A stretch of DNA of 64,000 nucleotides from Rebecca billardiae RCC1528 (taxonomy: Eukaryota; Protista; Haptophyta): the NCBI GenBank assembly GCA_965240325.2, contig OZ251223.1, positions 1,550,001-1,614,000 on the forward strand, read 5' to 3'. The translations under genes were made by a program, and so were the position numbers. This document shows positions 1 to 64,000 of this stretch, one piece after another (position 1 is the stretch's first letter; each line of letters begins with the position of its first letter). The notes beneath the pieces are model-generated. The model was not told where the DNA came from. It was given only the letters and a program-made list of their open reading frames with translations, and searched no databases.

Positions 1-544
1 TGCTTCTGTGACCGAAGCGCAGTCCCGAGAGGTCGAGACCACGCAAATCCATCCTTGACAGGCTCTTGCCGTCGTAGAGGAACTGCTTGACTTCCTCGCG
101 GGTGAAGCCGGACTGCGGCCGCATAGAGACTGGCCGAGGCGGCTCGAGCATGTAAAACTTCAGCTCGCGCTCGAGCGCGCGCATCGCGCGCGCATCGGGC
201 GGCTCATCGAGCTCATCCGTGCGAAGGTAGTCGAGGATGATATGGAAGTGCTCGCCGCTGCGGTCGATGAACACGTAGCCATCGTCGTCTACATGGACCT
301 TGATCCCCTCCCGTCCGCTGAACATCGTGCCCAGCATCGAGTCTGGGTGCCGCTGCAACGTGCTCAGCGTGGTCTCAAACCTGGTGCCGCCAACGTTGAG
401 CTTGACGCGATCTGCGCAGCGCTCGAGGTTGAGCTGAACCACCTCTTTGAGGCCTTCAATCGCCTTCCGTTCGCGAGCAAGGGCTGCCTTCTCGACCTTC
501 AGGGCATCGATAGCGGCCTGCAGCTTCTCCAGATCCAGATCCAT
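1..544 (-). CDS. BTB/POZ (KCTD-type) protein, probably KCTD9-like with pentapeptide repeats; runs off the window
   Basis: Manual minus-strand translation from ATG 544: MDLDLEKLQAAIDALK...RVKLNVGGTRFETTLSTLQRHPDSMLGTMFSGR...VFIDRSGEHFHIILDYLR...LSRMDLRGLDLSGL. Not in the ORF track because it is truncated. Confidence 0.88.
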   Translation of the reverse strand, partial: MDLDLEKLQAAIDALKVEKAALARERKAIEGLKEVVQLNLERCADRVKLNVGGTRFETTLSTLQRHPDSMLGTMFSGREGIKVHVDDDGYVFIDRSGEHFHIILDYLRTDELDEPPDARAMRALERELKFYMLEPPRPVSMRPQSGFTREEVKQFLYDGKSLSRMDLRGLDLSGLRFGHRS

Positions 545-565
545 GCGCGCGACCGGTGACGAACG

Positions 566-1057
566 ATGATGACGGCGCTGGCGCAAAAAGCTGGACGCTC
601 AAGTCGGCCACCCGGCGCCGGGCTCCGCCCAGTCCCGGACGCTGAGGCGCTGCAGGCGAACGACGAGCAGCAGCACTCTCAGAAGCGGAAGAAGAAGCCC
701 CGGCGTGGGAAGCGCGGGCAACGGCGCGACGCCGAGGGCCGACGGATTCGTTCTCCATCGAGCCGTCGCTCCTCGACGCGCCGCGCCGTCAAGGAACGCC
801 AGGCGCGCAAGGCGGCGCGCCTGGCACCGACCGCTGCACCCACGCCAGTCCCTGCTGCCCCGCTCCACGAGGACCGAGACTCGCCCCCGGGCGACGACTT
901 GGACGACGAGGAGCTGCCGCAGCAGCGGACGAAGCGCACCCTGGACGACGCCGCAGCGCCAGCCGCCGCCAGCCAGCCAGCTGGCTCGAGCGGCAGGCGC
1001 GTACGCGACCGCTCGGGGAGCACGGGGCAGGCTCGACCAGCTGCTACCAGCGGCTGA
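566..1057 (+). CDS. Basic, low-complexity hypothetical protein (may be spurious or a gene fragment)
   Basis: ATG ORF with a K/R-rich stretch (KRKKKPRRGKR) and an acidic stretch; no recognisable domain. Confidence 0.25.
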   Translation: MMTALAQKAGRSSRPPGAGLRPVPDAEALQANDEQQHSQKRKKKPRRGKRGQRRDAEGRRIRSPSSRRSSTRRAVKERQARKAARLAPTAAPTPVPAAPLHEDRDSPPGDDLDDEELPQQRTKRTLDDAAAPAAASQPAGSSGRRVRDRSGSTGQARPAATSG

Positions 1058-1897
1058 GACTGCCAGCTGACATCCGGACCTGCACCATCGCCCTCGCTCG
1101 GGGCACAGCAGGGCCATGCGAGCCGCGCAGCGCAGGTGGATCGCGCTCCAGCAGCTCAAGGCCGCGCTCAAGCTTTACGATCGCGGTGCAGGCTATGCTC
1201 TGCCACCAACGCCGACTTCGTGTCGACGATCGGGCACTGCCGCCGACGAATCAGGAGACCCGCGTCGTCCTACCTGTGTCGTTAAATCATAGAATGAGTC
1301 CGGGGACGCGGCGCCGCCGCGCCGCCCTTCCCCATGCACACGTACGGCGTGTAGGCGGCATCCGGGGCGCTCCGACGCGACCGGCGTCCAGGCCCAGCTA
1401 CCGCTCGGCTCGCGACCCCGCTCGGGCCGGGACCGCCACTGGCACTGGCACTGAGCCGCGGCGCTGCAGCCGTCCTGGCCTTGTACCTGTTGTACCAGAG
1501 CCTACCATGTCGGCGCCCGAGCAGAGGCGTTCGTCGGGTATTCAGCAGGTGCCGACAGTGGCGTGCGTTGTCTGACAGCACGTACGGCAAAGAGCGTCGC
1601 CTTACGGCCTTACTTTCAGGTACATCGCGCGCGCAACTCACTCCTCAGGCAGTCCTCAGACTCAGAGCCTCCTCAAGCGGTGGCCCGTCAGGACCCGCGC
1701 GCGCCGCTGCCCAGTGCCCGCCGCGGGTGGCCGCCTGACGTGCCCGCTGACGGACGCGCGCCGCCGCGCCTACAGACACAGCATGCTGACAGGCATGAGA
1801 GGCAGCGGACTCTTCGACGAACGCGCCACGGTGACGGCAGCGCCGCCGCCGTAGCCATCGGCCGGCGCCGGCCAGCCTGTACGGCACCGCTCTGACT

Positions 1898-3514
1898 CTA
1901 TACTAGAGCGGTCTGCGACTGCGGCTCGGGCGCGGGTAGGCGCTTGAGCCGGATGTGCAGCCCGCTCTCCTTGGGCCCGAGCGTGAGGTCGACTGTCTCG
2001 GACGGCACTGCCAGCCGCGCGTCCTCCGGCGGCAGCACCTCGTACGCGCGCAGCAGCGCGGCGAGGATGGTGACCGCCTCGAGCTCGGCCAGCCGATAGC
2101 CGATGCACTTGCGCGGGCCGCCGCCGAACGGGTGCCACGGGTGCACGAGCTCGGCGCCGCTCGCCCCGGCACCGCCACCGCCGGGCAGGTGGCGCTCGGG
2201 CACAAACTCGTCGGCCGTCGCGCCGAAGAGGGCCCGGTCGCGCGTGACGGTCGCGATCGACTGGCTGGCGATCGCGCCGCTCGGCAGGAGCACGCCGCAC
2301 ACTCGCACCGGCTGCTCCACCAGCCGGCCGACTGAGACGACGGTGGGGAAGAGCCGGAGTGACTCGTACACGACGGCGCGCACGTACGCCATCCCGCACA
2401 CCGCCTCGAAGCTCAGCGGGGTGGCGAGCGGCCCCGCGCGCAGCGCGTCCCGCCGCGCCGCGTCCTGCGCGCGTGGATGGCGCGCGAGCAGGTGCACCGC
2501 CCAGCAGAGCGTGCTGGAGGTGGTCTCGTGCCCCGCGACCAGCATCGTGATGATCTCGTCGCGCGCCTCGTCGAACGGGAGCTGCGCGTCTGCCAGCGCC
2601 GCGAGCAGGCTGGCGGGCGGCGCGTCCGCCGGCCCTGCGCCGCCCGGCCCCGCCGCCGCGCCCCCTCGCGCCGCCGCGCCCGCCGCGCCCGCCTTGGCGT
2701 AGATGGAGGCCGCCGCCTTTGTGTACAGCTCCTCCGCTGCGTACACGCGCCGAGCGAACGGCGGCTGCACGCACCGCGGGAGCGCCTTGGACACGCGCAC
2801 GACCCACGGCGGCAGCACGGCCGCCAGAAGCACGCCGCCGAGGATCTCCTCGCTCGCCCGCACGAACGCCGAGTCCCCACCGCCGGCGATGGCGCCAAAG
2901 TCGACGCCAAAGCCTACGTCCCCGATCACGTCGAGCGCCGCCGCGGCGAGCGGCTTTGAAATCTCGACGTCTCTGCCGCCACCGGCGGCGGCTTCGACCG
3001 CACGCCACAGCTGCTCGGCGCGCGTGACGATGTGCGGGTGGTACGAGCGCAGCGCCGTCGTGGTGAACGCCGGCGCGAGCGCCGCGCGGTGTCGGCGCCA
3101 TTCGGCGTTCGTTGGCAGCGTGACGAGGGAGTGATCGAGCACATTGAGCGGCGGCCTCCGAGGAAAGGCGACCGCGTCGGTGACGATCTGAGCAGATGGA
3201 TCGGCGCATGCAATGATCGCGCCGCGGCCTATGGGCAGCACAATCTTCACCACCGGCCCGTACGACGCGTGCAGCGCGCGAATGTACTTGTGCCGCTCGC
3301 GGAAGAAGGACGGCGACTTCCCGTCTCCGCGCAGGGACGCCATCGAGCCGAGGAAGAAGTGGTACGGCGGGCCCGGAACGTGTGCGACCGATCGCAGGAA
3401 ACGCAGGCGCGAGCTCGCTGCGAGGATGGCGAGCACAAGCGCCGCCGCCAGAACGAGACACCACAGCGCGGCCTCGGTGAGCTCCATCCCGTGCGGACGT
3501 GCGGCTGAGCGCAT
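1898..3514 (-). CDS. Cytochrome P450, intronless
   Basis: N-terminal membrane anchor and PGP hinge; I-helix AGHETT; ExxR (ESLR); PER (FVPER); heme motif PFGGGPRKCIG. Confidence 0.96.
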   Translation of the reverse strand: MRSAARPHGMELTEAALWCLVLAAALVLAILAASSRLRFLRSVAHVPGPPYHFFLGSMASLRGDGKSPSFFRERHKYIRALHASYGPVVKIVLPIGRGAIIACADPSAQIVTDAVAFPRRPPLNVLDHSLVTLPTNAEWRRHRAALAPAFTTTALRSYHPHIVTRAEQLWRAVEAAAGGGRDVEISKPLAAAALDVIGDVGFGVDFGAIAGGGDSAFVRASEEILGGVLLAAVLPPWVVRVSKALPRCVQPPFARRVYAAEELYTKAAASIYAKAGAAGAAARGGAAAGPGGAGPADAPPASLLAALADAQLPFDEARDEIITMLVAGHETTSSTLCWAVHLLARHPRAQDAARRDALRAGPLATPLSFEAVCGMAYVRAVVYESLRLFPTVVSVGRLVEQPVRVCGVLLPSGAIASQSIATVTRDRALFGATADEFVPERHLPGGGGAGASGAELVHPWHPFGGGPRKCIGYRLAELEAVTILAALLRAYEVLPPEDARLAVPSETVDLTLGPKESGLHIRLKRLPAPEPQSQTALV

Positions 3515-3911
3515 GCACAGTCCGGCCGACGCGCGCCCGACTTCGACACTTCGTCACTGAACAAGTCCGGCGACTCCGTCACTTCACAATTCTGACAGAC
3601 AGTGAGACAGACAGTGGTGCCAGCCTTCGTGAGACGGAGCCTGTCATCGGCCTGGCAACCACGGCTTCAGGCATCAAATGACAGTATGAGCCGCAGCGCG
3701 CAGTGCGAGCGACGAATGAATGACGGTCCTAGAAGCGTAAGCAGTACCGACTGCATACCGAGTACGCGTCGTGGCGTCTGTACTCTGTACGCCGAAGAAT
3801 CGTGCACTGTGGGGTGCACCATCAATGCGCCAGTGCGTGCGCGGTGAAGCAGCGGCCTCGCGACACGGCGGAGGGTGTACCCGGCGCGGCCGGGGGTCCT
3901 ACGCGCAGCCG

Positions 3912-4704
3912 TCATGACGAGCCTGGCTTCACTTTGACGATGGCCTCCACCTCCACCGCAATGTCCAGGGGCAGGGTGCTGGTGCCAATCGCCGAGCGCG
4001 CGTGGTACCCGCGCTCCTCAAAGACCTGCGACGGGGCGAGGAAGGCGGTGGCGCGCAACACCGGCGCGATGGCTTCAGAGAGCGGTGGCGGTCGGGTGCT
4101 CCATGCAAGGTGCAGGTGGCGGAGGGGTGAGGCGCGCGCGGCGGCCGCGCACACACCTCCATCATGACGTCCGACGCGCCGTTCATCACAAGGTGGTGCT
4201 GCTTGAAGTCGACGGTGGACTGGACGATCCCAAAGAGCTTAATCACCTTCTCTACGCGGTCGAGATCGCCGCCGAGCTGATCTTGCACGGTGGCGATGAG
4301 GCCCAGCCCACACCAGCGCGCGGCTTCCTGCCCCTGCTCGAGAGTCAGCGACCCAGGCCCGACAGGGCCGGTGATCATCGAGCTGCACACGGAGAGGCAG
4401 GGGTCGCAGACGCACGACACGAGGCGCCTAGTGAGCGCTGCGTGGGAAGCGCCGAACGCGACAACGCCGCCGCTCCGCGCGCAGGTACGGCATACCCGTC
4501 CGTACGAATTGGAAGGTGGCCGGAGACGTACAGCAGTGTTGGGCTCTCCCAGCAGACGATGTTGTAGTTCGCCTTGGGGGTACCCGGGGCCGGAAGCGTG
4601 ATGCCAAGCTTCTGCAAGCGCGCCTCGGTATGCACCGCCGCCGCACGCTTCGGCACGTTGCGCAGCGCCCTCGCGCGCATCGCGAGGCCGGCGGCGGTCA
4701 TCAT
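3912..4704 (-). CDS. RidA/YjgF/UK114-family protein with N-terminal targeting peptide, 3 exons
   Basis: Exons LQKLGITLPAP..ANY..LLYVSGHLP / GQEAARWCGL..GDLDRVEKVIKL..VMNGASD / HARSAIG..LPLDIAVEVE lie in three frames and are joined by GT-AG introns. Confidence 0.88.
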
Positions 4705-4847
4705 GAATGCGAGTGATCGATCGTCCGGTGGCCGCAGTGGCTTGGGTCCGGCCGTCCGGGACCCCTCTCGCGCCCAGCGCCGAGCGCCGCCATCGGCCGC
4801 AACTCTTGGCCGCCCGCGCGTCCGCCGGCGCGGTCAAGGTCTCGGCG

Positions 4848-7129
4848 ATGGAGGGCCTCGCTTGGTTCGGCACGCCAACGCAGCCAACTGCCATGGACGA
4901 GGCAGTCGACCGCGCGACTGACGAGCTCCTCATCGCGCCTGACTGGGCCATCATCATGGAGATCTGCGACGAGATCACGCAGTCGAGCGCTGCGGTCGAC
5001 GCCTGCCGCGCCATCCGCCGGCGGATGACGCACAAGAACCCAAAGGTGGCCCTGCTGGCGCTCACGCTGCTCGAGGCGGGGATGAAGAACTGCACCGAGC
5101 CATTCCACGCGCAGGTCGCCTCGAAGAGCTTCCAGGCCGACCTCGTCAAGGTCGCCACCGGCAAGGGCGAGGCTGCCGAGCGCGCTCTCTCTCTCGTCGA
5201 GTCGTTCGCGGACGCCTTCCAGGCGCAGGGCTACCCGCAGTTCGGCGCGACGTACAACAGCCTGGTGAAGAAGGGGGTACGCCCGCACGCGCGCCCCTCG
5301 CCGGCGGGCCCTGCACGCGCGAGGACGCGATGCTCATGCCGCGTGTCGGCGCCGATCCGCCGCCCGCCCCTCAGGTGACCTTCCCGCAGCGGGACGTCGG
5401 AGCGGCCGTGCCGCTCTTCACGCCGCCGCCGTCCGCTCAGGGCGAGGCGCAGCACCCGCACGTCTCCTCGCCCACCGAGTCCGACGCCCAGCAGCGCGAC
5501 CGCCCCGTCTTCGCCAACGGGCTCGACGAGGCGGAGGATGAGCAGGAGGTGGGTGGGAGGCGCCGTCGGCGCAGCGCCGCGTCCGCGGCCCTGGCTCGAT
5601 GGGCGGGCCCCGCGCGGGGGTGCGCTTCGCCACGCGCTGTCCCGCGCGTGCGCATGCCGATGCGGCCGGCCGCCCCCCGCCGCACCCGCGTGCGCGCCAC
5701 AGGCGGACAAGGCCTTCACGCACAAATGGACGATGGGCTTCATGCCCGGCTACTCGCAGCTGGCGACTGAGGACCCGACTGAGGCGCAGGGCAGCGCCAA
5801 GCAGCAGGGCGGCTCGGAGCCGCGCATGCCGGACCCGTTCGCAGCCTTCCGGCGCAAGGGCTCTTCGGACAGCGGCGAGCCGCCCGCCCGCAGCCCTACG
5901 GGCAGTGCGCCGACGCCACCCTCAGCCGGCCAGGGCTACCCAGGGGCGACGATCGGCGCGGCGGCCGGCCGCTCGCCGACAGGCGATGGCGCGCAGCCCC
6001 CGCGTGCACACGCGACGGCCGTACCGCGCGCCGGCGCGGCCTCCGGCGTCCCGCCCGAGCTCCCGCTCGACCCGTCGTCGAGCGCCGAGCGGCTGCGCAC
6101 CGAGCTGGGCGCCATTGGCAACAATGTGGCCGTGCTGCGCGAGTGCCTCGAGTCGATCGAGCCGTCCGAGGGCGGCGAGCTCGACTCGAACGAACTGGTG
6201 CAGGAGCTGCTCGGGGCGCTGCGTGCGATGGAGCCGCGCGTGGTCGCGCTGATCGAAGGCGGGACGGTGCGCGCGCGCGGCTGCGCGGCTGCGCGGCTGT
6301 GCGCGCCCCGGGTGCGCGCGGCGCGCGGCGCGCGCCTCACGGCCCGCCGCGCCCTGCCCGCGCCACGCGCTGCGCCGCGCGGGGGGCCGACCAGGTGGAG
6401 GACGAGGGCTTGGTGGCGGAGCTCTTCGGCGCGCACGAGCAGCTGCAGACGGCCTTTGAGCTGTACGACGAGAAGCTCGCGCACATGCTCGCGGAGGACG
6501 AGGCGCCGCCGCGGGAGTTGGACGAGGGGGACGAGGGCGGCGCGCGCGCTGGCGCGGCCGCTGCCGACGGCACCGCGGCGGCTGCCGGCGACGGAGGCGG
6601 CGGGTTCGACCTGCTCGGGATGCTTGACCCGATGCCCGCCGGCTCCGCGCAGCCTCCGCCGGCGGCAAGGGGCAGCACGCTCGACGAGCTCAGCGCTGTC
6701 TTCGCCGCCAGCTCGGTGCAGCCGCCCGTGGCGGCGCAGCCCGCAGCCACGGCGGGCTCGGCCGCGCAGGCCCAGTGGGGAGCAGCTGCACCGACCTCGC
6801 CGACAGGCCTCGCGTCGACGGCTGCCGCCGGCGCGAGCGCGGGGCCGTCCGCCGCGGCGTGTGCCGGCGGATCTGGCTCGAACCCTTTCGATGCGCCGAT
6901 CAGCTCAGGCACGCCGGCTGACCTCGCGCCGCCTGCGCCGGCGGGCTTGCCACCGCCGCCACCGCTGCCGAGCTCGTCCCCAGCCTCTGGCGGGCCGAAT
7001 GATCCGAGCCTCGGCGATGCCATGCCGCCACCGCCCACCATGGCACCACCTCCTCCGCCCGTGGCGTCTGCGTCGCCCCAGGAGCCGCCAGCGCAGCAGC
7101 AGCCATCAGACTTCAACCCTTTCGGATGA
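4848..7129 (+). CDS. TOM1-like VHS-GAT endosomal sorting adaptor, multi-exon
   Basis: VHS: AVDRATDELLIAPDWAIIMEICD..IRRRM..KNPKVALLALTLLE..KNC; GAT-like helical region (NELVQELL..MEPRVVALIE); Pro/Ala-rich tail with NPF motifs (SNPF, FNPFG-stop). Confidence 0.88.
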
Positions 7130-7530
7130 CGATGGCCCGTCTGCGCCCAGCGGACGTCCCGCCCGCCAGTTCACTCCAGCCTGACTCCCTGATCGAGCCG
7201 GGTCCCCATCACGCCTACGGGCCGCGCGCAGCATCATCATCAATACTACATCACTGCTATCGGCTATCGCCGTCACTCGTACTTCGACTTCGTAGTCAGC
7301 GCTCGGCGCTGCGCTCGATGCGCCGCGCTGAAGCCTTGACGCTGAGCAGGATTGCATCATGAGCAGCCTAAACTCAATATGAGCTGATGTTCTAACTACT
7401 GCTTAGCTAAGACTCTGCTAGCGCAGCTGTCTAGCATCAGCTACCGTCACCGCGGAGTGCACGCGCGTCACGGTGTAGTCGGTGAGTGGCGGCGTCGCGC
7501 CATCACTCGTCATCTCGGACGCGCGTCAGT

Positions 7531-10500
7531 TCACATCATCCTCGTCAGCTCGCGAGGATAAGCTGATGTAGCTGACGCTTCACGCTCAGCAGCACGCATC
7601 GCCCTCAGCCCGACGCGCGAGCGGGTCGCAAGTCCAACGCCAGCGACCGCCGCAATCACGAGGGCGACGAGAGCTGCGCTCACCAGAACCGGCATGCCCG
7701 CGCTCGGCGCGGCCGCCGCCGCACGCGAGGCCGCATCGAAAGCGCGCAGTTCGTCCGCGGAGGGCCTGCACCAGTCCCAGTACCCAGTCGCGGTCGGGTG
7801 CGCCAGTTGCTCCTGCGCAGTGCACGGCAGGAGGTGTGGGCGCCGAATAGGTGGGCCCAGGGCGTGGCCGCGCGCGCCGGGCACGCGCGGAACGCGAGAT
7901 GTGGCGCGCACACGCACCCGACTCCGATGATGCAGCATCTTGCCGCAGTGCTTCTGCGCGACGGGGCACCACGCGCCGTGCGCGTTGGGCTGGTTGGGGT
8001 CGCACCCGTGGTACATCACCGACTTGTACTCCCAGTTCTCCAGGCACGTGCACCCGTGGCGCGTGTGCGACAGCGGGTGATGCGCCTCGTCAGGGCTCTG
8101 CTCGGAGAGCCCGGCTGTCGTGTCCTCCTGCGCGCTCGTGGACGCGTTGGCCGGCGCGGGCGTCGGCGCGGCGGGCTGGGCGGGCTGTGGGCGGTGCGAG
8201 TGCGCCTTGCCCGCCACCGGCTGGGTCGGCGGCGCGGGCGTGATGCCCATGTGCAGGCGGAAGCTGCCGCACTCCGCCTGGTCCGACGTCACCTCGAGCG
8301 TGTAGTTGCCCGGGGCCAGCTTCCCATAGAAGGCCGCGCCCAGCTCGCCCGGCGGGCAGGTGGGCTCGAGGCTGTCCATGCCGACGTGCACGAGCTCCGT
8401 CGAGCTCGGCTCGTAGTAGCAGTCGGAGGCGAGGCGCAGCACCGTGTTGAAGTTGGTCACGCCGTCCGCCGCGCACGTGTAGATGTCCACGTCGGCGGGC
8501 GCGGCGAGCGAGAAGACGTACAGCATGTCGGGCGAGGTGTGCGGCGGCGCGATCGAGGTCGCAAAGCACGTATCTCCGCTGATCGTCTTCACAATCTCGT
8601 CGCGGGCTGAGCCCATGCGCGCGAGCTCGTCCGCGTCCGAGAGGATGGGGATCGGCGAGACCAGGTCCGAGCCCCAGCACAGGTCCTCGGCTTGCGTGGC
8701 GCTCAGCTCGTAGGAGCCCGTCTGTGCGCACGGCGCGCGCGTTCACAGCGCGCGCGCGCGCACGCGTGTCGCACGCTGAGCGCTCGGCTGCGCCATGCTC
8801 CTCGCGTTGCTCGCGGCGCGCGCGGGGCTGCCGAGGAGATTGGGGCCGGTGGGCGCGCGCGCGCACCTCTCCCTCGTACCCCTCCACCTGCACGTAGTAG
8901 TCCACCCCCTTCGTCAGCTTGAGCACGAGGTACGAGCCCGAGCCGCACTCGTCGTCGCTCTGGCTCATCAGGTGCCCCCCCCGGTGCGGGCAGCCGTGGT
9001 AGACGTTGAGGCGCGTGTCGAGCTGTGAGCCGCACGTCGAGAACTCGACAGCGACGTCGGTCTGCGGCGTGATCACGTACAGGCCCTCGTGCCCGGTGAG
9101 CTGCGCGGTGATGCGGTCGCCCACCTTGAGCTCGAGGGCGGTGAGCAGGCACACGTTGTCCGACGCGTCGCGAGGCTCATACGGCGGGCAGCTGTCGATC
9201 GGCGTCGCGGGCGCGGCCGAGTGCCGACGCCTGCGGGTGCTGCTCACAGCGCGGCGCTCGCCAGGCTCGCCGCAGCCGAAGGCAGAGAGCTGGAAGTTGC
9301 CGATGTCGTGCGCGTCGAGGCCCTCGACGAGCACGGTGTACGACCCCGCGCCCAGCTCGACCTCGAGCGTCGACGCCGTGCCGTGGCCGTCGATCGTGCA
9401 GTTGTCGTCGTTGCTCGCGAGCGGCTCGCCGATCCCGCCGCTCGACTGCAGCGGGCAGCCGTCAAAGAGAGAGAGCTTCGTGTCGAAGTTGGTGAAGGCG
9501 TGGCACGTGCTCAGCGTGAGCGTGCACGGCTCGCGCACCTTGAGCGTGTACAGCGCGTCGTTGCCCTCCGTGCCGATCGGCGACTTGGTGTCCGTGTCCC
9601 AGATGCCGCTGCGCACCGCGCACCCCGAGTGCAGCTCCTTCTCCTGAGGGCACTGCGGCCGGCATGCGGGGCCGCCGTAGCCGTCCTCGCACACGCAGCG
9701 CCCGCGCGTGGCGTGGGCGGAGGCGTGGGCGGAGGCGTGGCAGTAGCCGTGCCCGCCGCACTCGACGCCGTCCACCGTCGGGCACGCCGCCACGTGCAGC
9801 TTGTCGTCCTCCACCTCGCACGTGATCCCGTCGCGGTCGCACAGCGCGATCCTGTACACGCCAGGCGCGAGCAGCGAGCGGTCAACCGCCATCCGGCCAT
9901 CAATGTCGACGAACGGCTCCATCGCGACGACCTCGCCGTCGTGCTCGGAGATGAGCTTGACGAAGCCGTTCACCTCCGACTCGGGCACGCCCGGCTCCGG
10001 CGTCGGCGTCGGCGCGGCCGCGGCCGAGGAGGCGCCCCGCCTCCGCCGCTTCTCCGAGATGACGAGCGAGACTCGGTCCGTGTCGGCGGCGGCGGCGGCG
10101 GCGGCGGGCGCGGCCGAGTCGGGCGCGCGCGCGAGCGCGAGCGCTTTGCCCAGCGGCGGGCCGCCGCCGCCGCCCGCGGCAGGCTGGCCCGTGTCGAAGC
10201 CGAAGAAGCGCTTGAAGTGGTACGCGATCGTGTCCGTGAGCTGGTCCATCAGGCTGGGCGACGACGACTCAGGCTTGTCAGCCTTGTTGCGGCAGCGGCG
10301 CGCGGCGCGGCCCTTCTTGGGGCAGTCGGGTGGCGGCGGCGGCGCCGACGGCGGCGGCGGCAGCGCGGACGGCACCTCGTTCTCGATCACGGCGACGTTT
10401 GGCACGATGGGCATGATCACCCACGCCGAGTGCTCCAGCCCGATCCTGTCGCCGCGCCGCGAGCGGAAGAACCCCTGCTCGCCCCAGCCCGAGCCCCACG

Positions 10501-11827
10501 AGTTCTGGCACGTCCAGTACGGCACGCCATTGTCGATGCCATAGCTGCGCGCGCGCGTGGGGCAGGGTACGGACGGCGGCGGGCGGAGGGGGCGGCGCGG
10601 GTGAGGCAGGGCGGGCGCGGGCAGGCTCGGCGCGCGCATGCCCGCGCGCGTGCCCGCGGCCGGCTGCGCGGCCGGCGCTCCGCACCCGATCATCTTGACG
10701 GCGTGGCCGCCCGCCTGCCCGCTGCTCGGGTTGGAAGAGTAGACGCCGCGCCGGTAGTTCCAAAAGTCGTTGTACACCGTCATGGCGACGTCGACGGGGC
10801 CGGCGTGCGAGAGCTCGTGCATCATCTCGGTCGAGCCGCGCAGCATCCGCGTCGACTTGGGCTCCGCCTTGAAGTGCGGGTGCTGCGCCAGCTTCGAGTT
10901 GGGGCACGAGCCGCCCGAGTCCTTGGAGCCAAAGTGATCTTCGTAACTGCCGGACCCGCCCGAGCCGTACGGCAGCGTCGAGTCCTCGACGAGGCCGGTC
11001 ATCTCGAGGTACGCGCCGGACAGGTCCTGGAAGCCGCCCTCGCACCCAGCCTGGCACAGGTCGGCGTTCGGCCGCGGCAGGCACAGCTTGTTGCAGCTCA
11101 CGTGCTGCTGCACGGAGAGGCGCACGCGCAGCTCACCGGCCGACGCCTTGCACAGCCGGTCCTCGAGCATGCCCGTGTTCGACTGCGCCCAGCAGCTGCC
11201 GCAGCTGCCCTGGTCGCGCGGCGGCAGCTTGCAGTGCGGGTTCTCCGTGCGGAAGTCGTACGCGTCCGGCGCGCTCAGCGCCTTCTCCAGCGCGGGGTCC
11301 GCGCCCGCTGCCCAGTGGGCGGCCGCCTCGATCGGTCTCGTGCGGAGGCCGAGGTACTGGCGCGCGAGGCTCGCGTAGGTCCGACCCTGGAACATCTTGT
11401 ACACGTCGGCGTCGTACGTGCGGCCTGGATCGGCGTTGTGCTTCTCCACGTCGCATCGGCGGTTCGCCAGGCTGTCGGCGCGCACCGAGCAGCAGTACGG
11501 CACGCTGGAGGCAAACACCATCTTGCCGGTCGACTCGCGCAGCAGCACTTGCGCCGTGGCAGGGTGGCGCCCCTCCACCACGAACTCGAGCTCGTACGCG
11601 AGCGAGTCGGACTGCACCTCCGTCGCAGCCGAGACGAGCTCCCACTCCTCGATCGCACCTTGCGATCGGCAGTAGTGGCTGATGCGCACATTCATGCCCG
11701 CGATTGCGACTTGCGCGGCGCGCGAGACATTCCGCGCTGTCGTGGCGACAGGCGACGGGGCGCCGACGGGCTTGCGCACCGTCGGCGCGCCTGCGCTGCC
11801 GAGGAGCACGGCGACAGCGACGATCAT
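7531..11827 (-). CDS. Membrane-anchored papain-family (C1A, cathepsin B-like) peptidase with EGF, three PPC-like beta-sandwich repeats and an FN2-like module; multi-exon
   Basis: Signal peptide; RDQGSCGSCWA, GGHAVKMIG, YWTCQNSWGSGWGEQGFF; EGF CGGHGYC..CVCEDGYGGPAC; three repeats of Y..(S)TC..(D/N)T.L..C..G.Y.V.V; GCTCLENWEY..HGC..AWCPV..WDWC; C-terminal TM helix. Confidence 0.88.
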
Positions 11828-12779
11828 CGTGCCGGCTCGGGGTTGCGCGTCGCTGCGCCGCCGATCCGCCGACGATGGTCGGACCTCCGTGACGGAGATC
11901 GCGGGCGGTTCGGGGTCCCAGCCGAAGTGATTTCAACTTTGGGCGCGCCTCAAATGCTCAATGCGGTTGCCTCACAAATACAAAACTGGCAGCGCTCGCT
12001 CGGCTCGTCGCACGCGTGTCGTCGTCGATGAATACCAGTTGGGGACTTTCTTTATTCATCATACGGGCTTATTGTTTTCGTCATGACGAGCTTATTGTCG
12101 GACTATGTGATTGACTCTGAAGCCATGCGGATGATCATGGGGCCGCGCGTCCAGGCACCGACTGTCACCCGGTCACCGCAACACCAGCACCGCATGCACG
12201 ACCAGTAGGATTCAACCGCCAGTCAAAGTAGGCGTCACCGAGCAGGCCGAGCCGTGCGCCAGCAGCTTGGGGCAACACGATCTGCGCTGCTCAATATTGA
12301 CAATAAGCCGGCGCCGCGGGCACTCCCGCCACTGCGGCACTCCGCACTCGCGGCCGCTCGGCGGACTCAATCAACTAGAGTTAGAGTCAGAGACATCAGA
12401 GATGCCACATGGCGGGTATGATACATCATTACCGCCGCCATCCCGGTATACTATTAGAAGTAGAATAAAACGCCAGACGGGCGGCACCCGGAGGTGCCGG
12501 AGCCCGTTAATTACAGAACGGGCTGAATATATCACGCGACTATGACTATGATGAGTAGTATGATACTGATGAGTGATGTACCGTGACTATCATGCGCAAT
12601 GTTGATGACCATATCATCGTCGACGATCACCGCCATCATCAATAAGACTCGTCAGAGGCGCCAAGCTCTGAAAGTAGCAGCAGCAGTAGTTGCGTGATAT
12701 CGTCGCGAGTATTGTCGTGTGCCCGCAGTATTGTCGTGTAGTGCCCGCGCATATTGCCAGACCGGTGCCGCTCGGGCAC

Positions 12780-13895
12780 CTATTCTCGCTTCGTCCCCTG
12801 CTCGGCGGTAGGCGCAGTGCGAGCGGTGGCGCCGCGGATGGCCTGCAGGAACGCGCCAGCGCCCGAGGCCCTCGGCGTCTCGATCTCTGCGGCGCCAGCA
12901 GCTGCAGCAGCGTCGGCCGCATCCTTCGCCGCCTGGGCCGCGTCATCCTTAGCGCTAATTGAGCGCTTCATCCAGGCGCCCTTCGCCGACGCCGTCTGCA
13001 TCAGCACGTACGCGCGCTGGTTGTCCCGCAGCGTGCCCAGCAGCTGCCGCGTCGCCTCGCTCGCAGGCCCCACGTTCCACACGCCCGAGAACGGGTCCGC
13101 CAGGTCGGCAATCACCAGGTCGATCAGGACGGAGGTGCCGCTCACCGTGGCGAAGATGACGGCCTCAAGGTGGGAGTGGGCTAGGTCGACGAGGAGGAAC
13201 GAGCCCACCACGAGCACCACCACCACGCGCAGCGTCCACCAGTGCTCCGTCGGCAGCTGCGCCGTCATCTGCGACATGCGCCCGCTGCGCGTGGACGTCA
13301 GGTCGTAGATCGCATCGGTCGCCTTCTCAAAGTGCACCGCCATGGCCGGCTGCAGCTCCGGGCTGATCTGGCCGAGGACGACGCCGAGGCGCTCGACCAC
13401 GCTGTACAGCTCGGCGACGCTCCCCAGCTGCTTCACGTCGCCGTACGTCGCGCTCTCGTCCAGGCTGCGCAGCAGCTCCTCGCCGTACGCGTAGGTGGCA
13501 TCGCACATGGCCTGCGTGTCCTGCGGCTTGGCGTGCTTGCAGAGCATGCGGCAGCAGTCGAGGAAGCGTTGGAGCGTGGCGATCTCGCGGAAGACGCTTT
13601 CCTGGATTGCACCATTCCTGTCAAAGTAGTACTGGTACATCTGGCAGCAGATCAACGAGTGGAAGAGCGCTGTGAGCGTCATGAACGGAGAGAACGCGTC
13701 CACGCCCGAGCCAAGGCCAGCCGCGTGCCGGACGAAGGGCGCGAGGTACAGATGCACGCTGTAGGCCACGACCGTCACGAGGAAGGACAGCGTGAACGGC
13801 CAATTCAGCTGTCGCATCAGCGGCGGCACCATGACGTCCAGAGATGTGCGACGAGTCGTCGACTTCCGTTCGCTGGCGGGGCAGTCTTCATGCAT
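12780..13895 (-). CDS. Bestrophin-like/DUF4239-type membrane protein
   Basis: Two N-terminal TM helices, a helical soluble domain, two further TMs, then the DLADPFSGVWNV motif. Confidence 0.6.
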   Translation of the reverse strand: MHEDCPASERKSTTRRTSLDVMVPPLMRQLNWPFTLSFLVTVVAYSVHLYLAPFVRHAAGLGSGVDAFSPFMTLTALFHSLICCQMYQYYFDRNGAIQESVFREIATLQRFLDCCRMLCKHAKPQDTQAMCDATYAYGEELLRSLDESATYGDVKQLGSVAELYSVVERLGVVLGQISPELQPAMAVHFEKATDAIYDLTSTRSGRMSQMTAQLPTEHWWTLRVVVVLVVGSFLLVDLAHSHLEAVIFATVSGTSVLIDLVIADLADPFSGVWNVGPASEATRQLLGTLRDNQRAYVLMQTASAKGAWMKRSISAKDDAAQAAKDAADAAAAAGAAEIETPRASGAGAFLQAIRGATARTAPTAEQGTKRE

Positions 13896-14151
13896 GATAT
13901 GGATCTGAATGACAGCGTTGCTGTGACATTCATGCCGTTCCCGAACTAGCCTGTCGCTCGCTACCCTCGAACTGTACTTACAGTACTATCATACTGTACT
14001 ACTAGCTTACCAGGGGGTAATTCTGTAGTACCGGGCACACTCCATGCTGCCACATGTCGCCACGGCGACCGAGCGATGCTGTGCTGTGCTGTGCGCGCTC
14101 TGCCGCGCATGCTCGACGCTTCCGTTCGCCGCCCGGAGAAAGGCACGCGCC

Positions 14152-16260
14152 TCACAGGGCCTCGACCGTCGGCAGGCCGAGCACGCTGAGCACGACGCGC
14201 AGCGTGTTTGCGGTGACCGTGCACAGCGCGGCGCGCGAGAGGCGAAGCTCGTCGCTCGGCGCCTTGAGCACCGGACACGCCTCGTAGAACTGGTTGAACT
14301 TGCCGCTCAGCTCGAACACGTACTCGCACAGCCTGTGCGGCAGCAGGTCCTCCTCGACCTGCCGCCACGGGGGGCGCGAGGGCACCGGCGAGCGAGCCGC
14401 GCGCGCGTCGGGCGCGGGGCGTGTTTTCATGCGCGCACGCCGCGCGCGTCCGTCGGCGGCGAGGGCGCGCACTGCGCACAAGCGCACCTGATCGAGGACC
14501 TCGGGCAGGCGCACGAGGTGCATGGCGAGCGCCGACTCCTCGGGCGTGTCGAGCATGATCTTCGGCGCGGCGCCCGCGCTCCCTCCGCGCAGCAGCTCCT
14601 CGCCGCCCGCCTTGCGCCGGATGCCCGAGATGCGCGCATACGCGTACAGCATGTAGGGCGCAGTGTTGCCGCTCAGAGAGAGCATCTTTTTGTACGAGAA
14701 CTTGTAGTTGGAGTTGCGGTTCATCGAGAGGTCGGCGTACTTGACGGCGGCGATGCCGATCGTCTGCGCCAGCGCGTCCACGTCGAGCGCACCGTCCCCC
14801 TCCGCCTGCCGCGCGGCCACGTCCTCGCGCGCGATGCGCACCGCCTCGTCAAGCAGGTCTGCAAGCCGCACCGTCTCGCCCGAGCGCGTCTTGAACTTCT
14901 TGCCGTCCTCGCCCAGGACCAGGCCGAAGGGCACGTGGGTGAGCTCGACGGCGGGGCCGACGAGCCCGGCGCGCCGCGCCGCGTCGAACACCTGCGCGAA
15001 GTGCAGCGCCTGCCCCGAGTCCGTCACGTACAGCACGCGCTCCGCGCCCTCGACGGTGGCGCGGTGCACAATGGCCGCCAGGTCGGTCGTCGAATACATG
15101 TAGCCGCCGTCGCTCTTCACGACGATCAGCGGCGGCGGCGGCTTCTCCTTGCCCTCCGCGGTGGCGGCGGCGGCGGGGTCGTGGCCCTCGGGGAACACCA
15201 CCCGCGCGCCGTCCGACTCGACCAGCACGCCCGCCTCCTCCAGCGCGCGCACCACGTCGTCGAGCCCCGAGTTGTAGAAGGACTCCCCGCGCTCCTCCAG
15301 CCTCTCGTCCACGCCGAGCGTTCGATAGATCTTCTCAAACTCGACGCGCGACTTGGCGCAGAGCGCGCGCCACGCGGCGAGCGAGTCGCGGTCCCCGGCC
15401 TGCAGCGCGACGACCGCGCCGCGCGACTCCGTCTGGAACCCCTCGTCCTCGTCGAACCGCCTCTTCGCCGCCTTGTAGAAGCTGACGAGATCGCCGAGAT
15501 CGAGGTCGAGCGCCCTGTCCTCGGACGCGGCCGCGATCGCCTCGGGCGCGACCTCGCGCAGGTAGGTGATGAGCATGCCGAACTGCGTGCCCCAGTCGCC
15601 GACGTGGTTGAGCCGGAGGACCGAGTGCCCCTGCAGCTCGAGCAGCCGCGCCAGCGCGTCGCCGATCACCGTCGAGCGCAGGTGCCCCACGTGCATCTCC
15701 TTGGCGATGTTGGGAGACGAGTAGTCGACGACGACGCGCTTCGCCGGCTTGCGCGGCAGCGCGAGCCGCTCCTCGTCGGCGAGCATCTCGGCGAGGCGGT
15801 GGGCGAGGGCGTCGGGGCGGACGCGGATGTTCAGGAACCCCGGCCCGGCGATCTCCGGCTCGACGCACAGCTCGCCCAGCTCGGCCGCCTCGACGAGCTC
15901 GACGGCGACGTCTCGAGGCTTCTTGCCGACGCGCTTGGCGAGCGACATCGCGGCGTTGCACTGGTAGTCGCCGAAGGCGGCCTTCGTCGCCGGTGCGACC
16001 AGGGGGTCGATGTCGCGCAGCTCCTCCCCGTACTGCGCCACGATCGCAGCGCGCATCCGCTCAGTCAGCCACGCTTTGACGTTCGCAACGCCAGCCGATG
16101 CCTGCTCGCTGCCCGACGCCGCCTCGCGCGCGGGCGGTGCGGCGGTGAGGCGGTGGCCCGAGCGCGCGCGCGATACAGCGCGCGTGACAAACGAGCTATA
16201 CGCTTGCAACGCCGCCGAAGGCCGGGCGATGGCGAGCATGACCACCAGCACGAGTCGCAT
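14152..16260 (-). CDS. argS: Arginyl-tRNA synthetase, probably plastid/organelle-targeted; one intron near 14361-14487
   Basis: VDYSSPNIAKEMHVGHLRSTVIGD (HIGH-type), NHVGDWGTQFGML, KFKTRSG, GNTAPYMLYAYARI. Start MRLVLVVMLAIARPSAALQAY resembles a signal plus transit peptide. Confidence 0.95.
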   Translation of the reverse strand: MRLVLVVMLAIARPSAALQAYSSFVTRAVSRARSGHRLTAAPPAREAASGSEQASAGVANVKAWLTERMRAAIVAQYGEELRDIDPLVAPATKAAFGDYQCNAAMSLAKRVGKKPRDVAVELVEAAELGELCVEPEIAGPGFLNIRVRPDALAHRLAEMLADEERLALPRKPAKRVVVDYSSPNIAKEMHVGHLRSTVIGDALARLLELQGHSVLRLNHVGDWGTQFGMLITYLREVAPEAIAAASEDRALDLDLGDLVSFYKAAKRRFDEDEGFQTESRGAVVALQAGDRDSLAAWRALCAKSRVEFEKIYRTLGVDERLEERGESFYNSGLDDVVRALEEAGVLVESDGARVVFPEGHDPAAAATAEGKEKPPPPLIVVKSDGGYMYSTTDLAAIVHRATVEGAERVLYVTDSGQALHFAQVFDAARRAGLVGPAVELTHVPFGLVLGEDGKKFKTRSGETVRLADLLDEAVRIAREDVAARQAEGDGALDVDALAQTIGIAAVKYADLSMNRNSNYKFSYKKMLSLSGNTAPYMLYAYARISGIRRKAGGEELLRGGSAGAAPKIMLDTPEESALAMHLVRLPEVLDQVRLCAVRALAADGRARRARMKTRPAPDARAARSPVPSRPPWRQVEEDLLPHRLCEYVFELSGKFNQFYEACPVLKAPSDELRLSRAALCTVTANTLRVVLSVLGLPTVEAL

Positions 16261-16344
16261 CCCACAACGCACGGGCGTGGTGATGACCTGTCGGACGGCC
16301 GCGTGCCCGCGGATGCGAAAGCAGAGGCGGCCAAGACAGTCAGC

Positions 16345-17154
16345 ATGGCGGCCGGCACGGACGCCCTGCAGCGATGGCTGCTCGAAGAGCCGGAATGCGA
16401 GCTCGAGCTCGTGAGCTCGGACAGCGCACGTGAGCGCAGGTGGCCAGTCGTGCCCGAGCGCCCTTGCTCGCCGCCGTCGCCAGACGATGGGGCGGCACCC
16501 GAGACGGTGAGCGCGGCGAGCGGGAGTACCGACGGTCTCGCCGCCGATCCGGATGACTTGCGGTGGCGCGCCTGGCTCGCAGAGCGAGGGCACGACGTCG
16601 TCGTGCACGACGGGAATGTGCACCGCTATGCGCGTATGCGCAGACCGGCCGAGAGCGTGGCGCCTCCTGCGCCGCGCGCGCCTGAGGAGGATCCATGGGA
16701 TGCCATTCAAGCACCGCCACCAGGCATGGGTGCCAAAGGCGAGAAGCACGCGTGGACGCAGACCGTCCAATGGGTGGAGCTCTGCGTGCCGCTGCCACAC
16801 GGCACGCGTGCTCGCGATCTGCTCGTCGGTATCGGCAAGACGCGGGTGCGCGTCCAGCTCAAAGGCGCCCCTTCGGCTCTGCTCAATGCCGAGCTCGCAC
16901 GACCTGTGTACGTCGGTGATGGCGCGGGCGAGGCGGGGTCGAGCTGGGAGCTGATCGATCGTCGGCTGCTGGCGCTCCATCTCAACAAGTGGCACTCGCG
17001 AGAGCGTGCCAACTGCCGCGACGCCACAGAGACATGGTGGCCGGCGTGCTTTGCAGACGAGCCGCCATGCGCAGCTCGACCGCCAGTGGAATACTATGCC
17101 ACGAGGGAGTCGGAGGGCTGGCACCTTGACGGTGGGATCAAGTTTGCCGGCTGA
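16345..17154 (+). CDS. CS (p23/NudC-like) domain protein
   Basis: HAWTQTVQWVELCVPLP..RDLLVGIGKTRVRV..LLNAELARPV..SSWEL..LHLNK..WWPACF. Confidence 0.78.
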   Translation: MAAGTDALQRWLLEEPECELELVSSDSARERRWPVVPERPCSPPSPDDGAAPETVSAASGSTDGLAADPDDLRWRAWLAERGHDVVVHDGNVHRYARMRRPAESVAPPAPRAPEEDPWDAIQAPPPGMGAKGEKHAWTQTVQWVELCVPLPHGTRARDLLVGIGKTRVRVQLKGAPSALLNAELARPVYVGDGAGEAGSSWELIDRRLLALHLNKWHSRERANCRDATETWWPACFADEPPCAARPPVEYYATRESEGWHLDGGIKFAG

Positions 17155-17403
17155 CCCTGCGAGCCGCAGACCCGACCCGCGGGGCGCGCGGGAGACCCGC
17201 TTCGGTTGACAAGAATAGGACTGGCAGGCCGCAGTAGACCGTAACAGTCTGCTACTGTCGAGGGGAGTTGCTGCCGGTACCAGTAATTCGCACGCTCAGC
17301 GCGCTCGGAGCTCTCGTCTCGAAGAAGACCGCTCGAAGACTCGGGAACTTGCGGCAGCCAGTGGCAATCGGTCGTCAGACTCCTACTAAGTACTACGTGA
17401 TCG

Positions 17404-19038
17404 ATGGCGTCGTCGGCATCGGTCGCGCGGAGACTCACTCACATTGCTCCCTTTCGCAGTCCTACGCCGGTCTGGGCAGGCGTGCGCGCATCGCACCTGC
17501 GAGGCTTGTCGGCATGGTCTGCGTGCGCGCACTCCCACCTGCCTCGAGATCGCTACGCACCAGTCGCACCGTCGCCATACACCGCCGTGGAGCGCCGATC
17601 GGAGCAGGTGGAGACGCGGCGCACGCTCGCCGAGCAATGCACAGTTACCGAAGCGCCCCCAACGTTCGCTCGGCAGATCGTGCGCGCCATCTTCGCGTGG
17701 GCAAGGCTATGCCAGCTGCTCCTCCGCTTCGGGCCCCTCGTCGCGACCTCGTGGGTGCTCTTCCTGCCGGAGTCGTCGCTCACTGCCGCGCTCGCCGTGC
17801 GCTGGTGGCGCGCGCTGCGGGCGCGCGTGGAGCGCTCTGGCCCGTGCTTCATCAAGCTGGCCCAGTGGGCGAGCAGCCGGCCGGACCTCTTCTCGCCCAC
17901 GGTGACGGCACTCTTCGAGGACGTCACCGACCGCGTGCGGCCGCACCCGCTGCCTGCCACGCACGCGGCTCTCACGCGCGCGTTCGGCCCAGCCTGGTCG
18001 GACTCGCTCGAGCTCGCGGCCGAGCCCCTGGGGAGCGGGTGCATCGCGCAGGTCTACCGCGCGGAGCTCGGCGTCGGCGGGGCAGAGCGCGTGCCCGTCG
18101 CCGTGAAGGTCGTGCACCCGGGCGTGCGCGAGCTCATCTCCACCGACCTCGCGCTCATCTCGCTCGCCGGCCGGCTGCTGTCGATGGTGCCGGGCGCAGC
18201 GCTGCTCGACCCCGTCGGCATCGGCCTGGAGTTTGGGCGGGCGATGACGATGCAGCTCGACCTGGAGGTGGAGGCGCGCAACCTAGAGGACCTGGCGCAC
18301 AACTTCCGGGACCACGCCAGCGTGCTGATCCCCATGCCCATCCGGCCGTGGGTCACGCGCGACGTGCTGGTCGAAGAGCTTGTGCAGGGCGCGCCTGTGC
18401 TCGAGTGCACGCGCTCGCCCGCGCGGCGCAAGCTCGCGAGGGTGGGCCTCGAGGCGGTGCTCAAGATGCTCTTCGTGGACAACCTGGTGCACGCCGACCT
18501 GCACCCGGGCAACATCCTCGTCGTCGACGACGACGGCGCCGGCGGCGTCGCGCGCCTCGCCTTCCTCGACGCGGGCATCGTCAAGCGCATCGAGCCGGCG
18601 GCCTTCCGCACCGTGATCGGCGTCCTCGGCGCGATGATCCACTACGACGGCCGCGCGGCGGGGGAGCTCATCATCGGGCACGCGCGCGTGCCGCGGGCGG
18701 GGGAGGACACGGGCGCGTTCTGCGAGGGGATCGACGCGATCGTGCAGCACGCGCGCCGGCCGGACGTCAACTTCTTCGACCACATCGGCAGCTACATCCA
18801 CGCGATCCTCGGGCTGGCGTGGCGGCACCACGTGCAGCTCGATCCAAACTTTGTGGCGGTCGCGCTCGCCGTGCGCGTGGTCGAGGGCATCGCGCACCAG
18901 CTCGACCCAGAGATCCAAGTGGCGCCTCTCTGCCGCCCGTACTACTACCGGGCGGTCGCCGACAACATCGATCTGCGCGGGCTCTCCTTGTTTGGCCACG
19001 TGGCCTCGGAAAGCTCGCGTGACGATCCCTCGTCCTGA
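17404..19038 (+). CDS. ABC1/UbiB atypical kinase, ADCK2-like
   Basis: GPCFIKLAQWASSRPDLF, PLGSGCIAQVYRA, VAVKV, QLDLEVEA, VHADLHPGNI, FLDAGIV. Confidence 0.93.
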   Translation: MASSASVARRLTHIAPFRSPTPVWAGVRASHLRGLSAWSACAHSHLPRDRYAPVAPSPYTAVERRSEQVETRRTLAEQCTVTEAPPTFARQIVRAIFAWARLCQLLLRFGPLVATSWVLFLPESSLTAALAVRWWRALRARVERSGPCFIKLAQWASSRPDLFSPTVTALFEDVTDRVRPHPLPATHAALTRAFGPAWSDSLELAAEPLGSGCIAQVYRAELGVGGAERVPVAVKVVHPGVRELISTDLALISLAGRLLSMVPGAALLDPVGIGLEFGRAMTMQLDLEVEARNLEDLAHNFRDHASVLIPMPIRPWVTRDVLVEELVQGAPVLECTRSPARRKLARVGLEAVLKMLFVDNLVHADLHPGNILVVDDDGAGGVARLAFLDAGIVKRIEPAAFRTVIGVLGAMIHYDGRAAGELIIGHARVPRAGEDTGAFCEGIDAIVQHARRPDVNFFDHIGSYIHAILGLAWRHHVQLDPNFVAVALAVRVVEGIAHQLDPEIQVAPLCRPYYYRAVADNIDLRGLSLFGHVASESSRDDPSS

Positions 19039-19425
19039 TATCTGATCGCGATCTTGTGCGGCGTGCCGCCCGCGCGCAGCGGCCACTACTGCTGGTCAAC
19101 TGAACGTAGAGGCGAGGACTTGGCAGCAGACGATCTGACGCTGCTACTACCCGACGATGACTACACCGTCGTTATCATCGTCCGCGTTTTCGGACTGACG
19201 ATATGCGACGACGACTCCGTGAGGACGTAATAAATTATAATTAATATAATAATAAATAATATGCGCTAGCTGCGCCGGCGCATCATTATGACGCGACTGC
19301 TGCTCGATCCAGCAGCATCAATAACGATGATGATGACGAATATATATATATGCGCGCGATACGTACGTCGGAGCTATAGATATATATTCACAGATGAGTG
19401 TCAGCGCGTCGGGAGTCACTCACGA

Positions 19426-22400
19426 CTACGAGTACGCCTCGAGCGTCTCGCACGTGTCTGCGCCATAGTACTCCACCCACATCCCCTGCGTGCGGATCTT
19501 GCCGGTGACCGCACGGACGATGCGCGCCGGGACGCTCAAGTGCGAGTTCATCGCGACAAAGAGCTGCACATCCTGCGCCATGGTCTCCGAAGCGAACCCC
19601 CCCGCCACGTTCTGCAGCACGCTGCCGAAGCCGTACGCGCCGCCGCCGCCGCCCGAGAGCGAGAGAGTCGCCACGTTGCGCTGCGCAGCGCGCGCCCGAC
19701 GGGCCCGACGGCCGGGCCGGGGGGTGCGCGGTGAGACGGGGCGGCGGCGCGGCGGCGCGGGCGCGGCGGCGCGGGGCACGGCGCGCGTGCTCGCGCGCGC
19801 GCACCTTTGCAAACTCCCACACCTTGTTCCGCGCGCCCGGCACGAACACGGAGCCGGCGAGCGCCGCGATCATAGACGTGCAGTCCTGCGGTCGGATGAG
19901 CGACGGGTCGAGGACGAGCCCGAGGGTCGAGTTGAGGAGCTCGTCGGTGGGCGCCCTGGCGAGCGCGGCCATGAGGGACACGCGGTACGCGGGGTCGGTC
20001 GCGCGGCGCAGCTGCGCGAGCACCAGCCGCCAGCACTTCCCCGAGCGGTCGAACGCGGTGCACAGCTCGAGCACCACGCCGCGCAAGTCTGCGCTGATCT
20101 GGCCGATGGCGGCGCACTCGTCCTCGGGCGCGCTCAGGCAGGGCGAGAGCGCCTTGTACGCCCACACGCCGACGCGCGAGTCCTGCATGGCGGAGGCGAG
20201 CGCGAGCAGCACCGGCGGCGTCAGCTCCTCCAGCTGCGAGCGGTGCGCCGTCACCTGCTCCGCCGCCGCGTCGTCCGCCTCGTCCTCCACGTCCGCGGCG
20301 GGCGCGTGCCGCCCGTTCAGATGGGGGTACTTGCGGTTCGCCCCTCGCACGTGCTTGTGCGCCGGGCGGAAGTGGTGGTGGGTCGGGCCCGAGGGCGGCG
20401 CGGAGAGGAGCTGGTCGAGCGCGCGGCCGATCACCTGCGCGCGCACGAAGCGGCGCAGCTCCGCCGGGCAGCGCGGCGGCACCCCCACGAGCTCGCCCGT
20501 GATCGACTCGAAGCGGCCGCGCTCGGCCGCGTCGGTGATGAGGCTGAGGAACAGGTACAGACCCTGGCTCACGGCGCGCCAGGACTCGTACGCGGCGGAG
20601 ACGGGCGTGGACTCGTGCGCGGTGCGCACGCCGAGCGCGCGCGAGAGCCGCAGCGTCACGTGGCTCAGCCGGCCGTCGAGCGTCAGCGCGAACGCGTCGT
20701 CGATCAGGTTGGCGAGGTCGGCATCACTCAGCCGGTCCGGAATCTCCGCCGCCTCCGCGAGCCGCGCCCAGAGGTGGGGCGGGTAATTGACACGGTAGTA
20801 GCCCGCGCCGTTGATGTTGACCTTGAGCCAGTCGACGCCCTCGGGGTCGAAGCCGCCCAGGTGCTTCCGCGTCGGCGGCACCGAGAAGAAGGTCGACGTC
20901 GACTCGATCTCGCCCGTGCGCACCTGCTCGTTGTTGGACGTGATGTACGTGAGCGGAACAAACCACGACGGCCAGTCGGCGGTCGTCAGCCCGCCCGCCT
21001 TCCCGCCGAAGGCGATCTGGTCGGAGGTGAGGTCCTGCACGAAGCGGCCGGTCTGCATGAGCACGGCGCTCCCGTCCGAGAGCGACGTCACCTCGATCAG
21101 CGGGTATCCCGCCTGGCCGAACCACGGGTCGACCCAGTCGGCGACCGGGCGGTGGCACGCGTCGCCCACGTGCTTCCAGAGCTGTGCACCGCCCGCCGTG
21201 CCGTACTGGTGGTGGGCGAGGTAGCCGCGCAGCCCCTCGTAGAAGCAGCCGCGCTGCGCGCGCTCGAGGTAGTCGTGCAGCATGTAGATCACCGCGCCCG
21301 CCTTGTCGTAGCTGATCGCGTCGAAGAGCGACGAGACCGCCGAGTCGCTCGTGATCCGCACGACCATCCGAACCGCGTGCGTGTCGGGCGAGCCGTCCAC
21401 CTTGAGCGCGCGCGAGAGGTACGTGACGTGCTGCTTGATCACCTGGAGGTCGGGCTGCACGAACTGCGTGACCGCCTGCTCGAAGTAGTTCGCGAAGCCC
21501 TCGTTGAGCCACAGCTCGTTCCACCACTTCATCGTCACCAGGTTGCCGAACCACTGCGGGCGGCCGCGCGCGCGAGAGCGCGACAGAGGGAGAGACCGGG
21601 GCACGGCCGTGAGGCCAGCGCGGCACGGCGCACACCTGGCGCGCGCACACCGGCGAGCGCGCATGCGCGCGCGCGCGCACGGCGCCCGCCGCGCGAGCGC
21701 GGCGCTCGCGGCGCGCGAGCACGCCCCCGCGCGCGCGCCTGGTGCCCGAGCTCGTGCACGACCGTCGCGGCCACAGACTGGCGCTCCGACGGCGACGAGA
21801 AGTCGTCTGCCAGCACGTTGGTCGCACGGTACGTGATCAGGCCCCAGTTCTCCATCGCGCCCGGGCCGAAGTCCGGGATCGAGACGATGTCGATCTTGGC
21901 GAGGGGGAACGGGAGCGCGAAGATCTCCTCGTAGTGCTGCAGCGCCTCGCGCGCGATGTCCAGCGCGAAGTGCAGCTTGTCCACGCCGGACGTCGCCGCC
22001 GGAGCCCACGCGCTCAGCAGCACGCCCGACTCAGTCGTCGTCGAGATCGCCTCGAGGCGGCCGACGACGAACGCGACGAGGTACGTCGACATGCGCGGCG
22101 AGGTGTCGAAGCGCAGGCGGCGGAGGCGCGGCCCCACCGTCACGTTCACGTCGCGCAGCTCGTCCAGCGTCGCCAGCGTCTCGTTCGCCTCGATGGGCGC
22201 CTCGGAGAGCGCCGGCATGTTGGACAGTCCGACCAGCCCGTCGTCCTCGTCGGGGATGTGGAGCGTGATGGCGAAGGTGGCCTTGAAGCCGGGCTCGTCC
22301 CAGCACGGAAAGGTCTCGCGAGCGGAGGTGGCCTCGTGCTGCGTCGTCGCGATCGAGTGCCACTGCCCCTCCGGCCCCATGTACCGCGAGTGGTACAGGC

Positions 22401-22974
22401 CGGTCAGCTTGTCCTCGAGCGGATACGAGAACGACAGCCGCAGCGTGCCGTTCGTCTCGAGCGGCTTGTTCAGCTTGATCGTGAGCTGCTTCCACGAGCC
22501 GTCGTAGTCGAGCTCGCTCACCGGCTCGAAGCGCTGCCCCTGGTGCGCCATCTCCATCGAGTGGATCACCACGCTCGGATCGACGTGCAGGACGAGGCAC
22601 TTGGGCGGCGCCATCGACTCGTTGCGCGCGACGAGGATGCTCATCCTGCCGAGGACGTCGACGGGGGGCGTGAGCGCCCACATCTCGATGGTGAGGTCGT
22701 AGTGGACGGGCAGCGCGTTGAACGGCAGCCTGTACGAGTCCCACTCGCAGGGAGACGTTGGCTCGTCGTCCGCGTCGGGTGCGCGCAGCAGGGAGCCGCC
22801 AAACCAGCCGTGCAATGTGCCGCCGAGCGCGAGAAGGGCGCATGCAGCGAGTGCAGTCGGACCGAGCCGCCCACATAGACCCGAGCGCGACCGCCGATCG
22901 CGATCCCCGCCTCCCTCGGGGTCTGTGTGGCCCAGCAGGGATGCGTCGGCGCCCGACGCTCCGGCGCCAAGCAT
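19426..22974 (-). CDS. M1 aminopeptidase N-like, type II membrane protein; multi-exon
   Basis: N-terminal TM; YRLP, ARETFPCWDEP..KATF, GAMENWGL, HELGHQ|WFGNLVT..LNEGFA (HExxH..E, split by an intron), YDKAG; ERAP1-like C-terminal region. Confidence 0.94.
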
Positions 22975-23121
22975 AGCCGCGACCGAGGTGTTCGGCCGCG
23001 TACGTAGCAACTTAGCCGTGATGGACGGATTCGTCGCGGGTAAATACCCCTATACTATGACAGCGGAGTACAGAACAGACGACGACTTCGATCACCCGGC
23101 ACCGTTGGCGGGCCAACCACG

Positions 23122-24252
23122 ATGGAGGCTCGACTGGAGGGACACGTCCGGCAGTTACTGCAACGCAAAGACCGCCGTATCGAGGAGCTGCAGGAGGAGA
23201 ATGCTGCGCTGCGCTGTCAGGTGGCGGAGATGCATCGGTTCCTCGCAGACTACGGCCTTCATTGGGTGGGCGAGGAGGAGGAGGAGGAGGAGCAGGAGGA
23301 GGCGGCGGCGGACGAGGAGCACGCCGCCGAGCGGGCGGATGGGCCTGGCTTCGACGTCGACATGGATCGGCTGCGACTGATGGTCGACGAGCTCAATCAG
23401 ATTGCTGGCGACGGTTCCTCCATGGTCGCATCGTTGGGCACGTCCCGAGGCAGCCTCGCAACGCTCGAGCCTGCGACCACCCTCCCGCTCACGTTTTGGC
23501 GCGATGGATTGCAAGTGGGCGACCACCCAGTGCGCGCCTTTACAGACCCAGAGGTCAGAGCGTTCCTCCGTGACCTGTACGACGGGTACTTCCCGTATGA
23601 GATGCGATTTGCCTATCCGGAGGGCACGCGATTCGAGCTACGAGATCGGCTTGGCGTCGACAGCACCTCATTGGAAACAGCGCACAAGTGGGGCAGCGGG
23701 CGCTCGCTCCACTCAGCGGGTGCACGCCCGCCCTCCCTCCCCGCTGCAAGCCGTGATGGGGAAGAGCGCGCGCGCTCCAGGCCGCTGAGCGCCGCACTCG
23801 CGCGGCAGATGGTGCTGCTGCAGGTTCGCGGACCAAACGGCCGCGTAGTCGCGCAGCTGCAGTTGACGGGCTCGGCGACCATCGCGCAGCTCCGGGAGCA
23901 CCTCGTGACGGCTGGCGCCCTGAGTGCGGAGGAGCTCGCCACGGCTGAGCTGCGCACCTCCTACCCGAACCGGATGTACGGTCGTGACCGCGATGGCGAG
24001 ACACTTGTCGAGGCTGGGTTTGCACCGACAGCGACGCTCCATCTACGCGTTCCAGCGGCTGCGGCACCGATGACCAACGACACTGCGGACTTGCCGCAAC
24101 ATCCGCCACAGTGCGAGAGTGACCGTGGTGGCTCGCACGACGGGCTAACACCTGCATCTACATTCTCGCACAGAGATGAGGCCGACGACTCCAGAAGGCG
24201 CGCAGCTCACTCCGGTGGCAGCGCGCATGTCCTGGCTGGTTTGAAACGATGA
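23122..24252 (+). CDS. UBXN11-like SEP/UBX-domain protein
   Basis: Coiled coil, then EMHRFLADYGLHWVG; SEP-like LTFWRDG..FLRDLYDGYFPYE..YPEG; UBX-like ELRTSYPNR..TLVEAGFAPTATLHLR. Confidence 0.85.
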   Translation: MEARLEGHVRQLLQRKDRRIEELQEENAALRCQVAEMHRFLADYGLHWVGEEEEEEEQEEAAADEEHAAERADGPGFDVDMDRLRLMVDELNQIAGDGSSMVASLGTSRGSLATLEPATTLPLTFWRDGLQVGDHPVRAFTDPEVRAFLRDLYDGYFPYEMRFAYPEGTRFELRDRLGVDSTSLETAHKWGSGRSLHSAGARPPSLPAASRDGEERARSRPLSAALARQMVLLQVRGPNGRVVAQLQLTGSATIAQLREHLVTAGALSAEELATAELRTSYPNRMYGRDRDGETLVEAGFAPTATLHLRVPAAAAPMTNDTADLPQHPPQCESDRGGSHDGLTPASTFSHRDEADDSRRRAAHSGGSAHVLAGLKR

Positions 24253-24375
24253 CCCGCATGACGATGTGCGCACGCGCACGCACGCGGGGGCGGCCGCGGG
24301 CCAGCGCGCATCCGGCGATGAGTTCCGAGGCGGATAATAAGTGATGATGATGACGACTAGTTACGATATATACGG

Positions 24376-26457
24376 CTAGGGGCTGCTCAGCCGCCGAATG
24401 GCCTCGGCGGCAGCGCCAGTCGGATCTGCGCGCCAGCGCTCTTCTTGCATGAGGGTGGCGAAGAGCGCAGCGACCTGATTCTGCAAGTCCGGGGGAGCCG
24501 CTGTGGCCGCGGAGGCGGTGCCGGATGCCGCGCGCGCCGCGGGGGCAGGCGCTGCTGAAGCATTCGCAGCCTCGATGGTCGAGCCGCCACTCGACGGGCC
24601 CGCGTGGGCGGGGGCAGAGGCCCGGGCTTGCACGGCGCGCGCCTCGCCATCCGAGCCGCCCCCTTCGCCCTCCGGCTGCAGGGCGAGGCGCACGTCGAGC
24701 AAGTATGCATCGAGCAGCGTGCGCGACTGGCGAAACAGCTGCGTAGACTGCCACGTGCCGCCCGACAGCTCGACGCGCAGGCGGAGCAGCTCGCAGCCGT
24801 CGAGGGGATGCGTCGCGCTGCGCTGGCCGCGGGCGTCCGCTGCCGCGAGTGCGCGCTCGAGGCTCACCGGTGCGTCCGTCGGCGCGCCGAGGGTCCGCCA
24901 CGAAGCCCCGTCGTCGCGGCTGACACGCCAGCGCACGCGCGCGCCGTCGGCGTGCAACGAGTGTGTGAGCAGCGCGCTGCCGCCGACGATGCGCGTGCCC
25001 GGCTGTGCGAGGAAGCGCCACTCTCCCGAGGCGTCGCGCTCGCCGTCCTCGCGCGCGAGGTACACCATGTTCCAGTCCTCCTCCTCCGCCCGCCGCATGT
25101 TGTCCGACGTGGCCATCCCCGCTCGCCAGCCGCGGACCGCGGCGGGCCGCTTGCGCGCGGGCGTGTCATCCGTGCCGCCGACGTAGTATGCATCTCGCTG
25201 CGCGCTGTATCGCACACGCCACTTGCGCACGCCGGGCTCGAGGGCGACTGACCACACGAACGGCTCGCCGGTCGCTGCGCCACCTGCGGGAGCAGTCGCG
25301 CACAGGGCCCCCGCCCCGCCGCCGCGCGCGGCCTCGCTGTCGCACGGTGCATCCGCGCCGCCGCCATCGCCGATCTCGCCTCGCGCCCGCCGCCACTCGA
25401 CCGAGCCCGTCTGGCGACCGTCGAGCTCGGCGGGGCGGGACGTGCGCGGCTGGGCCGGGCGGGCGAGCTCCTGCGCCTCGGACTCCCGCCGGGCGGCACA
25501 CGCGCGCTGCGCGCCAGGCGACACTGCGGCGCGGCGGCGCTCGTCCAGCACCGCGAGCCGCGCTGCCACCCACGCCTCTGATGCGAGCGAGCGCCGCGCG
25601 AGCACGGCTGCGTGTGCGTCCGAGGTGACGTAGCGGTGGACGACGTCGACGGCCTCTCCCGGTCCGAACGCGAAGATGTACGTCAGCTTCTTCTTCCACC
25701 CCGTGCAGTACATGAGCGGCGCGTCCAGCCGGTTCTCGCACGAGTCGGCGTGCAGCCAGCGGCCGCGCTGCTCACTCCAGACCTCAGTCCACACGTGGTC
25801 GGTCATGTCGAGCACGTAGCGCGCGGTGAAGCCGAGCGCGCGGCAGAAGAGGGTGAAGGCGTTCGCCCACTCCCCACAGCGCCCACGCCGAGTCCGCAGC
25901 AGCCGCCGCGCGTCGTTGTACCGCGGGAAGCGCGTGTGCGCCGAGCATGCCTTGCAGCGGTAGAGCTCCACACGAGCCGCGCCGCCCGCGCGGTCATCGG
26001 CGGTGGGAGCGGCCATGCCGACAGAGCGCGTGGCCCCACCGCAGGCGTCGCACTTGGGCGAGTTGACCCACGAGAAGAACTCGAACTTGAACCACGCCAG
26101 CAGCTGACGGAGCAGGCCGTCGCGCTCGTCGTCGACGAGGCCGTCTGCGCGCACCGTGCCGTTGGCGGCCTCGCGCCGCTCGTGCAGCGTGTCGAGCGGG
26201 ACGAGCGCGCGCGCCTCTGCGCGCAGATTCGGGTCGTCCAGCCGGTCGGAAGTCGCGCAGCCGCCGCGCAGGCTGCCCTCCAAGCGCAGCAGGCCCTCGA
26301 AGGGCGCCCCGAGAGAGGTCGACATCGGCTTGCGCGCTGGGCCGCCGGACAATGACGTGAAGGACCGGACTTTGCATTGCAATCTCAATTTTTTCGACGC
26401 CATGCCCGGTCTTCCCGTCCTCGACCGCCCTTTGCCGGAATTCACGGTGCAGTGCAT
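24376..26457 (-). CDS. PNG1: Peptide:N-glycanase (PNGase/NGLY1) with PAW-like C-terminal domain; start codon uncertain (26325/26403/26457)
   Basis: FFSWVNSPKCDAC, VELYRCKAC, RFPRYND, RRGRCGEWAN, DHVWTEV, HADSCE; C-terminal EEDWNMVYLAR, WQSTQLFRQ. Confidence 0.93.
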   Translation of the reverse strand: MHCTVNSGKGRSRTGRPGMASKKLRLQCKVRSFTSLSGGPARKPMSTSLGAPFEGLLRLEGSLRGGCATSDRLDDPNLRAEARALVPLDTLHERREAANGTVRADGLVDDERDGLLRQLLAWFKFEFFSWVNSPKCDACGGATRSVGMAAPTADDRAGGAARVELYRCKACSAHTRFPRYNDARRLLRTRRGRCGEWANAFTLFCRALGFTARYVLDMTDHVWTEVWSEQRGRWLHADSCENRLDAPLMYCTGWKKKLTYIFAFGPGEAVDVVHRYVTSDAHAAVLARRSLASEAWVAARLAVLDERRRAAVSPGAQRACAARRESEAQELARPAQPRTSRPAELDGRQTGSVEWRRARGEIGDGGGADAPCDSEAARGGGAGALCATAPAGGAATGEPFVWSVALEPGVRKWRVRYSAQRDAYYVGGTDDTPARKRPAAVRGWRAGMATSDNMRRAEEEDWNMVYLAREDGERDASGEWRFLAQPGTRIVGGSALLTHSLHADGARVRWRVSRDDGASWRTLGAPTDAPVSLERALAAADARGQRSATHPLDGCELLRLRVELSGGTWQSTQLFRQSRTLLDAYLLDVRLALQPEGEGGGSDGEARAVQARASAPAHAGPSSGGSTIEAANASAAPAPAARAASGTASAATAAPPDLQNQVAALFATLMQEERWRADPTGAAAEAIRRLSSP

Positions 26458-26637
26458 GGTGTCGTCTGTCGACTGGCAAGGCGTGAGCCAGCCAAAGCAG
26501 AGCCATGCGACGCTGCCGTGAGTGAGCGCGCAGGCCGTCGCAGGGAATCCGCCCGTCCGCTGTCAAGGATCGCCCGGACTTCAGCAAGGATACGATTAGT
26601 AGCAGCCTCTCGTCGGGTCCTACTACTCGGTCGTACG

Positions 26638-27396
26638 TCAGACTGGTGACCAATCGTCATCGTTATCGAGCTCGTCATCATCCGGCATCAGCTGATGACT
26701 TGGGTCGCCGACGAGCAAATTGCGCTCGCGCGCGAATCGGACGAGCTGCAATTGAAAGCCCTGCACGCGGCCAGCGACGGCAGGGCAGGTGTGCGCGTCA
26801 GTCGCGCAGTGGTGCGTGTGTACGCGCGGGAAGGCGCGGCCGCGGCTCACCTGGTTCCAGCACACAGGCCCACGCTGTTGGAGGCAGTGGCGCGTTGCTG
26901 TGAGCAAGTCCATATTCTCCGTCGCCATGAGCAGGGCGATGGCCATAGCGCCGCTGCGATTGATGCCTGCCATGCAGTGGATGAAGAGCTTTCCGCCCGC
27001 TCGTCGGCAATCCTGCCAGTACTGAAAGCACTCGTCAAAGTGCTGCTGGATGAGGTCGTACGATGAGTCGTCCTCAGCCGAGATGGCGTGGTACGCGAAG
27101 ACGTCGCCATAGAACGCCGGGCCGGTCTGCACCGCGAGAGTCCCCGCTCCGGCGGCCATGTTTAGGATGTGCGTGATCCCGCGCTCCTGCAGCCGCGCCA
27201 CATCGCGCGCCTCCTGCTGCGCGCCCAGGAGGAGGTCTGGTCGGATCTCGCATGGCAGCAACTTGAAGGGGAGCGCCCCCCTGATCATGGTCTCCATGAC
27301 GCGCGCCCATTGCGTATCGGCAGAGACCGGCTCGCTCTCAGGCAGTCTCATGGGCGGGGCCGACGCCCGCACAATCGGGAAGGAGTACGTTGTCAT
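26638..27396 (-). CDS. Dual-specificity protein phosphatase; probable intron near 26764-26850
   Basis: LLLG, GITHILNMA, AEDD, catalytic IHCMAGINRSG, N.GFQLQL. Confidence 0.92.
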   Translation of the reverse strand: MTTYSFPIVRASAPPMRLPESEPVSADTQWARVMETMIRGALPFKLLPCEIRPDLLLGAQQEARDVARLQERGITHILNMAAGAGTLAVQTGPAFYGDVFAYHAISAEDDSSYDLIQQHFDECFQYWQDCRRAGGKLFIHCMAGINRSGAMAIALLMATENMDLLTATRHCLQQRGPVCWNQVSRGRAFPRVHTHHCATDAHTCPAVAGRVQGFQLQLVRFARERNLLVGDPSHQLMPDDDELDNDDDWSPV

Positions 27397-27676
27397 GATG
27401 GGCGGTGACGACTGACGACAACGCCAACGCCTGGGCCGGCCTGGACCGTCATGGACTTGTCACGCAGGAAGGGGAGGGGCGCCCCGCGCAGCACTCATTG
27501 CAAATGATTTCGTCATCACGAACGGCGAGCGTGGCACCTGAACAGCTTTGATGCGAGATCGGTTCCGAGCTCGACTCGGCGGCGTCTCGGCGATTCTGAA
27601 AAATCCAATAATGCGCATCGGCGCGCCTGGTTTGGTTTTCGAATAAAAGATTTGCTGCGTGTGCGTCACTCGCCCG

Positions 27677-29575
27677 ATGGCGCCGGCGGCTTGCGTTGAC
27701 GGCGCACGCTCGCCGGTTCGCCGAAGGACGAGGTGGCTTGGCGCGCTATGGGTTGCGCTCGCACTCGTTGCGTGCGCGTACCTCCTGACAGACTCGGGCT
27801 CAGTGGTCCTGCCTGCGCGCAGGCGGCGGTCATCTCGGCGTGAGCGGCACCGCAGGGGACGATCCGACGAGCCAGTAGCTGCCGAGAATCCGGCGGAGCT
27901 GGAAGCGTCCACGGCCGCCAGCGAGCCCTCAGAGCACGGGTCGGAAGCGCACGCTCCCCCCCCGAGTGCGAGGCCCTCTCCGCACCCGCCTCCTCCACCC
28001 TCTTCTCCGCAGCTGCCTCCGCCCATCCCTGCTCCCAGTATGCCTCCACCGACCGCACCTCCCACGCCGCCGCCGCCGCCACCGCCGGCCAACCCGCCGC
28101 CACCGCCGCCCAGCCCGCTCGCGCCTCCACCGCCATCGCCGCCCGCACCGCCGCCCCCGATCCAGGCCGAGGCGGACTGGATGCGCAGCTGGACGCGCCG
28201 GCTGCACGTGCTGGGAGAGTTTGCGGCCGAGCGCGCCAAGTACGAGGCCGCCGCCGAGGTGGGCCACGCAGGCAACGACAACCCGCGCTATCCGGGAGGC
28301 TCGATCTGCCCGAGCGGCTCGCTCGACAACGCGATCCATCGCGACTTCGACTCGACGCCGGCGTGCTCACAGGTGTGCGTCTACCCGAAGGTGCTCGAGG
28401 AGTTCATGCAGGCGGGCGGTTTCGTCGGCGGCACGTGCGCCGAGCACGACTGCACGCGCCCGCTGGAGAGCGCGTGGGTGGACAACGTGCTCCTCTTCGT
28501 GTTTGCGTGCGAGAGCCACGCCGAGCAGACGGTCCGCGCGATGACCCGGCTGAGCGCGCGCTGCATCGACACGCCGCGCGCGGTCGGGTGCGCCGCGGAG
28601 CGCGAGCTGGTCTACCAGCAGTACGTGGACGCGGTGCGCGAGAGTCGCGCCGACGGGCCGGCCGGGAACGCGACGGGGAGCGAGTCCGACGCCATGCTCG
28701 CTCGTCCGACCGCCATGCTCGACTGGGTCGAGATCGCGGTGCTTGCTACGGCGGGCGCCGCGCTCGTGGTCGCGCTCGGCGTGCTGCTGTGCGCGCGCGC
28801 CCTGCTGCGCGCTCGGCCCGACCTCCTGCGCTCGCCCTTCCCAGCGCTCGTCATGGGCAAGGAGTGGGCGGTGCTGCGCAACGACGTGTTTCAAGGCGTG
28901 CGCGTCGCCCAGATTGTGCAGCCCCCGCCAGGTCTCGCCGCCGGGACGCGCATCGTCGTGACGACGGATGGGCAAGTGCTCGCGTGGGATGGCTCGAACC
29001 GGCCGGCCGCGGATGGGACGCCGGAGCGGGGTGACAGCAGCGCCGCAGCTGGGCGAAGGAGCGCGAAGGGCAGCACGGCGCAGAAAGGTGGGAGCTTCAA
29101 GCCCACCACGAAGGGCGGAGCTGCGTCGGGCTCCGGCCGCGGGACCAAGCCCAAGTCCGCCCGCGGCCGGAAGCCATCGGTGGGCAGCCACGATGGCAGC
29201 AGCGCTCGTGGCGCCAGCGGTTGTCAGGATCGCGGCCCCGCAGGCTCGCCCGGCGAGGGTGTCGACGACGAGCTTCCACGGACGACCGCTGCTGCTGCTG
29301 CTGCTGCGCACGGCGAGTCTTCAGCAGCCCTCGGCGCTCGTGAGCCGATGCGTCCCCGCGACGCGCCGTTGCCATCGCCCCCATCCGCTTTGCGCGCCCC
29401 TGCTCGGCGCGACCCATACCCGACGCTGCCTGGTGACTACTTTGGCACCGTGGGGTACGGCGCCAGCGGAGCCTTCAGTGCGCCGGGCTCCGCTCCAAGA
29501 GGCTTGACGCCACGGCACTACGCTACATACGACCCTGGGCAAGGCAACCGCAGCCGCCACGGCATGACTTCGTGA
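27677..29575 (+). CDS. Proline-rich membrane protein with a Cys-rich extracellular segment
   Basis: N-terminal hydrophobic helix; poly-Pro PPPSPP linker; Cys-rich block (ICPSG..ACSQVC..GTCAEHDC); second TM; disordered tail. Confidence 0.65.
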   Translation: MAPAACVDGARSPVRRRTRWLGALWVALALVACAYLLTDSGSVVLPARRRRSSRRERHRRGRSDEPVAAENPAELEASTAASEPSEHGSEAHAPPPSARPSPHPPPPPSSPQLPPPIPAPSMPPPTAPPTPPPPPPPANPPPPPPSPLAPPPPSPPAPPPPIQAEADWMRSWTRRLHVLGEFAAERAKYEAAAEVGHAGNDNPRYPGGSICPSGSLDNAIHRDFDSTPACSQVCVYPKVLEEFMQAGGFVGGTCAEHDCTRPLESAWVDNVLLFVFACESHAEQTVRAMTRLSARCIDTPRAVGCAAERELVYQQYVDAVRESRADGPAGNATGSESDAMLARPTAMLDWVEIAVLATAGAALVVALGVLLCARALLRARPDLLRSPFPALVMGKEWAVLRNDVFQGVRVAQIVQPPPGLAAGTRIVVTTDGQVLAWDGSNRPAADGTPERGDSSAAAGRRSAKGSTAQKGGSFKPTTKGGAASGSGRGTKPKSARGRKPSVGSHDGSSARGASGCQDRGPAGSPGEGVDDELPRTTAAAAAAAHGESSAALGAREPMRPRDAPLPSPPSALRAPARRDPYPTLPGDYFGTVGYGASGAFSAPGSAPRGLTPRHYATYDPGQGNRSRHGMTS

Positions 29576-29620
29576 GCGGCAGCGATGAGCGAATCGGCGA
29601 TGTCTAAAACTTGACTATAA

Positions 29621-29622
<2 letters not shown>

Positions 29623-29702
<80 letters not shown>
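29623..29702. repeat. (AT)n microsatellite
   Basis: About 80 bp of perfect AT dinucleotide. Confidence 0.98.
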
Positions 29703-29706
<4 letters not shown>

Positions 29707-31697
29707 CCGTATCCGTAGCCGAGTCGGGCCCGCCTCAGGCTCAGCTTGAGCTGGCACGGCTCACGGAGCACTTCTGACTGGCAGGCACGGAATCAGGTCA
29801 ACACAGTACGGTAGTAGTACAGCCTAGTGTACTGGCAGTCAGACGCTAGTAGTGCCAGTCAGTGCTGACCCCGCCGCAGTATGAGTACTTGAGAGTTGAG
29901 TAGGCTTCTGCGTGCGTGACTCTCGGCTTCAATTGCTTCAAAGCCAAAGGCAGAGAGTACGGAATGCGGTCAAGCCGGCGCAAGGGCGCAAGGCACGGCA
30001 TCGCGCGGGCATTCGTGAGAATCCGGGTGATGTCTGACGTGACTCAGTAGACGACCTTAAGGGCGTAACTGCAGCCGTGAGAGTCTCGGCTGCTAAGACT
30101 TTACGGTATGATTCACTATTTAGTATATATATAGCTAATAACTGCTTCGAGACTTCAATACGAGACCGTCGAGTGTACGGCATCATCGACATCATGACCT
30201 TTGAATATACGGCGATTATTATAATGATTCACCAGACAATGATCGTTCAGTAATGTCAGCCGATCGTCTCCGCGATATCCGGGATTTCGTCCGAATGACG
30301 GTCGGCCGTATTCAGAGCGGCGACGATAAATTCCTACGGACCGTATGAAGTCTCGACACGCGCGGCGCCGCAGCACAGGCGACTTGCACCGGGGTCCGTG
30401 CCCGGCGCTGCGGACACGGGACAGCTGGAGCATCGTCCTCATGATCGCCACGCTGACAATGCTGTGTACATATATTCGCGGGACTCTGTTTGTATAAGCC
30501 CGAGACATCCTGTGACCTGTGATCGGTCACCCGTCCAGCCGTCCTCACGGTTATGATCAGACTCGGACTCGACTGGCTTAAGTACTACGTCAGCGCGCAT
30601 GTCAGTCAACAACAACGTGGAATGGAACATCAACGGGCAGGCGTGAGTGGCAGAGCACACATCTTAGGTTGCTCCCCTCTTCTGTCCATCCTGTTCCCGA
30701 TGCCCGCGCACCATCCCACTGTCCTGGCCGATCCGCGTCAGACTGTGTCACTCTACCGGGTATCCTACTATCCTTGTTACAGCGAGTGACGGCGGCATCG
30801 GGAGGCTGGAGCCTCGAGGAGGTGCCAGAGTTGTACGCCCGGGGCGGTGGACCCGGGGTCATGTGGAAGGAAGCCTGCTGCTCTATCCCCTGCAACGTAC
30901 GACATTCACATTGCCGTCGGCTGGTGAGTCATGAGTGGCGTGCGTGAAGTTATTCCGAGCACCTTTGAAGATACCACACTTGTCTTTAGTTGGTTCAAGC
31001 GGCGGTTGACGTCAAATGACGTGAGTAACTGTATTAGGTCCATTGACTCAGATGAGTGGGTGCGATGAATAGGCTGTTCAGAATTGCCTTCGATGATGTT
31101 GGTCCCAGACCCCACTAGCAAACCAGCCGCTACTTTTAGGACACCAACATGATGAGAAGTTTCATCGACTTCGACATGACTGATGTTCTCCCATCGTCGT
31201 CGTCGGTCGGGAGGAGGTGCGAACTCTCAAAGAACTCGTCAGTTCGGGTCAATCGACAGACACACTTGCGGGTAAAGACCAGAAGAGGTGCGATAGTGAT
31301 GTTGAACAGCCTATCTAACTGTGCTGTCCTGAATTCCCCTCACGCGGGTGCCGAGGCGTCGCGATACCACTGAGAATCCGGGCGCGCCCTAGGGAAGGTG
31401 GATATGCTGGGTAAGGACTTCGATGGACCGAGTCTGATTTGTAATTGACTGCCCTCATCATGTGGGTAAGTCCGTATCGGGCCTGTGACGTAACACGACT
31501 AACGCCGACAACATGGCGAGCTCTGATTGGTCGCTGCTTTGACCTGCTGAGCGCAGGAGCTGCCACGAAGGTGTGGAGGCGAACAACGCCCCACTGTGCA
31601 GTGACTTCCACACGACCTGAGACGGCGATCTACACCAACCTCCCGACCGCGCGCTCTCGAGGCGCGCGCGCAGACTGCAACCACGGCGGGTCCAAGG

Positions 31698-32516
31698 ATG
31701 CGCGCGAACACACGACCGGGCCCGCGCTGGAGCGGTGCCCCGGAGATCAAGACCGAGTTGGAGCTCTCGTTCGCCAAATCGAAGTACCCCACGCTGAACG
31801 AGCGCGAACGCCTCGCCGACCTCGCAGGCGTAACAGAGGCAAAGGTGCGCGTGTGGTTTCAGAACCGGCGCGCAAAGACGCGCGCGGCGGAGAGTGCGGC
31901 CCGGGAGGAGGCGGAGCGCCAGGCCCTGAGCGCCAGCCCGGACTCGACCGACGAGGAGCGCGCGGAGCCGGCGCCCGCATCAAGCATGCTCCCGCTCTTC
32001 CCGGCGCACATGATGGCGGCGGCGCACCTGATGCCCAACATGGCGCTCGCGGCGCAGGCTGCACAGGCTGCGCAGGCGGCGCAGGCAGCGCAGGCGGCGC
32101 AGGCGGGGCTTCTGTCCCTCGGAACACCTGGCGTATCCTCGGCCGCCGCGCTTCTCTCCGGAGTGCCATTCCAGCCGATGCGAGGCGGCGCAAGGGACTC
32201 GGACGGCCATGCCTCCGGCTCTCCGACTTCCTCGCTGCCCGACCCGCAGTGGATGCGCGCCGGCTTCGACCTGAGTGCTGCGGCACCGTTGCTGACGCAT
32301 TCAGCGGCGCTCCTCGGCACGCTCCCCCACATGCCGCTCATGTCGGCCATGCATGCCATGCCATGCATGCCGTGCATGCCAACGGCCAACTTGGCTTCCA
32401 TGCCGTCTGGGTCCCAGCTTGGCGTCAGCTCAGCTGGGACGCAGGGCGTCGCACAGCAGGACGATCTCGTCGCGGTCGCCGGCGACGACGGCAGCGGAGG
32501 CAAGGACTACGACTAG
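31698..32516 (+). CDS. Homeodomain transcription factor (non-TALE, Q50)
   Basis: PRW..ELELSFAKSKYPTLNERERLADLAGVTEAKVRVWFQNRRAKTR; Ala/Gln (AAQ)n and Met/Pro-rich tail. Confidence 0.92.
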   Translation: MRANTRPGPRWSGAPEIKTELELSFAKSKYPTLNERERLADLAGVTEAKVRVWFQNRRAKTRAAESAAREEAERQALSASPDSTDEERAEPAPASSMLPLFPAHMMAAAHLMPNMALAAQAAQAAQAAQAAQAAQAGLLSLGTPGVSSAAALLSGVPFQPMRGGARDSDGHASGSPTSSLPDPQWMRAGFDLSAAAPLLTHSAALLGTLPHMPLMSAMHAMPCMPCMPTANLASMPSGSQLGVSSAGTQGVAQQDDLVAVAGDDGSGGKDYD

Positions 32517-33136
32517 AGCCACCAGTGCGCGCCGCTCTTATACTATTCGTCGCAATCACACCTCGTGCTCAATTCCACCAGGTACCATCGCGTACTGCCC
32601 ACTGTGACCGACGGTCCATCGCCGCGCAGCGCGCGTGGCAGCACACTAGCCGACGCGCATGAGCCCTGTCGGAGGCTCAGGTTGCCGATCAAACGCACAC
32701 GTGGCCAACGACCTGACGCAGATGCCAGGTCTCATCACGTGCCTCCGAGTCACACGAGTCACGACTGGCCAAGGCCGTACCAGTCGGACCGGAGCACTGC
32801 GGCCCAGCGTCAGCGTCAGAGCGTGACTCATCCGAGTCATGGCAGCACACAATCCGATTGACAGTGTATGCGTGTCTGCCAACTACGGCGTCCATACTGT
32901 ACATCATAGCAGTAGAACGCGCACTAGTGATGTGATGCAGCCTACTTGGCTACTAGTCCCCACGCTCCGCCGCGCGGGCGGCGGCACCGGTCGGCGTAAC
33001 GCGGCCGTCGCGGGGCCAACGGGCGGCGGTAACTTCGGATGAGCTCCGAAGGCATCATCATCATGATGTTATCAGGCAGACCGCAGAGTAATTGACGACG
33101 AATTTGACGACCCGCTGTCCCGTATTGGCCGGGTCG

Positions 33137-34162
33137 TCAGCCGATGACCTCGTCGACGTTGTCAAATGGGCAGCTCTTGTACTTCTGCCCGTCGGCCTTC
33201 AGCGCTGATCGCACCTCGTGCTCAAGTCGGATGATGGCACCGGCGGCCGGATCAGCCGGATCCACCACGTCGAGCACGCGGAACATGCACTGGTCGACGG
33301 CCTCCTCAACAGTGTACGCCCGACGCGAGAAGCGGTGATTTACGAAGACGCAGCCAAGCTCCTCGGCGCGCGAAAATGCGTCGCGCAAGTTCCGGACGTA
33401 CAGGCTGACGTGGACGCCGTCGTTAATCGGCTGCCCGTCCTCGTCGGCCCGCAGCTCCTCGTGGTGCACGGGAGCGTCGGCCGCAGGCGGCTGGCGCTTG
33501 AACGTGAGCGTCTGCCCGGCGCTGCCTGTGCGCAGCCGCACCATGTCGGCCGTCTGCTCGGCGAGTGCACACCCCAGCACCTCTGTGTAGAAGCGCGCGA
33601 GCCCTTCAAGCCGCGCGTCGGAGGGCACCGTGAGGCACAGGTCGGTGATGGCGGAGGGCAGCGAGTCTGGGCCTGGCTGCCGACCGCGTCGATCGCGTGC
33701 ATCGCGCGCCTCGTGCAGACGGAAGAGCGTGCCCCACGGGTCATTCACCAGCAGCTCGCCAGGCGCCGACTCTCGCCACGCGAATCGCGTGCCGCTCAGC
33801 ACAGCGGGCGGGCTAGCGAGGCGGACGCGCACGTCGTCGAGACTGTCGTACGCGACGGAGACCACGCCGTCGAGCACTTGAGCGCGCGCCCCTTCCGAGA
33901 GGTGCACCTGGTGGATCCCCAAGTTGGCCCAGACGGTACTGCGACCCTTCTCCAGATTCGCCGCCTTCCGCGGATCCGGCGCAGCACCCAGCACGTCGAA
34001 GTAGAACGCGCGCACGAGATCGTGGCGGCCGCGCTCGTGATTCAGATTGAGGTGGTCGAGGACGAGCACGTTATTGGCGAGCGAAGCGGAGACCACCCGA
34101 CTGCCCCCCGGCGCCGACCGCAACGTGGCCGACGAGGCGAGGGCGAGCGCGGCGAGCATCAT
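33137..34162 (-). CDS. VOC/glyoxalase-like protein, probably plastid-targeted
   Basis: Signal-like MMLAALALASSA; LDHLNLN..AFYFDVLG..WANLGIHQVHL..DPWG; second repeat LARFYTEVLG..GVHVSLYV..LEHEVRS. Confidence 0.72.
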   Translation of the reverse strand: MMLAALALASSATLRSAPGGSRVVSASLANNVLVLDHLNLNHERGRHDLVRAFYFDVLGAAPDPRKAANLEKGRSTVWANLGIHQVHLSEGARAQVLDGVVSVAYDSLDDVRVRLASPPAVLSGTRFAWRESAPGELLVNDPWGTLFRLHEARDARDRRGRQPGPDSLPSAITDLCLTVPSDARLEGLARFYTEVLGCALAEQTADMVRLRTGSAGQTLTFKRQPPAADAPVHHEELRADEDGQPINDGVHVSLYVRNLRDAFSRAEELGCVFVNHRFSRRAYTVEEAVDQCMFRVLDVVDPADPAAGAIIRLEHEVRSALKADGQKYKSCPFDNVDEVIG

Positions 34163-34291
34163 GATGATGCACACGCAGTGCCGCGCGTCCGGCGGCGGGC
34201 CAACGGGGTGCGCCGGACCTGTCCGGTTGCACTGTTGCAGGGCGCGGGTTGTCGAACGAACGTGGCCTGGATCCGTGACGGCTGGATCCTG

Positions 34292-36284
34292 ATGCCGGCG
34301 GAGGAGAAGGTGAAGTGGAAGCGCGTCATTCGCGCGGCGGTGGGCGCGGCGGGCGGGAGCGTGAAGCGTAAGGCGCTGAAGAAGAGGCTCCTTGCCGATC
34401 TTGCAGGCGCCGTGAGCGCGGAGCGCCTGGAGGAGCTGCTGGACGACAAGGTGCGCGCGGCCGGCTTTGAGATCCGCGGGAAGGTCGTGCAGCCTGCCGG
34501 CCGCGCGCCCGGTGCGCAGGAGGGCGGCGGGCCGAGGGACGGGCGAGGAGCCGCGTCGATGGACGCAGACGGCTCTGGCGCGGCGCCCGCCGTGGCTGCA
34601 GCCGGATCGGATCCGAAAAAGCGCCAGAGCAAGCCGGGCGGCGCGCCGCTGCCGTGCACGGCCGCCGAGGCGGCCGCGTTCTGGAAAGAGCACATGATCG
34701 CCGTGAGCGGCGAGGGCGCCTCCGAGTTCCGGCCGTGCCTCGCCTTCGACACGGCTGGCTTCGACGCGGACGTCCTGCGCGCCACCGCCACCTTCGCCAA
34801 GCCCACGCCGATCCAGTCCACGTGCTGGCCGGTGGCGCTCGCGGGCCGCGACGTGATCGGAATCGCCGAGACGGGCTCGGGCAAGACGCTCGGCTTCTTC
34901 CTGCCCGCGCTGATGCACCTGCGCGCGGGCGACGCGGCGCGGCGGCGCGGCGTGCGCGTGCTCGTGCTCAGCCCCACGCGCGAGCTCGCGATGCAGACCG
35001 AGACGCTGGTCGCCGCGGCGGGGGAGCACTGCGGCGTGCGCTCGGTGTGCGTGTTTGGCGGCGTGCCCAAGGGGCCGCAGGCCAAGGCGCTGCGCGGCGG
35101 GGTCGACGTGGTGGTGGCGACGCCGGGGCGGCTGCTCGACCTGTATCAGAACGACCGCGTCGCCGAGCTCTCGCACGCCACCTACGTCGTCCTCGACGAG
35201 GCCGACCGGCTGCTCGACCTCGGCTTTGAGAAGGACGTGCGCGCAATTGTGAGCGCGACCGCGGCGCCGCCGGCGAGGCAGACGTGCATGTTCACGGCGA
35301 CGTGGCCCGACGGCGTGCGCAAGCTGGCGTCGGACTTCCTGACGCGGCCGATCACGATCACCGTCGGCTCGACCGAGCTCACCGCCAACCACCGCGTCAA
35401 GCAGGTCGTCGAGGTCGTCGAGCCGCACGCGAAGGACAGCCGGCTGCTGCAGCTGCTCAAGCAGTACCACGGCTCGCGCAAGAACCGCGTGCTCATCTTC
35501 GCGCTCTACAAGAAGGCGAGGGCGCGGCGCCGCGCGCGGCGCGTGGGGGCGGGGGCGGCGGGGGGGGGTTGGGCACAGGCGCGTGCGCACGGCCGCTCCC
35601 CGCGCTCGCGCAGCCATCGCGCCGCCTGACACTTGGGCCGAACCACGCCCCGGCCCGCCCGCCCGCCTCGCCCCTCCCGTCGGCGCAGGAGGCGGCGCGC
35701 GTCGAGGGCCAGCTGCAGCGGGCGGGCTACAACTGCCGGGGCATCCACGGCGACCTGTCGCAGGACCAGCGCAGCGAGGCGCTGCACAACTTCAAGCAGG
35801 GCGCGTGCCCGCTGCTCATCGCCACGGACGTCGCCGCGCGCGGCCTCGACATCCCGGACGTGGAGGCGGTGATCAACTTCACGTTCCCGCTCACGATCGA
35901 GGACTACATCCACCGGATCGGCCGCACGGGGCGCGCGGGCAAGAGCGGGGTCTCGCACACGCTGTTCACGCAGCACGACAAGGTGCGCGCGCCGAGGGTG
36001 GGCGTGGCGCGAGGTCGGCCCGTGTGCGTGCGCCCACGCGGGCAACAGCTGGGCCTGCGGCTGAGGCGGCAGCGGCGCGCGCCCGCTCCTGCACGCGCGC
36101 ACAGGCCAACGCGGGCGCGCTGCAAAACGTGCTGCGCGAAGCGAATCAGGACGTCCCCGAGGCACTGCTCAAATTCGGCTCGACGGTCAAGAAGAAGGAC
36201 CACAAGCTGTACGGCGCGTTCGGCCCGAAGGATGACGGGCCGCCCATGAAGACAGCCACGAAGATCACATTCGGCGAGGACTGA
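34292..36284 (+). CDS. DBP3: DEAD-box RNA helicase DBP3-like, 3 exons
   Basis: [36 protein letters not shown]|[23 protein letters not shown]; C-terminal [13 protein letters not shown] typical of DBP3. Confidence 0.93.
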
Positions 36285-36978
36285 GCTGATGTCATGATGC
36301 ACGGCATGCTGGGCGTGATCAGGCGTTGCCAGCAGGCGTGAAGCCGGTCGGCCCGGTCGCGGCGCGGATCAGATTTATTATTGATATGCTGGCGGATCGT
36401 CATTGATGATGCTGCTGCAGAATTTATTGGGCCGTCGTTTACGCGTACGCCATCGTCATTAGCTATCTCTCTCTTTCTCTCATATATAGGCTTCCACCGA
36501 CTCAACACAGTCGTCAGATCGAGTACTCAGAGTCAGACTGTCAGATTTCTGACATCGGTGTCCCCCAGCGTCATCACGCCGGTCGGGAATAACTCGGACC
36601 GTCGTGACATGATTGTGGTGACGATGACTCGCCCAGCGCGGAACCGTCGAAATCTGAAGCTGCATCCCAATGACGCCCGAGCGTGTGGCGCCTGTGGCGG
36701 CGGACGTGGGGTGCAACGCGCCTGCGCGGGTCATGTGTCGTACAAGACTGCCTTCAAGTTGTCTTCAAGACGTCGGACGAAGACCACGCGGAGCTCGAGC
36801 TCGATGATGCCAACGATGTGGCCATCTGGCACGCGCTCATGGACGACACCCAGCCAACCATCCCACCGCTCTGCTCTCCAGTTAGATGTGCGCGCTGCGG
36901 CCGAGCTCGGGGTACGGGGTCCCAGGTCTCCGCGCGCGCGCGCAGTGCCCGGATCTCCGTCCTGAGTTGCTCAGCCAG

Positions 36979-37677
36979 TCAGCCACCGAAACACTTACAC
37001 CTGCCGGCCCCGGCCCAGCCCGCGGATGAGGACCGCTCGGGAACCGGCCGCAGTCGCTTGTACGGCACGGCGCGAAGCACCTCGCCACTTCGAATGAGCT
37101 TCACGCTGAACGCGTCGTAGCGCTCGCCGCCGTCGGCGTCGACCATCTGCGCGTGCAGCCAGCCCTGGGTGCGGTCGTCGTACACGTCCACCGGCGCGCC
37201 GTCCTTGTAGTGGGCGACGATCATGCGGGGCGCCCAATAGCCATCGGGTAGGTCCTCACGCACGCTGTAGTCACGCGTCCCGTAGACAACGTAGGACGGC
37301 GTCTCGTAGACCACTGTCGACAGCCGCCATGGGGCCTCTGCCCCCGATTGCGGATCGTACACGCGCACCGTGCCCCTCGCGGCGATGATGCCTTCGGGGA
37401 GTGGTTGGGCCAGAGAACTCTCGCGCTGGTTGGGATGGACCGTGCCGTCCGCAAGGGTCACTGTCCACGTGCGCTGCGCGCCACCTAAGAGGGTCCTGTG
37501 GGGCTTGCCCGCAGCGGTGATGACCGCGTGAAGCCATTACGCGCTGCCAAAGCGCCACTGCGGAGCGGTGAACAACTTGACCAGGACTCTGTCGTGGACC
37601 GCAAAGCTCGAGGGCGTGAGCGTCGGCGTCTTCGGCGTGGAGAAGCGCGGTGAAGTGTCCCTTGCGCCGCGTGCAGT
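36979..37677 (-). pseudogene. Probable pseudogene of a tandem Tudor/Agenet-like protein
   Basis: One frame reads FAVHDRVLVKLF..QWRFGSA*WLHAVIT..WTVTLADG and YKDGAPVDVYD..GWLHAQMV..FSVKL..VPYKRLRP. In-frame TAA at 37537-37539; no in-frame ATG upstream. Confidence 0.45.
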
Positions 37678-37791
37678 TTACTTGCGAGACTCGTGACGCC
37701 CGCCAACTTAAACTGTTGATCACCGCTTGCTGAGCAACCATTGGCCATGAAGCCGTCCCCCCGCCCGCCCGGGCCCTCCCCCTCCCCCAGC

Positions 37792-38914
37792 CAAGGGGAG
37801 TCAGGGTACAGCACGTCCAGTGGGCTGCAGCTGGAGCTTGGGTACAAAAGCTTCCCGCGGCGCAGCGGCACTCGGGAGCCGCCGCCGCCGCCGTCGAGGG
37901 GCGGTTGTGGCGCGCACGGCGTGAGCCGCTGCGGGCGCTGAGGTGCGCGCGACGGCGGCGCGCCCGGCGGCGCTGCTGTAGGAGGCCACTGCCCTCCTCT
38001 CTGCCCCGCGCGCTTCGCTCGTCGTCGCCGTCTCCGCGCCTGCGACTCAGCGCGCACGCGAGCGCGGCACCGCCCGGCAGCCGGGGCAATCTCTGCCGTG
38101 ACTGCGCATGTGCGTCGCGACCTGGTCGGCCCAGCGCGCGAGGCGCGTGCGGGCGAGGTAGGGCCAGTATGGGCGCGCGCCATGCCGCCTCGACCTTGCG
38201 CCGGTGGGCATGTCGCGGGCCTTGCACCTCTGTCGACAACGTTGACAAACAATGCGGCACCCAAGCGCAGACGTCAGTGTGCACGATCGAGGCAGTAGGC
38301 GTACAGACGCGATAGTTGCAGAGCTTTTTGTGATCATGCGAGTCATACATTGTCAGTGACTCTCGCCCAGGTCGTCTGCGCGCTGAACTGACGTTTTGAC
38401 TGAGTGCCTCGAGATCGCCTCGACGATGGCCCGTGCATTGCTTGAACACAGTCCAAGCGGCCAACCAGACACACGTGCTCAGTTCCCTGTTGTACGCTCT
38501 GATGGGCTTACTTGAGGCGGCATGGCGCGCGCCCATACTGGCCCTACCTCGCCCGCACGCGCCTCGCGCGCTGGGCCGACCAGGTCGCGACGCACATGCG
38601 CAGTCACGGCAGAGATTGCCCCGGCTGCCGGGCGGTGCAGCGCTCGCGTGCGCGCTGAGTCGCAGGCGCGGAGACGGCGACGACGAGCGAAGCGCGCGGG
38701 GCAGAGAGGAGGGCAGTGGCCTCCTACAGCAGCGCCGCCGGGCGCGCCGCCGTCGCGCGCACCTCAGCGCCCGCAGCGGCTCACGCCGTGCGCGCCACAA
38801 CCGCCCCTCGACGGCGGCGGCGGCGGCTCCCGAGTGCCGCTGCGCCGCGGGAAGCTTTTGTACCCAAGCTCCAGCTGCAGCCCAACTGGACGTGTTGTAC
38901 CCTGACTCCCCTTG
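37792..38914. mobile_element. Non-autonomous foldback DNA transposon (P/Galileo-like), ~400-bp TIRs, 7-bp TSD
   Basis: 37792-38191 is the near-perfect reverse complement of 38514-38914. Termini are CAAGGGGAG...CTCCCCTTG. CCCCAGC flanks both sides (37785-37791 and 38915-38921). Confidence 0.88.
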
Positions 38915-39008
38915 CCCCAGCGGCGGCAGTCGACAACCTTAGCGTCTCGCGTCCCGCCGACGGCCAGACAGGCTCGTGACAGCCGCAGCGTCGAGACGGA
39001 CGCGCACG

Positions 39009-42000
39009 ATGTCGGCGCTGTGGCGGTTGCTGCTGGTGGCCGCGGGCGCAACGGCGAGCGCCAAGTCGTTCCGCCCCAAGCCGCTCTCCACGACCAACCC
39101 CGCGACCTTTGTGCGCCCGACGCCGCGCGACAAGGTCGCTCCGGCCAAGGTGACGTGGCAGGACCCGCACGAGGTACCCAAGCCAACCGCCGAGTGGTGG
39201 GAGAATATGGTGCTCACGAAGGAGGACATCGACGGCAACGGGAACGGCTTCGTCATCCCGTACATCGTCGACCCCAAGGACTTCGGCCTCAAGCTCGCCG
39301 TGCCGTTCCCGATCGCGGTCTCGTCTGAGATCTACGAGAACGGCTTCGACACGCTTGTCCTCGTGTCCAACTTTGGGACGAACGTCGAGTTCGACAGCGG
39401 GTACCACGTCGGGCGCCACGACAAGCTCACGGTGGATCTGCTCTGGGGCGAGTCTGGCCGGGGGATGGTCTGCACGCTCGCGCGCGGCTCGCCGTACGTG
39501 ACGTGTCGGTACGACGGCGTGCCGCCCGCGTTCAACGCGCCGCAGATGATCGAAGGGTTCTCGGTCGACGGCGTGCCAGCGGCGTGCCGCAAGGGGAACC
39601 ACACGGGGCGCCGCTTCCAGGTCTCCTTCATCCAGTCCGACGAGACCTGGGTGCTGTACACCGAGACGAACGTCACATTCGCGTGCGAGTCGGACGCGGC
39701 ATGGTTCCAACTCTCCGCGACGGAGCCCTACTCGGGCACCGTGCGCGCGGCGATGGCGAACAACTGCACGCACGGGCGCTCGGCGTTCCACTGCAACAAG
39801 CGCCCGCCGGCCAGCCCGGCCGAGCCCGTCTTCATGCCCTACCTCGACGCGCACGCGCACGTGTACCCGGTGGCGGCGGATCTCGAGTTCTCGGTCGACG
39901 AGGTGGCGGCCGAGGGCGCCGTGCACTACAAGTGGGTGAAGGGGCACTTCAACGGCTCGGACGCGAGCACGCCGCTGCTCACGTCGATGATGGAGCACCA
40001 CCGCTCGACCGGCGTGCGCGGCGCCGAGCTCGTCCTCCCCACGCCCGCCGGCACCTCGATCCACGGCGCGTCGTACCTCGCCACCGGTGACGAGTGGCAG
40101 GTGAAGTACCGGCTGCCGCGCGTGTCGTGGCACGCGGAGCGCGACGTGGCGCCGGAGCGGCTCGAGGCGCTGGTGGCGCAGCTGGAGGCGGACAAGGACT
40201 GGCTGCCGCCGCGGAACTACCAGCTCGGCGCGGGCGACCCGTACAACCTGGGCAAGATGCTCTCGCGCATGGGGCGGGTCGCGCTGATCGCTGAGCACGT
40301 CGGCAGGGACGACATCGCGCAGCATGTCGTCGGGCTGATGAAGCCGCTGGCCGAGCTGTACATCGACTCGAGCGCGGCCAACTACCTGCTGTACGATCAC
40401 TCGTGGGGCGGGATCGTCAGCTGCGGTGCGCCGCCGGGCGGCCCGCCGGGCGGCCGCCGCCGCGGGCGCACCACCGCAGCCCCCGGCCGCGCGTGCAGCG
40501 CGCACCTGCGCACGGCGCGCTGACTCGCCGGGCGGCCGCCGCCGCGGGCGCACCACCGCAGCCCCCGGCCGCGCGTGCAGCGCGCACCTGCGCACGGCGC
40601 GCTGACTCGCCGCCCCGACTGCGCGTGTGCGCGCCGTCGCCGCGCCGCGCCAGGCTGCATCTACGACGACTGCGGCGGCCAGTGCGACCCGCACTGCAAC
40701 GACGGTGGCGACCCGTCGTTCTGTCCGTCGCTCACCGACCCGGGCATGGACTTTGGCAACGGCTACTACAACGACCATCGTGAGCGCCGCGCGGCCGCGC
40801 ACGCGCTCGCCCGCCGCAGCCAGCCCGGCTGTGCGCTCACACGCCAGCCCCCGCGCTCGGCCGCGCGCGCGCGCGCGGCGCGGCTTGGGTCAGACTTCCA
40901 CTACGGGTACCACCTGTATGCCGTCGCCGTGCTTGCGCACTTCGACCGGCGCTGGGCGGAGAAGCACAAGGAGTTCCTGCTGCTGTACGCGCGCGACGTG
41001 TTCAACCCGTCGCGCGAAGACCAGTTCTTCCCCGTGTGGCGCAACAAGGACTGGTTCATGGGCTTCAGCTGGGCGTCTGGCATCGCGCTCGCGGCGGGGC
41101 AGCCGTTCCGCAACGGGCGGAACCAGGAGTCGACCTCCGAGTCGGTCAACGCGTACTACGCGCTGCAGCTGCTCGGCGAGGCGCTGGGCAACGACGAGAT
41201 GCTCAGCCTGGGCCGCATCGCCACCGCCGCCGAGATCCACTCGGCTCAGACCTACTGGCACCTGTCCCGGGACAACCCAGTCTACCCGCCCGCGCTGCGG
41301 GAGAAGAGGATGCTCGGCATCCTGTGGCAGAACCTCGCGCAGTACCAGACGTGGTTCGGCGGGCAGGGCTTCATGGTGCACGGCATCCAGATGATCCCGA
41401 TCACGCCGATCTCCGAGGCGCTGTACCGCCCAGAGTTCATTGAGGACGAGTACCCGGTCTTTGAAAAGTCGTGCGCGGGCGGCGGGCAGTGCATGACGGA
41501 CGGCTGGGTCACGTTCGCGGTGATGGACCACGCCATACTCGACTCGGTAACGCGCGCGCGCGCGAGCCGGGGGGCTGGGTGGGGGTGGGGCCGTGCGGGT
41601 GCGACGGGCTCGGCTCGGACGACCGCTCACGCACGCGACGCGCGCGCCCCCGCCCGCGCCGCCGCGGCCCGCGCCCGTCGCGCCGCAGGAGGCGGCGTGG
41701 GCTGAGATGGAGAAGCTGCCGGACTCTGTCTTCTCAGGCCAGTCACCCGCGGGCAACGGCAACTCACGCTCCAACACCATGTACTGGATCGCGACGCGGC
41801 CAAACGCGACGAAGCTGAAAGGGGGCGAGCTCAAGGCGCTGCTCCATGCGGCGACGGCAGGTGGGGCGCCACCGGCCCTTCTCGGCCTGATCGCGCTGGT
41901 CACTGTGCTCGCGGGCGTGATCGGCAGCCTGGCGCGCACGCGCCGCACGCGCCTTGCCGTGGGCGCGGCCGATGCTGGGCTCGAGGGCGGTGGCCACGAG

Positions 42001-42087
42001 GCGCTGCTCGGCTCCGAGTGTCGGGAAGGCGACACATCGGCGGTGGACGCCGTGCGCGACGAGCGCGTGGCGCTGGCCACCAGCTAG
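39009..42087 (+). CDS. GH81 endo-1,3-beta-glucanase, secreted with C-terminal TM anchor; multi-exon
   Basis: Signal peptide; PTAEWW, ARGSPYVT, DPYNLGK, YDHSWGG, DFGNGYYNDH|HFHYGY, SWASG, RNQESTSE, GIQMIPITP. Confidence 0.93.
40444..40612. repeat. Perfect 82-bp tandem duplication inside the first GH81 intron
   Basis: The unit cgccgggcggccgccgccgcggg...gcgcgctgact starts at 40444 and again at 40526. Confidence 0.9.
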
Positions 42088-42313
42088 CAGCGACCAAGGC
42101 TGGCCCATTCTGCATTCACCTTGGGAGTGGGCATTGGCAGCATTGACTTGACGGTCCGGCCGGACACATCGCCAACGTCACCGTCGCCGGCACAACTACC
42201 GGACTTCTCGTAATTCGTAGCGGGAATCTAGCTACAACAAATCCGACGAAAAGTCGACTCGACCGGCGAGGGCGACACGTCTCGCTGCCGTCGCGACACC
42301 TGTCTTCTCCAAG

Positions 42314-43126
42314 ATGGTCCGCACCGGCGACATCGCCAATACCTTCGTACTCGTGAACACGGCCGTCTTCCTGGCTGGTGTCGTGGCCAATGCGCTTGGC
42401 ACGGTCAACTTTTTCAGCGATTCCTTCATGACGGACGGGTTCTGCGTTGCAAACAAGGACACGCCTTTGTTGCAGAGTCACATGCTGTGCTTCTATGTGG
42501 ACACCGTGTGCGCCGTGGTTCTGACATACCTGGCGCGGCGGCATAAGGGCATGCATGGGTACGAGCCCGTCGCGCACGCGCCGGCAGGCGTGTTCCTGCA
42601 TGGTCTCGCGCACTTGGGCATGTGGTTCTTCCGCGATGCCGAGGTGAGCGAGCTGCCGCGGGTGCGCGATACGATGCTCATGGACGTACCGAGGGAGGCC
42701 CAGAAGGTGGCCTTCCTCTGGTTCTTCTTCTTCTTTCTGCTTCGCTCTGCCCCCAGTGTCCCGAGCTCGCACGCGGCAGTGCACGCTCTTCTGCATGCTC
42801 CGATGCTGCAGCTGCTGGTCCCGCCGCGGTTCGGCTTCACGTACGTCCAGACAGTGCTGCTGTGGGTTACCGCGCTTTACGACCTGCGACGGCCAAAGAA
42901 GGACGGTTTTTACGACCTCTCGGCGGTAATGATCAATCTGCCAGTCGGCTTGGTGTCCTGGCTCGAGGGCGCTGCGTGCGAGTCCCTCTTCAGAGGCATC
43001 GGCGGGCACGTGTGGTACGACGCTGTCATTCCCCTGAGCATGTTCGCCTACTACGCCGTCGCATTGCCTATGGGCTCCACGCGCGGCACCGGTAGCACTG
43101 CCCGCGGGGCAATCAAGGTGCAGTAG
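42314..43126 (+). CDS. Multi-pass membrane protein of unknown function
   Basis: Intact ATG ORF with several hydrophobic helices and His motifs (SHMLCFYVD, HGLAH, GGHVWYD). Confidence 0.7.
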   Translation: MVRTGDIANTFVLVNTAVFLAGVVANALGTVNFFSDSFMTDGFCVANKDTPLLQSHMLCFYVDTVCAVVLTYLARRHKGMHGYEPVAHAPAGVFLHGLAHLGMWFFRDAEVSELPRVRDTMLMDVPREAQKVAFLWFFFFFLLRSAPSVPSSHAAVHALLHAPMLQLLVPPRFGFTYVQTVLLWVTALYDLRRPKKDGFYDLSAVMINLPVGLVSWLEGAACESLFRGIGGHVWYDAVIPLSMFAYYAVALPMGSTRGTGSTARGAIKVQ

Positions 43127-45761
43127 TGGCTACCCGCCGAGACTAGCTAGTAGCTGCGAAGCCGCCGCCTGCTGCTACGGATGCTGCGCGCACTCACTTA
43201 TTCTACTCGTTGAAGTCATCAATCGCAGGGGTCGGAAGGGACTCTGCTGTAATGGTCCGCTTGGTTGACTTCGGCTCGGGGCCAAGACGTAACGGAGCTG
43301 GGGGGGGGGGGGGGGGGGGGGGCGGAGCCCGACGCCCGCCAACTGTCACCGCACATGAACTATGGGCTCCCGAGCCGCGGCACTGTCACTCATGTCAGGG
43401 ACGTCCACCGGACCCTATGGTGGGGGTGCTAATTTAGACGAACCCCTGGGAGCCAGGGAGCGATGAGGGTACCAATCGAAAGATCTCCGGGGCGGCGGAC
43501 GAAGTAACGTAGTCCTCATCGAATAAGTAATCGACGTCTTCTCACGCCTCGACGTGTTTGAACGCGTCGTCGCAGTCGAACACGGAGGACTCCATCGTGC
43601 TGAACTTTTTTTTGGGCTCCCGGACCGGTCTCTCGCACAATGGAGCTCCGCCGAGCGGGCGAGGAGACGAGACGCCTTGGAGGCCTTGATCCGGGCGCAT
43701 CCGCTGGTTGGCCGCGGCACCCTGTCGCGCTCGCGCCCCGGGTGCACCTTCGTGCACTGAGAGTCACCGATGGGCGAGAAGCTGCTCGTCGACTCGAGCA
43801 AGCTGCGCGCTGTCCGCGTCGAGCTGCTCGCGCCGGCGGCCACACCTTGAGCTCGCGGCGGTGCGGGTGTGCGCATGAGCTTGTCGGCTTCGAGCTGCTC
43901 GCGCCCCGGGCCGCGCCGTCAGCTCGTGGTGGCACGGGTATGCGCACGAGCTCGTGCTTGGCTGCAGATCCTCAGAGGACTGCCACAGCTGGCTGGCTCA
44001 GAGCTTGTTCGACGAGTGCTGAGGTGCGGTGTGGCCTGCGCGGTGCGCCGCAGCGGTCAATGCGTTGCTCGATCCTGCAGTGCACTACGTCTTGACTCGC
44101 GAGGGAGGCGCCGATATCGGGGCTGTGTGCAATGCGTCATGGCCGCTCGACGCAGAGCCGACGCCGCACGACGCAGCCCTCAGCCAACACCAGCGAACAC
44201 GGTCTGCTATGCGAATTCTGGCGAGTTGGGGCCTTATTGATTGAGGCGTATTTGGTCCTTCGATCGGCTGGGGGGAGCCCCCCCAGACCCCCCAGAGAGT
44301 CTGAATGCACCCCTGCTGGACGTCCCGGACAGTGACCGGAGCCTATATGAAGCCGTCGCCGATGTCGTAGCGCGGTCGCGGAAGCCCGATTATCCGTTAT
44401 CGTTGGGCAGCCCGGTCCGGCCTGACTAGGGCGCAAGACCGAAACGAGACGGAATGATGAATACGGATATGTGTTACTAATTCTATGCTTTAAAGACACA
44501 TGCACGAAGGCGCAGCTCTCCTGATTCGTCTGTCGACGTACTGATTGGAGACAGCGGGTGTGACTGTGAGCGGGCGTTGGCCGCGGGTGACGGGTAGTCG
44601 TCGCCGTGATGACTGATGCTGTGATGCCTGATCACACGGAGGCAGTAGGTGCCCAGGGATGCCGCTGTAGTATTTGCAGTCGTCGCCGGCCTTGGTCATC
44701 ATGTAGTTGTACGCGTCGACGTTCCGAGGCCGTGTTCGAGTTGCGGATGCCGTGGTGCAGGTAGTGGATGGGGTCGCCCTGGCCGGTGTGCGCGGCCTTG
44801 GTCTTCACTGCTTGCTTGATGACAGCCATACCCATCAGATTCTTCTGACGCTCACTTTTGAAATACAAATTGTGAACGTTTCGCCTGTAGTTTTCGGTTC
44901 GTCTTGATTTCCTTTCGACCACAAGCGCCGTAAGGGTAACCGCCGTTACGGCGTCCTGTATGTGGCTAGGTGCACGCTCCCAAGCTTCTGACCAATTCTA
45001 TGATGATTTAAAGACACCGGGAAAGGACCTTCTGATATCACTGAAAAATCGGGGAATTCATCATTGGAGCAGGTGCGTTTCCGCCGGTTGCCGCGGATGA
45101 ATCGATTACCATGCACCGCGGCTAACCACCGCCCTGCACCAGCCCTGCTTTCACACACACAAAATAGTGAAAATACCCCTCTCCCGCCTGGCGGCCTAGT
45201 AGCCTATTCAATTCGTGAGGGGATTCCAGGACGGGGCGCGGATTTTAGTTGATGACAGCGGGTGCTCCCAAACGATATCAAATGTGCGAATACCTCGAAC
45301 AGGTTGGCTACTTGGCTACGCGTTTATCAAAGCGTTTTGGTTCATCACCACGGCCCGCGGAGTACCGGGCGGTACCGCAGTTCGTTGCGGTATTGCCATA
45401 TTTCATCACCCGTGCCACCGGTACTCCAGGGCGGAACGTTGATGAACCCGAATAGGAAGATCAGCCGAGGAAGAATGGGGTTATGGATTCGGCGGGCGGC
45501 GTGAAATGAAATGATACCAAACCACGCTTGAGTTCGCCTGCGAGTTGTGTCGACGTCTTACACATGCCTATCGTAAAGATTCCGATTCCTTAAGCTCCTG
45601 GGCTTTTTGGGTAACTTTTGTGATGTTTGATGGGCGCCTTCTCCGGGTTGACATCAATTGCCCATCAACCGCGAACACCGCTATCAATCTACCTCGGGCG
45701 CTTGTGGGGAACCCCGCACCTGTCGAATACAGAACACACCTTCTCCCTCACCCTCACGCAC

Positions 45762-46469
45762 ATGTCCTCCGACGACGGGCCGCGCGCCACCCTCATCCGT
45801 GGCGCGGCGCGAGCCGTCGGCACTCTTCTGCACGCCAGCCGAGACGACCTTCCCAACGACGCCGTCGACTGCATGGGCCCCTTCACGGAGCGGCACAAGC
45901 CCATGGCGTGGGACGTGTACTGGATCCAGGACGAGCTTCCACTCCCGGAGGATCTCGCCGAGGCGATCTTCGACTTCCTGCACGTCACCAGCGAGTGCTT
46001 GCGACTCGACTCGGAGGCTATCGTCATCGCAATCGTCCTGCTCGAGCGTCTCGTCATGCGCATAGGCCGCGCCGTCCTGCGCCTGAGCACGACTCGTCCG
46101 CTGCTCGTAACCGCACTCGTCGTCGCATCCAAGTCGCTTGGACAGGACGACATCAATATGCACGCTTTCTGCGAGCAAGTGTGCTGCAACGACGAGCACC
46201 TGCGCCAGCTTGTCGAGTGCGAGCGCGCATTCACGCACGGCATCAGCTTTGATGACGCCGTGCCACCCGCCGTCTTCGAGCAGTACTGCCTCCTCCTGCT
46301 GAGCCACGGCGGCCGCAGCGCACTACCGCCGCCGCTGGACGTGGCACGGAACGCCAGCTTTGACCGCGCGTTCGAGCACCAGTGCGGCCTCGAAGCGGAT
46401 GCCGATGCGCACCAACCCGACGCCAAGAGACGATGCGTTCGCGTGAGCGCTGGTTCAAGCCGCAGCTGA
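45762..46469 (+). CDS. Cyclin-box protein (cyclin Y/Pho80-like)
   Basis: IFDFL..LRLDSEAIVIAIVLLERL..TRPLLVTALVVASK..LVECERAF matches the cyclin N-terminal box pattern. Confidence 0.78.
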   Translation: MSSDDGPRATLIRGAARAVGTLLHASRDDLPNDAVDCMGPFTERHKPMAWDVYWIQDELPLPEDLAEAIFDFLHVTSECLRLDSEAIVIAIVLLERLVMRIGRAVLRLSTTRPLLVTALVVASKSLGQDDINMHAFCEQVCCNDEHLRQLVECERAFTHGISFDDAVPPAVFEQYCLLLLSHGGRSALPPPLDVARNASFDRAFEHQCGLEADADAHQPDAKRRCVRVSAGSSRS

Positions 46470-46639
46470 CCCAATCAGGGCCCAGTGATACAGACTCACA
46501 GCGTTACGGGCCCGCCGGGCCGGGCCGACGTGTCCGGCTGTCCGCGCATCGCCATCCATCGGAGGTCCGGCGCGTGCACGCGACAGCTCAACGTCACGGC
46601 TTGTAGCTGCGTGGAGAACGTTGAGTCTGTCCGTTGCAA

Positions 46640-46884
46640 GAGAGAGAAGGTATTACCTACTCACCAGGACAGTTTACCCCCGGCCGCCGCGCCGTCACAA
46701 AATGGCCGGCACCCGCAGGTCATTTTCGCGCATCCGCGCACACCCTCCATCCCTCCCGCCCCTCCGAAATCACCGGTGTTTGCCACCCGAAACGAGACTG
46801 GCAAATGCCGGTGATTTTCGCGCTGAAAACCATGCTTTCACAAGCGAAAATTTAGACGCCACTTCGATACACTGCGCGCTACGA
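46640..46884 (+). repeat. Left terminal inverted repeat of the PLV (245 bp)
   Basis: GAGAGAGAAGGTATTACC...CTGCGCGCTACGA is the reverse complement of 60233-60477; AG-repeat terminus as in Polintons. Confidence 0.96.
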
Positions 46885-46994
46885 TCCCGCCAAGACAAAC
46901 CGAGGGCGGCCGCCGAAGCTCAGTTCCAAGGCCGAAGCTTGCGAGCCGGCCAAGAACTACCAGTGATCCAAGGCCGAAGCTTTCCGGATCTCGC

Positions 46995-47305
46995 TTTTCA
47001 CCAGGACAGACCAGAGCCCCGCCAGTAAAAACTCGCGAGGCGACCATGATTTTACCGGTGAAGCTTCGGGTCTCAACTTTAGAGGCCACTTCGAGCACTC
47101 CGCCAGGTTTTTCCACCAGGACAGACCAGCGCCCCGCCAGTAAAAACTCGCGAGGCGACCATGATTTTACCGGCGAAGCTTCGGGTCTCAACTTTAGAGG
47201 CCACTTCGAGCACTCCGCCAGGTTTTTCCACCAGGACAGACCAGCGCCCCCACCAGTAAAAAAAGGCGACCATACCGGCGAAGCTTCGGGTCTCAACTTT
47301 AGAGA
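46995..47305 (+). repeat. Subterminal 115-bp tandem repeat, about 2.6 copies
   Basis: CACCAGGACAGACCAG recurs at 46999, 47114 and 47229; the third copy is internally deleted. Confidence 0.92.
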
Positions 47306-47508
47306 GGCCGACCATCCCCAAAACATATTTCGATCCGCACTTAAGACTTGGGCCGAGCTCGCGCGACGATGTCGGCATCCCGGGCGGCCGCCGCCGACCC
47401 TCAGCCGCCGACCCGCCATCCGCGGAAAAAACTTAGGACTTGGGGGCCGAGCCAGCGGCGGACCAAAGTGCGTTAGTTTTCGACGAAAATTTTCTGCGCC
47501 AGAGTAAA

Positions 47509-50500
47509 ATGGTCCTCCTCGACCTCGTCCGCAACCGACTCGAGCAGGATCTCCTCGACCCCAACCTGTCCATGAGGCGGCATGCCGCCGCGCGCCACGA
47601 GCTCGACCGAGACCGTCTCGAGAGGCTCTTTGCCGAGTTCAACCTGACGCCAAACGTCGATGGCAAGACCTTCGTGCTGCAGGGCAAGCGAAAGCGCATG
47701 CCCAGAACGCGCAAGAGCTGGGACCAGCTACGCCGCACGCTCGAGAGGCTTGAGAAGCACCAGCCTATGGAGACCGAGCTGAAGGCGATGGGCATCGACC
47801 TACAAGGCGGGCAGTTCACGCTCCAAGGGCGCAAGAGGCGCCTCCCTCGAACGTCCGAGGGCATGAGGAAGCTGCGCAGGCAGATTGGCTTCACCGCCAA
47901 GATGCTGAATGATGGCATGACCAGGGTGGCTGTGCATGGGCCGGAGATCACCAAGGAGACGACCTTCACCATGCCAATCTCGATGCAGGTGGAGGCGACG
48001 GCGCCTCTGCTCATGCGAGAGCAAGCGCTCTACCAGATGCCGTCGCATCTGACAAGCGCAATCCACGACTTTGTCGCTGAGACGATCGAGAAGGAGCTGA
48101 TGCGCGGAGCATCGAGTCGGCTCAAGGTGAGGGTCATCATCGAGACGCTGCATGTGAAGAGCACCAAGGGTGTCTTTGCGGTCGAGATGCCGAGCCTGCC
48201 CGAGGACGCATACCGCCGCATGATCGAACGAGGGCACCCCACCATCTCGAAGTCAAGTCGCTCCATCGCTGGCAAAGCAGTTTGGCAGCAGGAGCCGCAG
48301 CCGCTCATCGACCTCGTCAACGAGATGATCACAGACGCCTTCGAGCAGCGGCAGTCAATCTACGCAGACAAGCCAATCGCCCTCAGCCGAATGTGGATAA
48401 CCAGCGGCATGGTGACGCCTCGCGGAGCGACATCCGGGAGCAGCTACGTGAAGCTCGAAGGGCGGTGGGCGAACGCCAAGATGGGCATCGTCAACCCCAA
48501 GAACCAAGACCTCAAGTGCTTCATGGCCGCGCTGCAGGCGGCAAAGGCTGTGGAGAGCGGCGTTGCCCACCCCGAGCGGCCGAGCGTCCACCGGAAGTTC
48601 CTCGTGACCGAGCCCGAGGGTGCTGTCTACCCTGTGGACATCGGTGAGATCCGCGCATGGGAGGTCGCCAACAACCCGGCCATCACAGCCTATCGCCTCC
48701 CCGAGGACGGTGGGCAGGCGCAGGTGATGCGACTGCCGACGCCGCAGGATTTCCACAACCTGCCTCGGGTGACCCTCGGGCTCTACAAGGAGCACTGGGT
48801 CTTCTGCCGCTCCGCCGATGCCATTTGCGCAAATACCACCTATATCTACTGCGAGCTGTGTCTCAAAAAGTTCCCCTTCAACGCTCGCGCCAAGCGAGAT
48901 GAGCATCAGGAGACGTGCCATGACTCGTGGACAGTGAATTACGATGCTCAGACTGAGGAGCAAAAATTAGCCAGCTACATGACGCCTCGCGAGGCTGCGG
49001 CCGGCAAAGATTACCAGACCTCTATCGAGTACACGGGAGGCATCGAGCAGATCGTCAAGCCGCTGGTGATCCACGCCGATTTCGAGACCGTGACAATCGA
49101 CGGTGAGATGAGGCCATATGCCGTCGGCCTCATTGAGACCTGGAGCGACGGAGCCATCAAGTACGTGACCTTCACCGGGCCTGAGTGCCATATCGATCTG
49201 GTGGTCTACCTGCTGGAGACATACCCGAGCTACCTGGATACTGCCAGCAGGCACTCTGCGCTCAAGAAGCGCTCCTTCCCTCTCGAGACAAGGCAGGCTT
49301 TCGATAGTGCCACCTGCTGCTACCTCTGCGACGGCGAATTCGGCGAGACCAAAAATTTCGACTATGACCACTACACTGGCGCATATCGCGGTGCTGCTTG
49401 CACAAAGTGCAACCTGCATGCATCCACGACGAATCTCATGGCGAGCGTACCAGTATTCTTTCACAACCTCACCGGCTTTGACGCCAATTTCCTGATCCAG
49501 GCCCTCGGCTCCGAGCGGGTGCAAGGGCTGATGAACGAGATGGCCAGGATAAAGCAGAACCGCAAAACGGAGATCCTCAAGAAAAGGATCGAGGCGCAGG
49601 AGGCGCTTCTCGTCTCGTGCGCAGTAAGAGGAGACAACTATGACACTGCGCAAATCACCAGCCTCGAGCGCGAGCTCGCGAGCACGCGCCCCACCAAAGC
49701 GCTCAAAACCGACATCATTCTCCAGAACACGCAGCGACTCAAGCAGCTGACTATCGGCGGCTTTTGCTTCAAAGACACGATGGCTTTCATGAAAGAATCG
49801 CTGGAGACGCTCCTAGACAACCTGGACCCCGCGGACATGCGGAACTTGCGCTCGTTTGCCAGCGATTGGGCGCGAGCCCGAGGACTCGACCCAGAAGTCG
49901 TATTCGAGGCCGCGCGGCGCAAGGGCATTTTCCCCTACGAGATTCCGTGGCACCTCGAGCTGGATACGCCCATTGACACGCTCATCGAAAAATACCCCGA
50001 CCTCTTCTTGTCCAAGCTTAAATCGAGCTTCGGTATCGCAGGCCAGGACCAACACTTTGAGGCGGGCGAGGATGAGGCGATCGTCAAGCTCGTGCAACTC
50101 AAGTCGGCGGTCGGGCTGGAGACGATGAGAGACCTCCTCGACTGGTACCTCGCTATCGACGTTCACGGGCAGGCAGACGTCTTCACCAACTTCCAGCACC
50201 TCTTTCACACCAACTTTGGCCTGGACCCGAGCTGGTTTCTCTCGGCGCCGCAATCCTTCTTCAAGACGATGCTCAAGACCACGGGGCAAAAGATCGAGCT
50301 CTGGCAAGACTCGCGAGACGTGGATTTTGCTTCCAAGTGCATTCGAGGCGGCTACACAGATGTGCGCCACAAGCTGCAGACGGCAGGAGGAGGCGTGCAT
50401 ATCGGCTACTTTGACGCGAACAACTTGTACGGCTGGGCGATGAAGCTCAAGATGCCAGTAGGCGCGCCCTGGGATGTTGAGCCCGAGGACTTTGACCTGC

Positions 50501-51780
50501 ACGACCCCCGGTATGGGCGGCTACCGAGTGACCCCGGCGACCTCGATTTCCAAGGAGACATCGGAGCGTATGTGGAGATCGATGGCTACTTCCCGGAGCA
50601 CACGCACCAGCGCCTCAACGATTTTGTCCCGCTGCCCGAACACAGGGACGGCAAGCTCATCGCGCACCTCGACCCACGCGTCAACTATGTGTGCAGTGTG
50701 CTGAATCTGCAGAAGGCAGTCGAGCTCGGCTTTGTCGTGACAAAGGTCCATCGCGTGCTAGAGATGCATCTAGCACCGTGGATGCGCGGCTATGTCGACC
50801 AGATGGCTGCGCTGCGCGCCCAGGCGAGAAACGACTTTGAGAAGAATTTCTTCAAACTAGGCCCGAACTCGTGCTTTGGAAAAACCATGGAGCGCACGCT
50901 GCACCACCAGGATGCCGGCATCGTCTCTGGGAGTGTGATGGAGAAGCGCTTCCTCGACCCGCGCAGCCGGTACTCGAGGCATATCGGCGGCTCGCTCTTT
51001 CTCGTCTCTGGTGACAAGAAGCGCTACCTCAAGACTACTCCTGTTCAATTGGGCGCGCTCATCCTTGAGAGCTCGAAGCTGCTCATGCAGACCTTTTGGT
51101 ACGATGGCCTCAAGCCGGCGCTTCCAAACATCCAGCTCTGCATGACCGATACCGATTCCTTCATCTTCTCGGTGAACGACAAGAATTACAAGCACAAGAT
51201 GAAAGAGCTCGCGCCGCGCTGGCTTGATATGCATGGCTACCACAAGCGCAACCCGATGCATGATGCCTCGAACCAGAAAGTGGTCGGCTACTTCAAGGAC
51301 GAGTTCGCCAACGACCGCATTTGCGAGGTGGTGTGCAACGCGCCGAAATGTTACTCGGTCAGATCGACAAAGAAACAGCTACGCAAGAACAAGGGCGTGC
51401 CATACAAAGTGGTGACGAAAGCACTGCAACATGGTCACTATCGCGATATCGTCCTCCGCGAGAGGGAGACACACGTGGACTACTACCAGATTGCGGCGCG
51501 CTCGAACGTGGTGAGGATGGAACGCCAAGAGAAGGTGGCCCTCCGAAACTCGTACAACAAGGGTGTCGTGGCTGCGAACGGGCTGGAGATCCTATCGCTG
51601 GGCCACTACAAGCTCGATCCAAGGAGACACTTTGAGCGAATTATTCGGACGCATGATTGGGACACGCTCACAGCAAGGAAGGCAGCGCAAATCATGGTCG
51701 ACGAGTCTGGCTACGACGTGAGCCTCAAATGGGCCAACCGAATAATGAACGAGTTCGTCACAGCTTGCTCGACGGGCTGA
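47509..51780 (+). CDS. polB: Protein-primed family B DNA polymerase (Polinton type)
   Basis: ExoI IHADFET, ExoII FHNLTGFD, KGIFPYE, ExoIII YLAID, IRGG, motif A YFDANNLYGWAM, motif B KLGPNSCFGK, motif C TDTDS, PKCY, KGV. First ATG at 47509. Confidence 0.96.
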   Translation: MVLLDLVRNRLEQDLLDPNLSMRRHAAARHELDRDRLERLFAEFNLTPNVDGKTFVLQGKRKRMPRTRKSWDQLRRTLERLEKHQPMETELKAMGIDLQGGQFTLQGRKRRLPRTSEGMRKLRRQIGFTAKMLNDGMTRVAVHGPEITKETTFTMPISMQVEATAPLLMREQALYQMPSHLTSAIHDFVAETIEKELMRGASSRLKVRVIIETLHVKSTKGVFAVEMPSLPEDAYRRMIERGHPTISKSSRSIAGKAVWQQEPQPLIDLVNEMITDAFEQRQSIYADKPIALSRMWITSGMVTPRGATSGSSYVKLEGRWANAKMGIVNPKNQDLKCFMAALQAAKAVESGVAHPERPSVHRKFLVTEPEGAVYPVDIGEIRAWEVANNPAITAYRLPEDGGQAQVMRLPTPQDFHNLPRVTLGLYKEHWVFCRSADAICANTTYIYCELCLKKFPFNARAKRDEHQETCHDSWTVNYDAQTEEQKLASYMTPREAAAGKDYQTSIEYTGGIEQIVKPLVIHADFETVTIDGEMRPYAVGLIETWSDGAIKYVTFTGPECHIDLVVYLLETYPSYLDTASRHSALKKRSFPLETRQAFDSATCCYLCDGEFGETKNFDYDHYTGAYRGAACTKCNLHASTTNLMASVPVFFHNLTGFDANFLIQALGSERVQGLMNEMARIKQNRKTEILKKRIEAQEALLVSCAVRGDNYDTAQITSLERELASTRPTKALKTDIILQNTQRLKQLTIGGFCFKDTMAFMKESLETLLDNLDPADMRNLRSFASDWARARGLDPEVVFEAARRKGIFPYEIPWHLELDTPIDTLIEKYPDLFLSKLKSSFGIAGQDQHFEAGEDEAIVKLVQLKSAVGLETMRDLLDWYLAIDVHGQADVFTNFQHLFHTNFGLDPSWFLSAPQSFFKTMLKTTGQKIELWQDSRDVDFASKCIRGGYTDVRHKLQTAGGGVHIGYFDANNLYGWAMKLKMPVGAPWDVEPEDFDLHDPRYGRLPSDPGDLDFQGDIGAYVEIDGYFPEHTHQRLNDFVPLPEHRDGKLIAHLDPRVNYVCSVLNLQKAVELGFVVTKVHRVLEMHLAPWMRGYVDQMAALRAQARNDFEKNFFKLGPNSCFGKTMERTLHHQDAGIVSGSVMEKRFLDPRSRYSRHIGGSLFLVSGDKKRYLKTTPVQLGALILESSKLLMQTFWYDGLKPALPNIQLCMTDTDSFIFSVNDKNYKHKMKELAPRWLDMHGYHKRNPMHDASNQKVVGYFKDEFANDRICEVVCNAPKCYSVRSTKKQLRKNKGVPYKVVTKALQHGHYRDIVLRERETHVDYYQIAARSNVVRMERQEKVALRNSYNKGVVAANGLEILSLGHYKLDPRRHFERIIRTHDWDTLTARKAAQIMVDESGYDVSLKWANRIMNEFVTACSTG

Positions 51781-52675
51781 ACGATGACGACGGCGACGAG
51801 AACCGAGGTGTGGGATCGTAAGGAATGACCTTGAGGAATGCCTTCGCCGCATTTTCAGAGACGTTAAAATCTCTGGCCAGCATTTTGCTCAGAGCTGTGC
51901 GCGATTCTTTCGGGTTGGCCTGCATCATGAGTATGATGGCATCGATGTTGTCGTCAAGGTGGTCTCTGGCTTCATTTCCGAAGAGTGGTTTTGAGGCCTG
52001 GGTGCCAGCCGTCTGCTGGGATGGCTGCTCCTGTGTCCCCATGGAGCGTCTCTTCGGACCAGCCTGCGTGCCAATCGCCGGGCGCTCTGGCATCCCCTGA
52101 GTACCAGTTGAACGCCTCTTTGGGCCACCAGCCTGCGTGCCAATCGCCGGGCGTTCAGCCGGAGGAGGCATCTCCTGAGTAGCAATCGACCGTCTCTTGG
52201 TGCTCGCCTGAGTACCTGTAGAGTGCTGCTCTGGCCGCAGGCCCCGAGCGACTCTGTCTGTCCCAATACCAATCGATCGCCGCTCTGGCACGGCACTTGT
52301 AGAGACAGGCAGAGGCTGCTTGTTGACTATCAGCCTGCTCATTGCTTGGCCAGACGCATCGCGTGTAGGCAGGCGAATCTGCCGAGCCCGAAATTCGTTC
52401 ACACCATCGCTAAAGGGTAGCAGCGCATCGATGGAAGGCACTCGCCTGCCCACTGCAGCCGTCTGGTTGGTGGGCGGCGGTCGCGTTGGCTTGATTAGTG
52501 GCTTCATCACAATCGGCTCGGCCGAATACGTCAATCGTCTCGAAGACGGCGTAGGCACGGCTCCGCTCCAGTATTCTTTTCCGCGGCTGTGAAAGGAGCC
52601 GCCGTAGGGTTTGCCCTCGAGGCGAAAGTGCGTGGTCTTGGTCGGCAGGAATCGCTCGCGATGTATGGCCTGCAT
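51758..52675 (-). CDS. PLV protein of unknown function with repeated (G/A)TQ motifs
   Basis: Intact 305-aa ORF; HSTGTQA, RRSIATQE, AIGTQA (x2), RRSTGTQG, RRSMGTQE, TAGTQA; helical C-terminus. Confidence 0.75.
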   Translation of the reverse strand: MQAIHRERFLPTKTTHFRLEGKPYGGSFHSRGKEYWSGAVPTPSSRRLTYSAEPIVMKPLIKPTRPPPTNQTAAVGRRVPSIDALLPFSDGVNEFRARQIRLPTRDASGQAMSRLIVNKQPLPVSTSAVPERRSIGIGTDRVARGLRPEQHSTGTQASTKRRSIATQEMPPPAERPAIGTQAGGPKRRSTGTQGMPERPAIGTQAGPKRRSMGTQEQPSQQTAGTQASKPLFGNEARDHLDDNIDAIILMMQANPKESRTALSKMLARDFNVSENAAKAFLKVIPYDPTPRFSSPSSSFSPSSKL

Positions 52676-52681
52676 CTATAA

Positions 52682-53371
52682 TCATAGTAATAATTTATTC
52701 CACTCTCTGTGGAGCGCACCATGGTCTGCATTAAGAAATAAAAAAGTGTGCGGATCGCCATCGCCAAAAATGTACTGATACACTGTAGCAAAGTCTGAGC
52801 GAGGCATCATGATCAATTCAGAGCGCAGAGCCTCTAGCTCCTTGGTATTGTTGGGCTTGAACACGGTCACATGCGAGAATAATTTTCGTATAGTCAGCGG
52901 CACCGATATGTAACCCTGTGATATAACAATGATACTGAGTTTGTAGTGTCGCCTGTTCTGAACGATACGCGAATACAGGCGCTGCAAATTTGGGTCTTTT
53001 AGTGACGCAGCAAAATCATCTATAATAAGGAGGGTCGGCAAAGGCATATTCGACTCGGCAATGCTGAGCACATTCTGAAGTGTCTCTGCCGTCAGCTCGT
53101 GGTATACATATTGAAGCGCGGCTAGCGGGGAATTTTGGAAGCTGTCCACCGAGGTGCGAGGAGCCACGAAGATTACGTTGGCAAAGACTCGTTTATAGGG
53201 CCCAGTGATCAAGCCCACTACCTGGCTGGATTTGCCGCTACGGGGTGGGCCAAAGACGCCCCAATGAAAGCTCGTGTTTGGGAGAGGCTCTGGCAGGCCT
53301 GGCTTTAGAGGCTTGTCCGCACTGATTCTAGGCAGCGGGAGCTCTATGTGATGCGCGATCTCGTTGATCAT
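52682..53371 (-). CDS. A32-like (FtsK/HerA superfamily) genome packaging ATPase
   Basis: Walker A GPPRSGKS, Walker B LLIIDD, A32-type RRHYKLSIIVISQ. Confidence 0.92.
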   Translation of the reverse strand: MINEIAHHIELPLPRISADKPLKPGLPEPLPNTSFHWGVFGPPRSGKSSQVVGLITGPYKRVFANVIFVAPRTSVDSFQNSPLAALQYVYHELTAETLQNVLSIAESNMPLPTLLIIDDFAASLKDPNLQRLYSRIVQNRRHYKLSIIVISQGYISVPLTIRKLFSHVTVFKPNNTKELEALRSELIMMPRSDFATVYQYIFGDGDPHTFLFLNADHGALHREWNKLLL

Positions 53372-53697
53372 ATAAACCGCATGATTCTTTTTTGGGATGT
53401 CTTGACAGGGGTCACCTCCGGGGTCACCGCCTCTGGGGTCACCTCTTCCTCGCCTGCCAGCTCGATCGATTCGACCGGCTGCCTGACAATGCTCGGCGGC
53501 GTCTTGCTTGGTGGGCGCCTGGGTGTGGGTGCTTTTGGCCCGACCTCGCCGCCGATTTCTTCGAGCTTGGCTTTCGCATCCTCTGCCAGCTTGGTGTATG
53601 TGGCCGCATGTGTCTCATATGTCACAACCTGGCGTTTCAGGCGCATGCGCTCCGTCGCCAGCTGCTGCGCCTCGCTGCGTGTCTTTTTATTCTCCAT
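53368..53697 (-). CDS. Small coiled-coil PLV protein
   Basis: 109-aa ORF overlapping the ATPase start by 4 nt; N-terminal heptad pattern and EVTP repeats. Confidence 0.6.
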   Translation of the reverse strand: MENKKTRSEAQQLATERMRLKRQVVTYETHAATYTKLAEDAKAKLEEIGGEVGPKAPTPRRPPSKTPPSIVRQPVESIELAGEEEVTPEAVTPEVTPVKTSQKRIMRFI

Positions 53698-53810
53698 CTT
53701 CTATATGCAAGCAGAGAATATTTTGGATTTCAGCCGAGAGGATGCATTGGCATGGTACATCTCCAAGAAGCTCGGCACGAGCGATGATGAAATAATATCG
53801 GCACTAATTC

Positions 53811-54545
53811 ATGCTGCACCTGCACACAAGTCAGGGCGATGTGTTCCCACTGGGCCGAGCCAAGACGAGCTGCGTGAATTTCACACTGAGCCACCCAATC
53901 ATGGCGGCAAGCGATGAGGTCATATTTGTATCTGTCGATAGCCTGTGTGTGCCTAATACGCGCTATGCCGTAGACAGCTCGAATAATAGCGTGGGTGCCG
54001 CCTCCGACTGGGGCGACACAACGCTCACGCTCACCCCGAAGAATTATACCGCTAGCACGCTTGTCACAGAGATCAACTCGGCATTGTCTAGCATCAACGT
54101 GACTGCTGCTTTCGACTCGGCCACTGGCAAGCTCACATTCTCGACGACACATGGTTTCGACACCACCATCAAAGGCACGAGCAGCGCTTCGCGTGTGCTC
54201 GGCCTCTGTCGCACAGACTTGGTGATACCGGCCAGCGGCAGTATAGAGGCACCCGGCGTGGTGGACCTGCTCAGCCGAGGCTTTGCGCTCACCTGCGAAG
54301 GGCTGGATGTCAAGAGCAGAGACTCGACCAACTCTGGCTCATCGAGCAACATTTTATGTGTGGTGCACATCGACAAGCCGTTCGGCCAGACTGTGCTGTA
54401 CACTGATGCGAACAATGACATTTTGCAGTGCAACCGCCGGAGTATACAAAATATCGAGCTCCAGCTGATCGATCTCGAGACCATGCAGCCGGTGGAGCTG
54501 AATGGAGCCGAGTGGTCTGTCAACCTGAAATTCCAAATTTCTTAA
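53811..54545 (+). CDS. Minor capsid (penton-like, single jelly-roll) protein
   Basis: NFTLSHPI..SVDSLCVPNT.Y.V..NN, LTPKNY..LVTEIN, FDSATGKLTF, SNILC, ELNGAEWSVNLKF pattern of PLV/Polinton mCP; directly upstream of the MCP. Confidence 0.8.
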   Translation: MLHLHTSQGDVFPLGRAKTSCVNFTLSHPIMAASDEVIFVSVDSLCVPNTRYAVDSSNNSVGAASDWGDTTLTLTPKNYTASTLVTEINSALSSINVTAAFDSATGKLTFSTTHGFDTTIKGTSSASRVLGLCRTDLVIPASGSIEAPGVVDLLSRGFALTCEGLDVKSRDSTNSGSSSNILCVVHIDKPFGQTVLYTDANNDILQCNRRSIQNIELQLIDLETMQPVELNGAEWSVNLKFQIS

Positions 54546-54570
54546 GAAATATTTCCTGGCCATAGTACTT

Positions 54571-55905
54571 ATGGCTTACGCCGGCAAGCGTGTGACGAAC
54601 GATATTCGCGGTGATGACGCGATGGTGCTCGAGCAGGAGGAGACGGCTCCGAGCTACTATGACTTCTCAAACCCCAAGCCCGTCGCCGTTGGCGCTGCCT
54701 ACAAGAGGTCGACGATATATGCAGGCCCGTCGTCTAGCTTCACAAGTGGCCAGGTGATGCAATTCGATATCCCGACTGGCACGCCCGGCGCGATGATGGA
54801 CCCGTCGCAGACAGTCCTGCAGTTTACAATCCACAACACCTCTGGCCAGCCTCTCACGCTCTCAAGGTCTGCATACTCGTGCATCGAGCGCATTGACGCC
54901 TACCACGGCAGCCAGATGATCGCAAGCACGGGCAAGGCAGGCCTGCTGCACAATGTCTTGCTCGACTTCCAGTCGGGCGCATCTTCGGGCTTCTCCACCG
55001 GCAGCATGCTGGGCTGTGCCGACTACGAGATGCCTGCCGCATATGCAGCCGCCGATGTTGAGAGCGCGCTTTACCCGACAACCGGTGAGACAATTGCCAA
55101 CAATGCCCGGAAGACGGTTACCCTCCCACTCGCGTACGTGTTTGGCGCTCTGTGTGGTAAGGCGGTGCCGCTCTCTGAGCTGCACCAAGGCCTTCGTGTG
55201 GACATCCATGTGGCCAACATGCTCGACTTTGGCGTGTATGATGCCGACCCAGGCACTACCTCCCCCACGCTTGAGACGGTCAAGATGCAGCTCGGCATGG
55301 TCATGCTGAGCGATAGTGCCTACACCAAGATGGTTCGCTCGCTCGATCGGATCTACATCCCATCGATGTCCTACCTCCATGCCTCCCACTCGGTGGCTGC
55401 AAACACGTCGACGGCCTGGCAGTTGCCGTTCCGCCTGGCCTCGGTCAACATGATCATCCTGGCTGCGGTGCCGAATACCAGTGAGAACGCATTTGGTGGC
55501 GACATCACGACTCGCACGCGAGCGGCGCTCACCAAGTGGCAGTTGCGCATCGGCTCTACCCTCGTGCCGGATCAGCCAGTCTCTGCCACCCACGGCGGCG
55601 CAGAGACGCGCGCTGAGCTCGTTCGCGCCTTCAACGCGCTCGGCATTGCCGATTATGCCTCTCGCGTGAGCGGCACGGCCTTTGACGATGCGGCTTTCTG
55701 CATCGCCTTTAACACGAGCGCCTTCTCGCAGTCGGACATCCTCTTCGACGGCCGCCGTCTCGATACCGAGTACGCCATCTTTGAGGCGGACACGAACAGC
55801 GGGGCATCTTTCAAGTGGCATGCCTGGGCGCTCCACGATGTGATGATGGAGGTCTCACAGAACCAGCTTAATTTCGCCATTTACTTTCGCTCTATATATA
55901 CATGA
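54571..55905 (+). CDS. Major capsid protein (double jelly-roll, PLV type)
   Basis: 444 aa, beta-rich; SFTSGQVMQFDIP..MDPSQTVLQF, SCIERI, KAVPL..LRVDI, WQLRIG..VPDQPV, FCIAFN. Size and context fit a PLV MCP. Confidence 0.82.
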   Translation: MAYAGKRVTNDIRGDDAMVLEQEETAPSYYDFSNPKPVAVGAAYKRSTIYAGPSSSFTSGQVMQFDIPTGTPGAMMDPSQTVLQFTIHNTSGQPLTLSRSAYSCIERIDAYHGSQMIASTGKAGLLHNVLLDFQSGASSGFSTGSMLGCADYEMPAAYAAADVESALYPTTGETIANNARKTVTLPLAYVFGALCGKAVPLSELHQGLRVDIHVANMLDFGVYDADPGTTSPTLETVKMQLGMVMLSDSAYTKMVRSLDRIYIPSMSYLHASHSVAANTSTAWQLPFRLASVNMIILAAVPNTSENAFGGDITTRTRAALTKWQLRIGSTLVPDQPVSATHGGAETRAELVRAFNALGIADYASRVSGTAFDDAAFCIAFNTSAFSQSDILFDGRRLDTEYAIFEADTNSGASFKWHAWALHDVMMEVSQNQLNFAIYFRSIYT

Positions 55906-56195
55906 GTTTTCTAGGTAGACTCGTTAGAGATGCGCGCGGAAAGATCGGCGGGCTGGCTAACACCGCCCGAAGGCTCGGCAGACCTATCAGCTCTGCAATC
56001 CATCACCTAAAGCCCTGTGTAGACAAGGTGGGTGGGGACGTCACCCAATTCTTGAACGAAGTCGATCGCACCGAAGGCCTCGGCGATATCGCCTCACCTT
56101 ATACGGCCGCGGGAAGGCGGGCCATACAGCGTGGGCGTCAGATCTCCAACCGTCTGGACCAGGGGGCTCGCAGAGCCGACCGGTTTCTACGCTAG
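55902..56195 (+). CDS. Small basic putative virion/core protein
   Basis: 97 aa, Arg/Gly-rich, amphipathic N-terminus MSFLGRLVRDARGKIGGL; ATGA overlap with the MCP stop. Confidence 0.6.
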   Translation: MSFLGRLVRDARGKIGGLANTARRLGRPISSAIHHLKPCVDKVGGDVTQFLNEVDRTEGLGDIASPYTAAGRRAIQRGRQISNRLDQGARRADRFLR

Positions 56196-56804
56196 GCGGT
56201 GCTGCTCTCGTAAAAAGCGGATTGGGCGCGTGAACGCGTCTGCGCTGATGCGCCCGACCGTCTTCCGACTGCCCCCTCGCTGAGTGAGCGAGAGTGCCGA
56301 CACGATATCGCCTGGAGAGCGGACATCGAATTGTGTCTTTGGTAAGACCTTTCCGATATCCTTCAACCCAGCACCTTTTTGGGATGTATGCACCTGAGCT
56401 GCGCCAGAGTTTTCGGCCAGGTGCCCGCCCAAGCTGTGGCCCATGGCTGACGTCACGCCATATTTTCGCCGCACAATCTCGACCAGCTTTCGGGCTCGCT
56501 GGTGGCGCGGGTCATATACAGAGAAGCCGAGCGCGAGTGGCACATCAGACACTGCCCAGTCGGCAAAGCTGACACTGCCTCGAAATAGGACTAGCGGCCG
56601 GCCTGATGCTATGTGCACCAATACCTTGTCTTCGTCAGACGAGAGTCTGACGTCGAGCCGGTACCGCGGCTTTACGTGCTCGCGCGCCTGCTCGAGCGTC
56701 ATGTATGATGCTTCTAGCAACATGCGCCTGTCTTTTTGGAGGGTCGTCCCCGAATCGAATAGCATGCGCTCGCCTTCCTGGGTGGAGATGGTGGGGATAT
56801 TCAT
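56187..56804 (-). CDS. Class 3 lipase (alpha/beta hydrolase)
   Basis: VLFRGS..DW, nucleophile elbow GHSLGG, GDIVS, C-terminal His. Confidence 0.88.
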   Translation of the reverse strand: MNIPTISTQEGERMLFDSGTTLQKDRRMLLEASYMTLEQAREHVKPRYRLDVRLSSDEDKVLVHIASGRPLVLFRGSVSFADWAVSDVPLALGFSVYDPRHQRARKLVEIVRRKYGVTSAMGHSLGGHLAENSGAAQVHTSQKGAGLKDIGKVLPKTQFDVRSPGDIVSALSLTQRGGSRKTVGRISADAFTRPIRFLREQHRLA

Positions 56805-56818
56805 ATTACTGCGCAGTT

Positions 56819-57451
56819 TTATTTGCGAGGCCTGAGCATCCTGAACCCGTGGGCCGAGCGGACTGGGTGCCCGCTCGTGGCGTCTACAATGTTTGTGACC
56901 TGCGCTCGCCTGTCTCTCTGGCTACGCGTGCGACGGATGGCTCCAGTAGGGATGACCGAGGTTTGCTCCACAGCCGGCTGACTGCCGCCTCTGTGAGTGA
57001 TCGACCCCTTGTCATTGAAGACGTACCAGTTCCCCTCTGTTTGCCTCCGCACCACCGCCATGAGCAGAGCCAGGAGCGGCCGAATCTCAGGCCATGGTGC
57101 CCCGCTTTGTCGCCACTCTTTATCCCGGAGAGGCTTGACAAAACTGTAGCCTGGATTCGTGCGAGCGAGAAGCCGATCCTCCACATCTTTGGCCAGGTTG
57201 GGGCTCGTCACAAGGAATGCCAGTAGCTTGAAGCTGCCCGCTGCGTATGGCATGCTGTGCCTGTATCCCGCGAAGAGCCGACTCCGAATATTTTTGGTCA
57301 TTCCCATTTTAAACAGGGGTCTCTTGCCCGCCCATGTTGGGTGGATCACATACACGCCGGCAATCTTTTTGTCCTTGTCAGCGAAGCCCGCATTTTGCAG
57401 CGCAGCCTTAAACTGCGTATACTCCTTCTTTAGCGGGTCAGTGATACGCAT
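56819..57451 (-). CDS. GIY-YIG superfamily (T5orf172-like) nuclease
   Basis: AGVYVI..LFKMGMTKNIRSRL..Y..VEDRLL..KEW. The start is placed at ATG 57451 because the longer ORF overlaps the opposite-strand gene. Confidence 0.65.
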   Translation of the reverse strand: MRITDPLKKEYTQFKAALQNAGFADKDKKIAGVYVIHPTWAGKRPLFKMGMTKNIRSRLFAGYRHSMPYAAGSFKLLAFLVTSPNLAKDVEDRLLARTNPGYSFVKPLRDKEWRQSGAPWPEIRPLLALLMAVVRRQTEGNWYVFNDKGSITHRGGSQPAVEQTSVIPTGAIRRTRSQRDRRAQVTNIVDATSGHPVRSAHGFRMLRPRK

Positions 57452-57473
57452 ATTATTATATGGCTTATAATAT

Positions 57474-59594
57474 ATGGCGAGCATCTTCGGCCTAGTTTCA
57501 TCATCATCATCATCAATCAGCTGGAGTGGCGAGGTGCTCACGTACCCAGCAAGCTCGTCTATAACTATCAATTTCGTTCCGCCACTGCCCAACGAGGACC
57601 TGAAAATACGGGTTTCCCATCCCAGGCATATATTCACTGTGACGAGCGCGAGCATAACTCCATCGAGCGCCACTGTAGTCTGGACAGCGGACAATTATGA
57701 GAAGGTAGTGAATCGCCAATATGATCACGAGTATAAGCCTTATTTCAGCGTGTACTCCGGCGATAGCCTACTGACCAGCTTTGATCACACGGGTACGCTA
57801 TATCATGGATCGATCGAGTCTGGCAATCTGATTACCCAGTCCATGCTCACTGGCCCCACAGTGGCTCATTTCCCGCTGACCGCAGACCTGGTTGATACCA
57901 CTCCCCGCGCTCAGAGCCTCGTGCCGGCTGGCACGTTTGCCTTTGCTGAAGACTCCGCTCGCTCAACGGCCAATGCGAGCACGCTCACGCTCCAGACACC
58001 GGGGCACGACTGGCGGGATTTTAGTGCGGCTTTCTACCTGAAGGGCTGCCCAGGCCTGAGTAAGCTCTCACTAGGCGGTGGGCTCTCGTACGCGAGCGCT
58101 GAGCTGGACTCGAACATCATCGCTAGTAGCAGTGTCGGCTTTGTAGACGACGTGAGCCAGATGGTCCCAAGCGGTGTCTGGACACACTTTGTCATCTCGC
58201 AGGAAACCAACTCTTTTGAGGCGAATATCGAGATCTATGCGGACCAAACGCTCCTCCACTCTCGCACTATTGGCCAACAAACGGACCCAGATTTCAAGCG
58301 GATTTCGCTCTACTACCCACTCGTCGCCACGCTTGACGACCAGGCTGCGCTCGCGCAGCTGAGCATATATCCATACGCTCTCGATGCGGCCGGCCGCCTG
58401 GCGCATGCGCAGTCGTGGCTTGGATATGTCCTGCGGTACACATGGTTGCTCGATGGAAACTTGCTCGAGGTAGACGGTGCCGCCGCCGCGCTGCAGCCCA
58501 CAAATGGCGATTATGTGATGACGAGCGGTTACCTAGAGATGCAAAATACTAGTACATTGCATCTCGGTCTGAATGAAATGCCCGACATGCAGGGCAGCGA
58601 GCGCTTCTCGCTTGCGGCATGGACCTACCGCCCGAATAACACCGATGCCGTTCGCATGTGGCTCCTCGAGGATGGCGTCACCGACTTCACTTTCGAGATC
58701 ATCGGTGGCCAGCTGCGCTCTGAGCTGGGCGCGACAGCGTTTCAGGACTTGGCAGGACCGGCACATGGAGAGTGGCACCACATTGCGCAAACAGTGGATG
58801 GCACCACGTCCAAAGTGTACATCGATGGTGTGCTGGTGAGTACTACCACGCTACCAGCCAGCTTCACCCCGCTGCTCAGCATCATCGGGCACAGAACCGC
58901 GCCTATGACCGCAGGCGTGCGACTGTATGCCATGACAATCGCGCGCGGGATCATCGATGTGCCGACGGTGATGAATTTGTACTCGCCGATGCAAGGCTTA
59001 AATCCATTTGCCAGCTGGCCGATGACGACGAATTTGACCGATGATGTTGGCAGCTATGCTTTCACTGTATCCAGCGGCACTGCAACGCACACCAATGGCT
59101 ATGCTGATCTCAGCAGCTCGGTTGTGATGACAGCGCCAGTACCGACGCAGACGATGACGATGTTTGGGTTCTCAGCGTGGGTTTATGTCGACAACGTCTC
59201 AGGCTCATTCAAACTCGAGTGGCGCAATACAGGCTCGAAGGTCGTTCATTTTTACATCTACCGCAACGGCGTTGGGAACACCGCGTTTGGGTTCGATATC
59301 ACAGGGCAGTCTGGTAATTTATACGACCGAGTCGATGTTTTGCCGCTGAACACCTGGTATCATATTGCTTGGTCTTATACAGTGGGAGGCAACATGGAGG
59401 CCTGGTTGAACAAGGTATCGCTCGGCGTTGAGGCCATGAGCGCCACTGCCGTGGGCGATGTCAACGAAATTTACGCGAGCACGCCCCCAAGCGGCGGTCC
59501 ATTCAAGTGTGCTGCAGTGCGCTTCTACACCGAAGGTGCGATCACGCAGGCCGAGGTCGATCGCGACTATGACCTCTTCACGCCTCCGCCATAG
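57474..59594 (+). CDS. Triple LamG/concanavalin A-like protein, putative receptor-binding fibre
   Basis: Three repeats opening AHFPLTADLVD, YTWLLDGNLLE and ASWPMTTNLTD, each with F(S)..(W/F) and W.H signatures (GVWTHF, GEWHHIAQTVDG..KVYIDG, NTWYHIAW). Confidence 0.8.
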   Translation: MASIFGLVSSSSSSISWSGEVLTYPASSSITINFVPPLPNEDLKIRVSHPRHIFTVTSASITPSSATVVWTADNYEKVVNRQYDHEYKPYFSVYSGDSLLTSFDHTGTLYHGSIESGNLITQSMLTGPTVAHFPLTADLVDTTPRAQSLVPAGTFAFAEDSARSTANASTLTLQTPGHDWRDFSAAFYLKGCPGLSKLSLGGGLSYASAELDSNIIASSSVGFVDDVSQMVPSGVWTHFVISQETNSFEANIEIYADQTLLHSRTIGQQTDPDFKRISLYYPLVATLDDQAALAQLSIYPYALDAAGRLAHAQSWLGYVLRYTWLLDGNLLEVDGAAAALQPTNGDYVMTSGYLEMQNTSTLHLGLNEMPDMQGSERFSLAAWTYRPNNTDAVRMWLLEDGVTDFTFEIIGGQLRSELGATAFQDLAGPAHGEWHHIAQTVDGTTSKVYIDGVLVSTTTLPASFTPLLSIIGHRTAPMTAGVRLYAMTIARGIIDVPTVMNLYSPMQGLNPFASWPMTTNLTDDVGSYAFTVSSGTATHTNGYADLSSSVVMTAPVPTQTMTMFGFSAWVYVDNVSGSFKLEWRNTGSKVVHFYIYRNGVGNTAFGFDITGQSGNLYDRVDVLPLNTWYHIAWSYTVGGNMEAWLNKVSLGVEAMSATAVGDVNEIYASTPPSGGPFKCAAVRFYTEGAITQAEVDRDYDLFTPPP

Positions 59595-59615
59595 ACTAAA
59601 AATCATGTCATATAA

Positions 59616-59855
59616 ATGAAAGCTTCGACCCGCAAGGGTAAGCGATACGAGTACAAGGGTGTGCATTTTGGTGCTAAAGGCGGTAAGACGTATATAGACC
59701 ATGGTGATGATGCCATCAAAAAGGCCTGGATCGCTAGGCATCGCGTGAATAAAAACTGGAACAACCCCAAATCTGGGATTTACTACAGCCGTCATTTGCT
59801 GTGGGGCCCGACACCGAGCCTGCAGAAAAACCTGGAGATACTACATGGACGATAG
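59616..59855 (+). CDS. Tlr6F-like protein (conserved in PLVs and virophages)
   Basis: KRY..VHFGA.G..YIDH.D..KKAWIARH..W..YSRHLLW pattern. Confidence 0.8.
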   Translation: MKASTRKGKRYEYKGVHFGAKGGKTYIDHGDDAIKKAWIARHRVNKNWNNPKSGIYYSRHLLWGPTPSLQKNLEILHGR

Positions 59856-60158
59856 GCCGCCTCCATCGGCCGTCTTCAGCGCCGAGTGCGTGCTCAGCTG
59901 CATATCTGAATTGCTATCTTCCTTGTTTTGCCGAGGATGACGCTCGCGCCAGAGTGCCTGACGTTTCTTGAGCAGCTCCCGGTTGCATGCGATGCAGATC
60001 TTGGCCCGGTAAACACGCTTGTTCTTGCGACGATAGTTCATCTCGAGTGCGGGCACGTATTTCTCACATGCTTTACAGTGGGCGTACAGGCCCTTGAGCT
60101 CGGCTGGATTCTCCGGGCCCATGCGACCATCCTCGACGGTCGTGAAGGTGGTCTTCAT
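59841..60158 (-). CDS. Small zinc-ribbon (CxxC..CxxC) basic protein
   Basis: HCKACEK..Y.RK..KICIACNRE..WRERH; first ATG at 60158. Confidence 0.65.
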   Translation of the reverse strand: MKTTFTTVEDGRMGPENPAELKGLYAHCKACEKYVPALEMNYRRKNKRVYRAKICIACNRELLKKRQALWRERHPRQNKEDSNSDMQLSTHSALKTADGGGLSSM

Positions 60159-60232
60159 ACTTAACACACCGCAGAAATTATTTAGCCACCGACCACCCGC
60201 TCGCCACTATGGCGGTTGGGTGGTGGCTGGCC

Positions 60233-60477
60233 TCGTAGCGCGCAGTGTATCGAAGTGGCGTCTAAATTTTCGCTTGTGAAAGCATGGTTTTCAGCGCGAA
60301 AATCACCGGCATTTGCCAGTCTCGTTTCGGGTGGCAAACACCGGTGATTTCGGAGGGGCGGGAGGGATGGAGGGTGTGCGCGGATGCGCGAAAATGACCT
60401 GCGGGTGCCGGCCATTTTGTGACGGCGCGGCGGCCGGGGGTAAACTGTCCTGGTGAGTAGGTAATACCTTCTCTCTC
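60233..60477 (-). repeat. Right terminal inverted repeat of the PLV (245 bp)
   Basis: Reverse complement of 46640-46884. Confidence 0.96.
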
Positions 60478-60489
60478 GTCAAAGTAATA

Positions 60490-60537
60490 ATATATATATG
60501 TATATATATACATATATATGTATATATATATATATAT
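60490..60537. repeat. Imperfect (TA)n microsatellite just outside the right PLV end
   Basis: tatatatatgtatatatatacatatatatg... Confidence 0.9.
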
Positions 60538-61613
60538 TGCGTATAGTCAATAGTGACGAATCTGTCTTAGAAAGAGTCCCGGTGGATTCCGGAAACTTAT
60601 TTTGAACTAAAGTTATCGGATACGAGAGTACTATTCTCAGAACTACTCTGTAGAGTGTCAGGTAGAGTCACATCACTGCTTACTCGGTCTTATTCCCGGT
60701 CTCGGGTCTGCCGGCGGGACCAGTAGTACGGTACTCACCACTACACCAGTCCGGGCCGAGACCGGGACCGCGCCGGGCCGGCGGGCGGCGCCGGGCGCTC
60801 TGCCGGTCCGCGAGTCGCCGGCCGCGAAGTATTAGTGAGCCACAGTCAGGATGCGGCAGGCGAGTGAGGCGGGTCCCCGGGCTGGCTGCGACACTCTGAC
60901 TGACTCTGAGTCCGCGCTACACAGTCCGCGCTACATTAGTCAGTCGTAAGTTCCGCGCTTATAGTTGATGATGACTAGTGAGTACTAATAGTAGTTTCGG
61001 ACTGCGTCGCGGTTAGTTAGTAACAGTCTCGGTTCACTTAGACTCTGACTCAGTGTTAGGTGGCAACGGTCGGGCGGCTGACGAAGACGTAACGGAGCTG
61101 CCAGCTGGGGGGCGGGCGGGGGGGCGGCGGGGGGGAGGGGGACCGGGAGCCGCGGAGCCTCAGCCACCGTTGTTGGCCGAGCCATTCGGACTCGGTCTCG
61201 GAGACACCGCCCGACACGACGGTTCGGAGCCGCCATGTAATGCGGCTGGCAACAGAATCGCGGCTGTCACAGACACAATGCGGCCCATATATCATAACTT
61301 AATACTATCCGGTTATACACTTTATTATTTGTTTTAACGTGCGTAAGGCTCACGGTGGCAGGTTGCCGCGCCATCCTTCGGCTTCATCAGTTCACATCGG
61401 TTGCGGGCGGCTCTCAGTTCGCGGATCTCACGCTCTCCGATGAGTCTCCGCCACTAGAGAGACCTACAGCTGAATCTGGACCGGTCATGCCTGTCAGCTG
61501 TCTTAGTGTGTGCGCTGGTAAGGCGGACAGCGCTAGAGCCTAGATCGGGCCGCTCAATATCGGACATACCGTAGCTATGCAGTATGCAGCCAGGCGGGAG
61601 CAGAATGCCGTGT

Positions 61614-62837
61614 TCACGCCTCCGCACGGGGGCGCAGAGGGGAGGGCACATGGAACGAGACCCGCGCGCTCCGCACTCGAGGACCGGGGCTCCCCTTCCG
61701 AGCGGGGGAGCGCGGCGGCGTGCGCACTGGCGGGTGCGTCGGTGCGTCGTAAAAGACGTCCCCGTGGCTCGCTGCCGCGCCGTCGTCGTGGGGATGCTGG
61801 GCACTCGTCGCGGGCGTGACCTCGTGGTGGCCGCCAGTGTCCGCGGCACGCGCGATGAGCTCGTCGACCGTGGGCACCGCGAGGCGCCCGCCGTACTGCG
61901 CAGGGAGCGACGCCCCGTCGATCGCGGCAGCGAGCGTCGGTCTGTAGTTGCGGCTGCAGAAGCCGTACTTGGCGGTGGTCGCCTCGGGCAGCAGCCGCTT
62001 GAGTACGTTGAACGCGGGCGCGACGACGAGCGGCGCGTTGATCACGAAGAGGCGCGCGCCGGTCTCCGGGAAGATCGTGAACGACTCGTGCGTGTCGAAC
62101 GTGCCGCGGTAGCTCTGCACGCGCGGCGCCGTCGCGTGCCAGATCAGCTCGGCCACGCCGATCCCGTCGAGGTCGACAATCACCGTCTGCCGCACGAGCC
62201 GCCCCTGGGCCTGCGTGAGCTCGTGAAGCAGCAGCTGCATCTGGATCTCGCGCGCCAGGCGGAACTGCAGGAACTCCACCGGGCTCACCGTCTCCACGAG
62301 CTGCGCCCACGAGTGCAGCAGCGCGCGCGAGAAGACGAGGACAATGTCACCGTCCCGGTCGAGGGTGCCGGTCGGTAGGAACTCGCCCCAGCAGGGGAGC
62401 ACGCGCGACGCGTGCGGCAGCCGCTCGAAGCGCCAGAAGTCGCGGGCGTCAGCAGACCACAAGGACTGGCGCAACTCCGCGGCCCCGAGGCGCTCGCGGA
62501 GGCGCATCGCCTCCTCGAAGGCTGCCGCCGCCGTGGGTGCATCGTGCTTGTGGAAGCGGAGGAAGCGTAGCAGGGCTTGCTCGCTCAGCACCTCGGGGAA
62601 GTCGCGCCCGGCAGCGCGCTCCGCGCGAATCGTCGTCTGGGCGAGTTCCACGAGTTGCTCGAGGTGCGCTCGCTCCACGGCGTCGATCTTTAGGCCTCGC
62701 GCCTCTCCGGGCGGCTTGCGCACCGCGGGCGAGCGCGCGCTATCGCTGGACGCCGACGAGCCTGAAGATCTGCTGCTGTGCGACGGGCTGTCGCCCGCAA
62801 TCACGCGCTTGCGCGGCGAAGGAATCTTCCAGCCCAT
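61614..62837 (-). CDS. CRAL-TRIO/Sec14-like lipid-binding protein
   Basis: LLRFLRFHKHD..A, DRDGDIV, VIVDLDG, FPE..RLFVINAP..LLPEATTAK, IDGASLPAQYGG. Confidence 0.9.
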   Translation of the reverse strand: MGWKIPSPRKRVIAGDSPSHSSRSSGSSASSDSARSPAVRKPPGEARGLKIDAVERAHLEQLVELAQTTIRAERAAGRDFPEVLSEQALLRFLRFHKHDAPTAAAAFEEAMRLRERLGAAELRQSLWSADARDFWRFERLPHASRVLPCWGEFLPTGTLDRDGDIVLVFSRALLHSWAQLVETVSPVEFLQFRLAREIQMQLLLHELTQAQGRLVRQTVIVDLDGIGVAELIWHATAPRVQSYRGTFDTHESFTIFPETGARLFVINAPLVVAPAFNVLKRLLPEATTAKYGFCSRNYRPTLAAAIDGASLPAQYGGRLAVPTVDELIARAADTGGHHEVTPATSAQHPHDDGAAASHGDVFYDAPTHPPVRTPPRSPARKGSPGPRVRSARVSFHVPSPLRPRAEA

Positions 62838-64000
62838 CCGCACCGACGGCCCGCAGAGATGCCCGCCTGCTGCTGGGCCCGCGGGCGAGATACTCCGTGA
62901 GGTGCGAAGGCCACACAGAGCGCTCCGGGGGCGTTTGCTGGCCCCTTCTTGGTGCACGTGCGCGGGCGCGCAGCGCGGGCTGCGCGGCAACCCCAAGCTG
63001 GGATCGCGTCGTTTCGGTTGGGTATGGAGGGGAAAATGACTTGACGTATTAATCACACCTTGACGCATCCCTATTCTCTCTCCTCCGCTCAGATTGCCGA
63101 AAGCATATGTCCGAGGACAACATTTGCGAAGGGAGCAACCTTCTTAAACCAACACAAACCAATAGTTCAGCATGCAAGTCAACATCGAGTAATTGCAAGT
63201 CGTAAATGGCGGGCCGTGTAATCGCTCCTTTACCCCTATAATGATAGTCCGAAACTCATCCATCTCCGTTTTAAAAGGCACAGCTTCTGGAAGGAACCGC
63301 TTGTAAGTAGCGCCTTGCTGGCCGCCTCGCGGCGGCGCCAGGTTGCCGCGTAGCAGGCGTGCTGAACGAGATCTACATCATGGCTCCGGGTGACCGTGTT
63401 CAGACTACTCCCAGCTGACGAGCTCTACGATAGTCTGCCGACGTGCGCTGCTGTGCGCAGTACAGCCCCCAATTGTACCCATCGAATCCTCGCACCGCTC
63501 GGTCCATCAGTCACGGGGCGCGCCTGCCGTGGCCTGGTGGCCAACGGGACCGTCCCACTCCTTCGACGGGGACGGGACTGGGAGTGCGAAGGTCATGCGA
63601 CCAGGCAGGGCAGGGGACACTGGCACGCAGGGTAGACGTGCACAGGAGGCTGCAGTTGCTTCACGCGCGAAGCTATGATTGAGGGCTGAGGCATCAGCTG
63701 GGCCGGCTCGCGGTGGGTGAGCGGACCACGTGCTGGTCCGGTCGCCGCACTCTAGCGAGCTCCGGAGAGCCGAGTGATGGTCTCTAGGCGGGACGGCATG
63801 CAAATGGCTCCGCTTGCTTCCTTGCAGAGGGCGCTACGCGGAGAGCACGTCAGTGCGTCCCAGATGATCGCAACTTGACTCCTCGCCCGCGCTGCAACAC
63901 TGCCTCTCGTTCAGACATTGCATACAGTTTACTAAGAATAAGAGACGCAGACAGCTCAGGCAGGCGACAGTAGCGTAGAAAGTGCGCATGCGCGCGCACG

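What the first reader, a model, noticed from the sequence alone, without database searches (positions are those of the whole stretch)
46640..60477. Apparently intact, compact endogenous Polinton-like virus with a hybrid gene set
Seen: 245-bp TIRs with no mismatch that I could find, and 11 tightly packed intronless ORFs with no visible stops or frameshifts. They cover pPolB, A32 ATPase, mCP, MCP, lipase, GIY-YIG, a LamG protein, Tlr6F and unknowns. Known: these are hallmark genes of Polintons/PLVs, and haptophyte PLVs such as Gezel-14T replicate with a giant virus. Inference: this is a recent, possibly reactivatable provirus. It pairs a Polinton-style polymerase with a PLV-style capsid/lipase/Tlr6F module and lacks a stand-alone maturation protease, helicase and integrase, so it may be an undescribed minimal lineage.
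Basis: partly seen in the sequence, partly recalled or inferred. Interest (0 to 1): 0.92.

Follow-up and report, generated by a model that had tools for sequence, protein, structure and literature searches.

The report
Intact endogenous Polinton-like virus, PgVV type
This is a complete 13.8-kb copy of a small alga-type DNA virus (a Polinton-like virus) sitting between two host genes; it is well preserved and from a little-sampled branch, but its "hybrid" gene set is one already described for this virus group.

Summary
There is a 13,838-bp insert at 46640-60477 with perfect 245-nt terminal inverted repeats. It has lower GC than the host, is 90% coding, and none of its genes is broken.

I count 12 genes, not 11:
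- protein-primed PolB;
- packaging ATPase;
- penton;
- double jelly-roll capsid protein (AlphaFold pLDDT 91; best fold match is the PBCV-1 capsid protein);
- class-3 lipase;
- LamG protein;
- Tlr6f (59616-59855, Pfam DUF5754);
- a zinc-ribbon protein;
- a T5orf172/GIY-YIG-like protein, supported only weakly;
- three unknowns.

No integrase, protease or helicase was found, and there is no target-site duplication.

The nearest named capsid relatives are endogenous elements of the haptophytes Diacronema lutheri and Pavlovales sp. CCMP2436 (31-33% identity). The D. lutheri units share seven genes with this insert but carry an SF1 helicase instead of PolB.

A second variant, 98.9% identical and from another sequencing run, differs almost only at synonymous sites (pN/pS 0.06). 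The lineage therefore evolves as a working virus.

The literature already reports that Polinton-like viruses lack the protease, that several pair PolB with no RVE integrase, and that replication modules swap often. I file this as a new member of a known kind. The integrase-free integration is the one open point.

The parts
46640..60477 (.). Whole integrated PLV genome, 13,838 bp
   Evidence: Bounded by perfect TIRs. GC drop. Host genes lie on both sides: a cyclin-like ORF at 45627-46469 and a CRAL/TRIO gene at 61614-63068. No TSD of 4 bp or more.
46640..46884 (+). Left terminal inverted repeat. It starts with a (GA)4 reiteration and contains a 19-nt internal hairpin-forming repeat (46767-46817).
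46995..47304 (.). Subterminal non-coding 115-bp tandem repeat, 2.8 copies. Each copy carries the 12-nt word that also occurs in both TIRs.
47509..51780 (+). [quoted passage not shown] It carries an Endonuclease VII-like zinc-finger insert between Exo I and Exo II.
   Evidence: Pfam DNA_pol_B_2 at 1.6e-12 and Endonuclease_7 at 2.8e-4. 1138 relatives, the best 27-33% identical, including Guillardia theta and animal Polinton polymerases. Exo I-III, motifs A, B, C and KxY are all present.
51758..52675 (-). orf305: basic, repeat-rich protein of unknown function, in the slot next to the ATPase
   Evidence: No family hit. Only a weak N-terminal match to the gene in the same position in L012/L013.
52682..53371 (-). 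A32/FtsK-type DNA-packaging ATPase, 229 aa
   Evidence: PHROG 2666 at 1.2e-12 and Pox_A32 at 1.2e-4. Walker A and B motifs and the RH motif are conserved. 38-40% identical to the ATPases of related PLVs.
53368..53697 (-). orf109: small charged protein of unknown function
   Evidence: In the same position as small ORFs in related loci. No sequence relative found.
53811..54545 (+). Minor capsid (penton) protein, 244 aa
   Evidence: Lies immediately upstream of the MCP in all relatives, 25-38% identical. The family profile hits the PBCV-1 penton P1 (8h2i_bG) at E 7.3e-4. Pfam DUF5901 at 8.4e-6, just under the cut-off.
54571..55905 (+). Major capsid protein, 444 aa, double jelly-roll
   Evidence: AlphaFold2 with an 81-sequence alignment gave pLDDT 91 and pTM 0.89. 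Foldseek against PDB: PBCV-1 Vp54 at E 2.5e-18, TM 0.63-0.65, then iridovirus, EhV-201, Sputnik and mavirus MCPs. BFVD top hit at E 8.5e-25. 326 sequence relatives, the best 37% identical.
55902..56195 (+). orf97: small basic protein of unknown function
   Evidence: 52% identical to the ORF in the same position in L002. No family hit.
56187..56804 (-). Class-3 lipase-like alpha/beta hydrolase, 205 aa, nucleophile elbow GHSLGG
   Evidence: The family alignment has invariant Ser and Asp. The profile hits PDB lipases (7ubz at 3.8e-5; Thermomyces-type lipases at about 5e-3). 35-50% identical to the PLV homologues, one of which carries Pfam Phospholipase-like.
56819..57442 (-). orf207 (the ORF is open to 57694, 291 aa): T5orf172/GIY-YIG-like domain protein. 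The assignment is weak.
   Evidence: Homologues are in L003 and in D. lutheri, 35-37% identical. T5orf172 matches only at E 0.16, in 2 of 3 members. The single-sequence structure model failed with pLDDT 36.
57474..59594 (+). 706-aa protein with two Laminin_G_3 (concanavalin-like lectin) matches; candidate attachment or fibre protein
   Evidence: Pfam Laminin_G_3 at 1.8e-21, 2 stretches. No homologue in any related locus. In D. lutheri the matching slot holds a protein with three F5/8 type C domains.
59616..59855 (+). Tlr6f-family protein, 79 aa
   Evidence: Pfam DUF5754 at E 9.8e-9, 35.6 bits against a cut-off of 27.4. PF19058 is equated with Tlr6f in PMC12220804. Homologues are present in L014 and in the D. 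lutheri units.
59841..60158 (-). orf108/105: small CxxC...CxxC zinc-ribbon protein
   Evidence: 42% identical over 55 aa to an ORF next to the helicase in the D. lutheri units. Only weak family matches (PHROG 2340 'endonuclease' at 5.8e-4; DksA/TraR-type zinc finger at 0.057).
60233..60477 (-). Right terminal inverted repeat

Best explanation
The region is a complete, integrated genome of a Polinton-like virus of the PgVV-like (Gezel-like, Aquintoviricetes) kind. It sits in an intergenic region of an unidentified intron-poor eukaryote with about 70% GC.

Shown:
- a morphogenetic module: double jelly-roll MCP, penton and A32-type packaging ATPase;
- a class-3 lipase, a Tlr6f protein and a lectin-domain protein;
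- a Polinton-type protein-primed PolB;
- perfect TIRs.

Inferred mode of action:
- As a linear genome it would be copied from both ends by the PolB using a protein primer. The (GA)4 reiteration at each terminus fits the slide-back initiation known from protein-primed replicons.
- The DNA would be pumped by the ATPase into an icosahedral capsid of MCP trimers and penton pentamers.
- The lipase, which is a virion component in PgVV, and the LamG protein would serve entry and attachment.
- Every gene has an AT-rich box about 15-25 nt before its start codon. This implies short leaders and a dedicated promoter type, possibly read by a co-infecting giant virus, as in PgVV.

The replication module was exchanged relative to its nearest known kin, which use an SF1 helicase protein.

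Integration was not made by an element-encoded RVE or tyrosine recombinase, since none is present and there is no TSD. Host double-strand-break repair or an enzyme supplied in trans is the likeliest route.
For: - TIRs and boundaries.
- MCP fold.
- Penton.
- ATPase.
- Lipase.
- Tlr6f.
- LamG.
- PolB family and intact catalytic motifs.
- Conserved synteny (X, ATPase and a small ORF on one strand; penton, MCP and more on the other) in nine related loci.
- Seven genes shared with the D. lutheri units, which carry an SF1 helicase instead of PolB.
- Named relatives in haptophytes. D. lutheri integrated PLVs are already placed among PgVV-like PLVs (Roitman et al. preprint).
- Purifying selection between this copy and the L001 variant: 33 differences in 2956 nt, 27.5 synonymous and 5.5 non-synonymous, pN/pS 0.064, P 6e-12.
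- AT-rich boxes: the 25 nt before the 12 starts average 70% AT against 43% for the element, and 0 of 20,000 random sets reach that value.
- PgVV virion content and its dependence on a giant virus.
Against: - No read-level evidence that the junctions are real.
- The host is not identified. The best named match for a host kinase is only 35-40% identical.
- The mimivirus-type early promoter word used by PgVV is absent from the element, so dependence on a giant virus is only an analogy.
- PGVV05, one of the five PgVV-like core genes, could not be tested.
- Five small or repetitive ORFs have no assigned function, so a novel recombinase cannot be strictly excluded.
- No relative was found in IMG/VR by pattern scans. 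No free-virus form has therefore been seen.
Confidence: 0.82

Rival explanations
1. Assembly artefact: a free linear viral genome from the culture was joined by mistake into a host contig, so there is no provirus.
For: - There is no TSD.
- A low-complexity AT microsatellite abuts the right end; repeats of this kind attract mis-joins.
- The TIRs are perfect, as expected for a replicating virus.
- A 1.1%-divergent variant occurs as a separate short contig in another run.
Against: - Two independent false joins would be needed.
- Both flanks carry ordinary host genes, and the GC profile changes exactly at the TIR ends.
- Relatives are integrated in two annotated haptophyte genomes.
Confidence: 0.06
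2. A Maverick/Polinton-type self-synthesising transposon of a new minimal lineage. On this reading it moves within the nucleus and is not a virus with an extracellular phase.
For: - The PolB is of Polinton type. The contig carrying one of the closest PolB relatives (L006) also holds an RVE integrase and an A32 ATPase.
- TIRs are present.
Against: - There is no RVE integrase, no adenain-like protease and no TSD.
- The capsid genes group with PLV genes, not with those of the PolB-bearing contigs.
- The capsid genes are under strong purifying selection, and a virion-type lipase and a lectin protein are kept. This argues for particle formation.
- PolB-bearing PLVs without RVE have been described since 2015.
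Confidence: 0.08
3. A dead-end insertion: a viral genome captured once by host DNA repair. It looks intact only because it is young, and it has no route out of the chromosome.
For: No recombinase gene, no TSD, a single copy in the 64-kb window, and an insertion next to a simple repeat.
Against: - A protein-primed replicon with intact TIRs can in principle be copied from an integrated template without excision, as proposed for Polintons (established model, not tested here).
- D. lutheri keeps several related units, two of them head to tail. Persistence in genomes is therefore recurrent in this clade.
- The purifying selection measured acts on the lineage, but it does not show that this particular copy is active.
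Confidence: 0.3
4. A retained antiviral locus: the host keeps the provirus because it lowers giant-virus yield, as with virophage and PLV defence.
For: - The analogy with mavirus in Cafeteria and with PLVs in Tetraselmis and cryptophytes (abstracts listed).
- Intact genes and AT-rich viral-type promoters.
Against: - No giant-virus promoter word was found.
- There is no evidence of any giant virus for this unidentified host.
- The intactness is equally well explained by recent insertion.
Confidence: 0.12

Closest known systems
PgVV / Gezel-14T and the PgVV-like PLVs (class Aquintoviricetes)
   Same: - TIR-flanked linear genome.
- DJR MCP, penton and A32 ATPase.
- Tlr6f.
- A class-3-type lipase with a GHSxGG elbow.
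- A GIY-YIG-type gene.
- A long putative attachment protein.
- No maturation protease.
- Association with haptophytes.
   Different: - PgVV replicates with TVpol (a polymerase-SF3 helicase) and encodes an OLV11-type tyrosine recombinase. This element has a protein-primed PolB and no recombinase.
- It is 13.8 kb against about 20 kb, and 57% GC against 36%.
- It has a LamG protein instead of the tail-fibre-like Ltf.
- The mimivirus early promoter word is absent.
Integrated PLVs of Diacronema lutheri (JAGTXO010000002.1) and Pavlovales sp. CCMP2436
   Same: These are the nearest named MCP relatives (31-33%). The D. lutheri units share ATPase 39%, penton 27%, lipase 46%, orf207 36%, the zinc-ribbon protein 42% and Tlr6f 36%, in the same core gene order.
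   Different: - The D. lutheri units are about 18.7 kb.
- They carry a 1289-aa SF1 helicase protein instead of PolB.
- They carry a protein with three discoidin domains instead of LamG.
- Two units lie head to tail.
- Identities are low enough to put them in a different genus or higher rank.
PolB-bearing PLVs of Guillardia theta and Monoraphidium neglectum (Yutin et al. 2015)
   Same: A PLV-type capsid module combined with a protein-primed PolB. The best named PolB hit is a G. theta protein, 29% identical.
   Different: The G. theta elements encode a tyrosine recombinase and the M. neglectum element an RVE integrase. This element has neither.
Maverick/Polinton elements (Polintoviricetes)
   Same: Protein-primed PolB with the Endonuclease VII-like zinc insert, TIRs, an A32 ATPase, DJR and penton capsid genes, and a similar size.
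   Different: - No RVE integrase, no adenain-type protease and no 5-6-bp TSD.
- The capsid and ATPase sequences are only distantly related: 23% identity to the ATPases on the PolB-relative contigs L006 and L009, against 38-40% to PLV ATPases.
Endogenous mavirus-type virophages of Cafeteria
   Same: An integrated, TIR-flanked small DJR virus with lower GC than its host, and genes preceded by short AT-rich promoters.
   Different: Virophages have a cysteine protease, an RVE integrase and a virophage-type MCP. The mavirus MCP is a weaker fold match (TM 0.49) than PBCV-1 Vp54 (TM 0.63).

Membership tests
Polinton-like viruses (sensu Yutin et al. 2015) | Double jelly-roll major capsid protein of PLV type | tested here: met
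   Model with pLDDT 91. The best Foldseek matches are DJR capsids. 326 sequence relatives, among them endogenous haptophyte PLV proteins.
Polinton-like viruses (sensu Yutin et al. 2015) | Minor capsid (penton) protein | tested here: met
   Conserved ORF directly upstream of the MCP. Profile hit to the PBCV-1 penton P1 at E 7.3e-4. DUF5901 just under the cut-off. No confident structure model was made.
Polinton-like viruses (sensu Yutin et al. 2015) | A32/FtsK-type packaging ATPase | tested here: met
Polinton-like viruses (sensu Yutin et al. 2015) | No capsid maturation protease | tested here: met
   No protease family in any ORF with Pfam, PHROGs or NCBIfam. The absence holds only at HMMER sensitivity.
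Polinton-like viruses (sensu Yutin et al. 2015) | Long terminal inverted repeats and a genome of about 14-40 kb | tested here: met
   245-nt perfect TIRs. At 13,838 bp it is at or just below the quoted lower bound.
PgVV-like PLVs (core set of Roitman et al.) | Tlr6F present | tested here: met
   DUF5754 at E 9.8e-9, above the cut-off.
PgVV-like PLVs (core set of Roitman et al.) | PGVV05-cluster protein present | not testable with these tools
   No named hit for any of orf305, orf109 or orf97, and no PGVV05 sequence was obtainable through the tools. I had PgVV ORF05 in mind and wrote out no letters.
PgVV-like PLVs (core set of Roitman et al.) | MCP falls in the PgVV-like clade in a phylogeny | tested here: inconclusive
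   The nearest named relatives are D. lutheri and Pavlovales proteins, and D. lutheri PLVs are listed among PgVV-like PLVs. No tree with reference PLVs was built.
Maverick/Polinton | Protein-primed family B polymerase | tested here: met
Maverick/Polinton | Retroviral-type (RVE) integrase | tested here: not met
   No rve hit in any ORF. One of the contigs fetched for the closest PolB relatives (L006) does carry rve.
Maverick/Polinton | Adenain-like cysteine protease | tested here: not met
Maverick/Polinton | 5-6-bp target-site duplication | tested here: not met
   No shared word of 4 bp or more at the junctions.
Virophages (Lavidaviridae/Maveriviricetes) | Virophage-type MCP plus cysteine protease | tested here: not met
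   Sputnik and mavirus MCPs rank below chlorovirus and iridovirus MCPs (TM 0.49-0.56 against 0.63). No protease was found.
GIY-YIG nuclease superfamily (for orf207) | Significant match to a GIY-YIG clan family, or the fold | tested here: inconclusive
   T5orf172 only at E 0.16, in 2 of 3 homologues. No PDB hit. The model is unusable at pLDDT 36. The motif pattern G-x-Y ... K-x-G-x-T ... R ... E ... EW is conserved.

The most novel reading that the evidence does not exclude
This could be a PLV lineage that enters and persists in chromosomes with no recombinase of its own. It might use its T5orf172/GIY-YIG-like protein, the zinc-ribbon protein or the PolB/terminal-protein complex together with host end-joining. 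That would be a route of integration different from the RVE and tyrosine-recombinase routes known for Polintons, PLVs and virophages. The D. lutheri relatives also showed no integrase in the ORFs I scanned, so the trait may be clade-wide.
Probability: 0.12. Interest if true: 0.7.

Novelty: new member of a known kind. Interest (0 to 1): 0.4.

Why it matters
It adds a complete, undamaged reference genome for a poorly sampled branch of haptophyte-type Polinton-like viruses. Its capsid protein is at most 37% identical to anything among about 15 billion public proteins. The host is not close to any annotated genome.

Together with the Diacronema units, it gives a clean natural example of a replication-module swap (protein-primed PolB against SF1 helicase) on a shared capsid, lipase and Tlr6f backbone. 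It also shows a swap of the lectin-type attachment protein (LamG against discoidin).

The synonymous-dominated divergence from a second variant shows that such proviruses belong to lineages that still function as viruses. The missing integrase and missing target-site duplication point to an unexplained way into the chromosome.

None of this changes the current picture of PLVs; it fills it in.

Tried and rejected
- **Word-indexed protein search with the MCP:** it found only the element's own copy in another run. The exhaustive search was needed.
- **IMG/VR:** scans with the MCP, an ATPase alignment and the TIR end found no relative.
- **The single metagenome scan:** it gave one distant locus, L011.
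- **PDB sequence searches:** searches with single proteins (MCP, PolB, orf291, lipase, penton, orf108) were uninformative. Only the family profiles worked.
- **Structure of orf207:** I did not seek a structure for it by any other route and folded the window's protein alone, which failed (pLDDT 36). I therefore ran no fold search on it. The same locus-derived row was later used only for alignment and HMM searches, which address a different question.
- **Host identification:** it failed. Exact look-ups found only unnamed Logan entries. A kinase search gave 59% identity to unnamed contigs and 35-40% to named species. There is no Rfam hit in the window, and the run accessions appear in no paper.
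- **Mimivirus early promoter word:** absent from the element.
- **Bacterial promoter and terminator scan:** irrelevant.
- **Rejected readings:** Polinton membership (no RVE, no protease, no TSD); virophage membership; a second PLV fragment elsewhere in the window (none); viral remnants in the low-GC flanks (none).

Full report
**1. Observation**

The inverted repeat is real and exact. The arms are 46640-46884 and 60233-60477, 245 nt and 100% complementary. They delimit 13,838 bp. It is one of only two long inverted repeats in the window.

GC falls from 0.65-0.78 in the host to 0.53-0.61 inside the element. Third-codon-position GC is 0.56-0.78 in the element's genes, against 0.72-0.90 in seven host genes, six of which are at 0.85 or more.

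The surrounding DNA encodes ordinary eukaryotic proteins as uninterrupted ORFs: a P450, an ABC1 kinase, a PNGase, a SEP-UBX protein and a papain-like protease. The host is therefore an intron-poor eukaryote of about 70% GC.

The insert lies between a cyclin-like ORF (45627-46469) and a CRAL/TRIO gene (61614-63068). No direct repeat of 4 bp or more flanks it. An AT/ATGT microsatellite abuts the right end.

**2. Genes**

Twelve ORFs cover 90% of the element. None is interrupted.

- **PolB (47509-51780).** It matches Pfam DNA_pol_B_2 and carries an Endonuclease VII-like zinc insert. It has more than 1100 relatives at 27-33% identity. These include a Guillardia theta protein and animal Polinton polymerases. 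Exo I-III and polymerase motifs A, B, C and KxY are all present.
- **ATPase (52682-53371).** It has Walker A and B motifs. It matches a packaging-ATPase PHROG at 1e-12 and Pox_A32 weakly.
- **Major capsid protein (54571-55905, 444 aa).** It had no family or PDB sequence match. The exhaustive search found 326 relatives, the best 37% identical. With 80 of them as alignment, AlphaFold2 gave pLDDT 91 and pTM 0.89. Foldseek put PBCV-1 Vp54 first (E 2.5e-18, TM 0.63-0.65), followed by other double jelly-roll capsid proteins.
- **Penton (53811-54545).** This ORF is conserved directly upstream of the MCP in every relative. Its family profile hits the PBCV-1 penton P1 at E 7e-4.
- **Lipase (56187-56804).** It has a GHSLGG elbow with invariant Ser and Asp. 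Its profile hits class-3 lipases in the PDB.
- **Lectin-domain protein (57474-59594).** It has two Laminin_G_3 matches.
- **Tlr6f (59616-59855).** This 79-aa ORF is easily overlooked. It matches Pfam DUF5754 above the curated cut-off. PMC12220804 equates that family with Tlr6f.
- **Zinc-ribbon protein (59841-60158).** It has a homologue in Diacronema.
- **The '291-aa GIY-YIG' ORF.** It most likely starts at 57442 and is 207 aa long. That start leaves a 31-nt AT-rich divergent promoter shared with the LamG gene, and it matches where the homologues begin. Its assignment is weak. T5orf172 (GIY-YIG clan) matches only at E 0.16, in two of three homologues. The conserved motif pattern fits. No structure could be obtained.
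- **orf305, orf109 and orf97.** These remain unknown.

No integrase, tyrosine recombinase, protease or helicase was detected in any ORF.

**3. Relatives**

A 2956-bp contig from run ERR14847151 (L001) is the same element at 98.88% identity, with 33 mismatches and no gaps. Computed gene by gene and then summed as counts, the differences are 27.5 synonymous and 5.5 non-synonymous. That gives pN/pS 0.064 and a binomial P of 6e-12. The capsid module has therefore diverged under strong purifying selection.

In that copy, the frame that is open in the window's MCP holds one stop. I give the count only. Divergence is uneven (penton pS 0.10, MCP 0.025), which hints at recombination.

A contig from the neighbouring run ERR14847148 (L002) carries a different member of the family. 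It has the same order of penton, MCP, orf97 and lipase, at 37-52% identity.

Metagenomic contigs L003 and L012-L016 share a core block. A variable gene, the ATPase and a small ORF lie on one strand; the penton and the MCP lie on the other.

Cluster look-ups named three relatives. These are proteins of Pavlovales sp. CCMP2436 and of Diacronema lutheri, 31-33% identical.

The D. lutheri locus holds two units 18,704 bp apart, head to tail. They share seven genes with this element: ATPase 39%, penton 27%, MCP 31%, lipase 46%, orf207 36%, zinc-ribbon protein 42% and Tlr6f 36%. They differ in two ways:
- They carry a 1289-aa SF1 helicase protein instead of PolB.
- They carry a protein with three discoidin domains where this element has LamG.

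By contrast, one of the contigs fetched for the closest PolB relatives (L006) also holds an RVE integrase, and their ATPases are only 23% identical to this one. The capsid side and the replication side therefore have different histories.

**4. How it most likely works**

Shown: a full virion module, an entry-type lipase, a lectin-domain protein, a protein-primed polymerase and perfect TIRs.

Inferred from established knowledge of protein-primed replicons (phi29, PRD1, adenovirus): replication starts at both termini. The (GA)4 reiteration at the very ends is the kind of terminal repeat that allows slide-back after priming.

A 12-nt word occurs in both TIRs and in each of the 2.8 subterminal 115-bp repeats. 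It may be a protein-binding site.

All twelve genes have an AT-rich box about 15-25 nt before the start codon. The 25 nt before the starts average 70% AT, against 43% for the element, and none of 20,000 random sets reaches that value. AATA-type words dominate these stretches. This implies short leaders and one shared promoter type.

In PgVV, transcription depends on the giant virus PgV. The mimivirus early word used there is absent here, so helper dependence is only an analogy.

Integration without a recombinase or a TSD is best explained by host break repair or by an enzyme acting in trans. This is inference.

**5. Comparison with what is known**

- Yutin et al. 2015 defined PLVs by MCP, mCP and ATPase. 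They noted that none has the maturation protease, that several encode a protein-primed polymerase while only one has RVE, and that lipase, GIY-YIG and Tlr6f recur.
- Roitman et al. list MCP, mCP, A32, PGVV05 and Tlr6F as the PgVV-like core. They found the lipase in virions, and they include integrated D. lutheri PLVs.
- Bellas & Sommaruga 2026 report that pPolB/helicase switches are common in every PLV group.

The 'hybrid' gene set is therefore the known PLV pattern. The element passes the PLV tests. It fails three Polinton tests (RVE, protease, TSD). It is most like PgVV-like PLVs, with one core gene, PGVV05, untestable here.

**6. Verdict**

This is a genuine, coding-intact endogenous PLV and a new member of a known kind.

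Its distinctive points are:
- a size at the lower bound for PLVs;
- a PolB module on a haptophyte-type capsid backbone;
- no recognisable integration gene;
- an unsampled host.

Interest is moderate (0.4).

**7. Limits and one slip**

- The host was not identified.
- No read-level check of the junctions was possible.
- No reference-anchored phylogeny was built.
- Slip: while debugging a script I worked out for myself, from two product lengths, roughly where the single stop of the L001 copy lies. That place is not given in this report, the notes or any script output.

Noticed in passing
window 37821-38191 and 38514-38884: A 371-nt perfect inverted repeat with a 322-nt spacer in host DNA. It could be a foldback element or a long-read assembly artefact.
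   Followed up: no
window 40444-40607: An 82-bp GC-rich unit repeated twice in tandem at 100% identity.
   Followed up: no
window 60490-60537: An AT/ATGT microsatellite directly beside the right TIR, in a genome of about 70% GC. It may be a fragile site used for insertion, or a cause of mis-assembly.
   Followed up: partly
window 46661-46672, 46998-47239 and the right TIR: A 12-nt word occurs once in each TIR and once in each 115-bp subterminal repeat. It is a candidate binding site for a replication or transcription factor.
   Followed up: partly
L017/L018 (Diacronema lutheri JAGTXO010000002.1, about 1.611-1.651 Mb): Two related PLV units lie head to tail, 18,704 bp apart. In them the orf207-like domain opens a 1754-codon ORF that continues into 300-nt repeats and three F5/8 type C domains.
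   Followed up: partly
L001 against window 53513-56468: Synonymous divergence between the two variants is four times higher in the penton gene than in the MCP gene (pS 0.10 against 0.025). This suggests recombination between variants.
   Followed up: partly
L012:1081-2571: In a related metagenomic PLV, the variable gene next to the ATPase is 496 aa long and ends in a DnaJ domain (E 7.6e-5). Its N-terminus weakly resembles orf305.
   Followed up: no
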